Source of the DNA: an uncultured Actinomycetes bacterium
Lineage (GTDB): Bacteria; Actinomycetota; Thermoleophilia; UBA2241
DNA: 64,000 bases
Reading direction: 5' to 3'
NCBI GenBank assembly: GCA_963725665.1
Contig: CAVRZA010000001.1
Location: 224,001-288,000 of the forward strand
Shown: positions 1 to 64,000 of the stretch, piece by piece
Layout of the letters: every line of letters starts with the position of its first letter
Numbering within the stretch: position 1 is the first letter of the stretch
Program-made: the position numbers and the translations under genes
The notes under the pieces: model-generated
The model's database searches: none
The model's input: the letters and a program-made list of their open reading frames with translations, nothing else
What the model was told of the DNA's origin: nothing

Positions 1-1
1 C

Positions 2-64
2 GAGAAGCACGGCACGATCCTCACCGACCAGGCCCTCCGCCAAGCCCACGACGACGAACACTAG
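2..64 (+). CDS. 3' end of a gene entering the window (EKHGTILTDQALRQAHDDEH*)
   Basis: Open frame with GC3-rich codons ending in TAG at 62-64. Confidence 0.5.
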   Translation, partial: EKHGTILTDQALRQAHDDEH

Positions 65-368
65 GAGCGCTCCGCTGCGTCGTCTGGATGCGGACCCAGT
101 GGCCGGTCGGTCTCAGGGTGTGGCTGCCGCTGAGCGACTGTTGGCACGAGGCCGAAGCGCCGCCGGCTCACGCCTGGCTTCGTCACGTCGTAGCTCCTGG
201 GTCGGATGGCGGGAGCGCGATTATATCGGAGCGCGGCGGCCACGGGCCGCCGACCAAAGCGGCGCGATGGCTGGCCGCGGCGCTCGCTTGAGCGATAGGC
301 TTGTGCCGCGTCGCCGGGCTGGTCGCCGACGATCGCACCGGCAGGCATGACATCGAAGGAGCCGATCC

Positions 369-1586
369 ATGGTCGACAACAGACAGTCCCCGCGCGATCC
401 CGACCCCAGGGCAGATTCACTGTCGGCCGCGACGCTCGCCGTGTGGGGCGGCGAGGGCGGCTCCCTGGTGCAGGGGGCCACCCAGGTGCCGGTGGTCTAT
501 AGCGCCGCCTACGGCTACCCCGACGTCGACTCGTGGCTCGACGTAGCCCTCGGCCGCAAGCCGGGCCACATCTACAGCCGCAACACCAACCCGACGGTGC
601 GCGCCTTCGAGGAGAAGATACGCGTGCTCGAAGGCGCGCAAGCCGCCACGAGCTTTGCGACCGGCATGGCGGCGGTCAGCAACACACTCTTCGCGCTGCT
701 TTCGCCGGGCGACCGTGTGGTCTCGGTGAAGGACACGTACGGTGGCACGAACAAGCTCTTCATCGACTTCCTGCCCCGTTTCGGGATCGAGGCGGAGCTG
801 TGCGACACGACCGATCACGCACAGATCGAAGCCGCGATCGTCCAGGGTTGCACGCTCCTCTACCTGGAGACCCCGACGAACCCGACGCTCAAGGTCGTGG
901 ACATCGCCCGGTTGGCCGCCGCCGCGCACGACGCGGGCGCACTCGTGGTCGCTGACAACACGTTCGCCACGCCGCTGAACCAGAACCCTCTGGCGCTCGG
1001 CGCCGACCTGGTGATCCACAGCGCGACCAAGTTCCTCGGCGGGCATGCCGACGCGCTGGGCGGCGCGCTGTGCGGCGGGCGGGAGCTGGTCGAGCGGGTG
1101 TTCCACTACCGGGAGATCACCGGCGCCACGCTCGACCCCATGGCGGCCTACCTGCTCGTCCGGGGCATGAAGACGCTGGCCCTGCGCATCGGCCGCCAGA
1201 ACGAGAGCGCCCTGCGCATCGCGGGCTGGCTGGAGGCGCAGCCCTCCGTCGCCGCCGTCTACTACCCCGGGCTCGAGACGCATCCCCAGCACGAGATCGC
1301 CGCCTCACAGATGCGTGGTTTCGGCGGTGTGCTCAGCTTCATGCTCGAGGGCGGCTTCGAAGCGGTCAAACGCGTGCTCCCGCGGCTCCGGCTGGCTCAC
1401 CGTGCCGCCAACCTGGGCGCGGTCGAGACCGTCGCGGGGCCGCCGGCAACGACGAGCCATGTGGAGTGCACGGCCGAGGAGCGCGAGGCGATGGGCATCC
1501 CCGAGGGGCTGATCCGCTACTCGGTGGGGATCGAGGACGCCGACGACCTGATCGCCGACCTGACGCGGGCCCTCGCGGTGGACTGA
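369..1586 (+). CDS. Cys/Met metabolism PLP enzyme (cystathionine gamma-synthase / methionine gamma-lyase family)
   Basis: Motifs YSRNTNPT, ETPTNP, DNTFATP, HSATKFLGGH (PLP Lys) and IRYSVGIED; GAAGGAG RBS. Confidence 0.92.
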   Translation: MVDNRQSPRDPDPRADSLSAATLAVWGGEGGSLVQGATQVPVVYSAAYGYPDVDSWLDVALGRKPGHIYSRNTNPTVRAFEEKIRVLEGAQAATSFATGMAAVSNTLFALLSPGDRVVSVKDTYGGTNKLFIDFLPRFGIEAELCDTTDHAQIEAAIVQGCTLLYLETPTNPTLKVVDIARLAAAAHDAGALVVADNTFATPLNQNPLALGADLVIHSATKFLGGHADALGGALCGGRELVERVFHYREITGATLDPMAAYLLVRGMKTLALRIGRQNESALRIAGWLEAQPSVAAVYYPGLETHPQHEIAASQMRGFGGVLSFMLEGGFEAVKRVLPRLRLAHRAANLGAVETVAGPPATTSHVECTAEEREAMGIPEGLIRYSVGIEDADDLIADLTRALAVD

Positions 1587-1644
1587 GGGGCTAGGCCGCT
1601 TGCCGCGGCCCGCGCGATGACCGGCCGAGGTTCTCGCCGGATGC

Positions 1645-1682
1645 AAAAGGGGCGGGGCGGAATCGAGATTCCGCCCCGCCCC
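1645..1682 (-). terminator. Intrinsic terminator between convergent genes
   Basis: Inverted repeat GGGGCGGGGCGGAATC (1649-1664) / GATTCCGCCCCGCCCC (1667-1682), followed by TTTT on the minus strand. Confidence 0.8.
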
Positions 1683-1735
1683 CTCTCGTTCACCCGACAC
1701 GCACGCCGGGCGGCCGAGTTGTTCGTTTGCGCCGC

Positions 1736-4351
1736 CTACTTCACCGTCACCTTGACCGTCGGCGACGTAGAGCTCGCAACGGTTGTGTTGCCGGCGTAGA
1801 GCGTCCTGAAGTACCAGGCGCCCTTCGCTGACGGCCTGTAGGTCTTGCTGTAGCCACTGCTCGCGTTGAGCGCGAACGTGTTCACAGCGGTCTTCCAGGT
1901 CCCACTCGTCGTGCGGCGGTACTGGATCTTGACGTTTCCGGTCGTGGCTGGCGTGACCTTGCCCGACAGCTTGACCGTCTTGCCGAGCAGGATCGTGCTG
2001 GCCGATTTAGCCAGCGTCGTCTTCGACGCCATCTTGGCGACGGCGACCTTCATCGATGCGCTGGCGAGGTCGGTCCCCGAGTCGCCGGAGCGAGCCCACA
2101 CGACCTTGTAGGTCGTGGCGGCGGCCGGGGTGACCATGAAGGCGAAGTTGCCCTGTGCGTCGGCAGTCGTCTTCATGCCCGTGTCGACGCCGTTCGCCCA
2201 GAGGGCGAGCGACGCGCCGGCGGCGCCGGTGGCATCACCGTTCACGACCTTGCCGGTCACGAAGCCGGTGCCACCCGGGACGACGGACTTCGAGGCGAAG
2301 AGCTGAGCGAACGCGCCGCCCACCGACTTCGCCTCCTGCACGGCCTTCGTGAGACCGGCCTGGATGTAGGCGGGGTTGTGAGCGCCGTCGGATGAATCGG
2401 CCTCCCACGCCTTGTAGTTCCAGGTCGCCCGACCGATGAGGATGTATCCGGGCTTCGTGCTGTCGGTCAGGGAGTACTCGGCCGGCGGTGTGGCGGCGTC
2501 GGTGACGGCGAGGATCGCGGCCTTGGCATTGTCGGCCAGGGTCGTGGCATCACCCTGCCACGTGTTGATGTACACCTGCAGATCGTCACGCGACTCGGTC
2601 GCGTGGCACTTCGAGCAGGAGTCCTCGCCGATGTACTGCGTGGTGCCCGCCGCGGTGGCCGCCGACATCCAGTCGTCGGCCTTCTCGGGGAGCATGATCT
2701 TCATGCCGTGCGAGAAGCGGTTGGCAGCCCTGTTGGTCTTGGGCATGTGGCAGTCTTCGCACTTGACGCCCGGCATGACCTGGGTGGTGTCGGGCACGTC
2801 GACCATCACGCTGCGGCCGTGGTACATCTCGCGCTGCGGATGGCTGACCAGATGCTCCGTGAGGTCCGGAAGTCCGGTGGTGGGGTCGGCCAGCGGCTTG
2901 TAGGTGGGTGTCGTGCCGAGGACCTCCATCTGCCAGTTGTGGCAGTCCTCGCAGATGCTCTGGTTGTCGACCGTGAGACCCTTCGCACTGCGCGAGGCGT
3001 CGGTGTCGCCTGCCTTGTCGGGCTGGCGGATGACGTCGGGCGCGTTGGGGCCCGAGGGGTGCGCGGCGTGGCAGGTGACGCACTCCTGGCCCATCTTGCC
3101 GGTGTCGGTGGCGTCGAGTGTCACGTTCGCGGCGAGGGGGTCGCCCTTGCTGTTGAGGTACCCCTCACCCGTGTGGCACTTCAGGCAGCCGGGTGCCGCC
3201 GTGGCCAGGGTGAAGTGAGTCGAGGTATCGGCCCTGGCCTGGTAGGCGAGGGCGTCCGGATCGGTCTTGGCCAGGGCCTGACGCCACGAGTGCGCCGAAG
3301 CCGACCACTCGTTGTAGTAGTAGTGGCTGCCCTTAGCGTTGCTCCCGTTGGGGAACATGAAGTACGCCGTCGGGTTCGCGAGGAACTCGGTCTCGGTTGG
3401 GATGTAGGTGTACGATTGACCGCCCGACACGCCGTTGATGTCGACGAAGTTGCGCATCGGCTGGTTGGTCGTGTAGCCGTAGATGCCCAGCGTGCCGGTC
3501 ACGGTGGTGTAGCTGCCGTGGCACTGGCCGCACACCTGGGACTGGCCGAGGACGTCCAGCGTCTTGGAGACGTCAACGCCCGTGAGATGGTGCTGGGTCG
3601 CTGTCGCATCGGCGACGCCGGTGCCGTGGCAGTTCTCGCACTGGATGCTCATGCCGGGGTACGACACGGTCGGATCGGCCATGAAGTCGGCCGCCGTCTT
3701 GGTGTCGTCGCGGGCCCACTGCCTCGCCGTCGTGGCGCTGGCGGCGATGGTCGCGGCCGGGTTCGGCACCGCCTGGCCCGCCGCCGTCGTCGGCACCGTG
3801 GAGCCGAGCTGGTGGCAGCGCTGGCAGCCGTACTGGACGTCGTATAGGCCCGTGTCCGGAGCCTCCAGACCGACGGTGTAGTCACCTTCGTCGATCGGCA
3901 CAGGGTGGCCCGCCTTGGGCTCGGCCGTGAGACCTTCGACGAGGTTCCAGGGGTTGATGTTGGGATCGGTGCTGCCCATCCAGAAGTTGTACTCGGTCGC
4001 CGCGCCGCCGGCGAAGTCGCCTAGGGTCATCCAGGGCTGGCCGGCGATCGAATAGGTACCGCCGCCGTCGAACAAGGCCGGCGGGGTGCCGGCGACCACC
4101 GGCGGAGTCCCTGCGGCCCTGAAGTCGGTCCAGCTTGCCGGAGGCGTTGGCACCAGGCCTTGCTTGGCGAAGCGGCTGTGTACCGTATCGAGGGTGGTGT
4201 TGCCGAACCCACTGTGGCAACCGACGCACGCAGCCTGGCCCGCGTAGTGCATACCGTACTCGTTGACGAGACCGGCAGCCAGCGCCGTCGCCGGGACCAT
4301 CACCATGGCGACGATGGCTACGGCGAACAACAACAGTATCTTTTTCCCCAT
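1736..4351 (-). CDS. Secreted multiheme c-type cytochrome (9 CxxCH) with C-terminal Ig-like/beta-sandwich domains
   Basis: Signal peptide ending ALA; CVGCH, CQRCH, CENCH, CGQCH, CLKCH, CVTCH, CEDCH x2 and CSKCH; DSSDGAHNP motif; Thr/Lys-rich beta C-terminus. Confidence 0.9.
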   Translation of the reverse strand: MGKKILLLFAVAIVAMVMVPATALAAGLVNEYGMHYAGQAACVGCHSGFGNTTLDTVHSRFAKQGLVPTPPASWTDFRAAGTPPVVAGTPPALFDGGGTYSIAGQPWMTLGDFAGGAATEYNFWMGSTDPNINPWNLVEGLTAEPKAGHPVPIDEGDYTVGLEAPDTGLYDVQYGCQRCHQLGSTVPTTAAGQAVPNPAATIAASATTARQWARDDTKTAADFMADPTVSYPGMSIQCENCHGTGVADATATQHHLTGVDVSKTLDVLGQSQVCGQCHGSYTTVTGTLGIYGYTTNQPMRNFVDINGVSGGQSYTYIPTETEFLANPTAYFMFPNGSNAKGSHYYYNEWSASAHSWRQALAKTDPDALAYQARADTSTHFTLATAAPGCLKCHTGEGYLNSKGDPLAANVTLDATDTGKMGQECVTCHAAHPSGPNAPDVIRQPDKAGDTDASRSAKGLTVDNQSICEDCHNWQMEVLGTTPTYKPLADPTTGLPDLTEHLVSHPQREMYHGRSVMVDVPDTTQVMPGVKCEDCHMPKTNRAANRFSHGMKIMLPEKADDWMSAATAAGTTQYIGEDSCSKCHATESRDDLQVYINTWQGDATTLADNAKAAILAVTDAATPPAEYSLTDSTKPGYILIGRATWNYKAWEADSSDGAHNPAYIQAGLTKAVQEAKSVGGAFAQLFASKSVVPGGTGFVTGKVVNGDATGAAGASLALWANGVDTGMKTTADAQGNFAFMVTPAAATTYKVVWARSGDSGTDLASASMKVAVAKMASKTTLAKSASTILLGKTVKLSGKVTPATTGNVKIQYRRTTSGTWKTAVNTFALNASSGYSKTYRPSAKGAWYFRTLYAGNTTVASSTSPTVKVTVK

Positions 4352-4505
4352 GCTCCCTCCGTTCGAGGATTACCCTATCACTCAGATCAGGTAAATCAGG
4401 TCCGTGCGCGCCCCCTTTCGTGCGGCCGCTCGGCTACCCGGTCGGTTTGACGCGGGCGCCCTCGGCGTCTAGTCGTCGAACGTGTCAGGCAGCGTCACGG
4501 AGGTT

Positions 4506-4566
4506 TGTGAAGGCCGACACATGCGTACCACACTTACCTTAAGTCATTTTGTGCAAGTAGTCACGC
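4506..4566. promoter_or_regulatory. Two CRP/FNR/Rex-like palindromic sites upstream of the cytochrome gene
   Basis: TGTGA-N6-ACACA (4506-4521) and TGTGC-N6-TCACG (4550-4565) in an AT-rich patch. Confidence 0.4.
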
Positions 4567-4817
4567 AATACTGGGGCGCTCGCGACGAAGAAATAGTGCT
4601 GATACCCGAGGGAGTCCCGAGCGCCCCAGGACTTGGCTGTAGTGTCTACACCAGACGGGGCCCCTCTGTCCACCCGGAGGTGCGAGGCTGTAGGGACCGG
4701 GTCGGGGTGAGGAGATCAGGCGCGCGACGAGGTGGAAGTGCGGCGATGGCGGTGTCCTCCCAGGGCCCTCCAGAGCAGCCGACGCGGGACGCGCTCGCGA
4801 CCCCCTGCGCCGCCCGG

Positions 4818-5436
4818 TCAATACCGCGCGACGAGGAGCTGGCCGCGCACGCCGGCCGGCTCGCAGCGTTCCACGCTGAAGCCGGCCGAGGCGGCCAGCT
4901 CAGACAGCTCTCTGCCCCGTGTAGATGCGCACATCACCGCCCGGCAGGCGCGGCAGCAGCGCGTTCATGAGCTGGCGCAACGGCGCCGCGACGCGCCACT
5001 CGCCGATCACCAGGCCGCCTCCGGGCCGCGCGACGCGCGCCATCTCGCGCAGCGCGGCTCGTGGATCGGGGTAGTGGTGGACCGAGTCGACGCAGACGAC
5101 GAGGTCGATGCTGTCGTCAGGGAGAGGGAGATGCTCGGCGTCGCCGACGTGCATCTCCGCCGCGTCGCCCAGCTTCTCGCCGGCGACGCCGAGCATCTCC
5201 GGCGAGAGGTCGACGCCGACGGCGTGCACCTCGGGATGCGCGCTGAGGATGGCCTGGAGGATGGCTCCCGTGCCGCAGCCGACGTCGAGGACGGCGGCGA
5301 ACGTGAAGGTCTCGACGGCGGCCAGGACGTCCGCCTGCAGCCGCCGGGCGTGTCGACCGTAGGCGGCGCTGTCGTAGTCGCGCGCCTGGCGGCCGAAGGC
5401 GGTCCGGGAGCGCTGTTTGAAGTCTCGCTCGGGCAC
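4818..5436 (-). CDS. Class I SAM-dependent methyltransferase (one frameshift near 4915)
   Basis: VLDVGCGTG, GDAEHLP and RVARPGG motifs; removing one G from a G-run restores RIYTGRELSELAASAGF...ARY* ending at 4818. Confidence 0.85.
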
Positions 5437-5473
5437 CGTCAGCCGCGGGGCTTGGTCACCGGCGGCTCAGTCG

Positions 5474-6289
5474 TCAGCGACCGTTGGCGGAGAAGTGCTG
5501 GTAGTCGCGCGCGGGGCGCCAGTAGCCGCCCCACTCCCAGCCGACGGCGGCGAAGGCTTGCACGACCTTCCCGCCGGCGTGGATCATGCCGCGGCGGCGC
5601 AGGGAGCGGTCGGCGTAGGCTCGCCCCTGAGGCGGTGAGACGTAGCTGCCGGAGACGTATGGGTTCTCGACCGGGTCGAGGTCGATGGCGATCCCGTAGG
5701 CGTGCATGGACCAGCGGTGCGTGCCCGAGACGTAGCGGCCGTTGAACGCCGAGGTGTTGTCGGCCGCCATCGACTTGTGGTCGTCGGCGGCGAAGTTCTC
5801 GATGAGGCGCATCCTGCGTATGGGGAAGCGCTTGTCGAAGAGGGCGTGGAAGACGCGCACGACCCGCCACGCCACGCCGCGCGCGACCACCAGGTTGCCC
5901 CTGTGCGTCTCGCCGTCGAAGCCCCAGTACCTCAAGGTGAGGAGCCTCAGGCGGCTGATCGGCACCGGGCAGCCGCGCCGCCAGGAGCCCACACTGATCA
6001 TGCGCGTGCGAAGGGCGTCGGGGATCGGCTCGACCTTGGCGCGGAACGTGGGCGTCGGTGAGGGAGTCGGTGTCGGCGTGGGTGAGGCCGTCGGCGTGGC
6101 TGTGACCGCGGCGGAGACGCTCGGCGACGGGGAGGCGGGTGCGCTGCTCGCCGCCGCGCTCGTCAGCGCCGACGCCGCGGCGTCGAGGCCGCAGCCGGCG
6201 ACGAGCGCACACGCGGCGAGCAGCGCACCCGCCGTCAGAGCGAGTGCCACCGCGCGCCCGGCTCTTGTCCCTCTCGATCCTGCTCTCAT
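5474..6289 (-). CDS. M15 family metallopeptidase (D,D-carboxypeptidase-like), exported
   Basis: Lipobox-like LVAGC, Pro/Thr linker, SMHAYGIAID and WGGYW..RDYQHF motifs. Confidence 0.88.
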   Translation of the reverse strand: MRAGSRGTRAGRAVALALTAGALLAACALVAGCGLDAAASALTSAAASSAPASPSPSVSAAVTATPTASPTPTPTPSPTPTFRAKVEPIPDALRTRMISVGSWRRGCPVPISRLRLLTLRYWGFDGETHRGNLVVARGVAWRVVRVFHALFDKRFPIRRMRLIENFAADDHKSMAADNTSAFNGRYVSGTHRWSMHAYGIAIDLDPVENPYVSGSYVSPPQGRAYADRSLRRRGMIHAGGKVVQAFAAVGWEWGGYWRPARDYQHFSANGR

Positions 6290-6446
6290 CTCGTGCTCTC
6301 GGTTCTCGGCGCCGGCCGCGTTTCCTTGAAGGTGCGGCTTCAGCGCCTAACAGCCGACGATACCGTACCGCGCCGCGGCGTGCAGATGCGGCCTGCGGGG
6401 CAGTGTGTTCTGGCCGCCGCCGCCGCGCGGGGCTAGGATTCGCGCC

Positions 6447-7619
6447 ATGTCGTTCGGCGTCGAAGCACAGGCCGTCATGCGGCCGGGGATCATCGAGCTG
6501 CGCTGGGGTGACCCGGACCCGCGACTGATCCCCGTCGAGACGATCGCCGAGGCGACGCACCGTGTGTTCGCCGAAGTCGGACCGGCGGCGTTGAACTACG
6601 GCGCCAACCAGGGACCGTCCGCGTTGTTGGCGGCGCTCGCGGAGCGCATCGCGCTCCGCGAGCGCCGCCCGTTGTCTCTGGGCGAGATCGCCGCGACCAA
6701 CGGCAACTTGCCCGCCCTGCACCAGCTTGTCGCGCTGCTCGTGCGTCCCGGAGACGTCGTGTTCGTCGAAGACCCCGGCTTCAGCCTGGCGCTGCGCATC
6801 TTCCGCGACCTGGGCGTCGAGCTCGTCGGTGTGCCCTTCGACGAGGGAGGCCTCGACGTGGAGGCGCTCGCCGAGGCGATCGTCGACGTACGTCACCGGG
6901 GCCGGACACCGCGCCTGCTGTACACCGTTGCCACGTTCCACAACCCCACGGGGCTGTCGTTGGCCGACGAGCGCCGCCGGCGGCTGCTCGAGGTTGCCGC
7001 CGGCGCCGACCTGCTCGTGGTCGAGGACGACGTCTACCGGGAGCTCGTCTACGAGGGCGCGGCGCCGCCGTCGCTGTGGAGCCTTGCCGCCGGCGTCGAC
7101 GGCGCGCCGGCGCTCGTCGTGCGCTTGGGCAGCTTCTCGAAGTCGCTCTCGCCCGGCTTGCGCTGCGGTTTCCTCACCGGCCCGGCTGCCGTGGTCGACC
7201 GTTTCGCCCAGTCGGGCCTGCTCGACGGCGCCGGCTGCTTGAGCCAGTTCACCTCGTGCATCGTGGCGGAGACGATCCGCAGCGGGGCTTACGACGAGAA
7301 CGTGGCTCGCCTGCGGCAAGCGTATGGGGCGCGACGCGACGCCCTCGTCGAGGGCCTGCGCCGCGCCCTGCCGGTCTCGTGCGGCCTCACAGAGCCGCGG
7401 GGTGGCTTCTTCCTCTGGGTGACGTTGCCCGAGGGCAGGCGCGCCGCCGATCTGCTGCCGCTGGCCGAGGCAAGCGGGGTCTCGTTTTTCGGCGGCGCCC
7501 GCTTCTCACTGCACGGCGACGACCGGGGCATGCGGCTGGGTTTCAGCATGTTCGAACCGGCCGAGCTCGCGGCCGGCGCCGAACGGCTCGGGCGCGCCGT
7601 CGGGGAGCTCCTTCACTAG
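6447..7619 (+). CDS. PLP-dependent class I aminotransferase (MocR/LysN-like)
   Basis: FHNPTG, EDDVY and GSFSKSLSPGLR motifs. Confidence 0.9.
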   Translation: MSFGVEAQAVMRPGIIELRWGDPDPRLIPVETIAEATHRVFAEVGPAALNYGANQGPSALLAALAERIALRERRPLSLGEIAATNGNLPALHQLVALLVRPGDVVFVEDPGFSLALRIFRDLGVELVGVPFDEGGLDVEALAEAIVDVRHRGRTPRLLYTVATFHNPTGLSLADERRRRLLEVAAGADLLVVEDDVYRELVYEGAAPPSLWSLAAGVDGAPALVVRLGSFSKSLSPGLRCGFLTGPAAVVDRFAQSGLLDGAGCLSQFTSCIVAETIRSGAYDENVARLRQAYGARRDALVEGLRRALPVSCGLTEPRGGFFLWVTLPEGRRAADLLPLAEASGVSFFGGARFSLHGDDRGMRLGFSMFEPAELAAGAERLGRAVGELLH

Positions 7620-7721
7620 GAGTCCCCACCGCACCGTTGCGCAGCGCGGGCGTGGTCGGTCTTGCCAAAGGGAGCGCGGGTGGGTCGTGGGACGGCGTCG
7701 CGGCGACCCCGCCGATGGCGG

Positions 7722-8588
7722 CTACGCGAGCTGGACCGACCGCTTGGAGAGGCCCAACCAGAAGCCGCTGATGACGGTGACGGGTGCCGCCGCTCCTCCG
7801 GCGCCGAGCGTCACGAACAACGGCGCGAGGTGCTCCGTCGAGGGGTGAGCCTGGTCGGCGCCGGGGGCCTCGTCGAACCCGATCAGCGTGTCGACGTCTC
7901 CGGCGTCGAGCGCCTCCCCGGCCCAGCGATCGAAGTCGGCCGACCAGCCGGGAGGCGGAGCGTCGATGCGGAAGTCGCGCAGGTAGGGAAGACCGTGCGT
8001 GAGGAATCCGCTGCCTATCAGGATCACGCCCTCGTCTCGCAGGGGACGGAGCCGCTCGCCCAAGGCCAGCAGTCGCCGCGGGTCGAGGTTCGGCATCGAG
8101 ATCTGCAGCACCGGCACGTCGGCCTCGGGATACATGACCAGCAGCGGCACGTAGGCGCCGTGGTCGAGGCCGCGAGTGGGCTGCTCGGCGACCGTCTCGG
8201 CCCCGGCGAGCAGCTCGCGCACCCTGTCTGCGAGCCCAGGAGCTCCCGGCGCCAGGTACTGGGCTCGGTAGTAGCGCTCCGGAAAGCCGTAGAAGTCGTA
8301 GACGAGCGGTACGCCGTCGTCGGTGGCACCGAGCGTGAGCGGCGCTCGCTCCCAGTGCGCGGAGACCATCAGGATCGCTTGCGGCCGGGGCATGGCCTTC
8401 GCCCAAGCGCCCAGCTCTGCGACCCAGAGCGGGTCGTCGAGGAGCGGCGGCGCGCCGTGTCCGAGGTAGATGGCCGGCATGCGGCCCTCGATGAGGGCGG
8501 CGGCGGCGCGCTCCGCGACCGCCGCCGCCGCCGCTTCGACTTCGGCTGCCGAAGTGGCTGCCGGCTTCCAGAACAGGTCCTCGTCCAT
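7722..8588 (-). CDS. LigB-family extradiol dioxygenase (4,5-DOPA dioxygenase-like)
   Basis: HGAP, SAHW, YDFYGFP, RGLDHG, GSGFLTH and AHPSTEH motifs. Confidence 0.9.
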   Translation of the reverse strand: MDEDLFWKPAATSAAEVEAAAAAVAERAAAALIEGRMPAIYLGHGAPPLLDDPLWVAELGAWAKAMPRPQAILMVSAHWERAPLTLGATDDGVPLVYDFYGFPERYYRAQYLAPGAPGLADRVRELLAGAETVAEQPTRGLDHGAYVPLLVMYPEADVPVLQISMPNLDPRRLLALGERLRPLRDEGVILIGSGFLTHGLPYLRDFRIDAPPPGWSADFDRWAGEALDAGDVDTLIGFDEAPGADQAHPSTEHLAPLFVTLGAGGAAAPVTVISGFWLGLSKRSVQLA

Positions 8589-8747
8589 GCCTGACGCTCT
8601 CCAAGGTCTCGAGCGGGGATCGCGCCGGAGGCACACGCTTGCGCCCTGCACGGCCATTTCGCCTCGCTGGGGTCTGGGCTCAGTCTACAGACGCCTGAGG
8701 TGAGCGGCCACGGCCGGTCTTCTCGATGCCAGCCTAGCTGGTCTCGT

Positions 8748-10955
8748 TCAGATGGTGCCGCTCGGGCTCGTGAGGCCGTCGACGGAGTTGCCGGTCGGGC
8801 TCGTGAGGTCGTAGACGGTGATCCCGCCCACGGACGTGGACGCGAAGTTCGACTCTACCCACGAGGCGATCTCGCTCATCGACGAGCCGCCTCCCCCGAA
8901 GCCTCCGCCGCCCATGCCACCGGCGATGAAGTAGTGCACGCGCCCGGCGTTCACCAGGGCCTGGAACTGGGCGAGGCTCGGGTAGGGGTCGCTGCCGTTG
9001 AAGCCGCCGAGGCTCATGACGGGCAGGTCGGTGGCGAGCTGGTAGCCGGCCGCCGACTGCGCGCCGACGGTGGCTGCGATCCAGGTGTAGTTGTCGGCGT
9101 CCGTCTTGAGGAGCGCGACCAGCTCGGCGCTGGGCGTGCTCGCGTCGAGGAGGCCTCCGGCGTTGCCGCCGCCGAAGCCGCCCTGGCCGCCGAAGCCGTT
9201 GCCGGTCCCGCCGAAGCCCTGACCGCCCATGCCGCCGGTGCTGCCGCCTTGCCTGCCGCCCGGCATGCCCGGCCCTGCGAAGCCGCCTTGGGTGCTGTTT
9301 CCGGCCTGGGGGGGAGCTTGACCGCCGAATCCTCCGAACCCGCCGTTTCTGCCGCCACCGCGCCCGAACCCGCCGCCGCGCGCGCCCGCGACCGTCGGTC
9401 CGGCGGTCGGCAGCGAACCGGCGTGCGCGGTGCTCGCCGTCTGCAGCGAGTACGCCGCCGGACCGGCCAGCGCCACCAGGATGCCGGCGACGGCCAGCGC
9501 CGGCGTCGTGCGGCGGCCCAGCCGGCCGCCCGCGGCCAACAGCGCCGCCGCGGTCAGCCCGGCGACGAGGACGAGCGGGCGCAGCCACGGTTGCCAGTCG
9601 GCCGAGCGGGAGAGGAGGACGTAGGACCAAACGGACGTCGCGGCGAGCACGGCGGCCAGAGTGACGCGCCAGGCGAGGTGCGCGCGGCGCTGCCAGAGTG
9701 CGACCGCTCCCGTGCCGACCAGGGCGCCGATGGCCGGGCCCAAGGCGACTGCGTAGTACTCGTGGATGATGCCCTGGGCGAAGCTGAAGACCCCGGCCGT
9801 GACGATCAGCCAGCCGCCCCAGAGGAGGGTGGAGGCGCGCAGGCGATCGGTGCGCGGGGCGCTCCGCGTCAGCCACAGCAGCGCGACCGTGAAGGCCAGC
9901 GCCGCCGGCAGCAGCCATGCCACCTGGCCGCCCCAGGAGGCGGTGAACATGCGGTCCCACCCGGTCGCGCCCCACATGCCGGCGCGACCGGTACCGCCGG
10001 GGACCACGCTGCCGACCTCGTTGCCCGTGATACGCCCGAGGCCGTTGTAACCGAAGATTAGCTCCAGCACGCTGTTGGCCTGCGAGCCGCCGATGTAGGG
10101 CCTGCTCGACGCCGGCCAGAGCTCGACGATCGCGACCCACCAGCCGCCCGAGACGAGCAGCGCGACGCCGGCGAGCACGAGGTGCCAGAGCCGGCGTCGC
10201 AGCCCGATCGGTGCGGCCACCATATAGACGAGAGCGAACACGGGCACGACGAAGAACGCCTGCAGCATCTTGGTGAGGAAGGCGAAGCCTACGAACGTCG
10301 CGGCGAGCATCAGCCAGCGGGCGCCGCCGCGCTCGACGGCGCGCACGGTGGCCCACGCCGACAGCACCAGGAGCAGCACCAGGAGCGCGTCGGGGTTGTT
10401 GAAGCGGAACATCAGCGCGGCGGCCGGTGTGAAGGCCAGGATCGCCCCGGCTATCAGGCCGGCGACGGGCCCGAACCAGCGGCGCAGGGTCGCGTAGAGG
10501 ACGGCGACCGCCGCGACGCCCATGAGCGCCTGCGGCACCAGGATGCTCCACGAGTTGACGCCGAACAGGCGCGCCGAGAGGCCCATCACCCAAAGCGACG
10601 CCGGCGGCTTGTCGACGGTGATGAAGCTGGCCGCGTCGGAGGAGCCGAAGAGGAAAGCCTTCCAGCTCTGCGTGCCGGCTTGCACCGCGGCGGAGTAGAA
10701 AGCGTTGGCCCAGCCGGACTTGCCCAGGCCGACGAGGTAGAGCAGCGCCGTGCCGACGAGCAACGCGAGGAGGGCGGGCTGGACCCAGGCGGGGTCATCC
10801 GGTCGGCCGCGCCAGAGCCGTCCCACAAAGGAGGGCCGGGACGGCTCCGGCGCGGCGGTGTCCTGGCCGGCCCGATCGGCGCGGCCGGTCTGATCGGGCC
10901 GATCCAGGTCGAGAGGGGTGGGGCTGGCTGGTCCGGTCTCGAAGGTCATGGTCAT
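8748..10955 (-). CDS. GT39/ArnT-like (PMT) membrane glycosyltransferase with Gly-rich C-terminal linker
   Basis: WANAFYSAAVQAG, ITVDKPP and FRFNNPDALL motifs; multiple TM segments; TGATG coupling to the upstream gene. Confidence 0.9.
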   Translation of the reverse strand: MTMTFETGPASPTPLDLDRPDQTGRADRAGQDTAAPEPSRPSFVGRLWRGRPDDPAWVQPALLALLVGTALLYLVGLGKSGWANAFYSAAVQAGTQSWKAFLFGSSDAASFITVDKPPASLWVMGLSARLFGVNSWSILVPQALMGVAAVAVLYATLRRWFGPVAGLIAGAILAFTPAAALMFRFNNPDALLVLLLVLSAWATVRAVERGGARWLMLAATFVGFAFLTKMLQAFFVVPVFALVYMVAAPIGLRRRLWHLVLAGVALLVSGGWWVAIVELWPASSRPYIGGSQANSVLELIFGYNGLGRITGNEVGSVVPGGTGRAGMWGATGWDRMFTASWGGQVAWLLPAALAFTVALLWLTRSAPRTDRLRASTLLWGGWLIVTAGVFSFAQGIIHEYYAVALGPAIGALVGTGAVALWQRRAHLAWRVTLAAVLAATSVWSYVLLSRSADWQPWLRPLVLVAGLTAAALLAAGGRLGRRTTPALAVAGILVALAGPAAYSLQTASTAHAGSLPTAGPTVAGARGGGFGRGGGRNGGFGGFGGQAPPQAGNSTQGGFAGPGMPGGRQGGSTGGMGGQGFGGTGNGFGGQGGFGGGNAGGLLDASTPSAELVALLKTDADNYTWIAATVGAQSAAGYQLATDLPVMSLGGFNGSDPYPSLAQFQALVNAGRVHYFIAGGMGGGGFGGGGSSMSEIASWVESNFASTSVGGITVYDLTSPTGNSVDGLTSPSGTI

Positions 10956-12190
10956 CAGGTCCTTGACGTCGTTGTGTCTGTTTGTTGCGGGAACAGCCAG
11001 CCCCGGAAGAGGACGAAGCGTAGAAGGGTGGCGGTGACGCTGGCCGCGATGAGAACAGCCAGCTCCAGGCGGTGGCTCGCACTCGGGTCGAGGCCGTGGA
11101 GGAGCACGAGGCTGCCGCTCGTCACCGTCAGGCCGAGCGCGAAGACCACGAGGCCCTGCGTCTGATGCCGCAGCCAGCCCTTTGAGCCGCGCACGCCGAA
11201 GGTGAGGCGCCGGTTCGCCGCCGTGTTGGCGATGGCGGTCGCCGCCAGCGCCAGCGCGTTGGCAAGCTGAGCCGGCAGGGCGGCGCGGAACACAAGGTAG
11301 AGTGCGGCATAGGCCAGCGTGCTGGCGGCGCCGATCAGGCAGAAGCTCGCGAGCTGCCACGCGAAACGGGGGCGCGCCGCGCCCTCCAGCGGGTCCGCCT
11401 GCCCGTCGCCGCGCAGCGCGGCGAGCGGCAGGCGGCCCGCGGTCAGGGCGCGGCGCAGCCGCCAGACGCCCTTCAGATCGGCGAGCGCCGTCGCCGCGAT
11501 GTCGACGCGAGAATCGGGGTCGTCTACCCAATCGACGGGGACCTCGTGGATGCGCATCCCGGCGCGTTCGGCCAGCACGAGGAGCTCCGTGTCGAAGAAC
11601 CAGCCCGTGTCCTCGATCAGGGGCAGCAGCCGCTGCGCCTGATCGGCGCGGATGGCTTTGAAGCCGCACTGCGCGTCGGAGAACCTCGACCTGAGCACGA
11701 CGCGCAGCAGCAAATTGTAGCAGCGCGATGTGAGCTCGCGCTTGGCGCCGCGCACGACGCGCGAGCTCCGCGCGAGCCTGGTGCCGATGGCCACGTCGGA
11801 GTGGCCCGAGAGTAGGGGCGCGACCAGCGGCAACAGCGCGGCCAACCCGGTCGAGAGGTCGACGTCCATGTAGACCAGCACGTCGGCGTCGCTGGAGCCC
11901 CAGACAGAGTGCAGCGCCCGGCCTCGTCCCTTGGCGTCGAGGTGGACGGCGCGCACCGCCGGCAGCGACCTCTCGAGCCGCCGCGCGATCGACCAGGTGT
12001 CGTCGGCGCTGGCGTTATCGGCGATGGTGAGGCGGAAGGTGAAGGGCAGGTGCGTCGTGAGGTAGGCGTACAGGCGGCGCACGTTGGGCTCGAGGTCGGC
12101 CTTCTCGTTGTAGACGGGCACGACGATGTCGAGCTCTGGCGCCGCGACCTCGGTCAGGGGAGCGACTCGATGTGCCAGCGCAGTCGTCAT
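10955..12190 (-). CDS. Bifunctional GT2 (polyprenol-P sugar synthase) + GtrA flippase-like protein
   Basis: VPVYNE, ADNAS, YMDVDLS, DAQCGFK and WFFDTE motifs; C-terminal GtrA (NRRLTF). Confidence 0.9.
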   Translation of the reverse strand: MTTALAHRVAPLTEVAAPELDIVVPVYNEKADLEPNVRRLYAYLTTHLPFTFRLTIADNASADDTWSIARRLERSLPAVRAVHLDAKGRGRALHSVWGSSDADVLVYMDVDLSTGLAALLPLVAPLLSGHSDVAIGTRLARSSRVVRGAKRELTSRCYNLLLRVVLRSRFSDAQCGFKAIRADQAQRLLPLIEDTGWFFDTELLVLAERAGMRIHEVPVDWVDDPDSRVDIAATALADLKGVWRLRRALTAGRLPLAALRGDGQADPLEGAARPRFAWQLASFCLIGAASTLAYAALYLVFRAALPAQLANALALAATAIANTAANRRLTFGVRGSKGWLRHQTQGLVVFALGLTVTSGSLVLLHGLDPSASHRLELAVLIAASVTATLLRFVLFRGWLFPQQTDTTTSRT

Positions 12191-12197
12191 GCGAGGC

Positions 12198-12252
12198 ATC
12201 GTACGTGCCTCTGCTGAAGCGGACCTGAGCCTCACCTGAGAGCCTGCTATGA
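12198..12252 (-). promoter_or_regulatory. OmpR/MprA-type direct repeats and -10 box of the GT2-GT39 operon
   Basis: Minus strand TCTCAG-N5-GCTCAG-N5-CTTCAG (11-bp period), then TACGAT 7 nt before the ATG (leaderless-type start). Confidence 0.55.
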
Positions 12253-12362
12253 ATGCCTACGAGGATCTCAGGCCGCGGTCGGGTCCTCGTGAGAGCGGGG
12301 CCGGTCCGTTAGGCTAAGCCAGCGTGCAATCGGTCGGCCCAGTTGGCGCGGGCGGAGGTGTC

Positions 12363-13124
12363 GTGGACGGTGAGGTGACGGCAGGGCCCCTGGCGGCGCG
12401 CAAGGTCTTGCGCGTGACCGCGCACGCCTACCGCCGTTGGTTCTGGCGCCTGGCCTTCACGGCTGCAGTCGTCTTCGGCGCGACCGCGATCCTCGGTGCG
12501 ACCGTCGACGCTGCCCTCGAGCACATAAAGCACAGCGGTCCCAGCCTGGTGGAGGCGGCGCTCACCGTCTACGTCTTCGTCGGACGCTTCTTCGGTACCT
12601 TGGCGCTCGTCTTCTACGCCGGGTTCCTCGACCTCTACGTGGGAGACGCCCTCTACGAGGGTAGGGAGGTCACGCTGGGTCGCGTGCTGCGCACGTTGCC
12701 GTACGGGCGACTCATCGTCGCCGACGTGATCCTCGCCGCTATCGCTCAGGTCGGGTGGCTGCTGTTCGTCGTGCCCGGGCTGTTCGTCTTCACGGCGTTC
12801 GCGCTCGTCGGACCGCTCATCATCGTGGAGGGGCACGGCATCAGGCCTGCCTTCCTCCGCTCGCGGGCGCTGGTCATGCGCCACTTCTGGCTTGTCTTCG
12901 GCGTCGTGACGCTCCCGGTTCTGGGTGAGAGCTTCGTCGTGCACGGGGTCCAGAGTCTCCTCGGCCTCGAGCACTTCTGGGGCCTTCTGCTCGTCTCGGC
13001 CCTGATCGGCATCGTGGTGGGCTCCTACTGCGGCCTCATGGAGGTCATCATCACGCGCGAGCTCATCGGCGCTCATCCCCTTGAGGTCGAGCCCGCGACG
13101 ACGCTGGGCGGGTCTGGGCGGTAG
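12363..13124 (+). CDS. Hypothetical integral membrane protein
   Basis: About 6 hydrophobic segments and an AFLRSRALV motif; GGAGG precedes GTG 12363. Confidence 0.75.
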   Translation: MDGEVTAGPLAARKVLRVTAHAYRRWFWRLAFTAAVVFGATAILGATVDAALEHIKHSGPSLVEAALTVYVFVGRFFGTLALVFYAGFLDLYVGDALYEGREVTLGRVLRTLPYGRLIVADVILAAIAQVGWLLFVVPGLFVFTAFALVGPLIIVEGHGIRPAFLRSRALVMRHFWLVFGVVTLPVLGESFVVHGVQSLLGLEHFWGLLLVSALIGIVVGSYCGLMEVIITRELIGAHPLEVEPATTLGGSGR

Positions 13125-13175
13125 CCCGTCTCCGAGAGCAGGGGCCTCACGCCCCTGGAGTGGGGCGTCACACCC

Positions 13176-13502
13176 CTAGCGCTTGTGGTGCTTGCGGCCG
13201 CCCTTGCGCTCGCGGTGAGTGCCGTCTGCGGCGAGGCGCCGGCTGCTTTCGGGGCGCCTGCGGGGAGTGGTGATCCAGAGGAGCAGACAAGCGACGGCGA
13301 TCGAGCCGATCACGCCTCCGGGTCGCAGATGGAACCCGTAGCCGAGGATGAGGTTGATGACGATGCCGGCGATGAGCGAGCCGGCCACACCGATGAGGAA
13401 CAGCCTTCCCCAGTCCGTGGGACGCATCTCGCCGCGCACCAACAGGCTTGCTGCCCAGCCGGCCACCAGGCCGATGACGATGAAGGCCATGATGCTCCAC
13501 AT
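13176..13502 (-). CDS. GlsB/YeaQ/YmgE (transglycosylase-associated) small membrane protein
   Basis: IVIGLVAGWAASLL...IGVAGSLIAG...GSIAVACLLL pattern; AAGGAG RBS. Confidence 0.85.
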   Translation of the reverse strand: MWSIMAFIVIGLVAGWAASLLVRGEMRPTDWGRLFLIGVAGSLIAGIVINLILGYGFHLRPGGVIGSIAVACLLLWITTPRRRPESSRRLAADGTHRERKGGRKHHKR

Positions 13503-13681
13503 GTGGCTGCTCCTTGGGGGGCCTCTGGTCGCTGCGGGGTGCATCATATCCGAGGGGCGTCCTCTGCGGGATGACCAAGAGGACGGGCGTCCCTCTGAAG
13601 GCTCTCCCTTGACCACGCTCCGCGTGTTTTGGGAGCCCCCTTACGGGAGACACGGACCCTATCGGATGAAAGGGGACCATT

Positions 13682-13876
13682 ATGGCCCGCTATTGCGTAG
13701 ACTGCCGTGAGTTGCCCAGCGAGACCAACTGTGACCTCTTGATGTGTGGCAGCGAGGAGCATCTCGTCGAGGCCGCTGCGGTGCACATGATCACAGCGCA
13801 CAAGCACGAGGACTCGCCGGAGCTGCGCGAGTGGGCACGCCGGGACATGAAGCCGGACAAGACGGCTGCCGCGTAG
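13682..13876 (+). CDS. DUF1059-like small Cys/His protein
   Basis: DCRELPSETNC...AAAVHMITAH; AAGGGGA RBS. Confidence 0.75.
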   Translation: MARYCVDCRELPSETNCDLLMCGSEEHLVEAAAVHMITAHKHEDSPELREWARRDMKPDKTAAA

Positions 13877-13989
13877 ACCGGCAGCCCACCATGAAGGTTC
13901 TTGGCGACGGCCGCCGAGAGGCGGCCGTCGCTCGTTCGGCCTGCGTCACCCCGCGAACGTGGCCACGCGAGGGGACCGCGCGCTTCTGT

Positions 13990-14036
13990 TGAGGACCGTT
14001 TGAAGACCACCACGCTGAAGACCGTTTGAAGACCAC
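13990..14036 (+). repeat. Direct repeat GACCGTTTGAAGACCAC x2 (26-bp period)
   Basis: Copies at 13994-14010 and 14020-14036; TGARGACC octamers at 13990, 14001, 14016 and 14027. Confidence 0.8.
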
Positions 14037-14082
14037 TAGAATCGACCGGCGTCACGCCACTAGGAGAGGGCCGAGGAGTCCG

Positions 14083-16176
14083 TTGGAGAGCAGCAGCTTC
14101 ACGCGGGCCGCTGTCACGCAGCTCAGCTTCAGCCTGCCTCCCGAGCCGTCGCGGCTCCTGCGCGCCCGCGACCGTATCCGAGACTTCCTGCAGCAGCACT
14201 GCGCCGACCAAAGCGCGATCGACGAGGTCGTCCTCTGCATCGAGGAGGCGTGCACGAACGTCATCCGCCACAGCGGCTCGCGCGAGCAGATGCGGATTGC
14301 CCTGCGGTTCGCCGCGAACGACCTCGTCGCGGAGGTCACAGACCACGGCAAGGGGTTCGACACCGGCGCGTTCGACCCCAAGGTCATCCCCGATGTGGGC
14401 GCGCCCGGCGGACGCGGGCTCTTCCTCATGGCGCACCTCATGGACGAAGTGGCGCTGACTCGGGACGACGGGCTCGATGTGCGTATGGTCAAGAGGTCCG
14501 TAGCCCGCTGCCCGGCGGCTCGAGTCGAGAGCGGGCTCGGCGATCTGAGCTCCGCCGGGCCGAGCCTGCACCGCGAGACCAGGCTGCGCGCCCTCCTCGA
14601 GGAGATCGACGAGGCCTTCCTCGCACTCGATTGGGACTACCGCTACGTGCACGCGAACGCGCGCGCCGTGCGACTGACCGGCAAGTCACGTGCGGAGCTG
14701 CTCGGCCACAGCCCCTGGGAGCTCTTCCCTCAGCTGGTAGGGAGCGCGCTCGACCGTGCTTACCGCGACGCGATGGAGCTGGGCACGCCCTCCGTGCTCG
14801 AGTATCGCTCCGTCCTCACGGACGACTGGCTCGAGGCGCGCGTCTATCCCACGGCCGCCGGCATCAGCGCCTACTTCCGCGACATCAACGCGCGCATGAG
14901 CATCGAGGCCGACCGTGAGCGCCTGCTCCGCGACCTCGAGGCGCGAGAGCGCATGAGCGTCGCCCTGAACGACATCGCCGCCTCCATCACGTCGCTGGTC
15001 GACTACGACGAGATACTCACGCGTGTCGTCGCCCAGGCCGGCGCCGCCCTGACCGCAGAGTCCTCCTCGATCTGCACCCTCGAGGGCGACGCCTGGGTCC
15101 CGCGCTACCTCTGGCAACTGTCGGCTGAGGTGCTCGGCGCGCCCATCCCCCGCGAGAGGGTGTCGTACGCCAACATCGGTGTCGAGTCGCGCCGGGTCGT
15201 GGCCGTCGACGACTGCGAGACCGACCCGCGGGTCGACCGCGAGCTGCAGCGCTCCTGGAACGTGCGCTCCGTGGCCATGGCTCCCCTTCTCATGCGCGAC
15301 ACGGCGGTCGCGGCCATCTTCTTCAACTACCACAGCCGGCCCCACGCCTTCACGACGCACGAGATCGACTTCATCGGCAAAGCGGCGGCGATCATCTCGG
15401 GAGCGCTCGAGAACGCGCGCCTCCTTGAGCGCCTCGACAGGATCGCCACGACGCTACAGGAGAACCTCATCCATCCTCTGCCCATTATCCCTGGGCTCGA
15501 TCTCGGCCGCGTGAGCGAGACGGCCTTCGCCCCCGACCTCGTGGGCGGGGATTTCAGCGACGTGTTCGCCATCGACGAGTTCCGCGTCGCGGCACTGATC
15601 GGCGACGTGGGCGGCAAGGGGATCAGAGCGGCGGGCCTGACCGAGACGGTGCACACCGCCGTTCAGAGCTACGCACTCATCGACACCTCGCCGACTTTCA
15701 TCCTGCGCAAGGCGAACGAGCTCCTGCTGAGGAGCTCCGGCGACGAGCCGTTCGTGACCGCCTTCCTGCTTATCGTCGATCTGCGGACCGGGGAGGCGAG
15801 CTACGCGAGCGCCGGGCATCCGCCGCCCGTGATCGCCGGCCGGTCGTCCTGTGCTGTGATCGACTCGCCGTTCGGCTTGCCGTTGGGCACTTTTCCGTAC
15901 GACTACGCCGTCGGCCGGCTGACAGTGGGCGCGGGCGAGACCCTCGTCATGTACACGGACGGCGTCGTCGAGGCGCGGCGGGACGGCGAGCTGTTCGGCG
16001 AACAACGCCTGCTCGACACGGTGGCGGCGGCGCGCGCCAGCGCGCCGCAAGAGGTCGCCGAGCGGGTACGCGCCGCGGCCGTCGAGTTCGCCGGCCGGCT
16101 AAAGGACGACCTGCATGTCTTGACAATGAAGCGGACCGCGGCGGCCGCCGCGGTTCGCGAGACGACGACCGAGTGA
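14083..16176 (+). CDS. HATPase(RsbW-like)-PAS-GAF-SpoIIE PP2C phosphatase
   Basis: EACTNVIRH, DHGKGF and GRGLFLM; PAS and GAF segments; VGGDF, GDVGGKG, SAGHP, YTDG and DD motifs. Confidence 0.9.
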   Translation: MESSSFTRAAVTQLSFSLPPEPSRLLRARDRIRDFLQQHCADQSAIDEVVLCIEEACTNVIRHSGSREQMRIALRFAANDLVAEVTDHGKGFDTGAFDPKVIPDVGAPGGRGLFLMAHLMDEVALTRDDGLDVRMVKRSVARCPAARVESGLGDLSSAGPSLHRETRLRALLEEIDEAFLALDWDYRYVHANARAVRLTGKSRAELLGHSPWELFPQLVGSALDRAYRDAMELGTPSVLEYRSVLTDDWLEARVYPTAAGISAYFRDINARMSIEADRERLLRDLEARERMSVALNDIAASITSLVDYDEILTRVVAQAGAALTAESSSICTLEGDAWVPRYLWQLSAEVLGAPIPRERVSYANIGVESRRVVAVDDCETDPRVDRELQRSWNVRSVAMAPLLMRDTAVAAIFFNYHSRPHAFTTHEIDFIGKAAAIISGALENARLLERLDRIATTLQENLIHPLPIIPGLDLGRVSETAFAPDLVGGDFSDVFAIDEFRVAALIGDVGGKGIRAAGLTETVHTAVQSYALIDTSPTFILRKANELLLRSSGDEPFVTAFLLIVDLRTGEASYASAGHPPPVIAGRSSCAVIDSPFGLPLGTFPYDYAVGRLTVGAGETLVMYTDGVVEARRDGELFGEQRLLDTVAAARASAPQEVAERVRAAAVEFAGRLKDDLHVLTMKRTAAAAAVRETTTE

Positions 16177-16177
16177 G

Positions 16178-17137
16178 GTGAGACGCGTGGCGGACGCGAA
16201 CCAGAAGCGCATGATCGGCGAGGTCGAGGTCTCGCTCGCCGGGCTGGGGTGCAACAACTTCGGGCGCCGCATCGATGCCGCGCGCACGCGCGCCGTCGTC
16301 GACGCGGCGCTCGACGCCGGCGTGACGCTGTTCGACACGGCCGATCGCTACGGCGACGGCGCCTCGGAGGAGTTGCTCGGTCAGGCATTGCGCGGCCGCC
16401 GCGACGAGGCCCTCATCCTCACCAAGTTCGGCATGCTCAAGCCGCCCGACGGGCTGAGCGGCGGCGACCCGCGATGGGTGGCGAGGGCGTGTGACGACAG
16501 CTTGCGTCGGCTGGACACCGACCGCATCGACGTCCTCATGCTGCACGAGCCCGACCTCTCCACGCCGATCGCCGACACGCTCGCCGCCATGGGCCGCCTC
16601 GTGGAGCAGGGCAAGGTGCGTGAGATCGGCTGCTCCAACTTCTCCGTCGCGCAGCTCACCGAGGCCGCGGCCGCCGCCGCCGACGGCGGCCTGCGACCGT
16701 TCGCGTGCGTCGAGAACGAGTACAGTCTGCTGGTGCGCGAGCCGGAGCGGGGGATGCTCGACGCCTGCGATCGCCTCGGCATGAGCTTCATCCCCTACTT
16801 CCCGCTGGCCAGCGGTCTGCTCACGGGCAAGTACCGCCGCGGCCGGCCGGTGCCGGCCGGCACGCGGCTCGGCGGCGAGGGGGGCCAGCCCGCCGAGCTC
16901 GTCATCGCCGAGGCGCGACTCGCGGTAACCGAGCGCCTGGCGGGCTTCGCCGAGGCGCGCGGGCACAGCCTGCTCGAGCTCGCCCTGTCGTGGCTGGCCC
17001 AGCGCCCGCGCGTCGCGTCGGTCATCGCCGGGGCGACCTCGCCGGAGCAGGTGAGAGCCAACGTGGCGGCGACCGCCGCCTGGGTCCTCAGCGCCGGGGA
17101 GCTTGCGGAGATCGACGAGCTGACCGGCGTCGACTGA
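16178..17137 (+). CDS. Aldo/keto reductase
   Basis: GLGCNNFG, FDTADRYG, IGCSNF and PLASGLLTGKY motifs. Confidence 0.92.
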   Translation: MRRVADANQKRMIGEVEVSLAGLGCNNFGRRIDAARTRAVVDAALDAGVTLFDTADRYGDGASEELLGQALRGRRDEALILTKFGMLKPPDGLSGGDPRWVARACDDSLRRLDTDRIDVLMLHEPDLSTPIADTLAAMGRLVEQGKVREIGCSNFSVAQLTEAAAAAADGGLRPFACVENEYSLLVREPERGMLDACDRLGMSFIPYFPLASGLLTGKYRRGRPVPAGTRLGGEGGQPAELVIAEARLAVTERLAGFAEARGHSLLELALSWLAQRPRVASVIAGATSPEQVRANVAATAAWVLSAGELAEIDELTGVD

Positions 17138-17189
17138 CGGAGCTCAGGCCAGGCCGCTGGAGCTCTTGTCGCGCAGCCCGTGAACTGGG

Positions 17190-18596
17190 TCAGGCTGGGC
17201 CGACGGAGCTCTTCTCGCGCAGCCGCTCGACGCTGTTGACACGCACGTTGAGCAGCCGGGCGATGCGCACCTTGGCCTCGATGCCCTTGGCGGCTCCCGG
17301 CACGCCCGTGACGACGCCGATGTCGAGCCGCTCGCGCAGCTCGCGCATGACCGTCGAGTCGCTCAGCTCCCCCAGCCCGACACCCAGCTTGTCAGCCACG
17401 TAGCGCTTCGCCTGCGGCAGCCTCATCTTCTTGAGCTGCATGCGCGCCACCAGATCTCCGGCGGTGCGGATGCCGCCCATGCCCGAGGCCAGCGAGTGGC
17501 AGACGGACATCCCCATGGGATCTCCGCCGCCCACCTACAAGCCGTCGGCTCGGCCGATCTCGACCAGGGCGACGCCGGCGCGGGTGACGACGTCCGACGG
17601 CTGTACCTCGACGGTGGGGACCCCACCCACGCCCATGCCGACGTTGGCGTGGATGGGGATCTCGGCCACCCGCGAGCACTCCTTGACGAAGGTCACCGCG
17701 CGCGCCACGTTCCAGGGCGCGGACTTGCCGGTGTTGGTCGTGCTCACCGGTCCGAAGATGTGCGCCCCCGCCCGCTCGGCGGCCTTGACTTGCTGGTGTG
17801 GCCACAGCCCTGCCAGCCGCGTGCCCTTGTACTCGAGCTCGCCGTGGAAGCCGAGGACGAGCTCGGTCGCCATGCCCACCTCGATGGCGAGGTCGGTCGT
17901 GGCGGCGAGCTCCTCGATCGCCTGTAGCGTGGCGAGGAACTCGGCGTCGCCTGCCGACCCGGTCGTGTCGAAGTCGATGCCGTCGGCGCCCATTGCCGCC
18001 ATCGCCCTGCCCATGGTCACCATGTCGCGGCGCAGGGTCTCGGCCGCCTCGAGCTGAGTCTCGCGGGCCTCCTCGATGCGTCCCTTGGGCAGCAGGTCGG
18101 CTGGGTTCGGGAAGGGGCCGTCGGGCTGAAAGTAGAGGCCCATGTTGGGCATCGCGCCGTAGAAGAGGGGCACGATGCAATCGAGGAGCGCCTGCTCCAT
18201 GCAGAGCTGCTCGAGGGCTACGAGCGCCTTGGCCGGCTTGAACGAGTAGTCGGGGTGCCCGACCTCCATGGTGTCAAAGCCCAGCGCGCGCTCCATCACG
18301 CGTATGCCCTGCTCGCGGCCGAGGGGCACGCCCACCCCGCTCGACATCTGCCCACTGTAGAGGGTGTTGGCGCAGCCGTCCTTGGTGAGGACGACCTCGT
18401 GACCGGGCGGCACGCCGGCGATGCGCCCCGGGTAGGCGAAGAGGTCGTGCAGGTAGTCGATCTCGTTGGCTTCGAGAGCGGGAATCTTCGCCTTGGCGGC
18501 CGCCGCCTCCGAGCCCTCTACGAGCTCACGCCGCAACCCGTCGGGCGTGAGCTCGACGGCGTATCCGTCACCCATGCGGGTCGTGATCGTAGTCAT
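17190..18596 (-). CDS. mtbB: Dimethylamine:corrinoid methyltransferase with in-frame amber codon (pyrrolysine, residue 354)
   Basis: [36 protein letters not shown] and GMGVGGVP motifs; ...GRADGL-TAG(17535-17537)-VGGGDPMGM..[21 protein letters not shown] continues in frame; 468 aa in total. Confidence 0.92.
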
Positions 18597-18671
18597 GGAC
18601 ACTCCCCCTCGCTTCGCGGTCGCTGCCGCTCGGTCAGTCGACAGGCTCGCCGATGATGGCGAGCCATCCTC

Positions 18672-19976
18672 TTAGTCGATCACCGGCTCGCCCGTCAGGG
18701 CGAGCCGCTCGATGAGGTCGGCGCCCTTGACGTTGCCCGGCTCGGCCTGTACCTGGGCGGCGATCCCCTTCATGCGCTCCCGCAGCTCCTCGTCGCCCAG
18801 CAGGCGCTCTAACGCAGCGATGAGCTCGTCCTGCTCCCAGTCGTAGGTGGGCAGGCGGGCGCCGAAGCCGGCCTCCTGGAGCCGCTGCGCGTTGTCGTAC
18901 TGGTCCCAAAAGAGCGGCAGCCCGATCATCGGCAGGCCGAAGTGGAAGCCCTCGCAGATGGTGTTGTTGCCGCCGTGCGTGATCAGCAGGTCGCACTGCG
19001 GCAGGATCGAGGGCTGGGGCAGAAACTCGTCGCCGTACATGCGCGGCCCGAGCCTCATCTGGTCCTTCAGGGCTCCCATCGAGACGACGGCCCTGTGCTC
19101 GGTCTCGGCCAGCGCGTCGATCAGGCGTTGCATGAGAGCGAGGTCCATGCAGCCCAGAGAGCCCAGCGACAGGTACACGACCCTGCCCTCGCCGGGCACG
19201 CGCTCCTCCACGGAAAAGGGCGCCTCGGTGGTGCGCACCGAGGATTCCATGCGGTGCCAGGTGGGCCCCAGCGGCTGCGCGCGCTCGTAGTCGGCCGCCG
19301 CGGGGAACTCGTACAGGTTGAGCCAGGGTGAGGTGGTGTTGAACTCGTCGCGCGGACAGGGGTTCACGCCGGCCGCGGCGCGGAACTCGTTGTGCTCGCG
19401 CAGCAGGCCCTCGTGCGCGCGACGGTACTCGTCCTTGAACGCCTGCCACTCGCTGCGGTCGCTCACCGGCAGCCCCGACAAGGGGGGCGGCAGGCAGGGG
19501 TCGCGCATCTCGAGGGGGTTGCAGGAGACGACGCGCACCCACGGCACCCCGGCCAGCTCGACGGCGGCGTAGCCGGTCACGTTGTCGGTGACGACCACGT
19601 CGGGACGGATCTCGTCCCAGATCGCCATGACGCGCTCGTGGGAGTACTTCTCGGCCGCCACGAGCGTCTCCCAGATGGGTCTCGTCACCGTGGCGATCTG
19701 CTCGATGGTGGGCGTGCGGAACTCCGGCGCCGTGACGCGGATGAACTCCGACCAGGGGTCGGCGCTCGGGTCGGGGTTCTCCTCGGGCGGGGCCGTGCGG
19801 AAGAGCCGCTCCTCGAAGCCCCTCGCCGCGAGCACGCCGGCGAACGACTCGTCGACCACGAAGACGGGTCGGTGGCCTCGCCAGCGCAGCACGTCGGCGA
19901 TGGCGGCGCAGTCGTTGGTCGGGCCCCAGGCGCCGGGCTCGGGAAAGAAGGCGACGGTCTTGGCGGCGTGGCTCAA
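18672..19976 (-). CDS. GT1/MGT-family UDP-glycosyltransferase
   Basis: WGPTN, YLSLGSLG, ITHGGNN and PLFWDQYDNA motifs; TTG start overlaps the upstream stop. Confidence 0.88.
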   Translation of the reverse strand: MSHAAKTVAFFPEPGAWGPTNDCAAIADVLRWRGHRPVFVVDESFAGVLAARGFEERLFRTAPPEENPDPSADPWSEFIRVTAPEFRTPTIEQIATVTRPIWETLVAAEKYSHERVMAIWDEIRPDVVVTDNVTGYAAVELAGVPWVRVVSCNPLEMRDPCLPPPLSGLPVSDRSEWQAFKDEYRRAHEGLLREHNEFRAAAGVNPCPRDEFNTTSPWLNLYEFPAAADYERAQPLGPTWHRMESSVRTTEAPFSVEERVPGEGRVVYLSLGSLGCMDLALMQRLIDALAETEHRAVVSMGALKDQMRLGPRMYGDEFLPQPSILPQCDLLITHGGNNTICEGFHFGLPMIGLPLFWDQYDNAQRLQEAGFGARLPTYDWEQDELIAALERLLGDEELRERMKGIAAQVQAEPGNVKGADLIERLALTGEPVID

Positions 19977-20632
19977 CGCTCGACCCGCGACCGCGCGCGC
20001 ACCTCCTCCCACTGCCGGCCCGTCTTGCGCAGGTTGAGCGCCCCGACGATCATCATGGCGCCCCAAACGAGAGCGATCAGGCCGATCAGGATGCCCACGA
20101 GCGTGACGGTGGCGCCGGGCCAGGCCATCACGAGGATGCCAAGGACGATGAGCGCGATGCCAACGGCCAACTCGCGAGCGCGGCTGTCGCCGAGCTCCCT
20201 GAACGCGGACAGGGTGCGCACGACGCCCCAGAACACGAACGTGAGGCCGGCGACGAAAGCGACGACCTTGAGCGTCTCGCCGGGCCAGGCCAGCAGGACG
20301 ATGCCGCCGATGATGGCGATCAAGGCGCCGATCGCCTGGGCTCGTCTCTCTTCTCCGCGCCGCAGAGTGATGAGCTGGACGATGCCCATGAAGACAAGGA
20401 AGAGGCCGGTGAGCCACGTAAGCGTGGCGACGCTGCCGAAGGCGTTGCTCAGCACCACGATGCCGAAGATGACGCCGACGATCCCCAGCCCGAGCACGAT
20501 CGGCCAGTTGTGCAGGGCCCAGCTCGCACGCCTGTCCAGCGCGTGTGCGTGCCGAGGACTGATGGCCACCTCCTCCTGGATGATGACCCTCTCGTCGTCC
20601 GAAGGCTCTGGCCCCCTCGGTGTGTCGTCCAT
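19973..20632 (-). CDS. HdeD/DUF308 family membrane protein
   Basis: Two repeats of the GIVLLAWPG-type hydrophobic hairpin; GGGAGG RBS. Confidence 0.85.
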   Translation of the reverse strand: MDDTPRGPEPSDDERVIIQEEVAISPRHAHALDRRASWALHNWPIVLGLGIVGVIFGIVVLSNAFGSVATLTWLTGLFLVFMGIVQLITLRRGEERRAQAIGALIAIIGGIVLLAWPGETLKVVAFVAGLTFVFWGVVRTLSAFRELGDSRARELAVGIALIVLGILVMAWPGATVTLVGILIGLIALVWGAMMIVGALNLRKTGRQWEEVRARSRVER

Positions 20633-20937
20633 CTCCGACCTCCCCTGCTCGATGCGCCCGGCGGCCGCGGCCGCCTCTGCTCCTCTCGGCTCCGGTCCGC
20701 GACCGTGACCCGCTCCTATTATCTCTTACGAATGTGCAATTGACTGCTACCGACCTGCCCTCCTGCAAGGTCGGCCAAACGCGCGCAGCGCCGCAGTGTG
20801 CCGGGTTTGGCGGCGTGGCGGGGCAGAGGAGCCGCGGGTTTAGCGCCGGGCGGAGCCACGGAACATCACAGTAGCACTGACGGTACGCGAGCTCGGGGCG
20901 GCGCAACCGACCCGTTTTCGTTCGAGGAGGACTTCCC

Positions 20938-23024
20938 ATGCTCAGTGACCTGCGCCAGCGCAAGGTGGCCCGCGTTCTGTTCGACGAGTTCCACGGTGAG
21001 GCCTGGACCATCCGCCCCGACGTCGCGCGCAAGATGCACCCCGAGCATCCCGAGGACGCCTCATACGCGGACGCGGCCGGGCACCTCGCCGAGCGCGACT
21101 TCGAGGTAGCCACCAGCACCGACGGACCCCTGACCGACGAGGTGTTGAGCGACACCGACGTACTCGTGATCGCCCAGCCCTCCGAACCGAAGTGGGAGCG
21201 CACGGTCAACGACAACTCGCCCGTCTTCTCGGACGCCGAGATCCGGGCCGTCGAGTCGTTCGTGTCGCGCGGGGGCGGCCTCCTCGTACTCGGCGAGGCC
21301 GAAGAGGACAAGTACGGCAGCAACCTCAACGAGCTGTTGGCGTCGTTCGGCATCCGCATCGAGAACGCGACCGTGCTCGACTACCGGGGCAACGGCAGCG
21401 GCCCGACCTGGATCGTCGGCGAGCCCGCGCCCGGCGCCGGCTCGCCGACCCTGCTGCACCTGGTGCGGCGGGTGCGTTTCTACCGCGCCGGGTCGCTCGT
21501 CGCCGACGAGCCCGGCGCGGTCGTGCTGCGCTCGGGCGACGAGGCGCAGCCGGCCCAGGCCGGGCTCCTGGCGGCGACCAGCCACGGCGTGGGTCGCGTG
21601 GTGGTCGTCGCCGACTCGGACCTCTTCGGCGACGACCACGTCGACGACCTCGACCACCTGCAGCTCTGGCACAACCTGATCTACTGGGCGGCGCTGCCGG
21701 CGTTCCGTTCCGACCCGCAGCCGATCGTCTCGGAGGCGGCGCGCGACCCCGCCTGGGAGCGCCTGCGCGACGAGACCAACGCACTGCGCCGCCTGCAGGA
21801 GCCCAAGGGTGAGGTCGACCTCGAGCGGCACGACATCGCGGAGGTGCGCGCCCGCGTGGCGGCGATGATCGAGTCGATCGGCGCTCTGACGCCGCGCTTC
21901 CCGCACGAGAAGGAGCACCTGGAGCGCGTGATCGACGACCTGCAGGCCTGGGTCGAGGGCGGTTGCGGCAAGCCCGACTTCACCGCTTCGCTGGCGCTCT
22001 TCAGGCCCGAGCAGCACCGCGCGACGGCATCGAGCACCTGGTCGTCTTTCCCATGTACACGCCCAACGGCTCGCCCGACACGCGCTTCGAGGCTCTCATC
22101 GTGCGTACGCCCTGGCCGTCGTTCATCGACGAGCTCGAGCGCACGCGCTACGACAACGACAAGTTCGTGCCGGTGCAGCTCGTCGACTACACCGACGGCT
22201 ACGCCAGCGAGTGCGCCGTTCTCTTCCCCGAGACTGTCAGCGTTGTCGGCCGGCCGACCAACTACTTCGGCGGCATCTTCTGCGACCGCGAGTCGGCGCG
22301 CTACCGGCGCTCGACCGACAAGGCCACCGACGTGCTGCGCGTCGACCTGCCGCCCGACGCCGAGGCGCTGGTGAGCTCGGGCGACCTCGCCCTCGAGACC
22401 TACATCCTCTGGGACCTGATCCACGACAGCTGGCACAGCCACGGCGATCTGCCCTTCGACCCGTTCATGATCCGCCAGCGGCTGCCCTACTGGATGTACT
22501 CGCTCGAGGAGCTGCGCGTCGACCTGGCAGCCTTCGTCGACGCCGGCAAGCTGGCCGACGAGGGGTTCGCCTTCGCGCGCTACGTGCAGTACGCGATGCT
22601 CTTCGACCGCATCGTGCGCTTCCCCATCACCGGCAACCGCGTGCGCAACTACGACGGGCTCGGCGGGCAGCTCCTGTTCGCCTACCTGCACAAGAGCGGC
22701 GTCGCGCGCTGGACCGACAACAGCCTGCTGATCGACTGGGAGCGTGTCGAGGACACCGTGGGTGCGCTGCGCGAGCGGCTGGAGGTCCTGTACCGCGAGG
22801 GCATCGACCTGAGCAAGGTCTCCTACTGGATCGCGGCCCACGATCTGGTCGCCGAGTACGTGCACCCCAACGTAAACTCGCAGTGGCAGAAGGAGACGCG
22901 CGTCTACTCCGACGAGGCAGAGCCGCGCGCGTGGGTCGAACGCGTGCTCGACGACGAGTTCCCGCTGAGCATGTTCTACGAGTCGGTGAAGAAGAAGATG
23001 GTCGAAGAGCCGGCGCTGGTGTGA
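20938..23024 (+). CDS. Fusion of a DUF4350/GIFT-like glutamine-amidotransferase-fold domain with a DUF6421-like putative metalloenzyme (frameshift near 22020)
   Basis: VLFDEFHGE, FVSRGGGLLVLGE and GRVVVVADSDLF; then VFPMYTPNGS, WDLIHDSWHSHGDLPFDPFMI, LEELR and NYDGLGGQ. Confidence 0.75.
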
Positions 23025-23073
23025 GCGACCCGGCGCCCCACGTTCGCCGTGAGCCGGGGCTCGTGACGCCGGC

Positions 23074-24126
23074 ATGAGCGCCCCGCTCGAGACCAGGCTC
23101 GTCATGTTCGCGAGCGACAACTACGCGGGCGCCCACCCCGCGGCGCTCGAGGCGATCGTCGAGGCCAACGCGGGGTGGGCGCCCTCCTACGGCGACGACG
23201 CCTGGACCGCGGCGCTGCGCGAGCGTCTGCGCGAGCTCTTCGGCGACGTCGAGGCCTTCCCCGTCTTCAACGGCACCGGCGGCAACGTCACCGCGCTGGG
23301 CACGATCCTGCGGCCCTTCGACGCCGTCATCTGCCCAGAGACGGCGCACATCAACGTCGACGAGTGCGGCGCCCCCGAGCGCTTCGCGGGCTGCAAGCTC
23401 GTCGATCTGCCCACGCCCGACGGCAAGCTCACTCCGGAGCTCGTGCGCGGCGCGGTCAGGGGGATCGGCGACCAGCACCACGTGCAGCCACGGGCGGTGT
23501 CGATCAGCCAGTCGACCGAGCTCGGCACGGTCTACACGCCCGAGGAGACCGCGGCGCTGGCGGCCGTCGCGCACGAGCACGGCCTGCTGCTGCACGTCGA
23601 CGGGGCGCGACTGGCCAACGCCGCGGTCTCGCTGGGCACCGGCTTGCGCGAGATCACGACCGACTGCGGCGTCGACGTGCTGAGCTTCGGCGGCACCAAG
23701 AGCGGTCTGCTCGGGGCCGAGGCGGTCGTCTTCCTCAACCCGGGGCTCGCCGACGGCTACCCGTTCGCGCGCAAGCAGGGCACGCAGCTCGCCTCGAAGA
23801 TGCGCTTCGTCTCGGCGCAGCTCCTGCGCCTGCTGCGCGACGACCTCTGGCGCGAGACGGCGGGCCACGCCAACGGCATGGCCCGCCGTCTCGCGGACGG
23901 CCTGCGCGCGATACCGGGCGTGCGCATCGCCTACCCGGTGCAGGCCAACGCCGTGTTCCCCGCGCTCCCGGCCGCCGTGATCGAGCGCCTCCTCGAGCAG
24001 TACCGCTTCTACGCCTGGGACGAGTCGGCGGGCGTCGTCCGCTTCATGTGCTCCTGGCAGACGACGCCCGCCGAGGTCGACGACCTCATCGCCGCGGTGC
24101 GCGAGGCCGTTGCTGCCGTTCGCTGA
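23074..24126 (+). CDS. ltaE: Low-specificity L-threonine aldolase
   Basis: FASDN, GTGGN, AHINVDECGAPE, HVDGARLANA and SFGGTK motifs. Confidence 0.88.
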   Translation: MSAPLETRLVMFASDNYAGAHPAALEAIVEANAGWAPSYGDDAWTAALRERLRELFGDVEAFPVFNGTGGNVTALGTILRPFDAVICPETAHINVDECGAPERFAGCKLVDLPTPDGKLTPELVRGAVRGIGDQHHVQPRAVSISQSTELGTVYTPEETAALAAVAHEHGLLLHVDGARLANAAVSLGTGLREITTDCGVDVLSFGGTKSGLLGAEAVVFLNPGLADGYPFARKQGTQLASKMRFVSAQLLRLLRDDLWRETAGHANGMARRLADGLRAIPGVRIAYPVQANAVFPALPAAVIERLLEQYRFYAWDESAGVVRFMCSWQTTPAEVDDLIAAVREAVAAVR

Positions 24127-24146
24127 CCTCGCGGCGAAGGTCGTGT

Positions 24147-26525
24147 CTAGATCTCAGCCCGCAGGCGCGCGTCCAGGTAGGCCCTGATGGCACGATACTG
24201 GCTCTCGCCGTCGAGCCCGGCCTCGGCCAGCACCACCTCGCCCTGCCCGCTGCCGAGGAAGTGGCCCTTGCGGTAGGGGTGGAGGGTCGCGGCGAGGCCG
24301 GCGTCGGAGCGCACCCAGCGGTACATCGTCGGCAGCGTGAAGCCGGTGATGCCCATCGCCTCACGGGCGTGCTCCTCGGGGAAGAGCCGACGCTGCTCCT
24401 CCACGGGCAGCAGGTCGAAGAGCTCGGCGCTGGCGACGTAGAAGACCAGCGGGTCGATGCCCTCCTTCTGCGAGCAGCGGCAGCGCCTCCTCCACGAAGG
24501 CGTAGGTCACGGCGCTCTCCTGCAGCACGAGGGTCACGTCGGCCGCGTCCTGTGGCCGGCGCAGCACGTAGACGCCGGTGACGGCGGCTTCAGCGGGCGC
24601 CAGGCCGAGCGCGGCGCGGTCGAGCACGGTCTCGTTGGGCCGCGTCACGAAGGGCGCGATGAGCGCCGGCCGCTTGGCCAGGGCGGCCGCGACCAGCGGC
24701 CAGATCTCCTGCGGCTCCCAGGGCGTCAGCGAGATCATCGTGCCCAGGGGGAAGTTCTCCTGCAGGAGCTGCAGCGGCTGCGGGTCGGCGTGCGTGGGGC
24801 CGTCCTCGCCGGTCTTGAGGCCGGCGTGGGCGCACACCAGGAAGATCGGCTTGTAGGGCTCGCCGGTGACCGACTCGCGCGCCTGCGCGCCGATGGCGTG
24901 CAGGCGCGCCGCGATGTGGCCCAGCGGCGCCATGAAGGCGCCGTAGGAGGAGCCGACGCCGATGGCGTGCCCGTAGGCGGCGATGCCCGAGAGGACGCCG
25001 GTGATGGCGTCCTCGCAGATGCCGCCGATCGAGAGCAGGCGGGCGTCCGGGTTCGTCTTCGGCGTTCCAGTAGCCGTCGGCGAAGCCGCCGCCGATGGCG
25101 TTGACGCTGGTCGAGCCCAGGAGGTCGGCCGACGCGGTCAGGATCGCGCCGCCCGACGCCGCGTTGAGGTGGTGCAGGCAACGTCCGAGCTCGTTGCGCA
25201 GCGTCGTCGAGGCGCCGGGCTTGAGGCGCAGCTCCTCGGGGATCGACGCCGTCGAGCGGCCCGCGACCTCGTAGATCGTCTCGACGCGCGGCGCGCCCGG
25301 CGCGCGGCGCGCGCGCGAGCCGGTCGAGCCGCTCGCGGGCCGCCGCCAGCCGGTCGGCCAGCGCGCGGGCCATGTCCGCGTTCGCCTCGACCTGGCGCGC
25401 GGATCACCTGCAGCGACTCCCAGAAGCAGCCCTCCATGATCATGTCGCCGCCGGCCGCCCGGCAGCGCTGATCCTCGCCCTCGCAGACCGGCAGCGACGC
25501 TCTGGCGGTCGCCGGTCAGTTCGGCGAGCGCCTCGTAGAACCCGTCCGAGCAGAGCTTGTGGCCGGCGCCGTGCGACCCCTTGCCCTCGATGCCGTACTT
25601 CCAGCCCTTGTGCGTGCGGTAGATCGATGGCCGTCGGCTGTCCGTTGTCGATCGCCAGGGCGTGGCGCTGCGCGGCGGCGATCTGCTGGAAGTCGTGGCC
25701 CTCGGGCACGTAGACGACGTTCCAGTCGTGCAGGTAGAAGAGCTCCATGGGATCCCACTGCACGTAGTCGCCGGGTGTGCCTTCGTCGCGGCAGACGCGG
25801 TCGCAGTCGATCGAGGCCTGGTTCCAGTCGAGGTGCAGGATCGCGTTGCCCAGCGAGGCCGTGCCGGCCGCGGCCAGCGCTTCGGCCACGCGGCCGGGCG
25901 TGAGGCCGCCCTCGCCCTCGGAGATGTGCACGCGGGGGGCGGCCGCGCCGAAGTAGTCGGCCGCCCCGAAGGCCAGGCCGATCGAGCTGGCCACGCCGAC
26001 GCCGGAGGCGCCGGTCGAGAGCTTCACGAACGGCGTCGCCGGCGTCGGGTGCCCGTCGAGCGCTTTGGCGCGCAGCTTTGTGAAGAGCGGCGTCGAGGTG
26101 ATCGGGTTGCGGCGGAAGCCGAGCAGGTCCTCGAGGCGCAGGCGCTGCTTCTCGTCGGCCGGGCAGGAGCTCGGGACGCCCGACGCGGGTCACCTCGTCG
26201 CGCAGGGCCCACAGGGCGTAGAGGCCCATCGCCTTGTGGCCGGCCGCGTACGAGACGATGTCGGCGTCCACGCGGTCGGGGTCGCCGACGTCGTAGTCAG
26301 CGCACTCGAAGAGGATCTCGGTCATGAAACGCCCCGACGAGATCGACCCGCCGGGGTGGCCCGACATCGGCACGTAGTTGTAGAGGAGCGCGCAGAGCGC
26401 GCGGTAGATGCGGTCGAAGGTCTCGTAGCGGGCGAGGGCCTCGCGGACAGCGGGCCCTCGCCCGCCGTCATCGTCTCGCTGATGTCGATGTAGATCGCGC
26501 GCCTGGGTCCGAACGAGATCGTCAT
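24147..26525 (-). CDS. Single-chain transketolase-like TPP enzyme (several frameshifts)
   Basis: SGHPGGS, YAAGHK, GHPTP, STGASGVG, GEGG...DWN and HAGLKTGEDGPTH spread across frames; AGGAGG RBS. Confidence 0.82.
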
Positions 26526-27107
26526 GATAGCGCTCCTCCTGGTGGTCACATCCCTGGCTGTGCCACACCGCCGATTGCACGCTGGGGCGCCCGCGCACCG
26601 TCGCCCTCCGGGCCGCGCCGCGCCGATGGTGGCGTCATGATGGCCACAGAACTCGCCGGCCCGCAACCGCCGCTCCGTCCTTGCTCGGCAGCGCGCGGCT
26701 GCCAGAATGGAATGTGACGCGACCCTCCGACGCCTCCACGGGCGGTGCCGTACGTCGAGTCCGCGCTTGACAGCGGTGGGGCTCGGACCGTAAAAGAAGC
26801 GATACCCGTCGACTGAGGCGACCCGCGTGGGAAGTGGCTGGATCGGGTCGCAGGAAGGGGGACATGCGCGAGAGGCACTCCGCGGGCGGCTCTGGCCCTC
26901 GGACGCCACCGCGCTCTCCGGGTCCCCCGGTGAGCTCCTTGAGCGATCCCTGCTCTTTTGAGCCTCCGTCGCGCTCTTTTCTGATCGATGCCCGGTCGCC
27001 TCCGCGAACGTGCTCGCTCAGACTCTGACCTGACTCGCACACCTCCGGCGCGGGTTCCAGCCCGCGGCCGGCACGACACGGTCGACACTCACGGGAGGGT
27101 GAGGCGT

Positions 27108-28502
27108 ATGGCAGACGGTACTGTGTATCCCTACATCCCGAACTCCGTGCCCGAAGTCAAGGAGGAGATGCTCAAGACGGTCGGCATCTCCAGCACGGAG
27201 GACATCTACGCGGAGATCCCCGCTCATCTGCGCTTCAAGCGCAAGCTTGAGACCCCCGGTCCGATCCCCTCGGAGTACGCCTTGCGGCGCCACGTCGAGG
27301 AGATCCTCGACAAGAACAAGGACTGCAAGCAGTACATCGGCTTCCTCGGCGGCGGCGTGTGGAACCACCACGTCCCGTCGGTCGTCACCACCATCATGGA
27401 ACGCGACGAGTTCCTCACCTCCTACGTCGGCGAGGCCTACGCCGACCACGGCAAGTGGCAGGCTCAGTTCGAGTTTGCCAGCTGCATCGCCGAGCTCGTC
27501 GAGATGGACATGGTCAACACGCCCACCTACGACTGGGGCATGGCCGCCGCCACCTCGATCCGCATGGCCTCGCGCATCACGGGACGCGGCGAGGCCCTCT
27601 ACGCCGCCAACATCGGCCCCGAGCGTCTCTCCTGCATGAAGAACTACGCTTGGTCGGCGGTGCCCACCTTCACCGAGGTGGCCATCGACCCCACAACGGG
27701 GCTCACTCGATCTGGCCGACCTGAAGGCGAGACTCACCGACAAGGTGGCCGTCTTCTACTTCGAGAACCCCGCCTTCCTGGGCATGGTCGAGACGCAGGC
27801 GGCCGAGATCGTCGAGCTCGTGCACGCCGCCGGCGCCCTCGTAGCTGTGGGCGTCGACCCGATCTCGCTCGGCGTCCTCGAGGCCCCCGGCGTCTACGGC
27901 GCCGACATCGCCTGCGGCGACGTGCAGCCGCTGGGCATCCCCATGCAGGCCGGTGGCGGCCAGGGCGGCTTCGTCGCCACCCAGGACGAGCCGCGGTTCA
28001 CCGGCGAGTTCCCCTCGCTGCTCTTCGGCGTCACGCCGACGGTCGTCGAAGGCGAGTACGGCTTCGGCGAGGTCTTCTTCGAGCGCACCTCCTACGCCTC
28101 GCGCGAGAAGGCCAAGGACTTCCTCGGCACGATGGCCCAGCTGCACGGCATCGGCGCCGGCGTGTACCTGTCGCTGATGGGTCCGCAAGGGCATGCAGGA
28201 GCTCGGCGAGGGCATCATGCAGCGCTCGGCGTACTGCGCGGCCCGGCTTGCCGCGCTGCCCGGCGTCAAGGCGCCCGCGTTCTCGGCGCCCTTCTTCAAG
28301 GAGTTCGTGGTCGACTTCAACGGTACCGGCAAGACGCGTGGCCGAGATCAACAAGGCCCTGCTCGCGCACAAGATCCACGGCGGCAAGGACCTCTCCTCG
28401 ATGTTCCCCAGCCTGGGTCAGAGCGCGCTCTACTGCGTCACCGAGGTCCACACCAAGGGCGACCTCGATGCGCTCGTCGGCGCGCTGAAGGAGATCCTCT
28501 GA
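27108..28502 (+). CDS. gcvPA: Glycine dehydrogenase (decarboxylating) subunit 1-like (frameshifts near 27700, 28190 and 28340)
   Basis: YPYIPN, FLGGG.WNHHVP, YDW, QPLGIP, REKAK, FFKEFVV and CVTE motifs. Confidence 0.85.
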   Translation: MADGTVYPYIPNSVPEVKEEMLKTVGISSTEDIYAEIPAHLRFKRKLETPGPIPSEYALRRHVEEILDKNKDCKQYIGFLGGGVWNHHVPSVVTTIMERDEFLTSYVGEAYADHGKWQAQFEFASCIAELVEMDMVNTPTYDWGMAAATSIRMASRITGRGEALYAANIGPERLSCMKNYAWSAVPTFTEVAIDPTTGLTRSGRPEGETHRQGGRLLLREPRLPGHGRDAGGRDRRARARRRRPRSCGRRPDLARRPRGPRRLRRRHRLRRRAAAGHPHAGRWRPGRLRRHPGRAAVHRRVPLAALRRHADGRRRRVRLRRGLLRAHLLRLAREGQGLPRHDGPAARHRRRRVPVADGSARACRSSARASCSARRTARPGLPRCPASRRPRSRRPSSRSSWSTSTVPARRVAEINKALLAHKIHGGKDLSSMFPSLGQSALYCVTEVHTKGDLDALVGALKEIL

Positions 28503-28533
28503 CCCCGGCCCGGCTCGAGAAAGGAGAGAGTCC

Positions 28534-30093
28534 ATGGGCATCGTGAAAGTGCGCAAGAACTACCATCAGGCTCGCTGGGACGAGCCGATGATCTTCGAGC
28601 TCTCCACGCCGGGCGTGCGTGGCATCCTCCCGCCGGAGCCGGAGAAGGAGATCGCCGACGCGGTCGGCGACGTCGCCGGCAAGCTGCCGACGGGCATCCG
28701 CCGCAAGAAGCCGCCGGCGCTGCCCGAGGTCGACCAGAAGCAGGTCCTCTCCCACTTCCTGCACCTCTCGCAGGAGACGCTGGGCTCGAACCTGAACGCC
28801 GACCTGAGCCAGGGCACCTGCACGATGAAGTACAACCCGCGGGTCAACGAGGACCTCGTCATGGACCCGCGCTTCGCCTACGTGCACCCCTGGCAGGACG
28901 ACGACACGATGCAGGGCGTGCTCGAGATCTACTACAAGTTCGAGCAGATCCTCAAAGAGGTCTCGGGCATGGACCGCTTCACCCTCCAGCCGGGGGGCGG
29001 AGCGCACGCGGTGTTCACTGCGGCCTCGATCATCCGTGCCTACCATCGCGACCGCGGCGAGCTCGAGCAGCGCGACGAGGTCGTCACGACCATGTTCTCG
29101 CACCCCTGCGACGCCGCTTCGCCGCACACGGCCGGCTTCAAGATCGTCACCCTGATGCCGAACGAGGACGGCTATCCCGACCTCGACGCGCTGAAGGCGG
29201 TCGTCGGTCCGCACACGGCGGCGGTGCACATCACCAACCCCGAGGACACCGGCATCTACAACCCGCTGATCGACAAGTTCGTCGATGTCGTGCACGACGC
29301 CGGCGGCGTGTGCTTCAACGACCAGGCCAACGGCAACGTGCTCATGGGCATCGCCCGCACGCGCGACGCCGGCTTCGACCTCTGCCACTACAACGTGCAC
29401 AAGACGTTCGCCTCGCCGCACGCCGGCTCGGGTCCCGGCACCGGCGCCATGGGCTGCCGCGAGGAGTTCGCCAAGTACCTGCCCTACCCGACGGTGGAGT
29501 ACGACGAGAAGAGCGGCCGCTACTACCTCGACTACGACCGCCCCGAGTCGGTGGGCAAGATCAAGGGCTTCCTGGGCTCCGCCGGCGTCGTGCTGCGCGC
29601 CTACGCCTGGTGCGTCATGATGGGCCCCGACGGCCTGCGCGAGACGGCCGAGATGTCGGCCCTCAACAACAACTACTTCCTGAAGATGCTCGAGAAGGTG
29701 CCCGACCTGTACTACCCGTACGCCAAGGGGCATCGCCGCCTCGAGGAGGCACGCTGCAGCTGGGAGAGGCTCACCGAGAAGACCGGCGTCGGCACCGACG
29801 ACATCCTGCGCCGCGTGGGCGACTTCGGCCTGCAGCACTACTGGTCGAGCCACCATCCCTGGGTGGTGCCCGAGCCGATGACCCTCGAGCCCTGCGAGAC
29901 CTTCTCCAAGGAGGACCTCGAGGAGTACGCGGCGGTGCTGGAGATCATCGCCAAAGAGGCCTACGAGGACCCCGAGATGGTCAAGGGAGCGCCGTACAAG
30001 TGCGCCACGCACAAGCGCGCCGCCGAGGAGGAGCTCGACGATCCCGACAAGTGGGCCACGACCTGGAAGGCCTACAAGCGCAAGCACGGCTAA
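28534..30093 (+). CDS. gcvPB: Glycine dehydrogenase (decarboxylating) subunit 2-like
   Basis: GTCTMKYNP, TNPEDTG, DQAN, HYNVHKTFASPHAGSGPG (PLP Lys) and EPCET motifs. Confidence 0.9.
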   Translation: MGIVKVRKNYHQARWDEPMIFELSTPGVRGILPPEPEKEIADAVGDVAGKLPTGIRRKKPPALPEVDQKQVLSHFLHLSQETLGSNLNADLSQGTCTMKYNPRVNEDLVMDPRFAYVHPWQDDDTMQGVLEIYYKFEQILKEVSGMDRFTLQPGGGAHAVFTAASIIRAYHRDRGELEQRDEVVTTMFSHPCDAASPHTAGFKIVTLMPNEDGYPDLDALKAVVGPHTAAVHITNPEDTGIYNPLIDKFVDVVHDAGGVCFNDQANGNVLMGIARTRDAGFDLCHYNVHKTFASPHAGSGPGTGAMGCREEFAKYLPYPTVEYDEKSGRYYLDYDRPESVGKIKGFLGSAGVVLRAYAWCVMMGPDGLRETAEMSALNNNYFLKMLEKVPDLYYPYAKGHRRLEEARCSWERLTEKTGVGTDDILRRVGDFGLQHYWSSHHPWVVPEPMTLEPCETFSKEDLEEYAAVLEIIAKEAYEDPEMVKGAPYKCATHKRAAEEELDDPDKWATTWKAYKRKHG

Positions 30094-30273
30094 GCCTCGA
30101 TCTGTGACGGTCCAGTGAGAGGGAAGTGACGAGAGAGTAGGGATCAGACCCGTCCGCGCTGCGCGCCGCCGTCACGGCGGCGCGCAGCGCGGACGCGACG
30201 ATGACCGAAGCCCGAGGACGGCGGAGCACGACAGGCGCGCAAGCCTCTCGGGGATGACAGACCAGGAGGTCGT

Positions 30274-31409
30274 GTGCGGAAGGTGAAGCGACTGGGTCTC
30301 ATCGTCAATCCCGTCGCCGGCATGGGCGGCCGGGTCGGCCTCAAAGGGACCGACGGCGAGGAGATCCTCGCCAAGGCGCTGGCGCTGGGCGCCGAGCCGG
30401 AGGCACCCAGCCGGGTCGTCGAGGCCCTCAAGCAGCTCGGCGGCATAAGGGGCGACATCGAGATCCTGACCGTGTCGGGCGAGATGGGCGAGAACGAGCT
30501 GCGGGCCTGCGGCTTCGAGCCCACCGTGCTCTTCTCGACGAACGGCGACACGACGACCAGCGACGACACGCGGCGGGCGGCGCGCGAGCTCAAGGCCGCC
30601 GGCGTCGACCTGATCCTCTTCGCCGGCGGCGACGGCACTGCGCGCGACGTCTGCGCCGTGGTCGGCGACGACGTCGTCTGCCTCGGCGTGCCGGCGGGCT
30701 GCAAGATCCACTCTGGCGTGTACGGCATCAACCCGCGCAACGCCGGCGAGTTGGCGGCGCTCTACCTCGGGGGGCGCCGCTCGAAGGTCAGGCAGGGCGA
30801 GGTCATGGACATCGACGAGGACGCCTTCCGGCATGGTCGCGTCACGGCCGAGCTGTTCGGCTACCTCAGGGTGCCGGCCGACGAGAACCGGGTCCAGGGC
30901 GGCAAGGCCGGGCGCGCGCAGTCCGAGGAGAACGCCCTCGACGCCATCGCCTATCACGTCATGGACAACCTGATCTCCGGCTGCCTCTACATTCTCGGAA
31001 CAGGCAGTACCCTGTTCGGAATCAAACGGCGCCTCGGCATCGAGGGCACCCTGCTGGGGGTCGACGCCATGCGCGACGGCGAGTTGGTCGCAGCCGACGT
31101 CACCGAGCAGCAGCTCCTCGGTCTCCTCGGTCCCGAGGGCAGCATCGAGGCCCGCATCGTCGTCACGGTGATCGGGGGACAAGGCTACATCTTCGGCCGC
31201 GGCAACCAGCAGCTCAGCCCGCGTGTCATCGAGCGCGTCGGTCGCGAGAACATCATCGTCGTGGCCACCAAGAGGCAAGCTCGCCGCGCTTGCGCGGGCG
31301 GCCGCTCCTCGTCGACACGGGAAAGGAGGAGACAAACGAGATGCTGCGTGGCTACGTGCGCGTCATCGTGGGCTACCACGAGCAGATGGCCGTCAGGGTG
31401 AGTGCGTGA
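30274..31409 (+). CDS. ATP-NAD kinase family protein (frameshift near 31275)
   Basis: NPVAGMGGRVGLKGTDG, FAGGDGTARD, PAGCKIHS and GRGNQQLS motifs. Confidence 0.88.
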
Positions 31410-31496
31410 CGGTGCGGCGGGCACGTGCAGGGGGAAGGCGCCGGGGGGCGCCCACCTCGAATTCGAGTCTCGTCGTTCAAGAAAGGGGGAAATGCA

Positions 31497-32999
31497 ATGG
31501 CAGACGACTCTGGTAGACCGCCCAGGCCCGGACAGGACATGGAGCCGCCGGCGGCGCCCGGAGAAACCGCGGCCGAGCTCGCCGAGCGCGAGAAGTACTT
31601 CGCCGGTTCGGGGACGCTGAAGCGGTCCCTGCGCCTCTTCTACGTCTACGCCATCGCCACCGGCGCCATCTTCACGTTCATGGCGTACTGGGACGGATTC
31701 TTCTTGACGACGACCGGGCCCGTTCACCTTCATCGGCTTCGCCCTCATGATGGTCGCCGTCCTGCCCATCGGCTTCGTCTACGCCGAGTGGTCGGTGATG
31801 TGTCCCAGCGCTGGCGTCGAGCTGGTCTACGGCACCGTCGGCCTGAACAAGCACGCGGGCTTCTGGTCGACCTGGCTCATCCTGGCGGCCTGGCTAGCGG
31901 TGCCGCCGGCCGGTGTCTTGGGCATCGTGTCGTGGATCAACTACATGTTCGACCTGAACCTGTCGGTCGGGTGGATCGCGCTGATCAGCTGCGTCGTCCT
32001 CAGCCTCTATACGCTCTTGAGCCTGCAGAACATCACCATCTCGGGCCAGGTGCAGTCGGTCATGCTGATCTACGGCATCATCGCCTGCGTCATAGGATCC
32101 ATCCTGTGGATCACGAGCGACGCCTGGAGCTGGAGCAACTTCCACCCGTTCGTCCACTCGGGGCTCACGGCGCACTTCGGCATACCGGCGGCGGTCATCG
32201 GCGTGGCGCTGCTGGTCACGCCCTACTTCGGCTTCGAGATCGTGCCCAACATGGTGGAGGAGGGCGACTTCCCCATCACCAAGCAGAACCAGGCCATCCT
32301 GGGCTCGATCATCACCTGCGGCCTACTGTACGTGTTCTACTACTTCGCCCTCTCCGGCATGGACACGTGGGGTGCCCTGACCGGCGACGGCACGGGGCAG
32401 CCGTTCGCCTCGCTGCACGCGTTCAAGGACCAGATCGGCAACACGGGTTTCTGGGCCGTGTGGCTGTGGATCTTCGGCATCGGCGCCGCCCTCTTCCCCA
32501 TCACCACCTCGGTGCTGGGTTTCTGGCTGAGCAGTGTGCGCATGCTCTACGCCATGGGACGGCAGAACTTCCTGCCCAAGGCGTTCGCCAAGACCAACAA
32601 GCACCACCAGCCGATCCTGCCGAACATCCTCATCCTGGGTGTTAGCCTGGCGGCCATCATGACGATGAACTACACGACCTTCCTGCAGACGTTCTTCACC
32701 CTCATGGCGTTCGCGGCCGCATCCTGCTACGCGATCATCTCCGCGGCGTCGATCGTCGCGCCTACAAGCACCCCGACTGGGAGCGGCCCTACAAGATCCC
32801 CGGCGGCATGTTCATGCGCTGGCTGAGTCTCGTCATCTCGGTCGTCTTTGCCTTCCTCACCACGCTGGGCCAGGCCGGCTGGACGACCATGGCCGAGCAC
32901 CTGGGCATCGGCGCCCTCCTCTGGATCTGGATGATCGCCAGCCAGTGGCGCAAGGAACCGGTCTGGATGGAGACACCCGACGGCATCAAGGAGTACTGA
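31497..32999 (+). CDS. APC-family amino acid/amine permease (frameshifts near 31720 and 32755)
   Basis: GAIF, YAE, PSAG, YFGFE and RMLYAMGR..FLPK motifs; about 12 TM segments. Confidence 0.88.
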
Positions 33000-33019
33000 T
33001 CCGCATATCGAGCGTATAG

Positions 33020-33045
33020 GAGGGGGCGGCGCAAGCCGCCCCCTC
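33020..33045 (+). terminator. GC hairpin with GCAA tetraloop (terminator or mRNA stabiliser)
   Basis: GAGGGGGCGGC-GCAA-GCCGCCCCCTC with only a weak U tract. Confidence 0.6.
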
Positions 33046-33079
33046 TTCGCTTCCCTGAACAGCGCCTAGGAGGCGACGC

Positions 33080-33855
33080 ATGTGTAGAAGACTCGACCAC
33101 AAGACCGCCGTCGTCACCGGTGCCGCCAAGGGCATCGGGCGCGGCATCGCCGGCGTGTTCGCCGCGGAGGGCGCCAACGTCGTCGTCGTCGACGTCGACG
33201 AGACCGCCGGCGCCGCGGCCGCCGAAGAGCTGCGCGGCTCCGGCGCGCAGGCCGTCTTCGTGCAAGACCGACATCACCGACGAGGCGTCGTGCGAGGCCG
33301 CCGTCAAGGCCGCCATCGATCGGTTCGGGCCCGTCGACATCCTCTGCAGCAACGCCGGCATCTACCCGATCGGCGCGCCTCGAGGAGATGACCGAGGAGA
33401 AGTGGGACGCGATTTTCGCCGTCAACGTCAAGGGCATGCTGTTCATGGTGCAAGCCGTCCTGCCGGGCATGCGCGAGCGGAGAAGGGGAAGCATCGTGCT
33501 CACCTCCTCGATCACCGGTCCCGTGACGGGCTTCCCCGGCTGGTCGCACTACGGGGCGACCAAGGCGGCCATGCTGGGCTTCATGCACAGCGCCGCCATC
33601 GAGCTCGCCGAGCACGCCATCACGATCAACGCGGTGCTGCCGGGCAACGTCATGAGCCCGGGCCTCGAGGACATGGGCGAGGACTACATGCGCATCATGA
33701 AGGAGTCGGTGCCGCTGGGCAGGCTCGCGGAGCCCGAGGACATCGCCTACGCGGCCCTGTTCCTCGCCTCCGACGAGGCTCGCTACATCACCGGTCAGAC
33801 CCTCATCGTCGACGGCGGGCAGGTGCTGCCCGAGTCGGTGCTGGCGCTCAAGTAG
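33080..33855 (+). CDS. SDR oxidoreductase, aminopropanol (amino-alcohol) dehydrogenase-like (two frameshifts)
   Basis: TGAAKGIG, NAGIYP, SSITGPVTGFPGWSHYGATK and DGGQVLPES motifs. Confidence 0.85.
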
Positions 33856-33901
33856 AATCCCGCACAGGTCCTACCATCCGACAGCAGGGAGGGAACCAAC
33901 G

Positions 33902-34679
33902 ATGGGACGGTTGACCGGGAAGGTCGCCCTCGTCACCGGCGGGGCGCTGGGGATCGGCGCGGCGACAGTGAAGATGTTCGCGGCCGAAGGGGCGCGGGTC
34001 GTGCTCGCCGACATCAACGAGTCGGCGGCGGCGCGGGTCGTCGAGGAGACGCGCGCAGCGGGCGGCGAGGTGACGTTCGTGCGGCTCGACGTCTCGAGCG
34101 AGGAGGACTGGCGGCGGAGCCATCGCCGAGACGCTGCGGCTCTACGGCAAGCTCAACGTGCTCGTCAACAACGCCGGCATCTCGCTCGGCCACGACGTCG
34201 AGGAGACCACGCTCGAGGAGTGGGACCACCTCATGGGCATCAATGCCACGGGCGTGTTCCTGGGCATGAAGCACGCCATCGCGGCGATGAAGGACAACGG
34301 CGAGCCGTGCTCGATCATCAACCGCTCGTCGATCGACGGTCAGATCGGCGAGGCGGGTCTCTTCGCCTACTGCGCCTCGAAGGGCGCCGTGACGATCATG
34401 ACGAAGTCGGCGGCTCTCGCGACCGGCGCCAAGGGGTACACGATCCGGGTCAACTCGGTCCACCCCGGCTACGTGCACACGCCGCTCACCGAGAAGGAGG
34501 CGGCGGACTTCGGCCTGGCACCCGACGCGTACTTCAAGAAGGTCGGCGCGCAGCACCCCATCGGCTTCATCGGCGAGCCCATCGACATCGCCTACCTCGA
34601 TCTCTACCTCGCCTCGGACGAGTCACGCTGGGTCACGGGCGCCGAGTTCACGATCGACGGCGGGTGGACGGCGCAGTAG
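33902..34679 (+). CDS. SDR oxidoreductase (3alpha,20beta-HSD / cyclopentanol dehydrogenase-like; frameshift near 34115)
   Basis: TGGALGIG, NNAG, YCASKG, IRVNSVHPG and DGGWTAQ motifs. Confidence 0.88.
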
Positions 34680-34712
34680 CGCTGCTCGAGGCCTGAGCGC
34701 CATGAGCCGCCG

Positions 34713-36653
34713 GTGCAGGCGCCCGTCCCGGTGCGCCGTCACGCGGCGACGACGCCGAAGCGGACGTCGACGGTGCTGGTCACCATGCCGTTCGCGAGCT
34801 TCAGGCAGCCCTCTCTTGCGCTCGGACTGCTCAAGGCGTCTCTCGCGTCCGCAGGCGAGCGCGTGTCGGTCGTCGATGCGACGCTCACCTTCGCCGAGAT
34901 GATCGGCTCCGAGATCTACGACCTCATCGCCACGTGGCGCCCCGAGGATCTCCTCGGTGACTGGGTCTTCGCGGCGGCGATCTCGCCGCCGTCCGCACAC
35001 ACGCCTGAGCAGTACGAGCGCGACATCCTGGCGGGCGGACTGCGCGAGCACGACGTGCCGTTCTTCGGCAAGATGCCGCTCACGGATGGGCTACGCGCGC
35101 GAGCTCGCCGACGTGCGGCGACGTGCCGACGAGTTCCTCGAGCGCTGCCTGGCGGAGGTGGCGGCGTGGGAGCCGTCGGTCGTCGGCTTCACGAGCATGT
35201 TCCACCAGACCGCCGCCTCGCTGGCGCTGGCGGAGCGGGTCAAGGCGGTGCTGCCTGAGACCTTCGTGGTCTTCGGGGGCGCGAGCTGCCGCGGAGAGAC
35301 GGGGTCGGAGCTGCTGCGCCGTTTTCGCTTCGTGGATGCGGTCGCTACAGGTGAGGGAGAGGCGGTGCTGCCCGAGCTGGTGCGCAGAATGCGCGCGCGG
35401 GCAGCGGCTCGATGGCATCGGCGGTCTCCTGACGGCCCAGCACCGAGAGGTCGGCGGGCAGCCGCCCGAGGAGCACGCGGACGACCGCCCTCTCGTCGAC
35501 CTCGACTCGTTGCCGCTGCCCGACTACGACGACTACTTCGCGCGCTTGGCCAGCGGCGACCTGAACGGGACCTTCACGCCCCGTCTGCCGTTCGAGACCT
35601 CACGCGGCTGCTGGTGGGGCGAGAGGCGTCGCTGCGTCTTCTGCGGCCAGGCGAGCGGCAGTCTGACGTATCGGCGCAAGAGCGGCGAGCGCAGCCTGAC
35701 GGAGCTCGAGGAGCTCGCTCGCCGCCATCCCGAGTCGCCCGTGATCGTGACCGACGAGATCGTATCGCCCCGCGCCTTCCGCGACTTCTTCCCGCAGGTG
35801 CCGGCTCGCGTCCCCGGCCTCCAGGTCCTCTACCTCGAGGTGCGGCCCGGCCTGAGCAAGGATCGGTTGCGCCTGCTCGCCCAGGCCGGGGTGCGTCGGC
35901 TGGAGGCCGGCGTGGAGAACCTCAGCACGTCGGTGCTCAAGCTGATGCGCAAGGGCACCACCGGCCTCCAGGGAGTGGAGCTGCTCAAGTGGGCCCGCGA
36001 GTTGGGTATCGAGGTGGTCTGGAACTACCTGTGGGGCCTGCCGGGGGAGGATGCCGGCCGAGTACGAGCGGGTGGCGGGATTGATCCCCCTCATCACCCA
36101 TCTGCAGCCGCCGAACGCGGTCGGCGTCGTGCGCGTCGACCGCTTCAGCCCGCTGTTCGAGGACCCGACGCGCTTCGGCATCGCCGGCCTGCGTCCCTAC
36201 CCGGCCTATGGCTACGTGTACGACCTGCCGCCGGAGTCGCTGGGTCGCCTGGCCTACTACTTCACCTTCGAGAGACCCGGCCGGCCGGACGTGGACCGCT
36301 ACACGACGCCGCTGGCGGAGAGCATCGCGCGCTGGAAGGATGTCCACGCGTCTAGCATGCTCGCCTACAGCGACGACGGCGACCGGCTGGTCGTCTTCGA
36401 GAGGCGCCCGGGGTACGACGAGGAAGAGGTGACGGTGCTCGACGGCGAGCACCGTCACCTCTTCCTCGCCTGCGACGGGGTGCGGAACGTCTCTCAGCTC
36501 GCTCGTGAGCTGTCGGCGCGCCGGGGCAGTGAGGTGACCACCGTGGAGGCCCGGGACCTGCTGGATGAGATCGTCGCACAGGGGCTGATGCTGCGCGAGG
36601 AGTCCTCCTACCTTAGTCTGGCGCTGCCGCTTCCCCCGCAGCCGGTGGGCTGA
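34713..36653 (+). CDS. B12-binding radical SAM enzyme of the RiPP-maturation type (frameshifts near 35100, 35400 and 36050)
   Basis: MPFA..RQPSLALGLLK, VGFTSMF.Q, ETSRGCWWGERRRCVFCG, WNYLWGLPGE, HLQPP and DRFSP motifs. Confidence 0.85.
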
Positions 36654-37134
36654 CGCCATCGAGGGCGGCGGCCGCTTTCGCGGCCGCCGCCCGCATCTGC
36701 TCTGAGCTGTAACAGAAGACGGAGAGCGCCTCCGCCACACGGTAACCGCGCTCGCGCACCAGGCCGGCAAGCCGGTCGAGCGAACCGATCGGGCCGCCCG
36801 CATGGGTGACGCCGACCACGGTCGCCCTGCCTCCACCTGCTGGGAGCTGCGCCACGAAGCTGCGCACCGGAGGGGAGGACATCCATCCCCAGGTGGGCGA
36901 GTAGACGACGAGGGCGTCGTAGGTCGCGCTCTCGGGGATGGGGGTGGTCAACTCGACGACCGTCCCCGCCATCGCCTGTGCGACACCGCGGATGCCGGCC
37001 GTGAAGTACGAGTAGGGCTTTGCCGGCAGGACCTCGAGCAGCGTCGCCTGGTGGCCGTTCAGTGCCTCTGCCGTGGCCTGCGCGAGAGAGCCCGTGTAGC
37101 CGGTGAGCGAGTAGTAGGCGATGATGACCCTCAC
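36613..37134 (-). CDS. Flavodoxin-like protein
   Basis: YYSLTGYT, YDALVVYSPTW and THAG motifs. Confidence 0.8.
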   Translation of the reverse strand: MRVIIAYYSLTGYTGSLAQATAEALNGHQATLLEVLPAKPYSYFTAGIRGVAQAMAGTVVELTTPIPESATYDALVVYSPTWGWMSSPPVRSFVAQLPAGGGRATVVGVTHAGGPIGSLDRLAGLVRERGYRVAEALSVFCYSSEQMRAAAAKAAAALDGVSPPAAGEAAAPD

Positions 37135-37343
37135 GCTGGTGCCGACCTCCTCGCCGGTCGCCGGCCACCCACTTGCGGGCGTGCGATAGGCTCAACCGGT
37201 CGCCCCGGCTGCCGGCGCCGAGAGCATATGCGTCGCGCGCGCCCTCTGTCATCGCGCCGACAAGCTTTGCTTTGGTGGCGAATCGGGGTAGGTTGCCGGC
37301 CAGGACAACGGCGCGTGCAGCGTCAGTGCAGAGAGGAGGCCTC

Positions 37344-37997
37344 ATGAGCGACGAGACGCCCGAGGTACGCGAAGAACCGAGACCCGCCCCCGCGGTCGGG
37401 ACCGTCGAGCGGCCGCGCATCCTGGTGGCCTTCGCCACGAAGCACGGGTCGACTCCCGAGGTGGCCGAGGCGGTCGCCGAGGAGCTGCGCGCCGGCGGGG
37501 CCGACGTCGACGTGCGGCCGGCGAGCCTCGACGGGGGCCTGAGCGGCTACCAGGCGGTGGTGCTCGGGGCGCCGATGATCCTGGGCTGGCACAAGGACGC
37601 CCTGCGCTTCATCGAACGTCATCGGTCGGAGCTGGCGACGATGACCACCGCCTACTTCGTGACGGCGGCGTCGCTGACCGAGACCGGGGAGGAGCGCATC
37701 GACGCCGTCCCCATCGTGAAGGACCCGTGGCTCGCGAAGCGGCCGAAGGATCCCGCCAGGATGAGCTTCCGCGAGCGCTACGCACGCCCCTCGGAGTACC
37801 TCAAGAAGCCCTTTGCGAAGGCGCCCGAGGTCCGTCCCTCGTCGGTCGCCTTCTTCGCCGGCTCACTCGACCTGACGAACATGAACATCTTCGAAAAGCT
37901 CTTCGTGATGCTCGTCATCGGCGCGACCCCGGGCGACTCGCGCAACTGGGATGCCATCCGCGACTGGGCGCGAGGCCTTCTGCCGCTGGGATCATAG
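37344..37997 (+). CDS. Flavodoxin domain protein (HemG-like)
   Basis: FATKHGST.EVAE, FFAGSLD and GDSRNWDAIRDWA motifs; AGGAGG RBS. Confidence 0.85.
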   Translation: MSDETPEVREEPRPAPAVGTVERPRILVAFATKHGSTPEVAEAVAEELRAGGADVDVRPASLDGGLSGYQAVVLGAPMILGWHKDALRFIERHRSELATMTTAYFVTAASLTETGEERIDAVPIVKDPWLAKRPKDPARMSFRERYARPSEYLKKPFAKAPEVRPSSVAFFAGSLDLTNMNIFEKLFVMLVIGATPGDSRNWDAIRDWARGLLPLGS

Positions 37998-38005
37998 GAG
38001 GCGTG

Positions 38006-38974
38006 ATGGTCCGCCAGGCGGATGAATCGAAGGCGAAGGCCTTCGAGCTCGGCAGGGAGGTGGTAGCGGACGGCCGCTTCGTGCGCCAGGCGAGCGCCTT
38101 TCGGCGCTGGGTCAACGCCGATGGCAGCTCTGGCTGGCCCTCCGCGGCCGGCCGCTACCACCTCTACGTCTGCCTCGCTTGCCCGTGGTCGCACCGTACG
38201 GTAATCGTGCGCCACATCAAGGGTCTCGAGGAGGCCGTCACCATGTCGCTCCTCGATCCCTACCGCGACGGGCGCGGCTGGGCGTTCAGCGGCGGCGAGT
38301 TCACCGATCCGGTCAACGGCTTCGCCTTCTTGCGCGAGGCCTACGAGGCCAGCGACCCGGTGTTCGGCGGGCGCGTCACTGTGCCTGTGCTGTGGGACAG
38401 GGAGACGCGACAGATCGTGAGCAACGAGTCGGCCGACATCGTGCGCATGTTCAACGGCGAGTTCGAGGGCTTCGCCCAGCACCACGTCGATCTCTATCCG
38501 CAGCCGCTGAGAGCCGAGATCGACGCCGTCAACGAGTTCGTCTACGAGAACGTCAACGACGGCGTCTACCAGGCCGGCTTCGCGCGCAGCCAGGCGGCGT
38601 ACGAGCGGGCCTACGAGCGTCTCTTCGCCGCTCTCGACCGGCTTGAGGAGAGGCTCGCGTCGAGTCGCTGCCTCGTGGGCGGCTCGCCCACCGAGGCCGA
38701 TTGGCGCCTCTTCCCGACGCTGGTGCGCTTCGACGCCGTCTACTACGGCCACTTCAAGTGCAACCGCCGCCGGCTGATCGACTATCCCAACCTGTGGGGT
38801 TACGCGCGCGACCTCTACCAGCGACCGGGTATCGCGCAGACCGTGGTCATGGACCAGATCAAGCGTCACTACTACACGACCCACGGCTTCTTGAACCCGA
38901 GCAGCATCATCCCGGCCGGTCCCGAGATCGACTTCGAAGCGCCGCACGACCGGGAGCGGCTGTCGACGGGCTAG
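38006..38974 (+). CDS. Glutathionyl-hydroquinone reductase (Xi-class GST, YqjG-like)
   Basis: GRYHLY, CPWSHR, RVTVPVLWD, NESADI and LVRFD..Y.GHFKCN motifs. Confidence 0.92.
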   Translation: MVRQADESKAKAFELGREVVADGRFVRQASAFRRWVNADGSSGWPSAAGRYHLYVCLACPWSHRTVIVRHIKGLEEAVTMSLLDPYRDGRGWAFSGGEFTDPVNGFAFLREAYEASDPVFGGRVTVPVLWDRETRQIVSNESADIVRMFNGEFEGFAQHHVDLYPQPLRAEIDAVNEFVYENVNDGVYQAGFARSQAAYERAYERLFAALDRLEERLASSRCLVGGSPTEADWRLFPTLVRFDAVYYGHFKCNRRRLIDYPNLWGYARDLYQRPGIAQTVVMDQIKRHYYTTHGFLNPSSIIPAGPEIDFEAPHDRERLSTG

Positions 38975-39017
38975 CCCGGCTCATCGGTCCGCGGCCCGAC
39001 AGGGGACCGTGCTCGGT

Positions 39018-39410
39018 TCAGTCCACCCACCAGTCGGGTAGCATCTCGGCGTCACGATTGCCGTGGCTCGGTGCGCCGAAGGCGACGATCTCCGCGCCTT
39101 GGGGACCGGCCTCGAGCTGACGGACTGTCGCGGGGGCAACGCGCAACGCGTCCCAGGGTCGCAGGTCGACGAGATCGTCGCCGACCTTTGCCCGCGCGGA
39201 GCCGCTCACGATGATGTAGACCTCCTCCTGATCGCGATGATGGTGACCGAAGGAGATGCGGTAGCCGGGGGCGTAGCGAAAGTAGGAGAGGCCTGAGTGT
39301 GCCAGCCCGAGCGGCACCCTCGCGAAACGGGACTCCAGGTGGTCTCCGAGGCCGAACTTGGGCGCCTGGTCCTCGACTTCCTTGAGGTTCACCAGGGTGT
39401 AAGGGGGCAT
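39018..39410 (-). CDS. Cupin domain protein
   Basis: GHHH.DQEEVY cupin motif; GGAGG RBS. Confidence 0.85.
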   Translation of the reverse strand: MPPYTLVNLKEVEDQAPKFGLGDHLESRFARVPLGLAHSGLSYFRYAPGYRISFGHHHRDQEEVYIIVSGSARAKVGDDLVDLRPWDALRVAPATVRQLEAGPQGAEIVAFGAPSHGNRDAEMLPDWWVD

Positions 39411-39621
39411 CCTTTCCTCCTTCGCTAGAGCTCATCGCTCGCCTTGTCCGTCGCCGCCCCCGCCGCGGATGTGCCCTGTGTACCCCGTGGGCGCAAGGGA
39501 CGAGTCCCCCTTGAGCGCTCGTCCGCGTCGGACCTCGGCGGCGTGGAACGACTCTCCGTTGGGCTCGCGGTATCCTCCCTGCGGGAGTCTGTGGCGTGCG
39601 GGCTGACCTCGAAAGGAGTGG

Positions 39622-40038
39622 ATGATGACCAAGATTCCAGATGAGCTCAGAGATCTGCTGTCGGGCGGTCACAACGTGTGGGTGGCAACGGTCGGGCGCG
39701 ACGGTGCGCCGAACGTGTCGATCAAGGGGAGTGGGGCGCTGCTGGACGACGAGCACCTCTACTTCGCCGACATGTTCTCGCGCAAGACTCGCGAGAACCT
39801 CGAGCACGACAGCCGCGTCGCCGTGGGCATCCACGATCCCGAGCGCAAGTTGGCGATGCAGGTGAAGGGCCATGCCGAGCTCATCGATCACGGCGACGTC
39901 TTCGACCAAGTCAACGAGAAGCTCAAGGCGGTGAGCGAGGAGCTGCACCTGCCGCCCATGAAGTACGTGGTGCGCATCACTGTTGATTCCGTATGGGACA
40001 TGGGGCCGGGGCCGCACGCCGGCGAGGAGATCGCGTAG
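39622..40038 (+). CDS. Pyridoxamine 5'-phosphate oxidase-like FMN-binding protein
   Basis: VATV..DG.PNVS, KTRENL and QVKG motifs. Confidence 0.85.
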   Translation: MMTKIPDELRDLLSGGHNVWVATVGRDGAPNVSIKGSGALLDDEHLYFADMFSRKTRENLEHDSRVAVGIHDPERKLAMQVKGHAELIDHGDVFDQVNEKLKAVSEELHLPPMKYVVRITVDSVWDMGPGPHAGEEIA

Positions 40039-40075
40039 CGGCCCGTCGCCGGCGCGGGAACCCGCCCCGTTCTCG

Positions 40076-40516
40076 CTAGTACTTCTTCGCCAGCTTCATC
40101 ACCCAGCGGTGGAAGCTGTGCCCGGTGAATCCGGGCGTCACGTACATTACCGCGCAGGTGCCGTGCTCGCAGCGCAGGTGGGCGCCCTCGGCCTTGCTCA
40201 GCGCCTCCGGCGTCTCCGTGCTCTGGTGCACCCAGACATTGGGGATGTCGGCGGCGACGATGCTGTCCATCCAGCGCGCCGCGTCCTGCTTGGCCACCTC
40301 GAGCACGGCCGCCTCGACGGGCTGCGGTAGCGACGCCAGATCGGGATAGGTGTGGTTACCCTCGATCTCGCTCGCTCCGGGGTCGACGGCGAAGACCGTC
40401 TTGCCCAGTCGCTTCAAGCCTTTGTAGGTCAGTTGCGGGAACTTCCTTCCGCCGCTCGAGTCGCCGATCACCGCGTAGCTTGACAGGCTCCAGAAGTCCT
40501 CTCTCGTGGAAGGCAT
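40076..40516 (-). CDS. CoA-binding protein
   Basis: YAVIG, YPDLASLP, VWVH and GTCAVM motifs. Confidence 0.85.
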   Translation of the reverse strand: MPSTREDFWSLSSYAVIGDSSGGRKFPQLTYKGLKRLGKTVFAVDPGASEIEGNHTYPDLASLPQPVEAAVLEVAKQDAARWMDSIVAADIPNVWVHQSTETPEALSKAEGAHLRCEHGTCAVMYVTPGFTGHSFHRWVMKLAKKY

Positions 40517-40638
40517 GCTCCTCCCTTCGTGGAGGTCGCCGGCAGTTCTGCGCAAAGCCTACCAGCCAAGTGGTCCGCTGCGCAGGGTCGAGTGGGGCGG
40601 CGGGGTAGCCTGCGGCAGTGCTGCTGCGTGCCGCCGCC

Positions 40639-41208
40639 CTAAGCGAGCCGCTGCCCCTCGCGCACACGACGCACCGTCTCGGTGATGCGCCGCTGCCGCG
40701 TCTCGTCGCGCTTGGCCTCGTTTACCCAGTACAGGTATTGCCTGCGGTGGGACGGCGGCAGGCTCGTGAAGGTCTCATAGGCCTCGCCTTCGCGCAGGGC
40801 GCCGACGAGGTCCTCCGGCACCACGTCGACGTCCTCGCGCGCGCTGGCCGCATCCCACTCGCCGTTGGCTTTGGCGGCCTCGACCGCCGCCAGACCCGCC
40901 GGCGTCATCCTCCCTCCCTCGATGAGACGCTCCACGCGGTCCTTGTTGCTCGGCGACCAGATGCTGCGCCGGCCGCGCGGCGTGAAGCGCAGGGCGTGGC
41001 TCTCGTCGTCGATGCGGCGCAGATGGCCGTCGATCCAGCCGAAGCAGAGAGCCTCCTCGACGGCCTCGTCGAGAGTCACTGACGGCCGCGCCACGTGCTT
41101 CTTGAGGAGCACGAGCCAGATCTCGCGCGCGCTCTCGTGATGCGCCTCGAGCCAGGTCCGCCACGTCTCCCTGTCGGGCGCGAAGAAGGTATCGGTGATC
41201 TCGCGCAT
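40639..41208 (-). CDS. YdeI/OmpD-associated family protein
   Basis: EALCFGWIDG, FTPR..RSIWS..NK and AKRDETR.RRI motifs. Confidence 0.9.
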   Translation of the reverse strand: MREITDTFFAPDRETWRTWLEAHHESAREIWLVLLKKHVARPSVTLDEAVEEALCFGWIDGHLRRIDDESHALRFTPRGRRSIWSPSNKDRVERLIEGGRMTPAGLAAVEAAKANGEWDAASAREDVDVVPEDLVGALREGEAYETFTSLPPSHRRQYLYWVNEAKRDETRQRRITETVRRVREGQRLA

Positions 41209-41224
41209 CGCCGGCCGCTCGCGG

Positions 41225-42211
<987 letters not shown>

Positions 42212-42493
42212 CGGCACCTCCTCGTCGCTCGCGTCCGGCGCGCTCTCGCCGCCGGGGCGGCGAAGCCAGTTTCGCTTCCGCCGCCCGGACGGCCGTTCTC
42301 GAGCGTATGGTTCCCGCTTGCGTCCGAAAGACGGCAGACGGGCCGGCGACGGCCGAGGTAAGCGGGGATTCGCCAGCAATCTTCGCAGAGGCGAGGGGGC
42401 GGCGTCTCGTACGACGCGCCGCCCCCTCGCGGGTGAGCGTTGGCTACACGCGCGGGCTTCTCGGACGACCCGAGCCAGCCCATTGTCGGTTCG

Positions 42494-43225
42494 TCAGGTC
42501 GTGGGTGCCGGCTGGCGTACCGTCAGGACCTCGGCCGTATAGACAGGTGTGGCCGGTACGGTGCGATCGATCGTACCCGATGTCCAGATTACCGCGCCCG
42601 GCTTCACGTCGGCCAGCGTGATCGGCGTCTTGACTCCGTCGATCCAGGCGAAGAGCCTCGTGTCCGACGTGACCTTCACCGGGAGCTGTGAGCCGAGAGC
42701 CCTCCAAAGGGCTCGCGAGGCCGAGCGCACGGTGAGGGTGACCGACCCTGCCGTGGTGTCGACGCCGGCGACCCGTCCTCCGCAGGAGAACTCGGTCAGC
42801 TGGTCGGCCGGCACCCAGTGGCGCACCTTGATGAGCTTGGCGACGTATACCGGCGCCGCCGGCGAGCTCCGGTCGATGCGGCCCTCGATCTCGACGCGGT
42901 CGCCCGCTTTGACGGCCTTGAGTGCGATCACGTGTGCGATGCCTTCGTTGATGGAAAGGATCGAGGCCTTGGGGGCCACGCGCAGCGTCAAGTGACGGCC
43001 GATGTAGGGGCGCACCCCGGCAGATCCGAGGCGCACGTGGACGGTGAGCGCCGACGCGGTGGTGAAGACCCGCTCGACTTTGCCCGTGAGGCTGAAGGTG
43101 GCGGGCGGGGTGCCGGCGGTGGTGCCTGTGGCGGGCGACAACTTGGGGCCGGTCGCGGCCACGGCGGACGCGACGAGCGCGAGCGCCACCAGTGCGATCG
43201 CGCCTGCGATAAGTAGCTTCTTCAC
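42494..43225 (-). CDS. Secreted protein with two OB-fold-like (DUF5666-like) repeats
   Basis: Signal peptide; duplicated 'G.IDR..PA.PVY.A' unit; AAGGAG RBS. Confidence 0.75.
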   Translation of the reverse strand: MKKLLIAGAIALVALALVASAVAATGPKLSPATGTTAGTPPATFSLTGKVERVFTTASALTVHVRLGSAGVRPYIGRHLTLRVAPKASILSINEGIAHVIALKAVKAGDRVEIEGRIDRSSPAAPVYVAKLIKVRHWVPADQLTEFSCGGRVAGVDTTAGSVTLTVRSASRALWRALGSQLPVKVTSDTRLFAWIDGVKTPITLADVKPGAVIWTSGTIDRTVPATPVYTAEVLTVRQPAPTT

Positions 43226-43267
43226 GGATCTCCTCCTTCGCTCGAACACGGGTTCCTCTCGATACAG

Positions 43268-43294
43268 AAACGTCGCCTCGGCCTCTGCCTTAGC
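43268..43294 (-). promoter_or_regulatory. Putative ECF promoter GCTAAGG-N14-ACGTTT for the secreted OB-repeat gene
   Basis: Motif shared with two other copies (43388-43414 and 46617-46644). Confidence 0.6.
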
Positions 43295-43387
43295 AGGGAG
43301 GACTCTGGTCTGTGGGGGACGTGGAACCCTCCGTCGTCACCCGGCCGGCCCACTGTTGGGGAGGTCGGGCACGATTGGCCTGGGAGT

Positions 43388-43414
43388 GTTAAGGTTTTCA
43401 GAGCGGCAGCGTTT
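43388..43414 (+). promoter_or_regulatory. Putative autoregulatory ECF promoter GTTAAGG-N14-GCGTTT
   Basis: Lies about 60 nt upstream of the sigma ATG; same bipartite motif. Confidence 0.6.
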
Positions 43415-43473
43415 CATACCTGAAGGGCGACCGTTCCGGCGCCGCACGGGCGGCGGACGACGAAGCAGGTGCC

Positions 43474-44757
43474 ATGCTGGACTGGGTGGGGGAGCGACCG
43501 CGCGGCTGTGACGATGCCGCCCGTCAGGCGCAGTTCGTGGACCTCCACCGCGACCACGCCACCGGCGTCTTCAACCTCGCGCTGCAACTCGTCGGTCACC
43601 GCGAGGATGCGCGTGATATAACCCAGGAGGTGCTGCTCAAGGCCTTCGAGCAGCTGGCGCGCCCCGGTCCCTTCAACGCTCGTGCCTGGCTCTACCGCGT
43701 CACCGTCAACGCCTGCTTCGATCATCTACGCGCCCGGCGCAGAAAGCCGGTCATCGATCTCGAAGGCCGCGCCGAACCCGCGGCCACGGTCAATGAATAC
43801 GAGCAGGCCGAGCTGCAGCGGCAGCTGGGCTGTGCGCTGCGCCGGCTGCCGCCGGCGCAGCGCACAGCCCTCATGCTGCGCGAGGTCCACGGCCTCCCGG
43901 TCGCCGAGGTCGCCTACGTGCTGGGCGTGCAAACCGACTCTGCCGCCGTCACGCTCTCGCGCGCCCGCAGCTCGTTCCGGCGCCGCTTTCTCGAGGTCGC
44001 GAACGGCGCGACGACGGAGTTGCGCGAAGAGCGGGACGCCGATGTCGGGGCGGCCGGCGACGCACGCCGCCGTCGCGCCCTGGGGGGCGGCGCGTCGGCC
44101 GGCCTGGTCGTCGGGGTGGGCATCGGCCTGCCCTCGCTCTGGTGGCCGGCGTTGCCTCTGCCGGCGAGCCTCGAGGCCTCGTCGCTGCTCCCGGCCCTCG
44201 CGCCGGCGGCGCCGGTCGCCGCGCTGGCGGCGCCAGCCGCGGCGGCCGGCGCCGCCGGCGCGATCGGCAAGATCGCCGCGGCCCTCTCCACCAAGGCCGC
44301 GGCCGTCGCCGTCGGCGCGAGCCTCGTGGCGGGGGGTGTCGGCGGCGTCTACACGGCCGAACGCACGGCGACCTCCACGAGGCACGCCGGCGCTGTGACG
44401 CAGGCATCCGCCCACGCTGTGGACAAGGCGCGAGGGGTCGGCAACGCTGCGAGCCCGCACCCGTCACCGCGCTCGACTGCGCCGGGGTACGCACTGGCTT
44501 CCCCGTCGCCCGGCGCCTCCTCGAGCGTGTTGCCGACGGTGTCGGCGGCGCCGCAGCCGGCCCCGTCAGAGACGACTTTGGGCGAGACCGGCGACCCCGT
44601 CGTCGACGGTGGCGGCTCGGGCATCATCGGCTCGCCGAGTCCCACACCGTCACCGGTGGCGACGCCCTCCGCCTCTGCCTCCGCTCCGGCCCCAGACCCG
44701 ACGCCGAGCCCGTCGGCCTCGCCGTCGGCGAGCGTCTCGCCTTCCCCATCGCCCTAG
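43474..44757 (+). CDS. ECF sigma factor with a long C-terminal extension (hydrophobic segment plus Pro/Ser-rich tail)
   Basis: DARDITQEVLLKA, AWLYRVTVN, LPPAQR.ALMLRE..GL and LSRAR motifs. Confidence 0.9.
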   Translation: MLDWVGERPRGCDDAARQAQFVDLHRDHATGVFNLALQLVGHREDARDITQEVLLKAFEQLARPGPFNARAWLYRVTVNACFDHLRARRRKPVIDLEGRAEPAATVNEYEQAELQRQLGCALRRLPPAQRTALMLREVHGLPVAEVAYVLGVQTDSAAVTLSRARSSFRRRFLEVANGATTELREERDADVGAAGDARRRRALGGGASAGLVVGVGIGLPSLWWPALPLPASLEASSLLPALAPAAPVAALAAPAAAAGAAGAIGKIAAALSTKAAAVAVGASLVAGGVGGVYTAERTATSTRHAGAVTQASAHAVDKARGVGNAASPHPSPRSTAPGYALASPSPGASSSVLPTVSAAPQPAPSETTLGETGDPVVDGGGSGIIGSPSPTPSPVATPSASASAPAPDPTPSPSASPSASVSPSPSP

Positions 44758-44850
44758 TCCTCGGGGTCGCTCTACTCACGTCCTGCAGCGCGGCACGGCC
44801 GATCTCCGGTCGCGTGGGCCAAAGGCGGTGAGCCGGATTCGGGAGGAGCG

Positions 44851-46443
44851 TCAGTAGCGCGTGCGTCCCGGCAGGGCCAGGAAGGCGCGGAGCCCGTTCT
44901 CGGTGAACGCCTTGACGTTGCCCGAGCGCGGCGGCGTCGAGGGGTTGCCGTCGTTGTCCCAGGCGATGCCGGTGAATGTCAGTCCGACGGCCTGTAGCTC
45001 GACCAGCTCGACGCCGCCCGTGGTGACGCCGGGCTGCATGGAACCGGTGGCTGCGTTGTACGCGTGGACGAGCTCATGGTAGAGGCCGACGATCGGCGGG
45101 CGCTTCATCCAGGGGTCGGCGCCGGCGCCCACCGTGATCCTGTACGGGTCGTAGGAGACCTTACTGCCAGAACCACCGCCGCGCACGCCGCCCGCGCTCA
45201 GGTAGGCGTTCGCAGCATCGAGCACCTGCGTAGCGTTGCCGCCGGACGTCGGCGCAGCCACGACGCTGCGCCGCGCGTCATCGATAGCTGCGAGAAGACG
45301 GCGACCGATCGGCAAGGAGCGCAGCGCCTCCATGTCGGAGGCGAAACGGGGCGCGAAGGCGGGGTCGGTCACGGAAGAGACGGAGCTTCCCGGGGGCTTG
45401 CCGGCGGCGTTGGTCGACGCGAGCGAGACCCAGGTCACCGTGCCGGGGGCGCTGAAGGGGCGGCGGTCGGTCCGCTGCGCGAACGTGCGTTGCGAGCCGC
45501 TGCCGCCATCGTATCTGTCGCTGCCGCCGCCCCCGGCGAGCAGGTCGTTGCCCGGTCCACCGTAGAGGGCATCATCGCCCTGGCCACCGAAGAGAAGATC
45601 GGAGCCGGGACCACCGTTGAGCCCGTCGTTGCCCGTCCCACCGTCAAGGTAGTCGTTGCCGCCGTCACCGCGCAGCGTGTCGGCGCCGCCGAGCCCGTAG
45701 AGGACGTCGTCGCCGGCGCCGCCCTCGATTCTGTCGTCGTCGGCGTCGCCTTCGAGGTAGTCGCGCCCGTCGCCGCTGGAGAGAGAGTCGTCTCCCGGGC
45801 CTCCGGTCGCGCCGTCGTCACCGGCTCCCGCCCACACGCGGTCGTTGCCAGCCCCGGCATCGATGAGATCATCGCCGGCTCCTCCGTGGATGGTGTCCGC
45901 CCCGCCGCCGCCGAAGATGCGGTCCGCTCCCGGGCCGCCGTTGACGACGTCGCGGCCGGCGCCGGCGTCGACGTAGTCGTCGCCGGCGCCGGCCGCGACC
46001 CTGTCGGCTCCCTCTCCGGCCCAGACGCTGTCGGCTCCGGCGCCTGCGGTGATCACGTCGTCGCCGCGCCCGCCGAGGATGGAGAGGCCGGCGGTGACGC
46101 TGATGTCGGCGGTGATCGTGTCGTTGCCCGCCAGGCCGTCGATGAGCAGCTGCGGCACGTCCTGCGCCGCGTGGGTCGTCGCGCTGCCGTTGATCGTCAC
46201 CGTAAGCGAGCCGTCGTCGTTCTGGTGGATCAGGATGGTGTCGTTGCCGGGCGTCCCGGAGGCGGTGACGGTGGCCGTCGCCGCGGCGGTCCTCGGCGCG
46301 GTGGCCGTCGCCGCGAGGCCGGCGAGGTCGGGAACGTCGCGACTGGCGGCCTCGCGCACGGCGACCGAGGACGGCGACGCGACGGGCGCCGCGAGCCAGG
46401 CGACGGCAAACACGGCGGCGATCACTGTGCCAGCGAGCGCCAT
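44851..46443 (-). CDS. Secreted RTX-like Ca-binding repeat protein with a C-terminal M91-like zinc metallopeptidase
   Basis: Signal-like N-terminus; many GGxGxD nonapeptides; [21 protein letters not shown] and TENGLR..L....RT.Y; start uncertain. Confidence 0.85.
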
Positions 46444-46616
46444 GCCGCCTCCGGTCGCGCGTTCGCGATGGATTCCAGCCCCACGGCGCGGCTCACGACG
46501 TTCGCTCACGCCGAGTGCGTGTTCTCCCGTCGGCTCCTCCACACAGGCTCCTCGTCCGGGACGCTGCACCCCGGCACGCGTCCAGCGGGCGCGGGGACAC
46601 GACCGCCTGCAAGCAT

Positions 46617-46644
46617 AAACGTATCCGAGCGTGGTTTCCTTAGC
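46617..46644 (-). promoter_or_regulatory. Putative ECF promoter GCTAAGG-N15-ACGTTT for the RTX peptidase
   Basis: Third copy of the motif. Confidence 0.55.
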
Positions 46645-46743
46645 ACGCCGAGAGTGGCCGACGTTCGAGGGGTCGTGCGGGGGACTCAAGTGCGTCTCGC
46701 GGGATTCCCACAGCCTCTCGGGGTGCCTGCGACGCGCGTGGGC

Positions 46744-48069
46744 TCAGCCGAAGACGGGCACGAGGAAGCCTTCGCTGTCGAACTCGAGGCGGCGCTCGTC
46801 GCGATCGACCTCGAGCTCCCAGATGGCGCTCAAGGCGCCGAGGCAGCCCCGCGACACCAGCAGGCGCTCAAGGCGCATGGTGTCGCGGATCCACACGAGG
46901 CGCAGGTCGTCGTCGGTGTAGGGCCTGATCGTCGTCAGGAGCGCGGCGATGACCTCGCGTTCGGTGGCGAACACGAGCGGCAGCCTGGAGTCCTCGGGCG
47001 TGCACGAGGTCAGGGCGTTCATCGCCGTCGCCTCGAGGTCGATGCCGGCGGCGAACCTGCGGCTGACGGCGGAGACCATACCCAACCCCAACGCGTTGCC
47101 CTGCGTGGTCGCGCTGAGACGACGCACCACGATACGCGCGATGCACGGCTCCTCCCGGGGCGCGATCCCAAGGCCGCGGGAGGAGCCGATGACGTTGGGG
47201 TCCATGCCGGCGCCGCTGATCTCCTTGCCCATCTCGTCGACGATCAGCAGGTCGATGTCGGTGAGCGGCAGCCGCGGCAGCACGCTCTTCGCCAAGGCCA
47301 GCAGCATGATCTCGGTGGCCTCGAGCGTCTCGGGTGGCACGAGACGGACGACCATGGGCTCGTGGTCCTGGTTCTCGACGATGGCCACGGCGAAGAGGAC
47401 GTTGACCTTGGCGAGGAGGGCGCGGGCGACGGCGAGGATCGACTCGCCGAGCCCGCGCGAAAGGCCGTAGCGGTGGTACCGCTCGGCCCCCGCCTGCTTG
47501 CCGAGGCCAATGGCCAGCATCTTGAGAGGGCCGCTCTCGACCGGTCCGACGAAGTCGGTGTGCGGCTTCACGCGGTTGACGAGGACGACACCGTCGGCCT
47601 CGTATGCGTTGCGGTCGAGATACAGGGGGATGCCGTTGGCTTCACCGAGCACCGCGACCTCCATCGTCGCGCGCACCGGCGCTCCCACGCTGTCGGGCGT
47701 GACGCCTCGGTGGGCGAGCACCTCGGTCTGCCCCTGGGCCGTCGCGCCGCCGTGGGAACCCATGGCGGGCACGATGAAGGGCTCGAGTCCCTGCTCCTTC
47801 AGCTTCGCGACCACGTGGCGGACCGTCTCCGGCAGGCGGTCGATGCCGCGGCTGCCGACGGCGACCGCCACGCGCGCACCACGGGGCAGCGTGATGCGCG
47901 AGGCCACCGACTCCCACTGGCCATCGATCTCGCGCGCAGGGTCGACGGGGGGTGGCACCACGAAGCTCTGGCGGACCAGGTGCATCGCTGGCAGCCGTGG
48001 TTCCCCCTTGTGAAGCGGGAACGAAAGAACGGGGACGCTGAGGGAGCCTGCTGAGGGTGTCTCGTCCAC
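46744..48069 (-). CDS. LarA/DUF362-like domain protein
   Basis: AVGSRGI, PAMGSHGGAT, NRVKPHTDF, ESG..KM..IGLGK and GKEISGAGMD motifs; start may be 47985. Confidence 0.85.
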   Translation of the reverse strand: MDETPSAGSLSVPVLSFPLHKGEPRLPAMHLVRQSFVVPPPVDPAREIDGQWESVASRITLPRGARVAVAVGSRGIDRLPETVRHVVAKLKEQGLEPFIVPAMGSHGGATAQGQTEVLAHRGVTPDSVGAPVRATMEVAVLGEANGIPLYLDRNAYEADGVVLVNRVKPHTDFVGPVESGPLKMLAIGLGKQAGAERYHRYGLSRGLGESILAVARALLAKVNVLFAVAIVENQDHEPMVVRLVPPETLEATEIMLLALAKSVLPRLPLTDIDLLIVDEMGKEISGAGMDPNVIGSSRGLGIAPREEPCIARIVVRRLSATTQGNALGLGMVSAVSRRFAAGIDLEATAMNALTSCTPEDSRLPLVFATEREVIAALLTTIRPYTDDDLRLVWIRDTMRLERLLVSRGCLGALSAIWELEVDRDERRLEFDSEGFLVPVFG

Positions 48070-48109
48070 GAGGGCCAGCGTACCACTACGCGCCCGGGCC
48101 AGGGAAAGA

Positions 48110-48147
48110 GTCGACGGCGCGCGACGCGGGGTCGACGGCGCGCGACG
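48110..48147 (+). repeat. Direct repeat GTCGACGGCGCGCGACG x2 (21-bp period) in a divergent promoter region
   Basis: Copies at 48110-48126 and 48131-48147. Confidence 0.7.
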
Positions 48148-48212
48148 GGGGTTAACACCGCCGCGCCAGGGGTACTAGGGGCCCAGGTCGCTTCTCACGT
48201 CTGGGGGATCAC

Positions 48213-48452
48213 ATGGCGAACGACACCGCTTCACTCACGCTCGACTGCATCGGGCTATACTGCCCCGAGCCGCTCTTCCAGACCCGCGAGAGCATCGACT
48301 CGATCGAGATCGGCGAGGTGCTCGAGGTGTTCACGGACGACCCGGCGGCCGAGGAGGACCTCACGCGCTTCGCCAAGCGCGCGGGTCACGAGGTCGTGGC
48401 CCTCGAGCGTGACGGTGACCAGCTGCACATCCTGATCCGGCGCCTGAAGTGA
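48213..48452 (+). CDS. tusA: TusA family sulfurtransferase
   Basis: LDCIGLYCPEP and DDPAA motifs; 79 aa. Confidence 0.9.
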   Translation: MANDTASLTLDCIGLYCPEPLFQTRESIDSIEIGEVLEVFTDDPAAEEDLTRFAKRAGHEVVALERDGDQLHILIRRLK

Positions 48453-48550
48453 CGCGGCGCTGAGGCTCGCGATCGGACTGCGATCGCTCCTGCCGCGCCC
48501 GGCAGGGCGCACGACCGGCAGTAACACCACGACGGATAGGGAGAGAGACG

Positions 48551-48913
48551 ATGAGAAACGAGAAGGCTATCCTCTACGTGCAGACCACAGACCAGCCCGA
48601 GAAGCAGTACTCGCCGCTGGTGCTCGCGCAGACGGCGAAGGCCATGGACCTCGAGCCCGCCGTCTACTACCTTGGCTTGGGGCTCAAGATCCTCAAGCCG
48701 GGCGCTGCCGACCAGATCAAGCTGGGGACCTTCCCCAGCGTCAAGGAGATGCTCGACAAGACGCTCGGCATGGGGATTCCCGTCTACGTGTGCGAGGCTT
48801 CGAAGCAGATGCTCGGTTGGGAGACGGTGGAGCTCATCGACGGCGTCAAGATCGTCGGCGCGGGGACGCTCAACGACCTCTCGCTCGACGCCGGCGCCAC
48901 GATGTGGTTCTGA
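48551..48913 (+). CDS. DsrE/F-like sulfur relay protein
   Basis: VYVCEAS motif, GVKIVGAG, DsrE-like size. Confidence 0.85.
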   Translation: MRNEKAILYVQTTDQPEKQYSPLVLAQTAKAMDLEPAVYYLGLGLKILKPGAADQIKLGTFPSVKEMLDKTLGMGIPVYVCEASKQMLGWETVELIDGVKIVGAGTLNDLSLDAGATMWF

Positions 48914-48947
48914 TTCCGCAGTCGTCGTGTCGAGAGAGAACGCGCCG

Positions 48948-50132
48948 ATGACGGTGATCGCGCAGAGCGACGTCGTCTACGCCGACTATCAGTCGTCGAA
49001 GCCGGTCGACGCGCGCGTCGTCGAGGCGATGCTGCCGTACTTCGCGGAGACCTTCGGCAACGCCTCGGCGCTGCACGGTGTCGGCGACGTGGCCACGGCC
49101 GCCCTCGACGACGCGCGCGCCCGCGTCGCCGCCTTCTTCGGCGCCAAGCCCGAAGAGATCGTCTTCACTTCGGGTGCCACCGAGTCCAACAACCTCGCCA
49201 TCATCGGGTATGCGCTGCGCAACCGGCGCAAGGGCGACCACGTGCTGATCACCGAGGCCGAGCACATCTCGATCCTCAACATCGCCAAGTACTTGCAGAA
49301 GAACGGCTTCACCGTGACCCGTGTGCCCATCGACCTCTACGGTCGCGTGTCGCCCAAGAAGCTGCGCGCGCGCGTCACCGACGACACCATCCTGGTGTCG
49401 GTGGGCTGGGCGAGCAACGAGATCGGCACGCTGCAGCCGGTCGCCGAGATCGCCGAGATGCTCGAGGGCACGGGGATCGTGCTGCATAGCGACGCCGTCG
49501 CCGCCGAGGGCCTCGTGCCGCTCGACATGAGCGCCGTGCCGGTCGGCCTCATGAGCCTCTCGTCGAACGACCTCTACGGGCCACGCGGCCTGGGCGCGCT
49601 CTACGTGCGCAAGGGCGTGCAGCTCGCGCCGGTCACGATCGGCGGCGGCCAGGAGCGCGGGCTGCGCTCGGGCACCGAAGACCTCGCCTCGATCGCCGGC
49701 ATGGCCGCCGCCACCGACGTCATGGCGGCCGAGATGGCGACTGAGGTGGCGCATATCAGGGCCATCCGCGATCGTCTGGTGGAGCGGGTGCTCGACGAGA
49801 TCCCCGACTCGCACCTCAACGGCCACCCCACGGAGCGCTTGCCCAACAACGCGCACTTCCGCTTCGACGCGGTCGAAGGCGAGGCGATGGTGCTTTCGCT
49901 GCGCGACGCCGGCATCGCGGCGGCGACCGGCTCGGCCTGTAGCTCCAAGACCCTCGAGCCCTCGCATACCCTCCTCGCCACCGGCCTGTTGCACGAGGAG
50001 GCGCACGGCTCGCTCGAGTTCACCTTCGGGCGCTACAGCAAGGAGGAGGACGTCGAGCGCATCATGGACGCGCTGCCGGCGGTCGTGGCCCGGCTGCGCA
50101 GGCTGTCACCCCTCTATGCGGAGAAGGCCTGA
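48948..50132 (+). CDS. iscS: IscS/NifS-type cysteine desulfurase homolog lacking the PLP lysine (SSND)
   Basis: FGNAS, FTSGATESNN, NEIGT, GGGQE.GLRSGT and TGSACSS motifs; SSNDLYGP replaces SxHKxYGP. Confidence 0.9.
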   Translation: MTVIAQSDVVYADYQSSKPVDARVVEAMLPYFAETFGNASALHGVGDVATAALDDARARVAAFFGAKPEEIVFTSGATESNNLAIIGYALRNRRKGDHVLITEAEHISILNIAKYLQKNGFTVTRVPIDLYGRVSPKKLRARVTDDTILVSVGWASNEIGTLQPVAEIAEMLEGTGIVLHSDAVAAEGLVPLDMSAVPVGLMSLSSNDLYGPRGLGALYVRKGVQLAPVTIGGGQERGLRSGTEDLASIAGMAAATDVMAAEMATEVAHIRAIRDRLVERVLDEIPDSHLNGHPTERLPNNAHFRFDAVEGEAMVLSLRDAGIAAATGSACSSKTLEPSHTLLATGLLHEEAHGSLEFTFGRYSKEEDVERIMDALPAVVARLRRLSPLYAEKA

Positions 50133-50199
50133 GGGGCGGGCCTGGACGCGCGGCGACCTCGGACACTGACGACGAAACAAGTGGCGACAAGGACGGACG

Positions 50200-51009
50200 A
50201 TGAAATCGACCCAGTACACCGACAAGACCCTCGAGCACTTCCGTAACCCGCGCAACGTGGGCACCCTCGAGGGCCCCAACGTCGCCGTGGGCCGCGTGGG
50301 CAACCCGACCTGCGGCGACCTCATGGACATCTACATAGAGGTCGACGACGACCGCATCAAGGACATCAAGTTCCAGACCTTCGGCTGTGGATCCGCCGTG
50401 GCGACCTCGAGCATGATCACCGAGCTCGTCGTGGGCATGACGCTCGACGACGCCCTGAAGGTCTCGCGCGGCGACGTCGCCGACGCGCTCGACGGTCTGC
50501 CGCCGATCAAGATGCACTGCAGCAACCTGGCGGCCGACGCCCTGCACGAGGCGATCAAGAACTGGCGCGAAGGCGTCAAGCCGGAGGACGCGATGAAGAC
50601 GCCGGGCGGCACCGCCTGTCACCCGATCCCGGCGGCAGTGGCCGAGGTCGAGATCGCCCGACTCGACGAGTACGAGGGCAAGGGCCTGTACCGGCGGGTG
50701 AACGTGGAACAACTCAAGGACCTCGCCGACCAGCGCGTCGTCGTGCTCGACACCGGCGACCGCGCCGCCCAGCTCGCCATGGACCTCACGCAGCACACCG
50801 GCCGTGTCGTGCTGATGACCATCGGTAAGGAGCCGAGCGTGACGCCTGCCGTGCGCTCGGCTCTGCGCCTCAGCGACGTGAAGGTGCTGGGCGAAGCGCA
50901 GCCGCTCGAGCTGCTTGGCGAGGGCGAGCTCGAGCGCATCCGTGTGCACGACCTCAACGAGGACGAGGAATACGAGCTCACAGCCGACGCGTTCGTCGTG
51001 CTGAAGTAG
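50200..51009 (+). CDS. iscU: IscU/NifU Fe-S scaffold fused to a thioredoxin-reductase-like NAD(P)H-domain fragment
   Basis: HFRNPRN, GNPTCGD, FGCGSA and KMHCSNL; C-terminal part GKGL...DQRVVV..TGDRA...ADAFVV. Confidence 0.85.
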   Translation: MKSTQYTDKTLEHFRNPRNVGTLEGPNVAVGRVGNPTCGDLMDIYIEVDDDRIKDIKFQTFGCGSAVATSSMITELVVGMTLDDALKVSRGDVADALDGLPPIKMHCSNLAADALHEAIKNWREGVKPEDAMKTPGGTACHPIPAAVAEVEIARLDEYEGKGLYRRVNVEQLKDLADQRVVVLDTGDRAAQLAMDLTQHTGRVVLMTIGKEPSVTPAVRSALRLSDVKVLGEAQPLELLGEGELERIRVHDLNEDEEYELTADAFVVLK

Positions 51010-51145
51010 CATCGTCCCCGCGCTCGGCGACTCCCACTGCGGCGCGGCGCGTCGTCGTGCAGGGGACGGAGACTCGCCGAGTCGTGACGTGCCCTGCGCT
51101 CGTGCGGGTCGGCCGCGCGACGCGCGGCAGGTAGACTCTCTCCTC

Positions 51146-52045
51146 GTGACTTCTCGCAGCGCAGCCTCAGCCGAGGGCGGCCGGCGCGCAGCCGGCACGG
51201 CCGCCCTCATCGTAGTCGTCGTCGCCTTCTCGTTTCAGACGGGCTCGGCGTTGGCTACGCGCCTGATCGGGCACGTCGGCATCGTCGAGGCGGTGTGGCT
51301 GCGCACGGCCTTTGGTTTCGCGATCCTAGTCCTCGTGCAGCGTGGCGGCCTGCGCTGGCCGGAGCGGGGCCATCGGCTGGCCTTTGCCGCCCTCACCGTG
51401 TCGCTGGCGGCCATGAACCTGAGCTTCTACGGCGCCATATCGCAGGCCCCGCTCGGTGTCGTGGTGGCGGTGGAGTTCCTCGGCCCTCTCTCCGTCGCCG
51501 TGGCCGGTTCGCGCCGGCCGCTCGACTTCGCCTGGATCTCGCTGGCTGCTGTGGGCGTTGTGTTGCTCGCCGGACCCACGAGCTCGGTGAGCGCCCTCGG
51601 GCTGAGCTTGGCGCTATGTGCAGCGGCCTCGTGGGGGTTGTTCCTGGTCTTCGCCAAGCGCGCCGTGACGGCGATGGACCCGCTCCCGGTCGTTACTCTG
51701 ATGCTGGGGTGTTCGACCCTGCTGCTCACACCAGCGCTGGTCACGACAGACCCGTCGTCGATGCTCAACGGGACGGCGCTGCTGCTTGGCTTGGCGGTGG
51801 CGGTGCTCTCGTCGAGCTTCCCATACGTGCTCGAGCTCGTCGCCCTGCGGCTCGTGCGGGCCGCGACCTACGGCGTGTTCTTGAGCATCGAGCCCGCGGT
51901 CGCCGCGCTGACGGGCTTCGTCATCCTGTCGCAGCGCTTGAGCGTAGCCGAGTGGGCGGCCATCGCCGCCGTGGTGGCCGCCGCAGCCGGCTCGAGCTGG
52001 ACCAGCAAAGCCGGCAAGCAAGTCGCTGAGATAGCGGCGGTCTAG
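51146..52045 (+). CDS. EamA/RhtA-type DMT transporter
   Basis: MNLSFY, PLG..VAVEFLGPL, SSSFPY.LE and SIEPA motifs. Confidence 0.9.
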   Translation: MTSRSAASAEGGRRAAGTAALIVVVVAFSFQTGSALATRLIGHVGIVEAVWLRTAFGFAILVLVQRGGLRWPERGHRLAFAALTVSLAAMNLSFYGAISQAPLGVVVAVEFLGPLSVAVAGSRRPLDFAWISLAAVGVVLLAGPTSSVSALGLSLALCAAASWGLFLVFAKRAVTAMDPLPVVTLMLGCSTLLLTPALVTTDPSSMLNGTALLLGLAVAVLSSSFPYVLELVALRLVRAATYGVFLSIEPAVAALTGFVILSQRLSVAEWAAIAAVVAAAAGSSWTSKAGKQVAEIAAV

Positions 52046-52061
52046 GCGCCGGCAGGCTGGA

Positions 52062-52241
52062 CTATGCCGCGCTGCTCTGCGAGCTTGGCCAGGCTGTCTC
52101 ACGTCGATCGAGCTCGGCCTCGACGTCGTCGAGCTCGTCGCGGAGGCTGTCTATCAGTTGGCGCAGGTCTTCGGCCCGTGCCAGCAGTTGGTCGATCGTC
52201 ATCGCCGCAGGCTCACTCAGCCCGCTGTGCGCGTCTGTCAT
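52062..52241 (-). CDS. Small hypothetical coiled-coil protein
   Basis: GGAGG RBS; MTDAH...LRQLIDSLRDELDDVEAELDRR. Confidence 0.55.
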   Translation of the reverse strand: MTDAHSGLSEPAAMTIDQLLARAEDLRQLIDSLRDELDDVEAELDRRETAWPSSQSSAA

Positions 52242-52393
52242 GGGACCCTCCAAACGCATCGGGGCCGGCCGGCCCCGGTCGCCAGGAATGATGACAGGCG
52301 GGGCGGACGGAACCCTCTGCCGGTTGGCGCGACGGATCGGCGTGCACGTCGCCTTGGAGGGCTCTGCCCACCGGCCGCCGGTACGAGGCTGAC

Positions 52394-54116
52394 CTAACGA
52401 TCGCCCAGGCAGTAGAAGTAGCCGTCGCGGCAGCCGATGTACACGCGCCCCCGCCAGACGATGGGCGTCGACTCGAAGGAGCTGCCGCCCCTGAAGGTCG
52501 CGGTCTCGCTCACCTTGACGGTCCACCACTGGCCGTCGCGGCTGCGCAGCGCTCCGCGACGGCCCTCCTGCGATGGGGTGTAGGCGATGCGATAGAGGTG
52601 CACGCGATCGTCGTAGCCGGCGGCGACAAGGGCGCCGTCGGCGAAGATGGGCGTCGAGACGGAGGAGTTGAGCCAGTCTCTGAACACCTCGACCGGTGTG
52701 CGCAGGCCCGGCTCGAGGTTGGGTCCTTTGACATGCTTGGCGGCCAGCGTGTCTTGCGAGACGACGCGCGAGATAGCCGTCGATGCCGATGAAGGCGGCC
52801 AGCGGCGGGTAGCGGTCGGCGCCGCCGTACTCGTCGTTGACGGCGACCGAGCCGATCACCCCGCCGCGCCACTCACTCATCTTGCGGTTCCCAGTGGGGA
52901 AGAACCAGACGACGGAGCTCGCCGCCGGGCGACTCGGGTCGAGCAGGAGGACCCCGCCGTCGCCGGGGATGTACTGCTTCTCCACCGGCACGAGGAGCTT
53001 GCCGGTGCGTGTGGGCACCGTCGTGCCGTCGAGGTCGGAACCCGTCCTGTAGTCGAAGACCACGGTCAGGTCCGATCGGCGCAGCCCGTAGACGTGCCCC
53101 GCGCCCGACGAGATGAAGACGACGTCGCCCATGAGTGCCGGTGAGGCCTCGATGCAGAGGTTGGCGCCCTCCGGATGCGGCTTCTCTCTTGAAGCCGCAG
53201 CAGGGTCGCCGAGGAGGAGCCGGCGCTCGGAGGCGATCGGCTCCTCGTAGGTGGCGCCGACGACGGTCCACTTTTGGGTCGCGAATGGGTCGAGGCTGTA
53301 GAACCAGCCGTCTTCGAGGCCCATGTACTGGCGCCCGTCGATGAAGAACCCGCTCCCGTCGGCGTCGCGGCTGTAGGCGGCGGTGCGTGGCGCGGGCAGA
53401 CGCCAGACCTCGCGCCCGGAGCCGAAGGTCACCGCTCGGTAGGGCGCGATGGCGAGGTCGTCCAGCTTGGCGTCCGCGCCGCGGCGCGAACCGGCGATGA
53501 CAAGGTAACGGTCGTCCTGACTTGTCGGATGAGGGTTCGCGACGACGCTGGGGCTGCTCTTGATGACGTCGCCGAAGTCATAGCGCCAGACGACCTCGCC
53601 GGTTTCGGCGTCGACCTTGCGCAGATCGTGGTCGTAGCCGCCGATGAGCAGGTAGAGACGTCCGCCGTCGCGCACCAGGGCCGGCGTGCCCGTCCAGCCC
53701 GTGCCCGACCAGTACATCGCAGGGTCGTCGGAGAACCTGCCGGAGGTCCAGCCGCCACCGATACGCGTCTTCCAGATCACGTGGAGGTGCGTCGGCGCGG
53801 GGCCGACGCCGTAGAAGCGCCGCGACTCGGTGCCGAGGAAGGTGGCGAGCTTGATGCCGTCGCCGTCGGGGTTCACGGTGACCGCCGGCGAGCCGCCGCG
53901 CAACAGGGCGGCCGTGTCGACGGGGATCGCGTGGGGGCTGCCGCCTGCGCCTGGGCGCAGAACGAGCAACAGGGCTACCACCACGATGAGGACGAGGACG
54001 GCGAGGGCGGCGGCGCGGCGGCGCCTGATCAGGCGCCGCCGCGCCGCCGCCCTCCGCCGCCCGGCGGCGTCGCCCGGAGGGGCTTGCCGGCGCGGGGGGC
54101 GCGGCGCGTCAGCCAT
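52394..54116 (-). CDS. Membrane-anchored PQQ-like beta-propeller protein (frameshift near 52770)
   Basis: N-terminal TM segment; W.GTGWTG.P, VWRYDF.DVIKSSP and FESTPIVW.GRVYIGCRDG motifs. Confidence 0.82.
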
Positions 54117-54558
54117 CGTCGCGCCGCGCCCCCCGCGCCCGCGGCGGTCGCTTCTTGAGCAGCACCAACCGCTTCAGGTCTTCCACCTCGTCGGCGTCCT
54201 CCAGAGGCACGAAGAGCCAGCGCCCCTCGGGGTAGGGGTGGGCTTCCTCGATGGCGCGTCTGAAGGCCGTGCCGAGCGGCAGGGCGAGGGCGTCGTCGAC
54301 GAGCCTCGGCGCGAGGGTGATCTGCGCCGTGACGGCGCCCACTTGGGGGTAGAGCGCGAGGAGGCTCCTGCCTCCGACGCGGAACCAGAGCATCCAGCCG
54401 TAGCTCTTGCCGTAGAACTTGGCCTCGCCCGGACAGGCGTAGGTGTCGCGCATGAAGTCGCTCACCGCGCGCCAGAGCCCGGCCTTGTCGCCGACGACGC
54501 CCAGCATCTCGTCGAGCGACGGCGGTCGCGCTCTGTCCGCGAAAGCACTCAGTGCCAT
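54109..54558 (-). CDS. DUF3788-like protein
   Basis: FYGKSYGW, LALYP and EGRWL...L..LK motifs. Confidence 0.8.
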   Translation of the reverse strand: MALSAFADRARPPSLDEMLGVVGDKAGLWRAVSDFMRDTYACPGEAKFYGKSYGWMLWFRVGGRSLLALYPQVGAVTAQITLAPRLVDDALALPLGTAFRRAIEEAHPYPEGRWLFVPLEDADEVEDLKRLVLLKKRPPRARGARRDDG

Positions 54559-54787
54559 CCCGCCGGGATTCTACGGCACGCGGGGGAGGAAGGGGGAAGG
54601 CGTCTCGGTCGAGTGCGGAGCCGGGACTCTGATACGGTGAAGGCGACGGCGCCGCTCGCGGTGAGGGGCCTACGCTGCGGCAAGTAGTCGCGGGCCGGCG
54701 CGGGCGGTGTCGTGCGCTGTTTCAGGTCGTTGTACATGCCAACTACCTGAAACAGCCATAGCGGGCCACGACCCGTCGGAGGTGACG

Positions 54788-55978
54788 GTGGACTTCGACA
54801 AGCCGACCGAGCGCCGCGGCAGCGCCAGCTTCAAGTGGGACCTCTACCCCGAGGACGTGCTCCCCCTGTGGGTCGCCGACATGGACTTCGCCTCGCCGCC
54901 GCCGGTCATCGCCGCGCTCGCGGCGCGCGCCTCTCACGGCGTGTTCGGTTACTCCGTCGTGCCCGACTCGCTTGTCGATGCCGTCGTCGCTCATCTCGCG
55001 GCTCGTTACGGCTGGCGCATCGAGCCGCAGTGGCTCGTGTGGCTGCCGAGCGTGGTCCCCGGGCTCGAGCTCGTGTGCCGGGCCTTCGCCGCGGATGCGG
55101 AGGCGGTGATGACGGTGACGCCGGTCTACCCGCCGTTCCTCGAGGCGCCGCCTCATCAGGGACGGCGCCTCGTCACGGTGCCGGCACTCTTCGACGAGGC
55201 GCCGCCGCCGGTCGGGTCGTCAGAGGCGGCTTCTGTCAAACCGACGGGTGTTCCTCCGGCGACGTGCTGGCGGCTGCCGCTGGCGGACATGGCGGCGGCC
55301 TGCGCGCCGGACACGCGTGCGTTGCTCTTCTGCCACCCGCACAACCCGCTGGGACGGGTGTGGAGGAGGGACGAAGTCGAGGCGGTCGCCTCCTTCTGCC
55401 GCGAGCGCGGGCTCGTGCTCTGCTCCGACGAGATCCACTGCGACCTGCTGCTGGATCAGCTCGAGCACGTTCCGGCGGCGCTGCTCTCAGACGAGGTGGC
55501 CGAGATCACGGTCACGCTGATGTCGCCGAGTAAGACCTTCAACCTGCCGGGGCTCAACTTCGCCTTCGCGGTGATCCCCAACGAGGAGCTGCGGCGGCGA
55601 TTCGCGGCAGCCGGCGAAGGGCTGCTGCCCTTCCCCGGCTGCTTCGCCGTCGCCGCCGCGGAGGCCGCCTACCGCGAGGGCGGCCCGTGGCTGGCCGAGC
55701 TGCTCGAGTACCTGCGCGGCAACGCCGAGCTCGTCGAGTGCTTCGTGCGCGACGAGCTCCCCAACGTGACGATCACGCACGTCGAGGCGACCTACCTGGC
55801 CTGGCTCGACGTGCGCGCCGTCGGCTTGCCCGACCCCGGCGCGGCCTGCGTCCGCGCCGGGGTCGCTCTCTCCGACGGCGCCGCCTTCGGCGCGCCGGGC
55901 TTCCTGCGTCTGAACTTCGCCTGTCCCCGGCCGACCCTGCGCGAGGCGCTCTCGCGGCTGTGCGGCGCCCTGAGCTGA
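54788..55978 (+). CDS. PatB/MalY family C-S lyase (cystathionine beta-lyase)
   Basis: KWD, PLWVADMDF, HPHNP.GRVW, SDEIH, SPSKTFN and FLRLNFAC motifs. Confidence 0.92.
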   Translation: MDFDKPTERRGSASFKWDLYPEDVLPLWVADMDFASPPPVIAALAARASHGVFGYSVVPDSLVDAVVAHLAARYGWRIEPQWLVWLPSVVPGLELVCRAFAADAEAVMTVTPVYPPFLEAPPHQGRRLVTVPALFDEAPPPVGSSEAASVKPTGVPPATCWRLPLADMAAACAPDTRALLFCHPHNPLGRVWRRDEVEAVASFCRERGLVLCSDEIHCDLLLDQLEHVPAALLSDEVAEITVTLMSPSKTFNLPGLNFAFAVIPNEELRRRFAAAGEGLLPFPGCFAVAAAEAAYREGGPWLAELLEYLRGNAELVECFVRDELPNVTITHVEATYLAWLDVRAVGLPDPGAACVRAGVALSDGAAFGAPGFLRLNFACPRPTLREALSRLCGALS

Positions 55979-56151
55979 TCTCTCGCGCGCCGTCTTGGGT
56001 TGACGGCACTCGCCGGCGTCTTGGGCCAAAGGGCACGCGCGGCGTCCGCTCCCTTTGACGCCTGGGTGGACTTTCGCCAATACGGATTAGGTGACCTCTT
56101 CGTCGGGCAAGATGCGCCTGCACACGGGATGCTTCTCGAGGAGGACACGAC

Positions 56152-56301
56152 ATGATCCCGCTGCTCCTTCTGCTCATCGCGATCGCACTGGTGTTCGGTT
56201 TCGGCTTCGTGGCCAGGTGGCTCTTCATCATGGCCGCGATCCTGTTCGCGGTCTGGGTCATCGGGTTCTTCGTCGGCCGCAGACGGTGGTACCGCTGGTG
56301 A
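56152..56301 (+). CDS. Small hydrophobic membrane peptide (49 aa, ends RRRWYRW); absent from the ORF track
   Basis: GAGGAGG RBS; MIPLLLLLIAIALVFGFGFVARWLFIMAAILFAVWVIGFFVGRRRWYRW resembles actinobacterial 'hydrophobic proteins'. Confidence 0.8.
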   Translation: MIPLLLLLIAIALVFGFGFVARWLFIMAAILFAVWVIGFFVGRRRWYRW

Positions 56302-56309
56302 CCCGATTC

Positions 56310-56793
56310 ATGATGAGCATTGTCCCGGGCGGCTCCCGCGGGCCGGGACGGTCTTCCGCCACACCCGGTGACGACTTCGCGAACGTGACGTTGACCGGCC
56401 CCGTGGACCTGGCGGGGATGCGAGCCGTCGTCCGCCGGCTCTTGAGCGGTCACGGCGTCGACGAGGTCACGGTGGAGGAGATCGTCCTGGCGACACAGGA
56501 GGCGTCGAAGAACGCTCTGACGCTTCGCCAAGGGGCCGGATGCGTGTGCCTCCGTCACGCTGCATGTCGTCAGCGGCGAGGTGCTCGTGGAGGTGCTCGA
56601 CTGTGGCGGGGGCTTCGACGTGACGTGCGAAGGCATCGACGTGGCGCAGCCTCTCGACGAGCACGGCCGCGGCATCTTCCTCATGCGGCGCTTCATGGAC
56701 ACCCTGGAGGTCGTGCCGAACGGGGTCGGCTGTCTCGTGCGGATGACGAAACGGCTGGGACGGATCGACCTCACGGGGACGGGCGGAGCCTGA
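56310..56793 (+). CDS. RsbW-like anti-sigma / ATP-binding protein (frameshift near 56535)
   Basis: LATQEASKNA, EV.DCGGGF and EHGRGIFLM motifs. Confidence 0.8.
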
Positions 56794-56833
56794 CGCGCCG
56801 CGCGACGGCGGGCCGGCGGCGTGAGGCGATGAG

Positions 56834-58520
56834 TCAGAGCAGGCGGACGGCCTCGTCGCGCGCGAAGCGCGCCCACTCGGCCGGCCGCCCGTCGTCTTCG
56901 GCTCACGAGGCCGCGACCCTCTTCGCCGAGCTCCGCGATGACCGTCGCGGCGATGCCCGCGTCCTTCAGGGCGGCCAGGAGAGCATCGGTTTCCTCCGGG
57001 GCGCAACAGACGAGCAGGCTGCCCGAGCCGATGAGGCCGCGGGGGTCGGCCCCCAGCAGGTCGCAGATCCGTCTCGTCTCGGGGTAGACGGGTATCGAGG
57101 CGGGGTGCACGGTGACGCGCCGTCCGCAGGCGATACCGAGCTCCTCGAGAGCCGTGGCGAGCCCGCCCTCGGTCACGTCGTGCAGGGCGTGGACGCCTTC
57201 GAAGCCGACGGCCACGCGCGCCTCGGGAAGCACGCTGATGCGATCGAGAAAGCCGAGACAGACGTCGAGCTCGGCGTCGGTCATGCCCAGGTCTCGCAGC
57301 TTATCGCCCAGCTCGGCGGCGAGGAGCGCCGTACCCTCGACGGCGAGCGCCTTGGTGAGCAGCACGCGGTCGCCGGCGGCAGCGCCGCGCTTGTCGCGCA
57401 GATCGGCGCGCGCCAGCGTGCCGACCATGGTCGCGCTCACGAGGGGGCTGGCGATCACTTCGGTGACCTCGGTGTGGCCGCCGACCACGGCGATGCCGAG
57501 GTCGGCGGCCGCCGCGGCGATGCTGCCGAGCAGCGCGAGTGCCTGCGAGGAGGTGCTTCCCGCCGGCAGAAGGACGGTGGTGAGCAGCCAGCGGGGCAGC
57601 GCTCCCGAGGTGGCGATGTCGTTGGCGTTGACCAGGACGCTGTAGCGGCCCAGGTTGGCGCTGGTGAGGGTGATCGGGTCGCCGTGCACGACGATGACCT
57701 CGTCGCGCGACACGTCGATGGCGGCGACGTCCTCGCCGACGCCGGCCCCCACGATGACGGCCGGGTCGGGCGGCGCATCGGGGCCCGTCCCCCCGGTCAC
57801 GCGGCGCAGGTAGCTCGTCAGCAGGTCGTTGGGCAGCTTGCCCTGGGGCAGAGGAAGGCCGAGACGCACCACGTCGTCGACTTCGCCGAGCGAGCTCACG
57901 AGGAAGTCGGCGGCCGGCGGCGCTGCGTCGTCGTCCGGTCCCGGCGCCGCCGGCCGCGCCGGACCGCCGCTGTTCTCGAGGTAGACTGTCACCGCGCCGG
58001 CCGCCTCGCCCGCCTGCACGTCGAGGTGATAGTCGCCGACCATGAGCAGGCGGTCGGGCGCCACGCCCATGAGCTGCGCCGCGTGCAGTACGCCGTCGGG
58101 CGCCGGCTTGTGGGGCAGATCGTCGTCGCGCGTCACGATCACGTCGAAGTCGGCCGCGCGCAGCCCGACGCCGAGCTCCGCGAAGCGGGCGAAGACGGCG
58201 TCGACGGCCGCGCGGCCGCTGCGCGTGATGACACCGAGGCGCAGGCCGAGCCCGCGCAGGCGGCGCACGAGCTCCTCGGCGCCCGGGTTGGGCTCGGCCT
58301 GCGCCGCGCCCACAAGCTCGAACCGTTCGAGGGCGGCGAGCGCGGCCGCGCGCTCGCCGCCCTCCGGAAGCTCCAGGATGTACTCGAGCACGTAGATGTC
58401 GTCGGGGCACCCGACCTCGCGCCTGATGAGGGCGAAGTCGAGCGCCTCGGGACGCGTGAGCGTGCCGTCGAAGTCGAACAGCACTCCCTCGAGGCGGAAG
58501 GGTCGCGGAAGGATCTCCAT
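56834..58520 (-). CDS. HAD hydrolase fused to an AIR-synthase-like (PurM/HypE fold) domain (frameshift near 56900)
   Basis: FDFDGTL, KPAPDG and VGD motifs; then GKLP, GEDVA, NANDIA, GGHTEVT, HDVTEGG and terminal RDE. Confidence 0.85.
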
Positions 58521-58669
58521 TGTCACAGGATATCGAATCGCACACGGTGCGTGGCGACCGAGGGTGCCCGGGTGTGGCCGCTGGCCGATGCGAGGAGTAG
58601 AGTCCGTCGCGTGGCTGTTGAACGTTCAGTCAAGACCGCAAACGGCATGAGCGCCGTCGGGGATCTGCC

Positions 58670-59290
58670 GTGAAGCGTGAAGAACGCGCCACGCTGCGCC
58701 GGCGCGAGATGCTCGCCGCCTACAACCAGGTCCTCATCGAGGAAGGCCTGCGGGGCGCGTCGATCGCCAAGATCGCCAAGCGTCTCGGTGTGCCGCCCAG
58801 CCTGCTCATCCACTACTTCCACACCAAGGAGCAGATGACCATCGAGCTGGTCGACTACCTGCTCGAGGTCTACCACGAGACCTACGGCGACAAGCTCGCC
58901 GCCGTGCCCGATCCGCTGGAGCGTCTGCACGCCATCCTCGATGAGTTCTTCAGCCCCGAGTACCATCAGCTTCTCGACGATCGCTCCTTCTACGCGTGTT
59001 TTTACCTCAGCCTCACCCATCCCCGCGTGCGCGAGGCCTACGCGCGGCTGTACGAGCATTCCCTCGAGCTCGTCGAGACTGCGCTGCGCGAGACCATGGA
59101 GGCGGGGCGGATCCCACGGGACGACCCCCACGAGCTGGCCATGGTCGTGAAGGCTCTCGAGGAGGGCTACGCGTTCCTGATCGGCGGCGGCGCCGACGAG
59201 GGTGCCAAGGCCACACTGGGAGGGGTGCTCAAGGAGCGGGCGCTGCGGCAGCTGGGGCTGCCGCAGCGCCCGCGGCCAGAGACTCCGTAG
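58670..59290 (+). CDS. TetR/AcrR family regulator (BetI-like)
   Basis: EEGL.GASIAKIA..LGV...LLIHYF.TKE helix-turn-helix. Confidence 0.9.
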   Translation: MKREERATLRRREMLAAYNQVLIEEGLRGASIAKIAKRLGVPPSLLIHYFHTKEQMTIELVDYLLEVYHETYGDKLAAVPDPLERLHAILDEFFSPEYHQLLDDRSFYACFYLSLTHPRVREAYARLYEHSLELVETALRETMEAGRIPRDDPHELAMVVKALEEGYAFLIGGGADEGAKATLGGVLKERALRQLGLPQRPRPETP

Positions 59291-59302
59291 CGGGGCGCGA
59301 GA

Positions 59303-59337
59303 AGGGCGGGGCGCGCCGTAAAGGCGCGCCCCGCCCT
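59303..59337. terminator. 15-bp hairpin after tetR
   Basis: AGGGCGGGGCGCGCC-GTAAA-GGCGCGCCCCGCCCT. Confidence 0.65.
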
Positions 59338-59836
59338 CGGGGGAGGAGGCCCGGAGGGGGACCGGGACTCCATGGGGGGCGTTCACACAAGCCAAAGCCG
59401 CCCCGCGATAGGAGCGGCCCCGCGCAACTTACCATAGGCTGTATGTTCGTTCAACGTTTGGCCGCACACTCCTTCACACCTTCTTCATCGACGGCGGCGA
59501 CAACGAGCGCGAGAGGCTCGACGGCCCGAACGGCCGCGAAGAGACGTCGGGTCGGAGGCAGTGGACGGCGGCAGAGCGCCGACTGCGACGGTCATGACCT
59601 CTGTGGCGCCCGCAGGCGGGGCGCGACTTGGGACCCCGCCGGCCGCGGGCTCTCGCGTTGTCGCACGACCGCCTTGGGCGCCGTCGGCGGTTGGCTCGCG
59701 AGGCGCCGACGTGATAAGACCCCACTACGAGCGACATGGTGTCTCCTGCGGGCCGCTGCAGGCCTCGGTCTCCCCGGCACGCTCTCGCCGCCCCCGGGGC
59801 CGGCGGCCGGCAGGCGGCAAGTCAGGAGGTCTTGCG

Positions 59837-60788
59837 ATGGCTCGTCCGCTCCCCGGCGACGTCGGTCGCGTCGCGGTCGTCGGCACCGGGCTCATCGGCG
59901 TGCGCTGGGCGGCGTTCTTCCTCTCGCGTGGGCTCGACGTCGTCGCCAGCGACCCGGCGCCGCGCGCTGAGGAGCGGCTGCGGCGCGGCGTCGAGGCCGT
60001 GTGGCCGCTGCTGGAGCGCGTCGGTTTCGTGACCGGGGCCTCGACGTCGCGCCTCTCCTTCTCCGCCGACCTCGTCCGGGCTCTGACCGGAGCCGAGTTC
60101 GTACAGGAGAACGTCCCCGACGACGACGAGCTCAAGACCGCCGTCGTCGCCGAGATCGACGGCCTGACCGACCCGGAGGTGGTCATCGCCTCGAGCACGT
60201 CGGGGATCCTCCCGAGCGTGATTCCAGGCGCACTGCCGATACCCCGAGCGCGTGCTCGTCGGTCACCCGTTCAACCCGACGCACCTCGTCCCGCTGGTCG
60301 AGGTCGTCGGCGGGGAGAAGACGAGCCCCGAGGCGGTCGACTGGGCGGTCGCCTTCTACAGCCTTCTCGGCAAGCACCCCCTGCGCGTGCGCAAGGAGGC
60401 GCCCGGGTTCGTGAGCAACCGCATGCAGGAGGCCGTCTGGCGCGAGATGTTCCACCTCGTCAACGACGGCATCGCGACCACCGGAGAGCTCGATCGGGCG
60501 ATTACCGACGGTCCGGGTCTGCGCTGGGCGATCTACGGTCCGGCGTTCGTCTACTTCTTGCAGGGAGGACGCGGCGGCATGGCCCACGCACTGGCGCAGT
60601 TCGACCCGGCTCGCATCCCCGACTGGTCTCACAACTACTACCCTGAGGTCGGCGACGAGCTCGTGCGTCTGCTCGACGAGCAGACGCGCGAGCAAGCTCA
60701 GGGACGGTCGCTCGAGGAGTGGGAACGGCTGCGCGACGAGTTCCTCGTGCGCGTGCTCGAGGTCAAGCGGGAGGTGTTCGGCGAGTGA
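59837..60788 (+). CDS. L-carnitine dehydrogenase-like 3-hydroxyacyl dehydrogenase (frameshift near 60228)
   Basis: GTGLIG..WA, QENVP, SSTSG, GHPFNP, GFVSNRMQEA.WRE and GPGLRWA motifs. Confidence 0.85.
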
Positions 60789-62947
60789 GTGAGCCGCTGG
60801 ATCGCGACGCCTCTACGACTGCTGCGTCCTCGGCGGACGCGTCCCCGGCCGCCGTCGTCGCGCCGTCGGCGCGCGGCGGCCGCCGCGACCTGAGCTCTCT
60901 CTTCGACCCGGCGTCAATCGCCATCGTCGGGGCGTCGGCGGATGAGTCGAAGTGGGGCGGCGACCTCGCCGCGCGCCTGCTGCGCGCGGAGCATCGCCGC
61001 CCGGTCTACCTCGTCAACCGCAAGGGCGGCGAGATGCACGGGCAGGTCGCCTTCCCTTCGTTGAGCGACCTCCCCGAGGCGCCGGAGATGGTCATCCTCG
61101 CCATGCCGGCGGCGGCCCTCGAGACCACTCTCGACGATGCCCTGGCTCTGGGCGCCAAGGCCTTCGTTGCCATCTTCGCCGGCCTGGGCGAGACCGATGA
61201 TGAGGGCCGCGAGCGCGAGCGCGCCGCCGTCGCGCGTCTACGCGCTGCCGGCGCCGCCATGATCGGACCCAACTGCATGGGGCTCGCCGACCACTCCACC
61301 GGCCTGCAGGCGGTGGCCTACCTCGACGTGCCCGAGGGCCACATCGGCTTCGTCTCGCAGAGCGGCGCCATGGGTGAGGAATTCGTCATGCGCTCGCGCG
61401 GGTACGGCTGCGGCTTCTCGCGCTACCTCACGCTGGGCAACCAGGCCGACGTCGGCATCGCCGAGATACTCTGGGGGATGGCCGAGCACGAGCAGACGCG
61501 CGTGGTGGCGGTGTACGCCGAAGAGCTGCGCGAGGGGCGCGATCTGGCGCGCGCGGCGGCGGCCGTCGTGGCCGCCGGCAAGCCCGTCGTGCTGCTCGCG
61601 CCCGGCCGCAGCGAGGCGAGCGCCCGGGCGGCCCTCTCGCACACCGGCTCGCTGGCCCCCGACTCCGCGGTCGTCGACGCCGTCTGCCGCGCCGCGGGCG
61701 CCGCGCGCGCGGCCACGCCGCGCGAGCTCTTCGAGCTCACGGTCGGCTTTCTGGCCGGCTATCGCCCGCGCGGGCGGCGCGTGGCCGTCGTGACCGACGC
61801 GGGCGGCGTCGGCGGTATCGCCGCCGACGCCGCCCACGACGCCGGACTCGAGGTGCCGGCCTTCTCCAGCGAGCTCGTCGCGCGCGTCCAGGAGGCGCTG
61901 CCCGGCAGCGCCGGGAGCAACCCGCTCGACTTCGCCATGGGCACGATCGACCCGGACGCCTATGAGCGCATCGTGCCGGTCGTCGCCGGCTGTGACGAGG
62001 TCGACGCCATCCTCGGCGTGGGACAGCTCGGGTATTGGGGCGGCCGCTTCCCGCAGTTCGAGACGCTGGTGGAGCGTGAGATCGCCTCGGCGCGCCGGGC
62101 GGCCGACGCCGCCCGGCGCGCCGAGACGCCGTTCATCGTCTGCACGGTCTACCCGGAGTCGCCGCCGGCGGTGGCCCTGCGCGAGGAGGGCGTACCGGTG
62201 TACCGCGAGCTCGCCTCGGGGGTGAGTGTCCTCGCCGCACTCGCACAAGCCGCGTCGGCCGAGCCGTCGGGCGTGCCCGAGCTGCCCGATCCGGCCGGGA
62301 CGGACTGCTGCGTCTGGGACTGCGACTACTGGGCGGCGCGGCGCGTGCTGCAAGAGGCGGGCGTCCCGTTCCCCGAGGCGAGCCTCGTCGAGAGCCTCGA
62401 ACGGGCCATCATGTCGGCGGGCGGTCTCGGCTACCCGCTCGTGCTCAAAGCGTTGGGGCGGCTGCACAAGTCGGACGAGGGCGGGGTGGTGCTCGACATC
62501 GCCGACGAGCGCGGGCTCTGGACTGCCTACACGCAGCTCTCGGCGCGGCTCGGCGAGCACCGCTTCTCCCTCGAGCGCATGGCGCCGCTGCGCGAGGGGG
62601 TGGAGGTCATCGTCGGCTGTCGGCGTGACGAGCGCTTCGGGCCGCTGGCGCTCGTCGGTCTCGGCGGCGTCTACGCAGAGCTCTTCAGGGACGTGCACAC
62701 GGCGCTGGCCCCACTCGACGAGAAAACGGCGGAGCGGCTTCTGCTTTCGTTACGCGGCGCGCAGCTGTTCGCGGGCGGCCGCGGGCGGCCGCCCGTCGAC
62801 CTGCGCGCCGCCGCGCGCGCGGCGGCGGCGGTCTCGCGTTTCGCCGCCGCGCACACAGAGATCGCCGAGGTCGAGGTCAACCCGCTGCTCGTCACGCCCG
62901 ACGGGGCCCTCGGTCTCGACGCGCGCATCGTCCTCTATCCGGGCTAG
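60785..62947 (+). CDS. ADP-forming acetate/acyl-CoA ligase (alpha-beta fusion)
   Basis: AIVGAS, GPNCMG, SQSG, SHTGSLA, NPLD, HKSDEGGV and EVEVNP motifs. Confidence 0.92.
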   Translation: MSEPLDRDASTTAASSADASPAAVVAPSARGGRRDLSSLFDPASIAIVGASADESKWGGDLAARLLRAEHRRPVYLVNRKGGEMHGQVAFPSLSDLPEAPEMVILAMPAAALETTLDDALALGAKAFVAIFAGLGETDDEGRERERAAVARLRAAGAAMIGPNCMGLADHSTGLQAVAYLDVPEGHIGFVSQSGAMGEEFVMRSRGYGCGFSRYLTLGNQADVGIAEILWGMAEHEQTRVVAVYAEELREGRDLARAAAAVVAAGKPVVLLAPGRSEASARAALSHTGSLAPDSAVVDAVCRAAGAARAATPRELFELTVGFLAGYRPRGRRVAVVTDAGGVGGIAADAAHDAGLEVPAFSSELVARVQEALPGSAGSNPLDFAMGTIDPDAYERIVPVVAGCDEVDAILGVGQLGYWGGRFPQFETLVEREIASARRAADAARRAETPFIVCTVYPESPPAVALREEGVPVYRELASGVSVLAALAQAASAEPSGVPELPDPAGTDCCVWDCDYWAARRVLQEAGVPFPEASLVESLERAIMSAGGLGYPLVLKALGRLHKSDEGGVVLDIADERGLWTAYTQLSARLGEHRFSLERMAPLREGVEVIVGCRRDERFGPLALVGLGGVYAELFRDVHTALAPLDEKTAERLLLSLRGAQLFAGGRGRPPVDLRAAARAAAAVSRFAAAHTEIAEVEVNPLLVTPDGALGLDARIVLYPG

Positions 62948-63075
62948 TGGAATCGCGTGCCTGGCCGTTTGCCTCGCGTGGGGCGACGGCAAAGTGGCGC
63001 GACGCAACCGGGCGTGCGAGGCTCGACAGAGGGTGCACGGACGAGCGAACGCCTGTTCATGTTGTTGTACTAGAG

Positions 63076-63104
63076 TTGACACCATGTCCCGACGGTGCTA
63101 GACA
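63076..63104 (+). promoter_or_regulatory. sigma70-type promoter for the BMP operon
   Basis: TTGACA-N17-TAGACA. Confidence 0.55.
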
Positions 63105-63394
63105 ACGCCTCGGGCGGGGCCGGTACCGGAGTGTCTTCGCTCGCCGGCCGAGGGACCAAGGACTGGGCCAAGGGGGGATTCGTGACGAGGCGTTCGACTG
63201 GAGACGGTGGGTCCGCCGCTTTCTCCTCGGGACGCCTTCGCTCGCTGCGTCTTCCGCGCCACACCTCGTCTTGAGTTTGGTCCTTGTCTCTGCGCGACCC
63301 TGGTCATGCCACCTGCCGAGGAGGTGAGCGAACAGCGAGATCTCGCTTCAACGAAGGCGATAAGGAGCTGGGGCAACCAACAAAGGGGAAATCG

Positions 63395-64000
63395 ATGAGA
63401 AACCCGTACAGGCGTCATCTCGCGGCACTTGCGGTCGTCGTTCTGCTGCTTGCCGTCCTCGCGGCGGCGGGCTGCGGAGGGAGGTCCGAGACCACGAGCA
63501 CAACCTCGCCGGCGGCGTCACCGTCAGTCCAGGTCACCAAGGTCGCCGTCATCACGCCTGAGAAGGCGAACGACTACGGCTGGAACCAAGTGGGGGTTGA
63601 ATCCGTCAAGGCGGCAGCGGCGACCACGGGAGCCCAGGTCATCGTCCAGGACGGCGCGGGGTACGGCGACATCACGCCGATCATGAACCAGCTGGCCACC
63701 CAGGATCCTCAGCTCATCTTCGCGTGGGCGAGTGGCTACAACACGGTCGGCCCCAACATGGCCCAGCAGTTGAACATCCCGACGACGAGCTCCGACCCCG
63801 GCACCGAGTCCGCCAACGTGCCCAATCTGGTCCAGGCGATCGAGGAACATGCCGAGAAGGGCGGGTACCTCGCCGGTGTCCTTGCCGCCAGCATGAGCAA
63901 GACCAGCACGATCGCCATCGTGGCGTCCGCGGATGACCTGAACTGGGCCAAGATGTCCGGCGGTTACATCGCCGGCGCTCGTTCGGTCTCGCCGACCATC
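63395..64000 (+). CDS. BMP-family ABC transporter substrate-binding lipoprotein (runs off the window)
   Basis: Lipobox AAGC; NDYGWNQ and GYLAGVLAA.MSKT motifs; frame open to the window end. Confidence 0.88.
   Translation, partial: MRNPYRRHLAALAVVVLLLAVLAAAGCGGRSETTSTTSPAASPSVQVTKVAVITPEKANDYGWNQVGVESVKAAAATTGAQVIVQDGAGYGDITPIMNQLATQDPQLIFAWASGYNTVGPNMAQQLNIPTTSSDPGTESANVPNLVQAIEEHAEKGGYLAGVLAASMSKTSTIAIVASADDLNWAKMSGGYIAGARSVSPTI

Follow-up and report, generated by a model that had tools for sequence, protein, structure and literature searches.

A lysine-less IscS-like protein encoded with TusA, a DsrE-like protein and an extended IscU in a bacterial gene module

How might a protein of the cysteine desulfurase family serve Fe–S cluster assembly once the lysine that forms the PLP Schiff base has been lost, and from where would it be supplied with sulfur? 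The question is raised by four plus-strand genes, defined by ORF calls and translation, in a bacterial window (the whole 64-kb stretch of DNA analyzed here). A sequence-only reading had placed tusA (CPEP) and dsrE (CEAS) ahead of an iscS gene, and the ORFs together with Pfam TusA and DsrE matches agree with this order. The features are as follows.

48110..48151, strand not applicable: 21-nt direct repeat, two copies in tandem, GTCGACGGCGCGCGACG[C/G]GGG, 95% identity, spacing 21
48213-48452, + strand: tusA, 79 aa, LDCIGLYCPEP
48551-48913, + strand: putative DsrE3-like gene, 120 aa, YVCEAS
48948-50132, + strand: iscS-like gene, class-V aminotransferase fold, 394 aa, Pfam Aminotran_5
49569-49571, + strand: GAC codon, Asp208 where the PLP Schiff-base lysine is expected (sequence and alignment)
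49938-49940, + strand: TGT codon, Cys331 in the mobile GSACSS loop (sequence and alignment)
50200-51009, + strand: iscU, 269 aa, starting 67 nt downstream of the iscS-like gene
50200..50571, + strand: IscU scaffold domain, residues 1–124, Pfam NifU_N 2.1e-45
50572..50646, + strand: linker, about residues 125–149, predicted to be disordered (AlphaFold2 model)
50647..51009, + strand: predicted IscU C-terminal domain, about residues 150–269 (AlphaFold2 and Foldseek)

ATG 48948 is the most likely start of the iscS-like gene; the longest ORF, from TTG 48672, overlaps dsrE. The repeat pair sits in the 143-nt gap between tusA and a divergent DUF362 gene and is a candidate regulator-binding site, although its belonging to the operon is uncertain. 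Scans of 47800-51400 returned no sigma-70-like or other promoter-like site and one terminator-like site at chance level, and no RNA family matched in an Rfam scan of 47900-51400. Neighbors of the module in the window include DUF362, EamA, sigma factor and RTX/M91 genes, among others. No IscA, HscBA, Fdx or CyaY gene adjoins the module among the window neighbors examined, genes of sulfur oxidation (sHdr, Dsr, LbpA or others) were not found within the 64-kb window, and the operon itself encodes neither a sulfur source enzyme (rhodanese, SQR or second desulfurase) nor a reductant. When other Fe–S or sulfur-metabolism genes were sought in the window, only two turned up. A Cys/Met-metabolism PLP enzyme lies at 369-1586 of the window, and a glycine-cleavage P protein in the window gives a weak Aminotran_5 match.

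The IscS-like protein and its pocket

The IscS-like protein has the class-V aminotransferase fold (Aminotran_5, E = 9.7e-70, residues 10–371) and the loop Cys of an active class I desulfurase, but lacks the Lys and His of SxHK and the pocket residues, and falls under the equivalog cut-offs of NCBIfam NifS TIGR03402 (449.3 bits; cut-off 530.75) and IscS NF010611 (376 bits; cut-off 548). The codons TCG TCG AAC GAC CTC TAC GGG translate as SSNDLYG, which bears out the earlier reading of Asp in place of the Schiff-base lysine. Alignment of ND-type sequences (n = 9 for residue counts) with 72 Lys-type loci places Asp in the Asp208 column in 9/9 of the former and Lys in 72/72 of the latter, with residue 207 being Asn in 9/9 and His in 68/72, respectively. 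The substitutions extend further: Q185A is found in all nine ND sequences versus the 72 Lys-type loci, residue 357 is E, L, Q or V in the ND set (Glu in the window) and Arg in 71 of the 72 Lys-type loci, and Thr17/Thr18 are replaced. The pocket roles of the Gln185, Arg357 and Thr17/Thr18 equivalents are assumed from E. coli IscS, in which we take the Arg357 equivalent to be the substrate-carboxylate Arg. Judged by this alignment, the whole PLP/substrate pocket is remodeled in the ND group, beyond the loss of lysine. Four residues that contact the cofactor (Asp182, His106, Ser205 and Thr74) do not vary across the ND alignment.

In active desulfurases, the loop Cys carries the persulfide. As the sequence-only reading had it, this residue is kept (Cys331 of GSACSS), and 147 of 151 aligned relatives have Cys in its column. 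Among solved structures, the best match is Archaeoglobus fulgidus IscS2 (4eb5/4eb7/4hvk; E = 8.9e-134), which reads SSNDIYGP versus SSNDLYGP in the window; 4r5f is its D-to-K (D199K) variant. A. fulgidus IscS carries Asp199, binds PMP and has no desulfurase activity (PMC8918507), and its loop Cys is a ligand of the [2Fe–2S] cluster on IscS–IscU (PMC13066941, PMC8918507). Its structures hold PMP or PLP, and D199K holds PMP, not PLP (PMC8918507). The proposed A. fulgidus counterpart, with the same Asp, no activity and a cluster ligand, is thus upheld by the best solved match and this literature. With Asp in SSND[IL]YGP, the loop Cys and a partner IscU with its ligands all present, sequence comparison identifies the window protein and the inactive A. 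fulgidus IscS as orthologues. Because A. fulgidus IscS binds PMP/PLP and Asp182, His106 and Ser205 are kept here, some cofactor-dependent role may persist.

S[SA]ND[ILF]YGP and GSACSS occur in 120/120 of the closest database homologues, all full-length and 79–98% identical; as all of them keep S[SA]ND, the Asp is neither chance nor a sequencing slip. A decaying pseudogene, or an Asp created by sequencing or assembly error, found no support and has a negligible probability, since ND and full length are kept across these homologues in independent assemblies and the same motif recurs in five phyla and in a crystallized protein. This explanation was ruled out by the homologue conservation and five-phyla spread.

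Sulfur carriers and their linkage to the IscS-like gene

TusA is assigned by Pfam (E = 4.7e-23; 81.3 bits versus a cut-off of 28.6). Its CPEP motif contains Cys17, and another Cys stands at position 12; Cys17, Pro18 and Pro20 are invariant in 8/8 ND-linked TusAs. Among solved structures it is closest to E. coli TusA (1dcj/3lvj_C; E = 4.5e-13), with the Cys of LGLRCPEP aligned. Because the NCBIfam TusA equivalog score (53.4) lies below the cut-off of 78, the protein is placed in the TusA family and not as an E. coli-type equivalog. The DsrE-like protein matches Pfam DsrE (2.3e-12; 47.6 bits versus a cut-off of 22.7) and DrsE_2 (1.3e-12), and its candidate active Cys, Cys81 of YVCEAS, is kept in the window and five related copies. 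NCBIfam DsrE2 scores 28.4, far below the cut-off of 210. The DsrE-like protein finds its closest solved structure in 3mc3 (E = 2.2e-11, Cys aligned), which is Saccharolobus SSO1125, a DsrE3A (PMC11094781); from this best match alone, the subgroup is read as probably DsrE3-like.

Co-occurrence was surveyed in 80 listed related loci, 8 ND-type and 72 Lys-type, a set that does not include the >80% identical Thermoleophilia loci. A same-strand tusA lies within 1.5 kb upstream in 8/8 ND loci versus 1/72 listed Lys-type loci, at least 1.5 kb of upstream sequence being visible in 58 of these 72. This difference (Fisher p = 3e-10) is uncorrected for relatedness, and the test overstates independence because the ND loci share one tree group. 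Pfam confirmed TusA in five of the eight ND loci and in the Lys-type locus L074; in L001, L002 and L005 it was found by phmmer/HMM only. A DsrE-like gene stands between tusA and iscS in 5/8 ND loci, is absent from the other three, and is next to iscS in 0/72 Lys-type loci. One ND locus (L005) has no adjacent IscU; another related locus (L004) has frameshifts in dsrE and iscU.

The ND module spans five phyla in two domains (Actinomycetota, Spirochaetota, Nitrospinota, Thorarchaeota and Bathyarchaeota), with differing flanking genes, and Pfam annotation of 114 ORFs in nine loci revealed no further common neighbor. Upstream flavoproteins were seen in two loci only: L036 has a flavodoxin and a nitroreductase, L006 an FMN reductase. 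In the tree, the ND sequences form one group (support 92, not starred) beside archaeal sequences, within a 30-row group that includes them (support 93), in line with the archaeal affinity that a phylogeny had been expected to reveal. As all ND loci fall in this one group, the linkage may trace to a single ancestral arrangement. Moreover, TusA is also linked to a Lys-type desulfurase in L074 and fused to desulfurases in P0174 and P0181, so linkage alone gives no direction of sulfur flow; these Lys-type desulfurases are presumably active, with TusA as the acceptor. A literature search for a TusA/DsrE link to Lys-less IscS (subscription papers outside scope) returned nothing relevant.

The IscU scaffold and its C-terminal extension

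The scaffold domain of IscU retains the three Cys and one His named in the sequence-only reading (Cys38, Cys63, Cys107 and His106), together with Asp40, and all five are invariant in 15/15 aligned long IscUs. Foldseek matches this domain to IscU 7cnv and A. fulgidus IscU 4eb5_C, and the protein scores 185.0 against NCBIfam TIGR03419, barely below the cut-off of 187.9. An AlphaFold2 model (mean pLDDT 80) falls below a pLDDT of 50 at linker residues 134–148. The linker contains Cys149 (GTACHP); a linker Cys is found in 15/15 sequences, in no single aligned column.

Beyond the linker, Foldseek aligns the C-terminal domain with B. subtilis FNR (3lzw) over 120 columns at an rmsd of 1.8 and 28% identity (E = 7.4e-10), with further matches to 2q7v, 3f8p and 1hyu. 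NCBIfam TrxR matches residues 177–265 (E = 5.7e-6) and Atlas features assign the domain to Pyr_redox (score 0.96); a Pfam search of IscU returned no Pyr_redox match. Canonical TrxR/FNR proteins have a glycine-rich dinucleotide motif and a basic stretch after the second strand. Here, the glycine motif is degenerate (DTGDRA, in which only Gly186 is invariant in 15/15), MTIGKE stands where the basic stretch is expected after the second strand, the domain has no CxxC, and the protein ends without an FAD domain. By its predicted fold, the extension of IscU is a degenerate NADP-binding domain of thioredoxin reductase/ferredoxin-NADP reductase type. A conserved acidic stretch, EDEEYEL, is also present in IscU. 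Among 120 listed of 228 homologues, 112 are 256–271 aa long with NifU_N, and the remaining eight have other lengths, mostly shorter. Neither this extra domain nor the pocket-wide remodeling of the IscS-like protein had appeared in the earlier reading. A literature search for an IscU–reductase-domain fusion, with subscription papers outside its scope, found nothing relevant.

Sulfur supply and known systems

We give roughly even chances to a minimal ISC-type (MIS-like) module in which sulfur does not come from PLP-dependent cysteine desulfuration, and TusA and the DsrE3-like protein instead pass sulfane sulfur to the Cys331 loop and then to IscU. Delivery by TusA/DsrE is what we infer from gene linkage, and the direction of flow and the reductant are proposed in the same spirit. 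The IscS-like dimer would act as a platform holding IscU and lend Cys331, either as the fourth ligand or to shuttle sulfur. Sulfane sulfur or a thiosulfonate, originating outside the window, would be loaded onto TusA Cys17 directly or via Cys81 of the DsrE3-like protein. TusA would then dock on the IscS-like protein in the way its E. coli counterpart does on IscS, and sulfur would pass opposite to the E. coli direction, from TusA to Cys331 to IscU. The two electrons that reduce sulfane sulfur to sulfide would come from a donor for which the FNR-derived, motif-degenerate IscU domain might, speculatively, be a docking site. A TusA–IscS contact is known from 3lvj, the best TusA match; a complex prediction for TusA and the IscS-like dimer (score 0.09, mark 0.32) counts neither way on binding.

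Three other readings of the module deserve weighing. The IscS(ND)–IscU pair could build clusters from free sulfide, while TusA and DsrE buffer, sense or detoxify reactive sulfur, or compete with IscU for IscS and so regulate the complex. MIS and SMS can use sulfide (PMC13066941), IscS partners including IscU and TusA bind different sites (PMC11302665), and DsrE is dispensable in 3/8 ND loci. For A. fulgidus, the sulfur source is described as an open question in the 2022 desulfurase review, with sulfide as the authors' hypothesis (PMC8918507). A mere buffer is nevertheless hard to square with a same-strand tusA in 8/8 ND loci across two domains. To our knowledge, Thermoleophilia-like soil actinobacteria are also not expected in sulfide-rich conditions, and we regard a sulfide-fed scaffold as the strongest competitor, albeit unlikely, at somewhat above one chance in five.

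A non-Fe–S end of the sulfur traffic (tRNA thiolation, molybdopterin or a thio-cofactor, for example) would turn the IscS-like protein into an adaptor and IscU into a cluster-bearing sulfur-insertion or redox partner. In E. coli, homologues of TusA and DsrE (TusD) do function in tRNA thiolation and Moco synthesis (PMC13066941), and the IscU C-terminal domain is without counterpart in known scaffolds, but no conserved MnmA, ThiI or MoaD/MoeB-like gene lies beside the module, IscU carries the full scaffold ligand set, and the A. fulgidus complex holds its [2Fe–2S] cluster at the IscS–IscU interface (PMC13066941, PMC8918507); such an end is improbable. Lower still, and quite improbable, stands an enzyme with non-covalent PLP/PMP, whether a desulfurase with a different general base, or a transaminase-like enzyme or persulfide lyase acting on TusA- or DsrE-bound substrate. 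The loss of the substrate-carboxylate Arg and the Thr–Thr pair speaks against it, as do the inactivity of A. fulgidus IscS and the finding that even D199K holds PMP (PMC8918507), although the four invariant cofactor-contacting residues, the PMP/PLP of the A. fulgidus structures (PMC8918507) and the strictly kept Asn–Asp (9/9), which suggests selection on both residues, are in its favor.

Returning to the TusA/DsrE-fed module, a wider version of it is more tentative, short of an even chance: a cysteine-independent Fe–S machine shared by bacteria and archaea, with a pseudo-desulfurase fed in reverse by TusA/DsrE3 and, in one subclade, an IscU whose captured FNR-derived pseudo-nucleotide domain recruits the reductant, or iron via EDEEYEL. 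The linkage names two candidate sulfur donors for Lys-less IscS–IscU, TusA and the DsrE3-like protein, which share an operon with Lys-less IscS across two domains of life; in the excerpts of the 2022 review, free sulfide is the only sulfur idea (PMC8918507). A reverse relay, if true, would answer how A. fulgidus-like Lys-less systems get their sulfur. Within a large group of soil actinobacteria the pseudo-desulfurase system occurs commonly, so it is no archaeal curiosity, and the IscU fusion to a reductase-derived domain is undescribed in the literature searched.

Compared with known systems, the module resembles A. fulgidus IscS2–IscU in its SSND motif, loop Cys and IscU partner with all ligands. 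It differs in belonging to a bacterium rather than an archaeon (Thermoleophilia-like, judged by the names attached to its closest homologues) and in its 269-aa IscU with an FNR-like domain, chain 4eb5_C having 138 residues; no report of tusA/dsrE linkage for A. fulgidus was found in the literature searched (subscription papers outside scope). Garcia et al. 2022 reportedly defined MIS, the minimal ISC system, with MisS–MisU. The window shares with it a desulfurase-like protein paired with a scaffold and the lack of a nearby A-type carrier, chaperones and ferredoxin. In a tree without author-labeled MisS references, the window protein sits beside archaeal sequences. MIS is described as having a cysteine desulfurase (PMC12192291), whereas the window protein has lost its desulfurase pocket and the module brings in two sulfur carriers; a 2026 review counts MIS-type systems as the least studied Fe–S machineries (PMC13066941).

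As in E. coli IscS–TusA (3lvj), the active Cys of TusA is aligned and its gene lies beside an IscS homologue. In E. coli, sulfur passes from active IscS to TusA, whereas the window IscS, by its sequence, should be unable to make persulfide; because of this, the flow would be reversed or TusA would have another role. DsrE3A/TusA pairs are established sulfur relays (PMC11094781), and the window resembles those of sulfur oxidizers (Metallosphaera, sHdr) in its small DsrE3-like protein with the conserved Cys beside TusA, but the partner here is an Fe–S scaffold pair. Finally, IscU residues ~150–269 share the NADPH-domain fold of TrxR-type FNR and thioredoxin reductase (3lzw, 2q7v, 3f8p), from which they differ in the missing FAD domain and CxxC, the degenerate glycine motif and the fusion to IscU.

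Gene order and the remodelled pocket of the IscS-like protein

Four closely spaced genes on the + strand, encoding TusA, a DsrE-like protein, an IscS-like protein and IscU, are flanked by a divergent DUF362 gene and an EamA transporter gene. ORFs and Pfam matches agree in placing tusA and dsrE ahead of iscS and iscU, and here the sequence-only reading was right in every detail.

Features of the module and its flanks
46744–48069, − strand, DUF362 gene, upstream of and divergent from the module
48110–48151, 21-nt GC-rich direct repeat, two tandem copies, just upstream of tusA
48213–48452, + strand, tusA, 79 aa (Pfam TusA, 4.7e-23)
48551–48913, + strand, DsrE-like gene, 120 aa (Pfam DsrE, 2.3e-12)
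48948–50132, + strand, IscS-like gene, 394 aa (Pfam Aminotran_5, 9.7e-70)
50200–51009, + strand, iscU, 269 aa (Pfam NifU_N, 2.1e-45)
51089–52045, EamA transporter gene, downstream flank

The longest ORF of the IscS-like gene starts at TTG 48672, within dsrE; ATG 48948 agrees with the N-terminus of its relatives, so the protein is taken as 394 aa. A 23-nt copy of the right part of the repeat, 78% similar, precedes dsrE (48506–48528); repeats and copy may be operator sites.

The proposed Lys-to-Asp change is read directly as codon GAC 49569–49571 (Asp208, within SSNDLYGP), and the active-loop Cys is retained as Cys331 (TGT 49938–49940, within GSACSS). The best solved relative is Archaeoglobus fulgidus IscS2 (4eb5, 4eb7, 4hvk; E 8.9e-134; residues 10–391 against 2–381), whose aligned motif, SSNDIYGP, confirms the Asp earlier ascribed to that protein; 4r5f differs from it solely by a Lys at the Asp site. 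S[SA]ND[ILF]YGP and GSACSS occur in 120/120 of the closest database proteins (79–98% identity), whose source names, where given, are Thermoleophilia, Solirubrobacteraceae or Actinomycetes. Among the 150 nearest representatives of 50%-identity clusters, Lys is present in 131 and absent in 19; five of those lacking it have the ND motif (Asn-Asp at the His-Lys site). P0158, also counted as lacking Lys, is fragmentary and its local alignment doubtful.

The pocket was compared between nine ND-type and 72 Lys-type sequences from related loci.

Pocket positions (window numbering) in ND-type and Lys-type sequences
208: ND-type, Asp 9/9; Lys-type, Lys 72/72
207: ND-type, Asn 9/9; Lys-type, His 68/72
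185: ND-type, Ala 9/9; Lys-type, Gln 71/72
357: ND-type, E/L/Q/V (Glu in the window); Lys-type, Arg 71/72
17 and 18: ND-type, replaced; Lys-type, Thr 71/72 and Thr 68/72
303: ND-type, mostly His; Lys-type, Asn 69/72

All seven positions are, as we assume from E. coli IscS, cofactor- or substrate-binding sites, and the whole catalytic pocket therefore appears to have been given up. Asp182, His106, Ser205 and Thr74 are invariant in the ND alignment, which fits the non-covalent PMP or PLP reported for A. fulgidus IscS in the available text of PMC8918507. Of the NCBIfam equivalogs, NifS and IscS both match it with scores under their cut-offs. Homology and conservation together show a predicted non-catalytic desulfurase relative, paired with a complete scaffold.

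The window holds further features outside the module. An MtbB (dimethylamine methyltransferase) homologue (17190–18602, − strand; two halves, Pfam Dimeth_PyL 1e-135 and 3e-45) is cut at residue 356 by a single in-frame TAG (17535–17537) lying between profile positions 353 and 356, presumably the pyrrolysine position. Neither a tRNA gene nor pyl genes were seen within the window, and a literature search found no pyrrolysine or mtbB paper mentioning Thermoleophilia. The DUF6421 gene (20938–23024, + strand) is seemingly split over two frames near 22000–22057 (ORF 20938–22374, profile 1–103; ORF 21963–23024, profile 85–425), the split being a frameshift, pseudogene or assembly error. In a 612-aa protein (44851–46689, − strand), seven matches to RTX calcium-binding repeats accompany a Peptidase_M91 domain at the C-terminus, a family known from injected effector proteases; such a protein is unusual in a Thermoleophilia-like genome. 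ORF 55773–58526 (− strand) joins a HAD phosphatase domain to the paired N- and C-domains of an AIR-synthase relative (PurM/SelD/HypE-type), and its true end is uncertain because the long Arg/Pro-rich tail past about residue 540 resembles non-coding read-through. An 871-aa multihaem cytochrome c (1736–4351, − strand) matches cytochrome c7, c552 and MtrC/MtrF-like families.

Sulfur carriers, gene linkage and phylogeny

Both carriers named by the earlier reading hold up. The best match of the window TusA among solved chains is E. coli TusA (1dcj, 3lvj_C; E 4.5e-13), with the CPEP Cys aligned; Cys17, Pro18 and Pro20 are invariant in 8/8 linked TusAs, and six of the eight have a second Cys five residues ahead of Cys17. 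The conserved Cys of the DsrE-like protein, within YVC, aligns to its best solved match, 3mc3 (E 2.2e-11), making this a putative DsrE3-like protein. PMC11094781, in its available portion, identifies 3mc3 as Saccharolobus SSO1125, a DsrE3A, and describes DsrE3A of archaea as an established carrier of thiosulfonate that acts with TusA.

Species-representative genomes were scanned once with the ND-type alignment, yielding at least 80 loci; the nearest Thermoleophilia genomes are not among the matches listed. Eight of the 80 loci listed are ND-type: L001, L002 and L004 (Actinomycetota), L003 (Thorarchaeota), L005 (Nitrospinota), L006 and L007 (Bathyarchaeota) and L036 (Spirochaetota). The other 72 have Lys. 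All 80 were searched for tusA with an HMM made from the linked TusAs.

Carrier genes beside iscS in the loci listed
tusA within 1.5 kb, same strand as iscS: ND-type 8/8, all upstream; Lys-type 1/72 (L074, downstream)
DsrE-like gene adjoining iscS: ND-type 5/8, between tusA and iscS; Lys-type 0/72

At least 1.5 kb is visible upstream in 58/72 Lys-type loci, and on both sides in 52/72. The difference in tusA linkage gives a Fisher p of 3e-10, with kinship among loci ignored. Pfam backs TusA in five of the eight ND loci and in L074; those of L001, L002 and L005 come from phmmer and the custom HMM only, the ORF filter having left them out of the Pfam set. Genes around the module vary between loci, and at L005 no IscU was seen directly downstream. 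The suggested co-occurrence of SSND-type IscS is thus upheld for tusA, and for dsrE in part, three of the eight ND loci listed lacking it. Comparative genomics shows ND-type IscS coupled to TusA, and often also to a DsrE3-like protein. At L004 (6596–8967, an actinobacterial MAG), frameshifts, probably assembly errors, break the dsrE-like gene, part of which falls within the iscS ORF, as well as the iscU C-terminal domain, dividing iscU into 8156–8836 and 8776–8967.

Among the representatives, some Lys-type desulfurases carry a fused TusA, P0174 at its C-terminus and P0181 at its N-terminus. These fusions support a physical coupling of the two families; as the partners are Lys-type, coupling alone says nothing on the direction of sulfur flow. 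Other Lys-type relatives carry IscS–NifU_N (P0131), Se/S-carrier–IscS (P0216), IscS–AIR-synthase-like (SelD-type; P0265) and molybdopterin-oxidoreductase–IscS (P0220) fusions.

A quick unrooted maximum-likelihood tree of 98 sequences (SH-aLRT, mark at 95) places the window and all ND loci in one 16-row Lys-less group (support 92, under the mark), together with P0126 (ND), P0129 (SA), P0130 (NS), P0138 (GP) and P0146 (SD). A larger group of 30 rows (support 93) encloses it and adds Lys-type sequences of Methanobacteriota, Thermoplasmatota, Bathyarchaeota, Woesearchaeota and candidate-phyla bacteria, in line with the expected archaeal affinity. Spirochaetota, Thorarchaeota and Actinomycetota, including the window, form a subclade with support 99. 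With all ND loci in one group, their linkage to tusA may trace to one ancestral operon; its retention across two domains while the surroundings all changed argues for function. Another Lys-less clade (support 99) unites Lys-type L074 with six Lys-less representatives (QG, HR, QQ, ND, HT, GR), which hints that a Lys-less lineage tied to sulfur carriers arose a second time, independently. L074 (6519–12763, Nitrospirae) holds genes for an Rrf2 regulator, Lys-type IscS, IscU and TusA, followed by glycine-cleavage-H-like (lipoate-binding) and dihydrolipoamide-dehydrogenase-like genes and two DsrE genes, a context of sulfur-oxidation type.

The IscU scaffold and its C-terminal domain

IscU has the three Cys and the His previously noted (Cys38, Cys63, Cys107 and His106), plus Asp40. 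Its residues 128–269 have 228 homologues; among the 120 listed, 112 are 256–271 aa with NifU_N in front and eight are of different lengths, mostly shorter. The long form occurs in the subclade with support 99 (L001–L004 and L036) and not in the Bathyarchaeota loci. An AlphaFold2 model was built on 15 sequences (mean pLDDT 80; linker 134–148 disordered). By Foldseek its N-terminal half resembles solved IscUs, and its C-terminal half the domain that binds NADPH in thioredoxin reductases and in ferredoxin-NADP reductases of the TrxR type (3lzw: E 7.4e-10, rmsd 1.8 over 120 columns, 28% identity; further matches 2q7v, 3f8p and 1hyu). NCBIfam TrxR (5.7e-6) and an Atlas feature search (Pyr_redox clusters, 0.96) agree with this match. 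No FAD domain was seen in IscU, and in the glycine-rich motif, DTGDRA, Gly186 alone is invariant. An acidic stretch, L-D/N-E-D-x-E/D-Y-E-L, is strongly kept, and a linker Cys is present. The domain is probably reductase-derived with nucleotide binding lost; its role might, as a guess, be reductant docking or iron handling. Our literature search found no description of an IscU–reductase-domain fusion.

A proposed sulfur route and its alternatives

We consider it about an even chance that the predicted non-catalytic IscS-like protein and its scaffold are fed sulfane sulfur by TusA and DsrE3. TusA would be loaded directly or via DsrE3 and hand the sulfur to Cys331, which would then swing over to IscU. 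Direct use of sulfide, with TusA and DsrE as buffers or regulators, is a less probable alternative, and we think it unlikely that the module serves another thiolation pathway; residual cofactor-dependent activity of the IscS-like protein is more doubtful still. A pseudogene or sequencing error is refuted: the 120 closest proteins all keep S[SA]ND and GSACSS, and the ND motif recurs in the eight loci listed, from Actinomycetota to Thorarchaeota, leaving this reading a negligible chance.

Our literature search, made without the primary papers Yamanaka 2013, Pagnier 2015, Marinoni 2012 and Garcia 2022, found no TusA or DsrE link to Lys-less IscS. The finding gives the open question of the sulfur source for Lys-less IscS–IscU two named donor candidates, which are directly testable. 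The portions available of PMC13066941 and PMC12192291 describe minimal MisS–MisU systems in bacteria and archaea, and that of PMC8918507 a Lys-less IscS from A. fulgidus. In the A. fulgidus IscS–IscU structure, IscS holds IscU and gives a ligand; we propose the same for the window proteins, whose IscS dimer would hold IscU and lend it a ligand.
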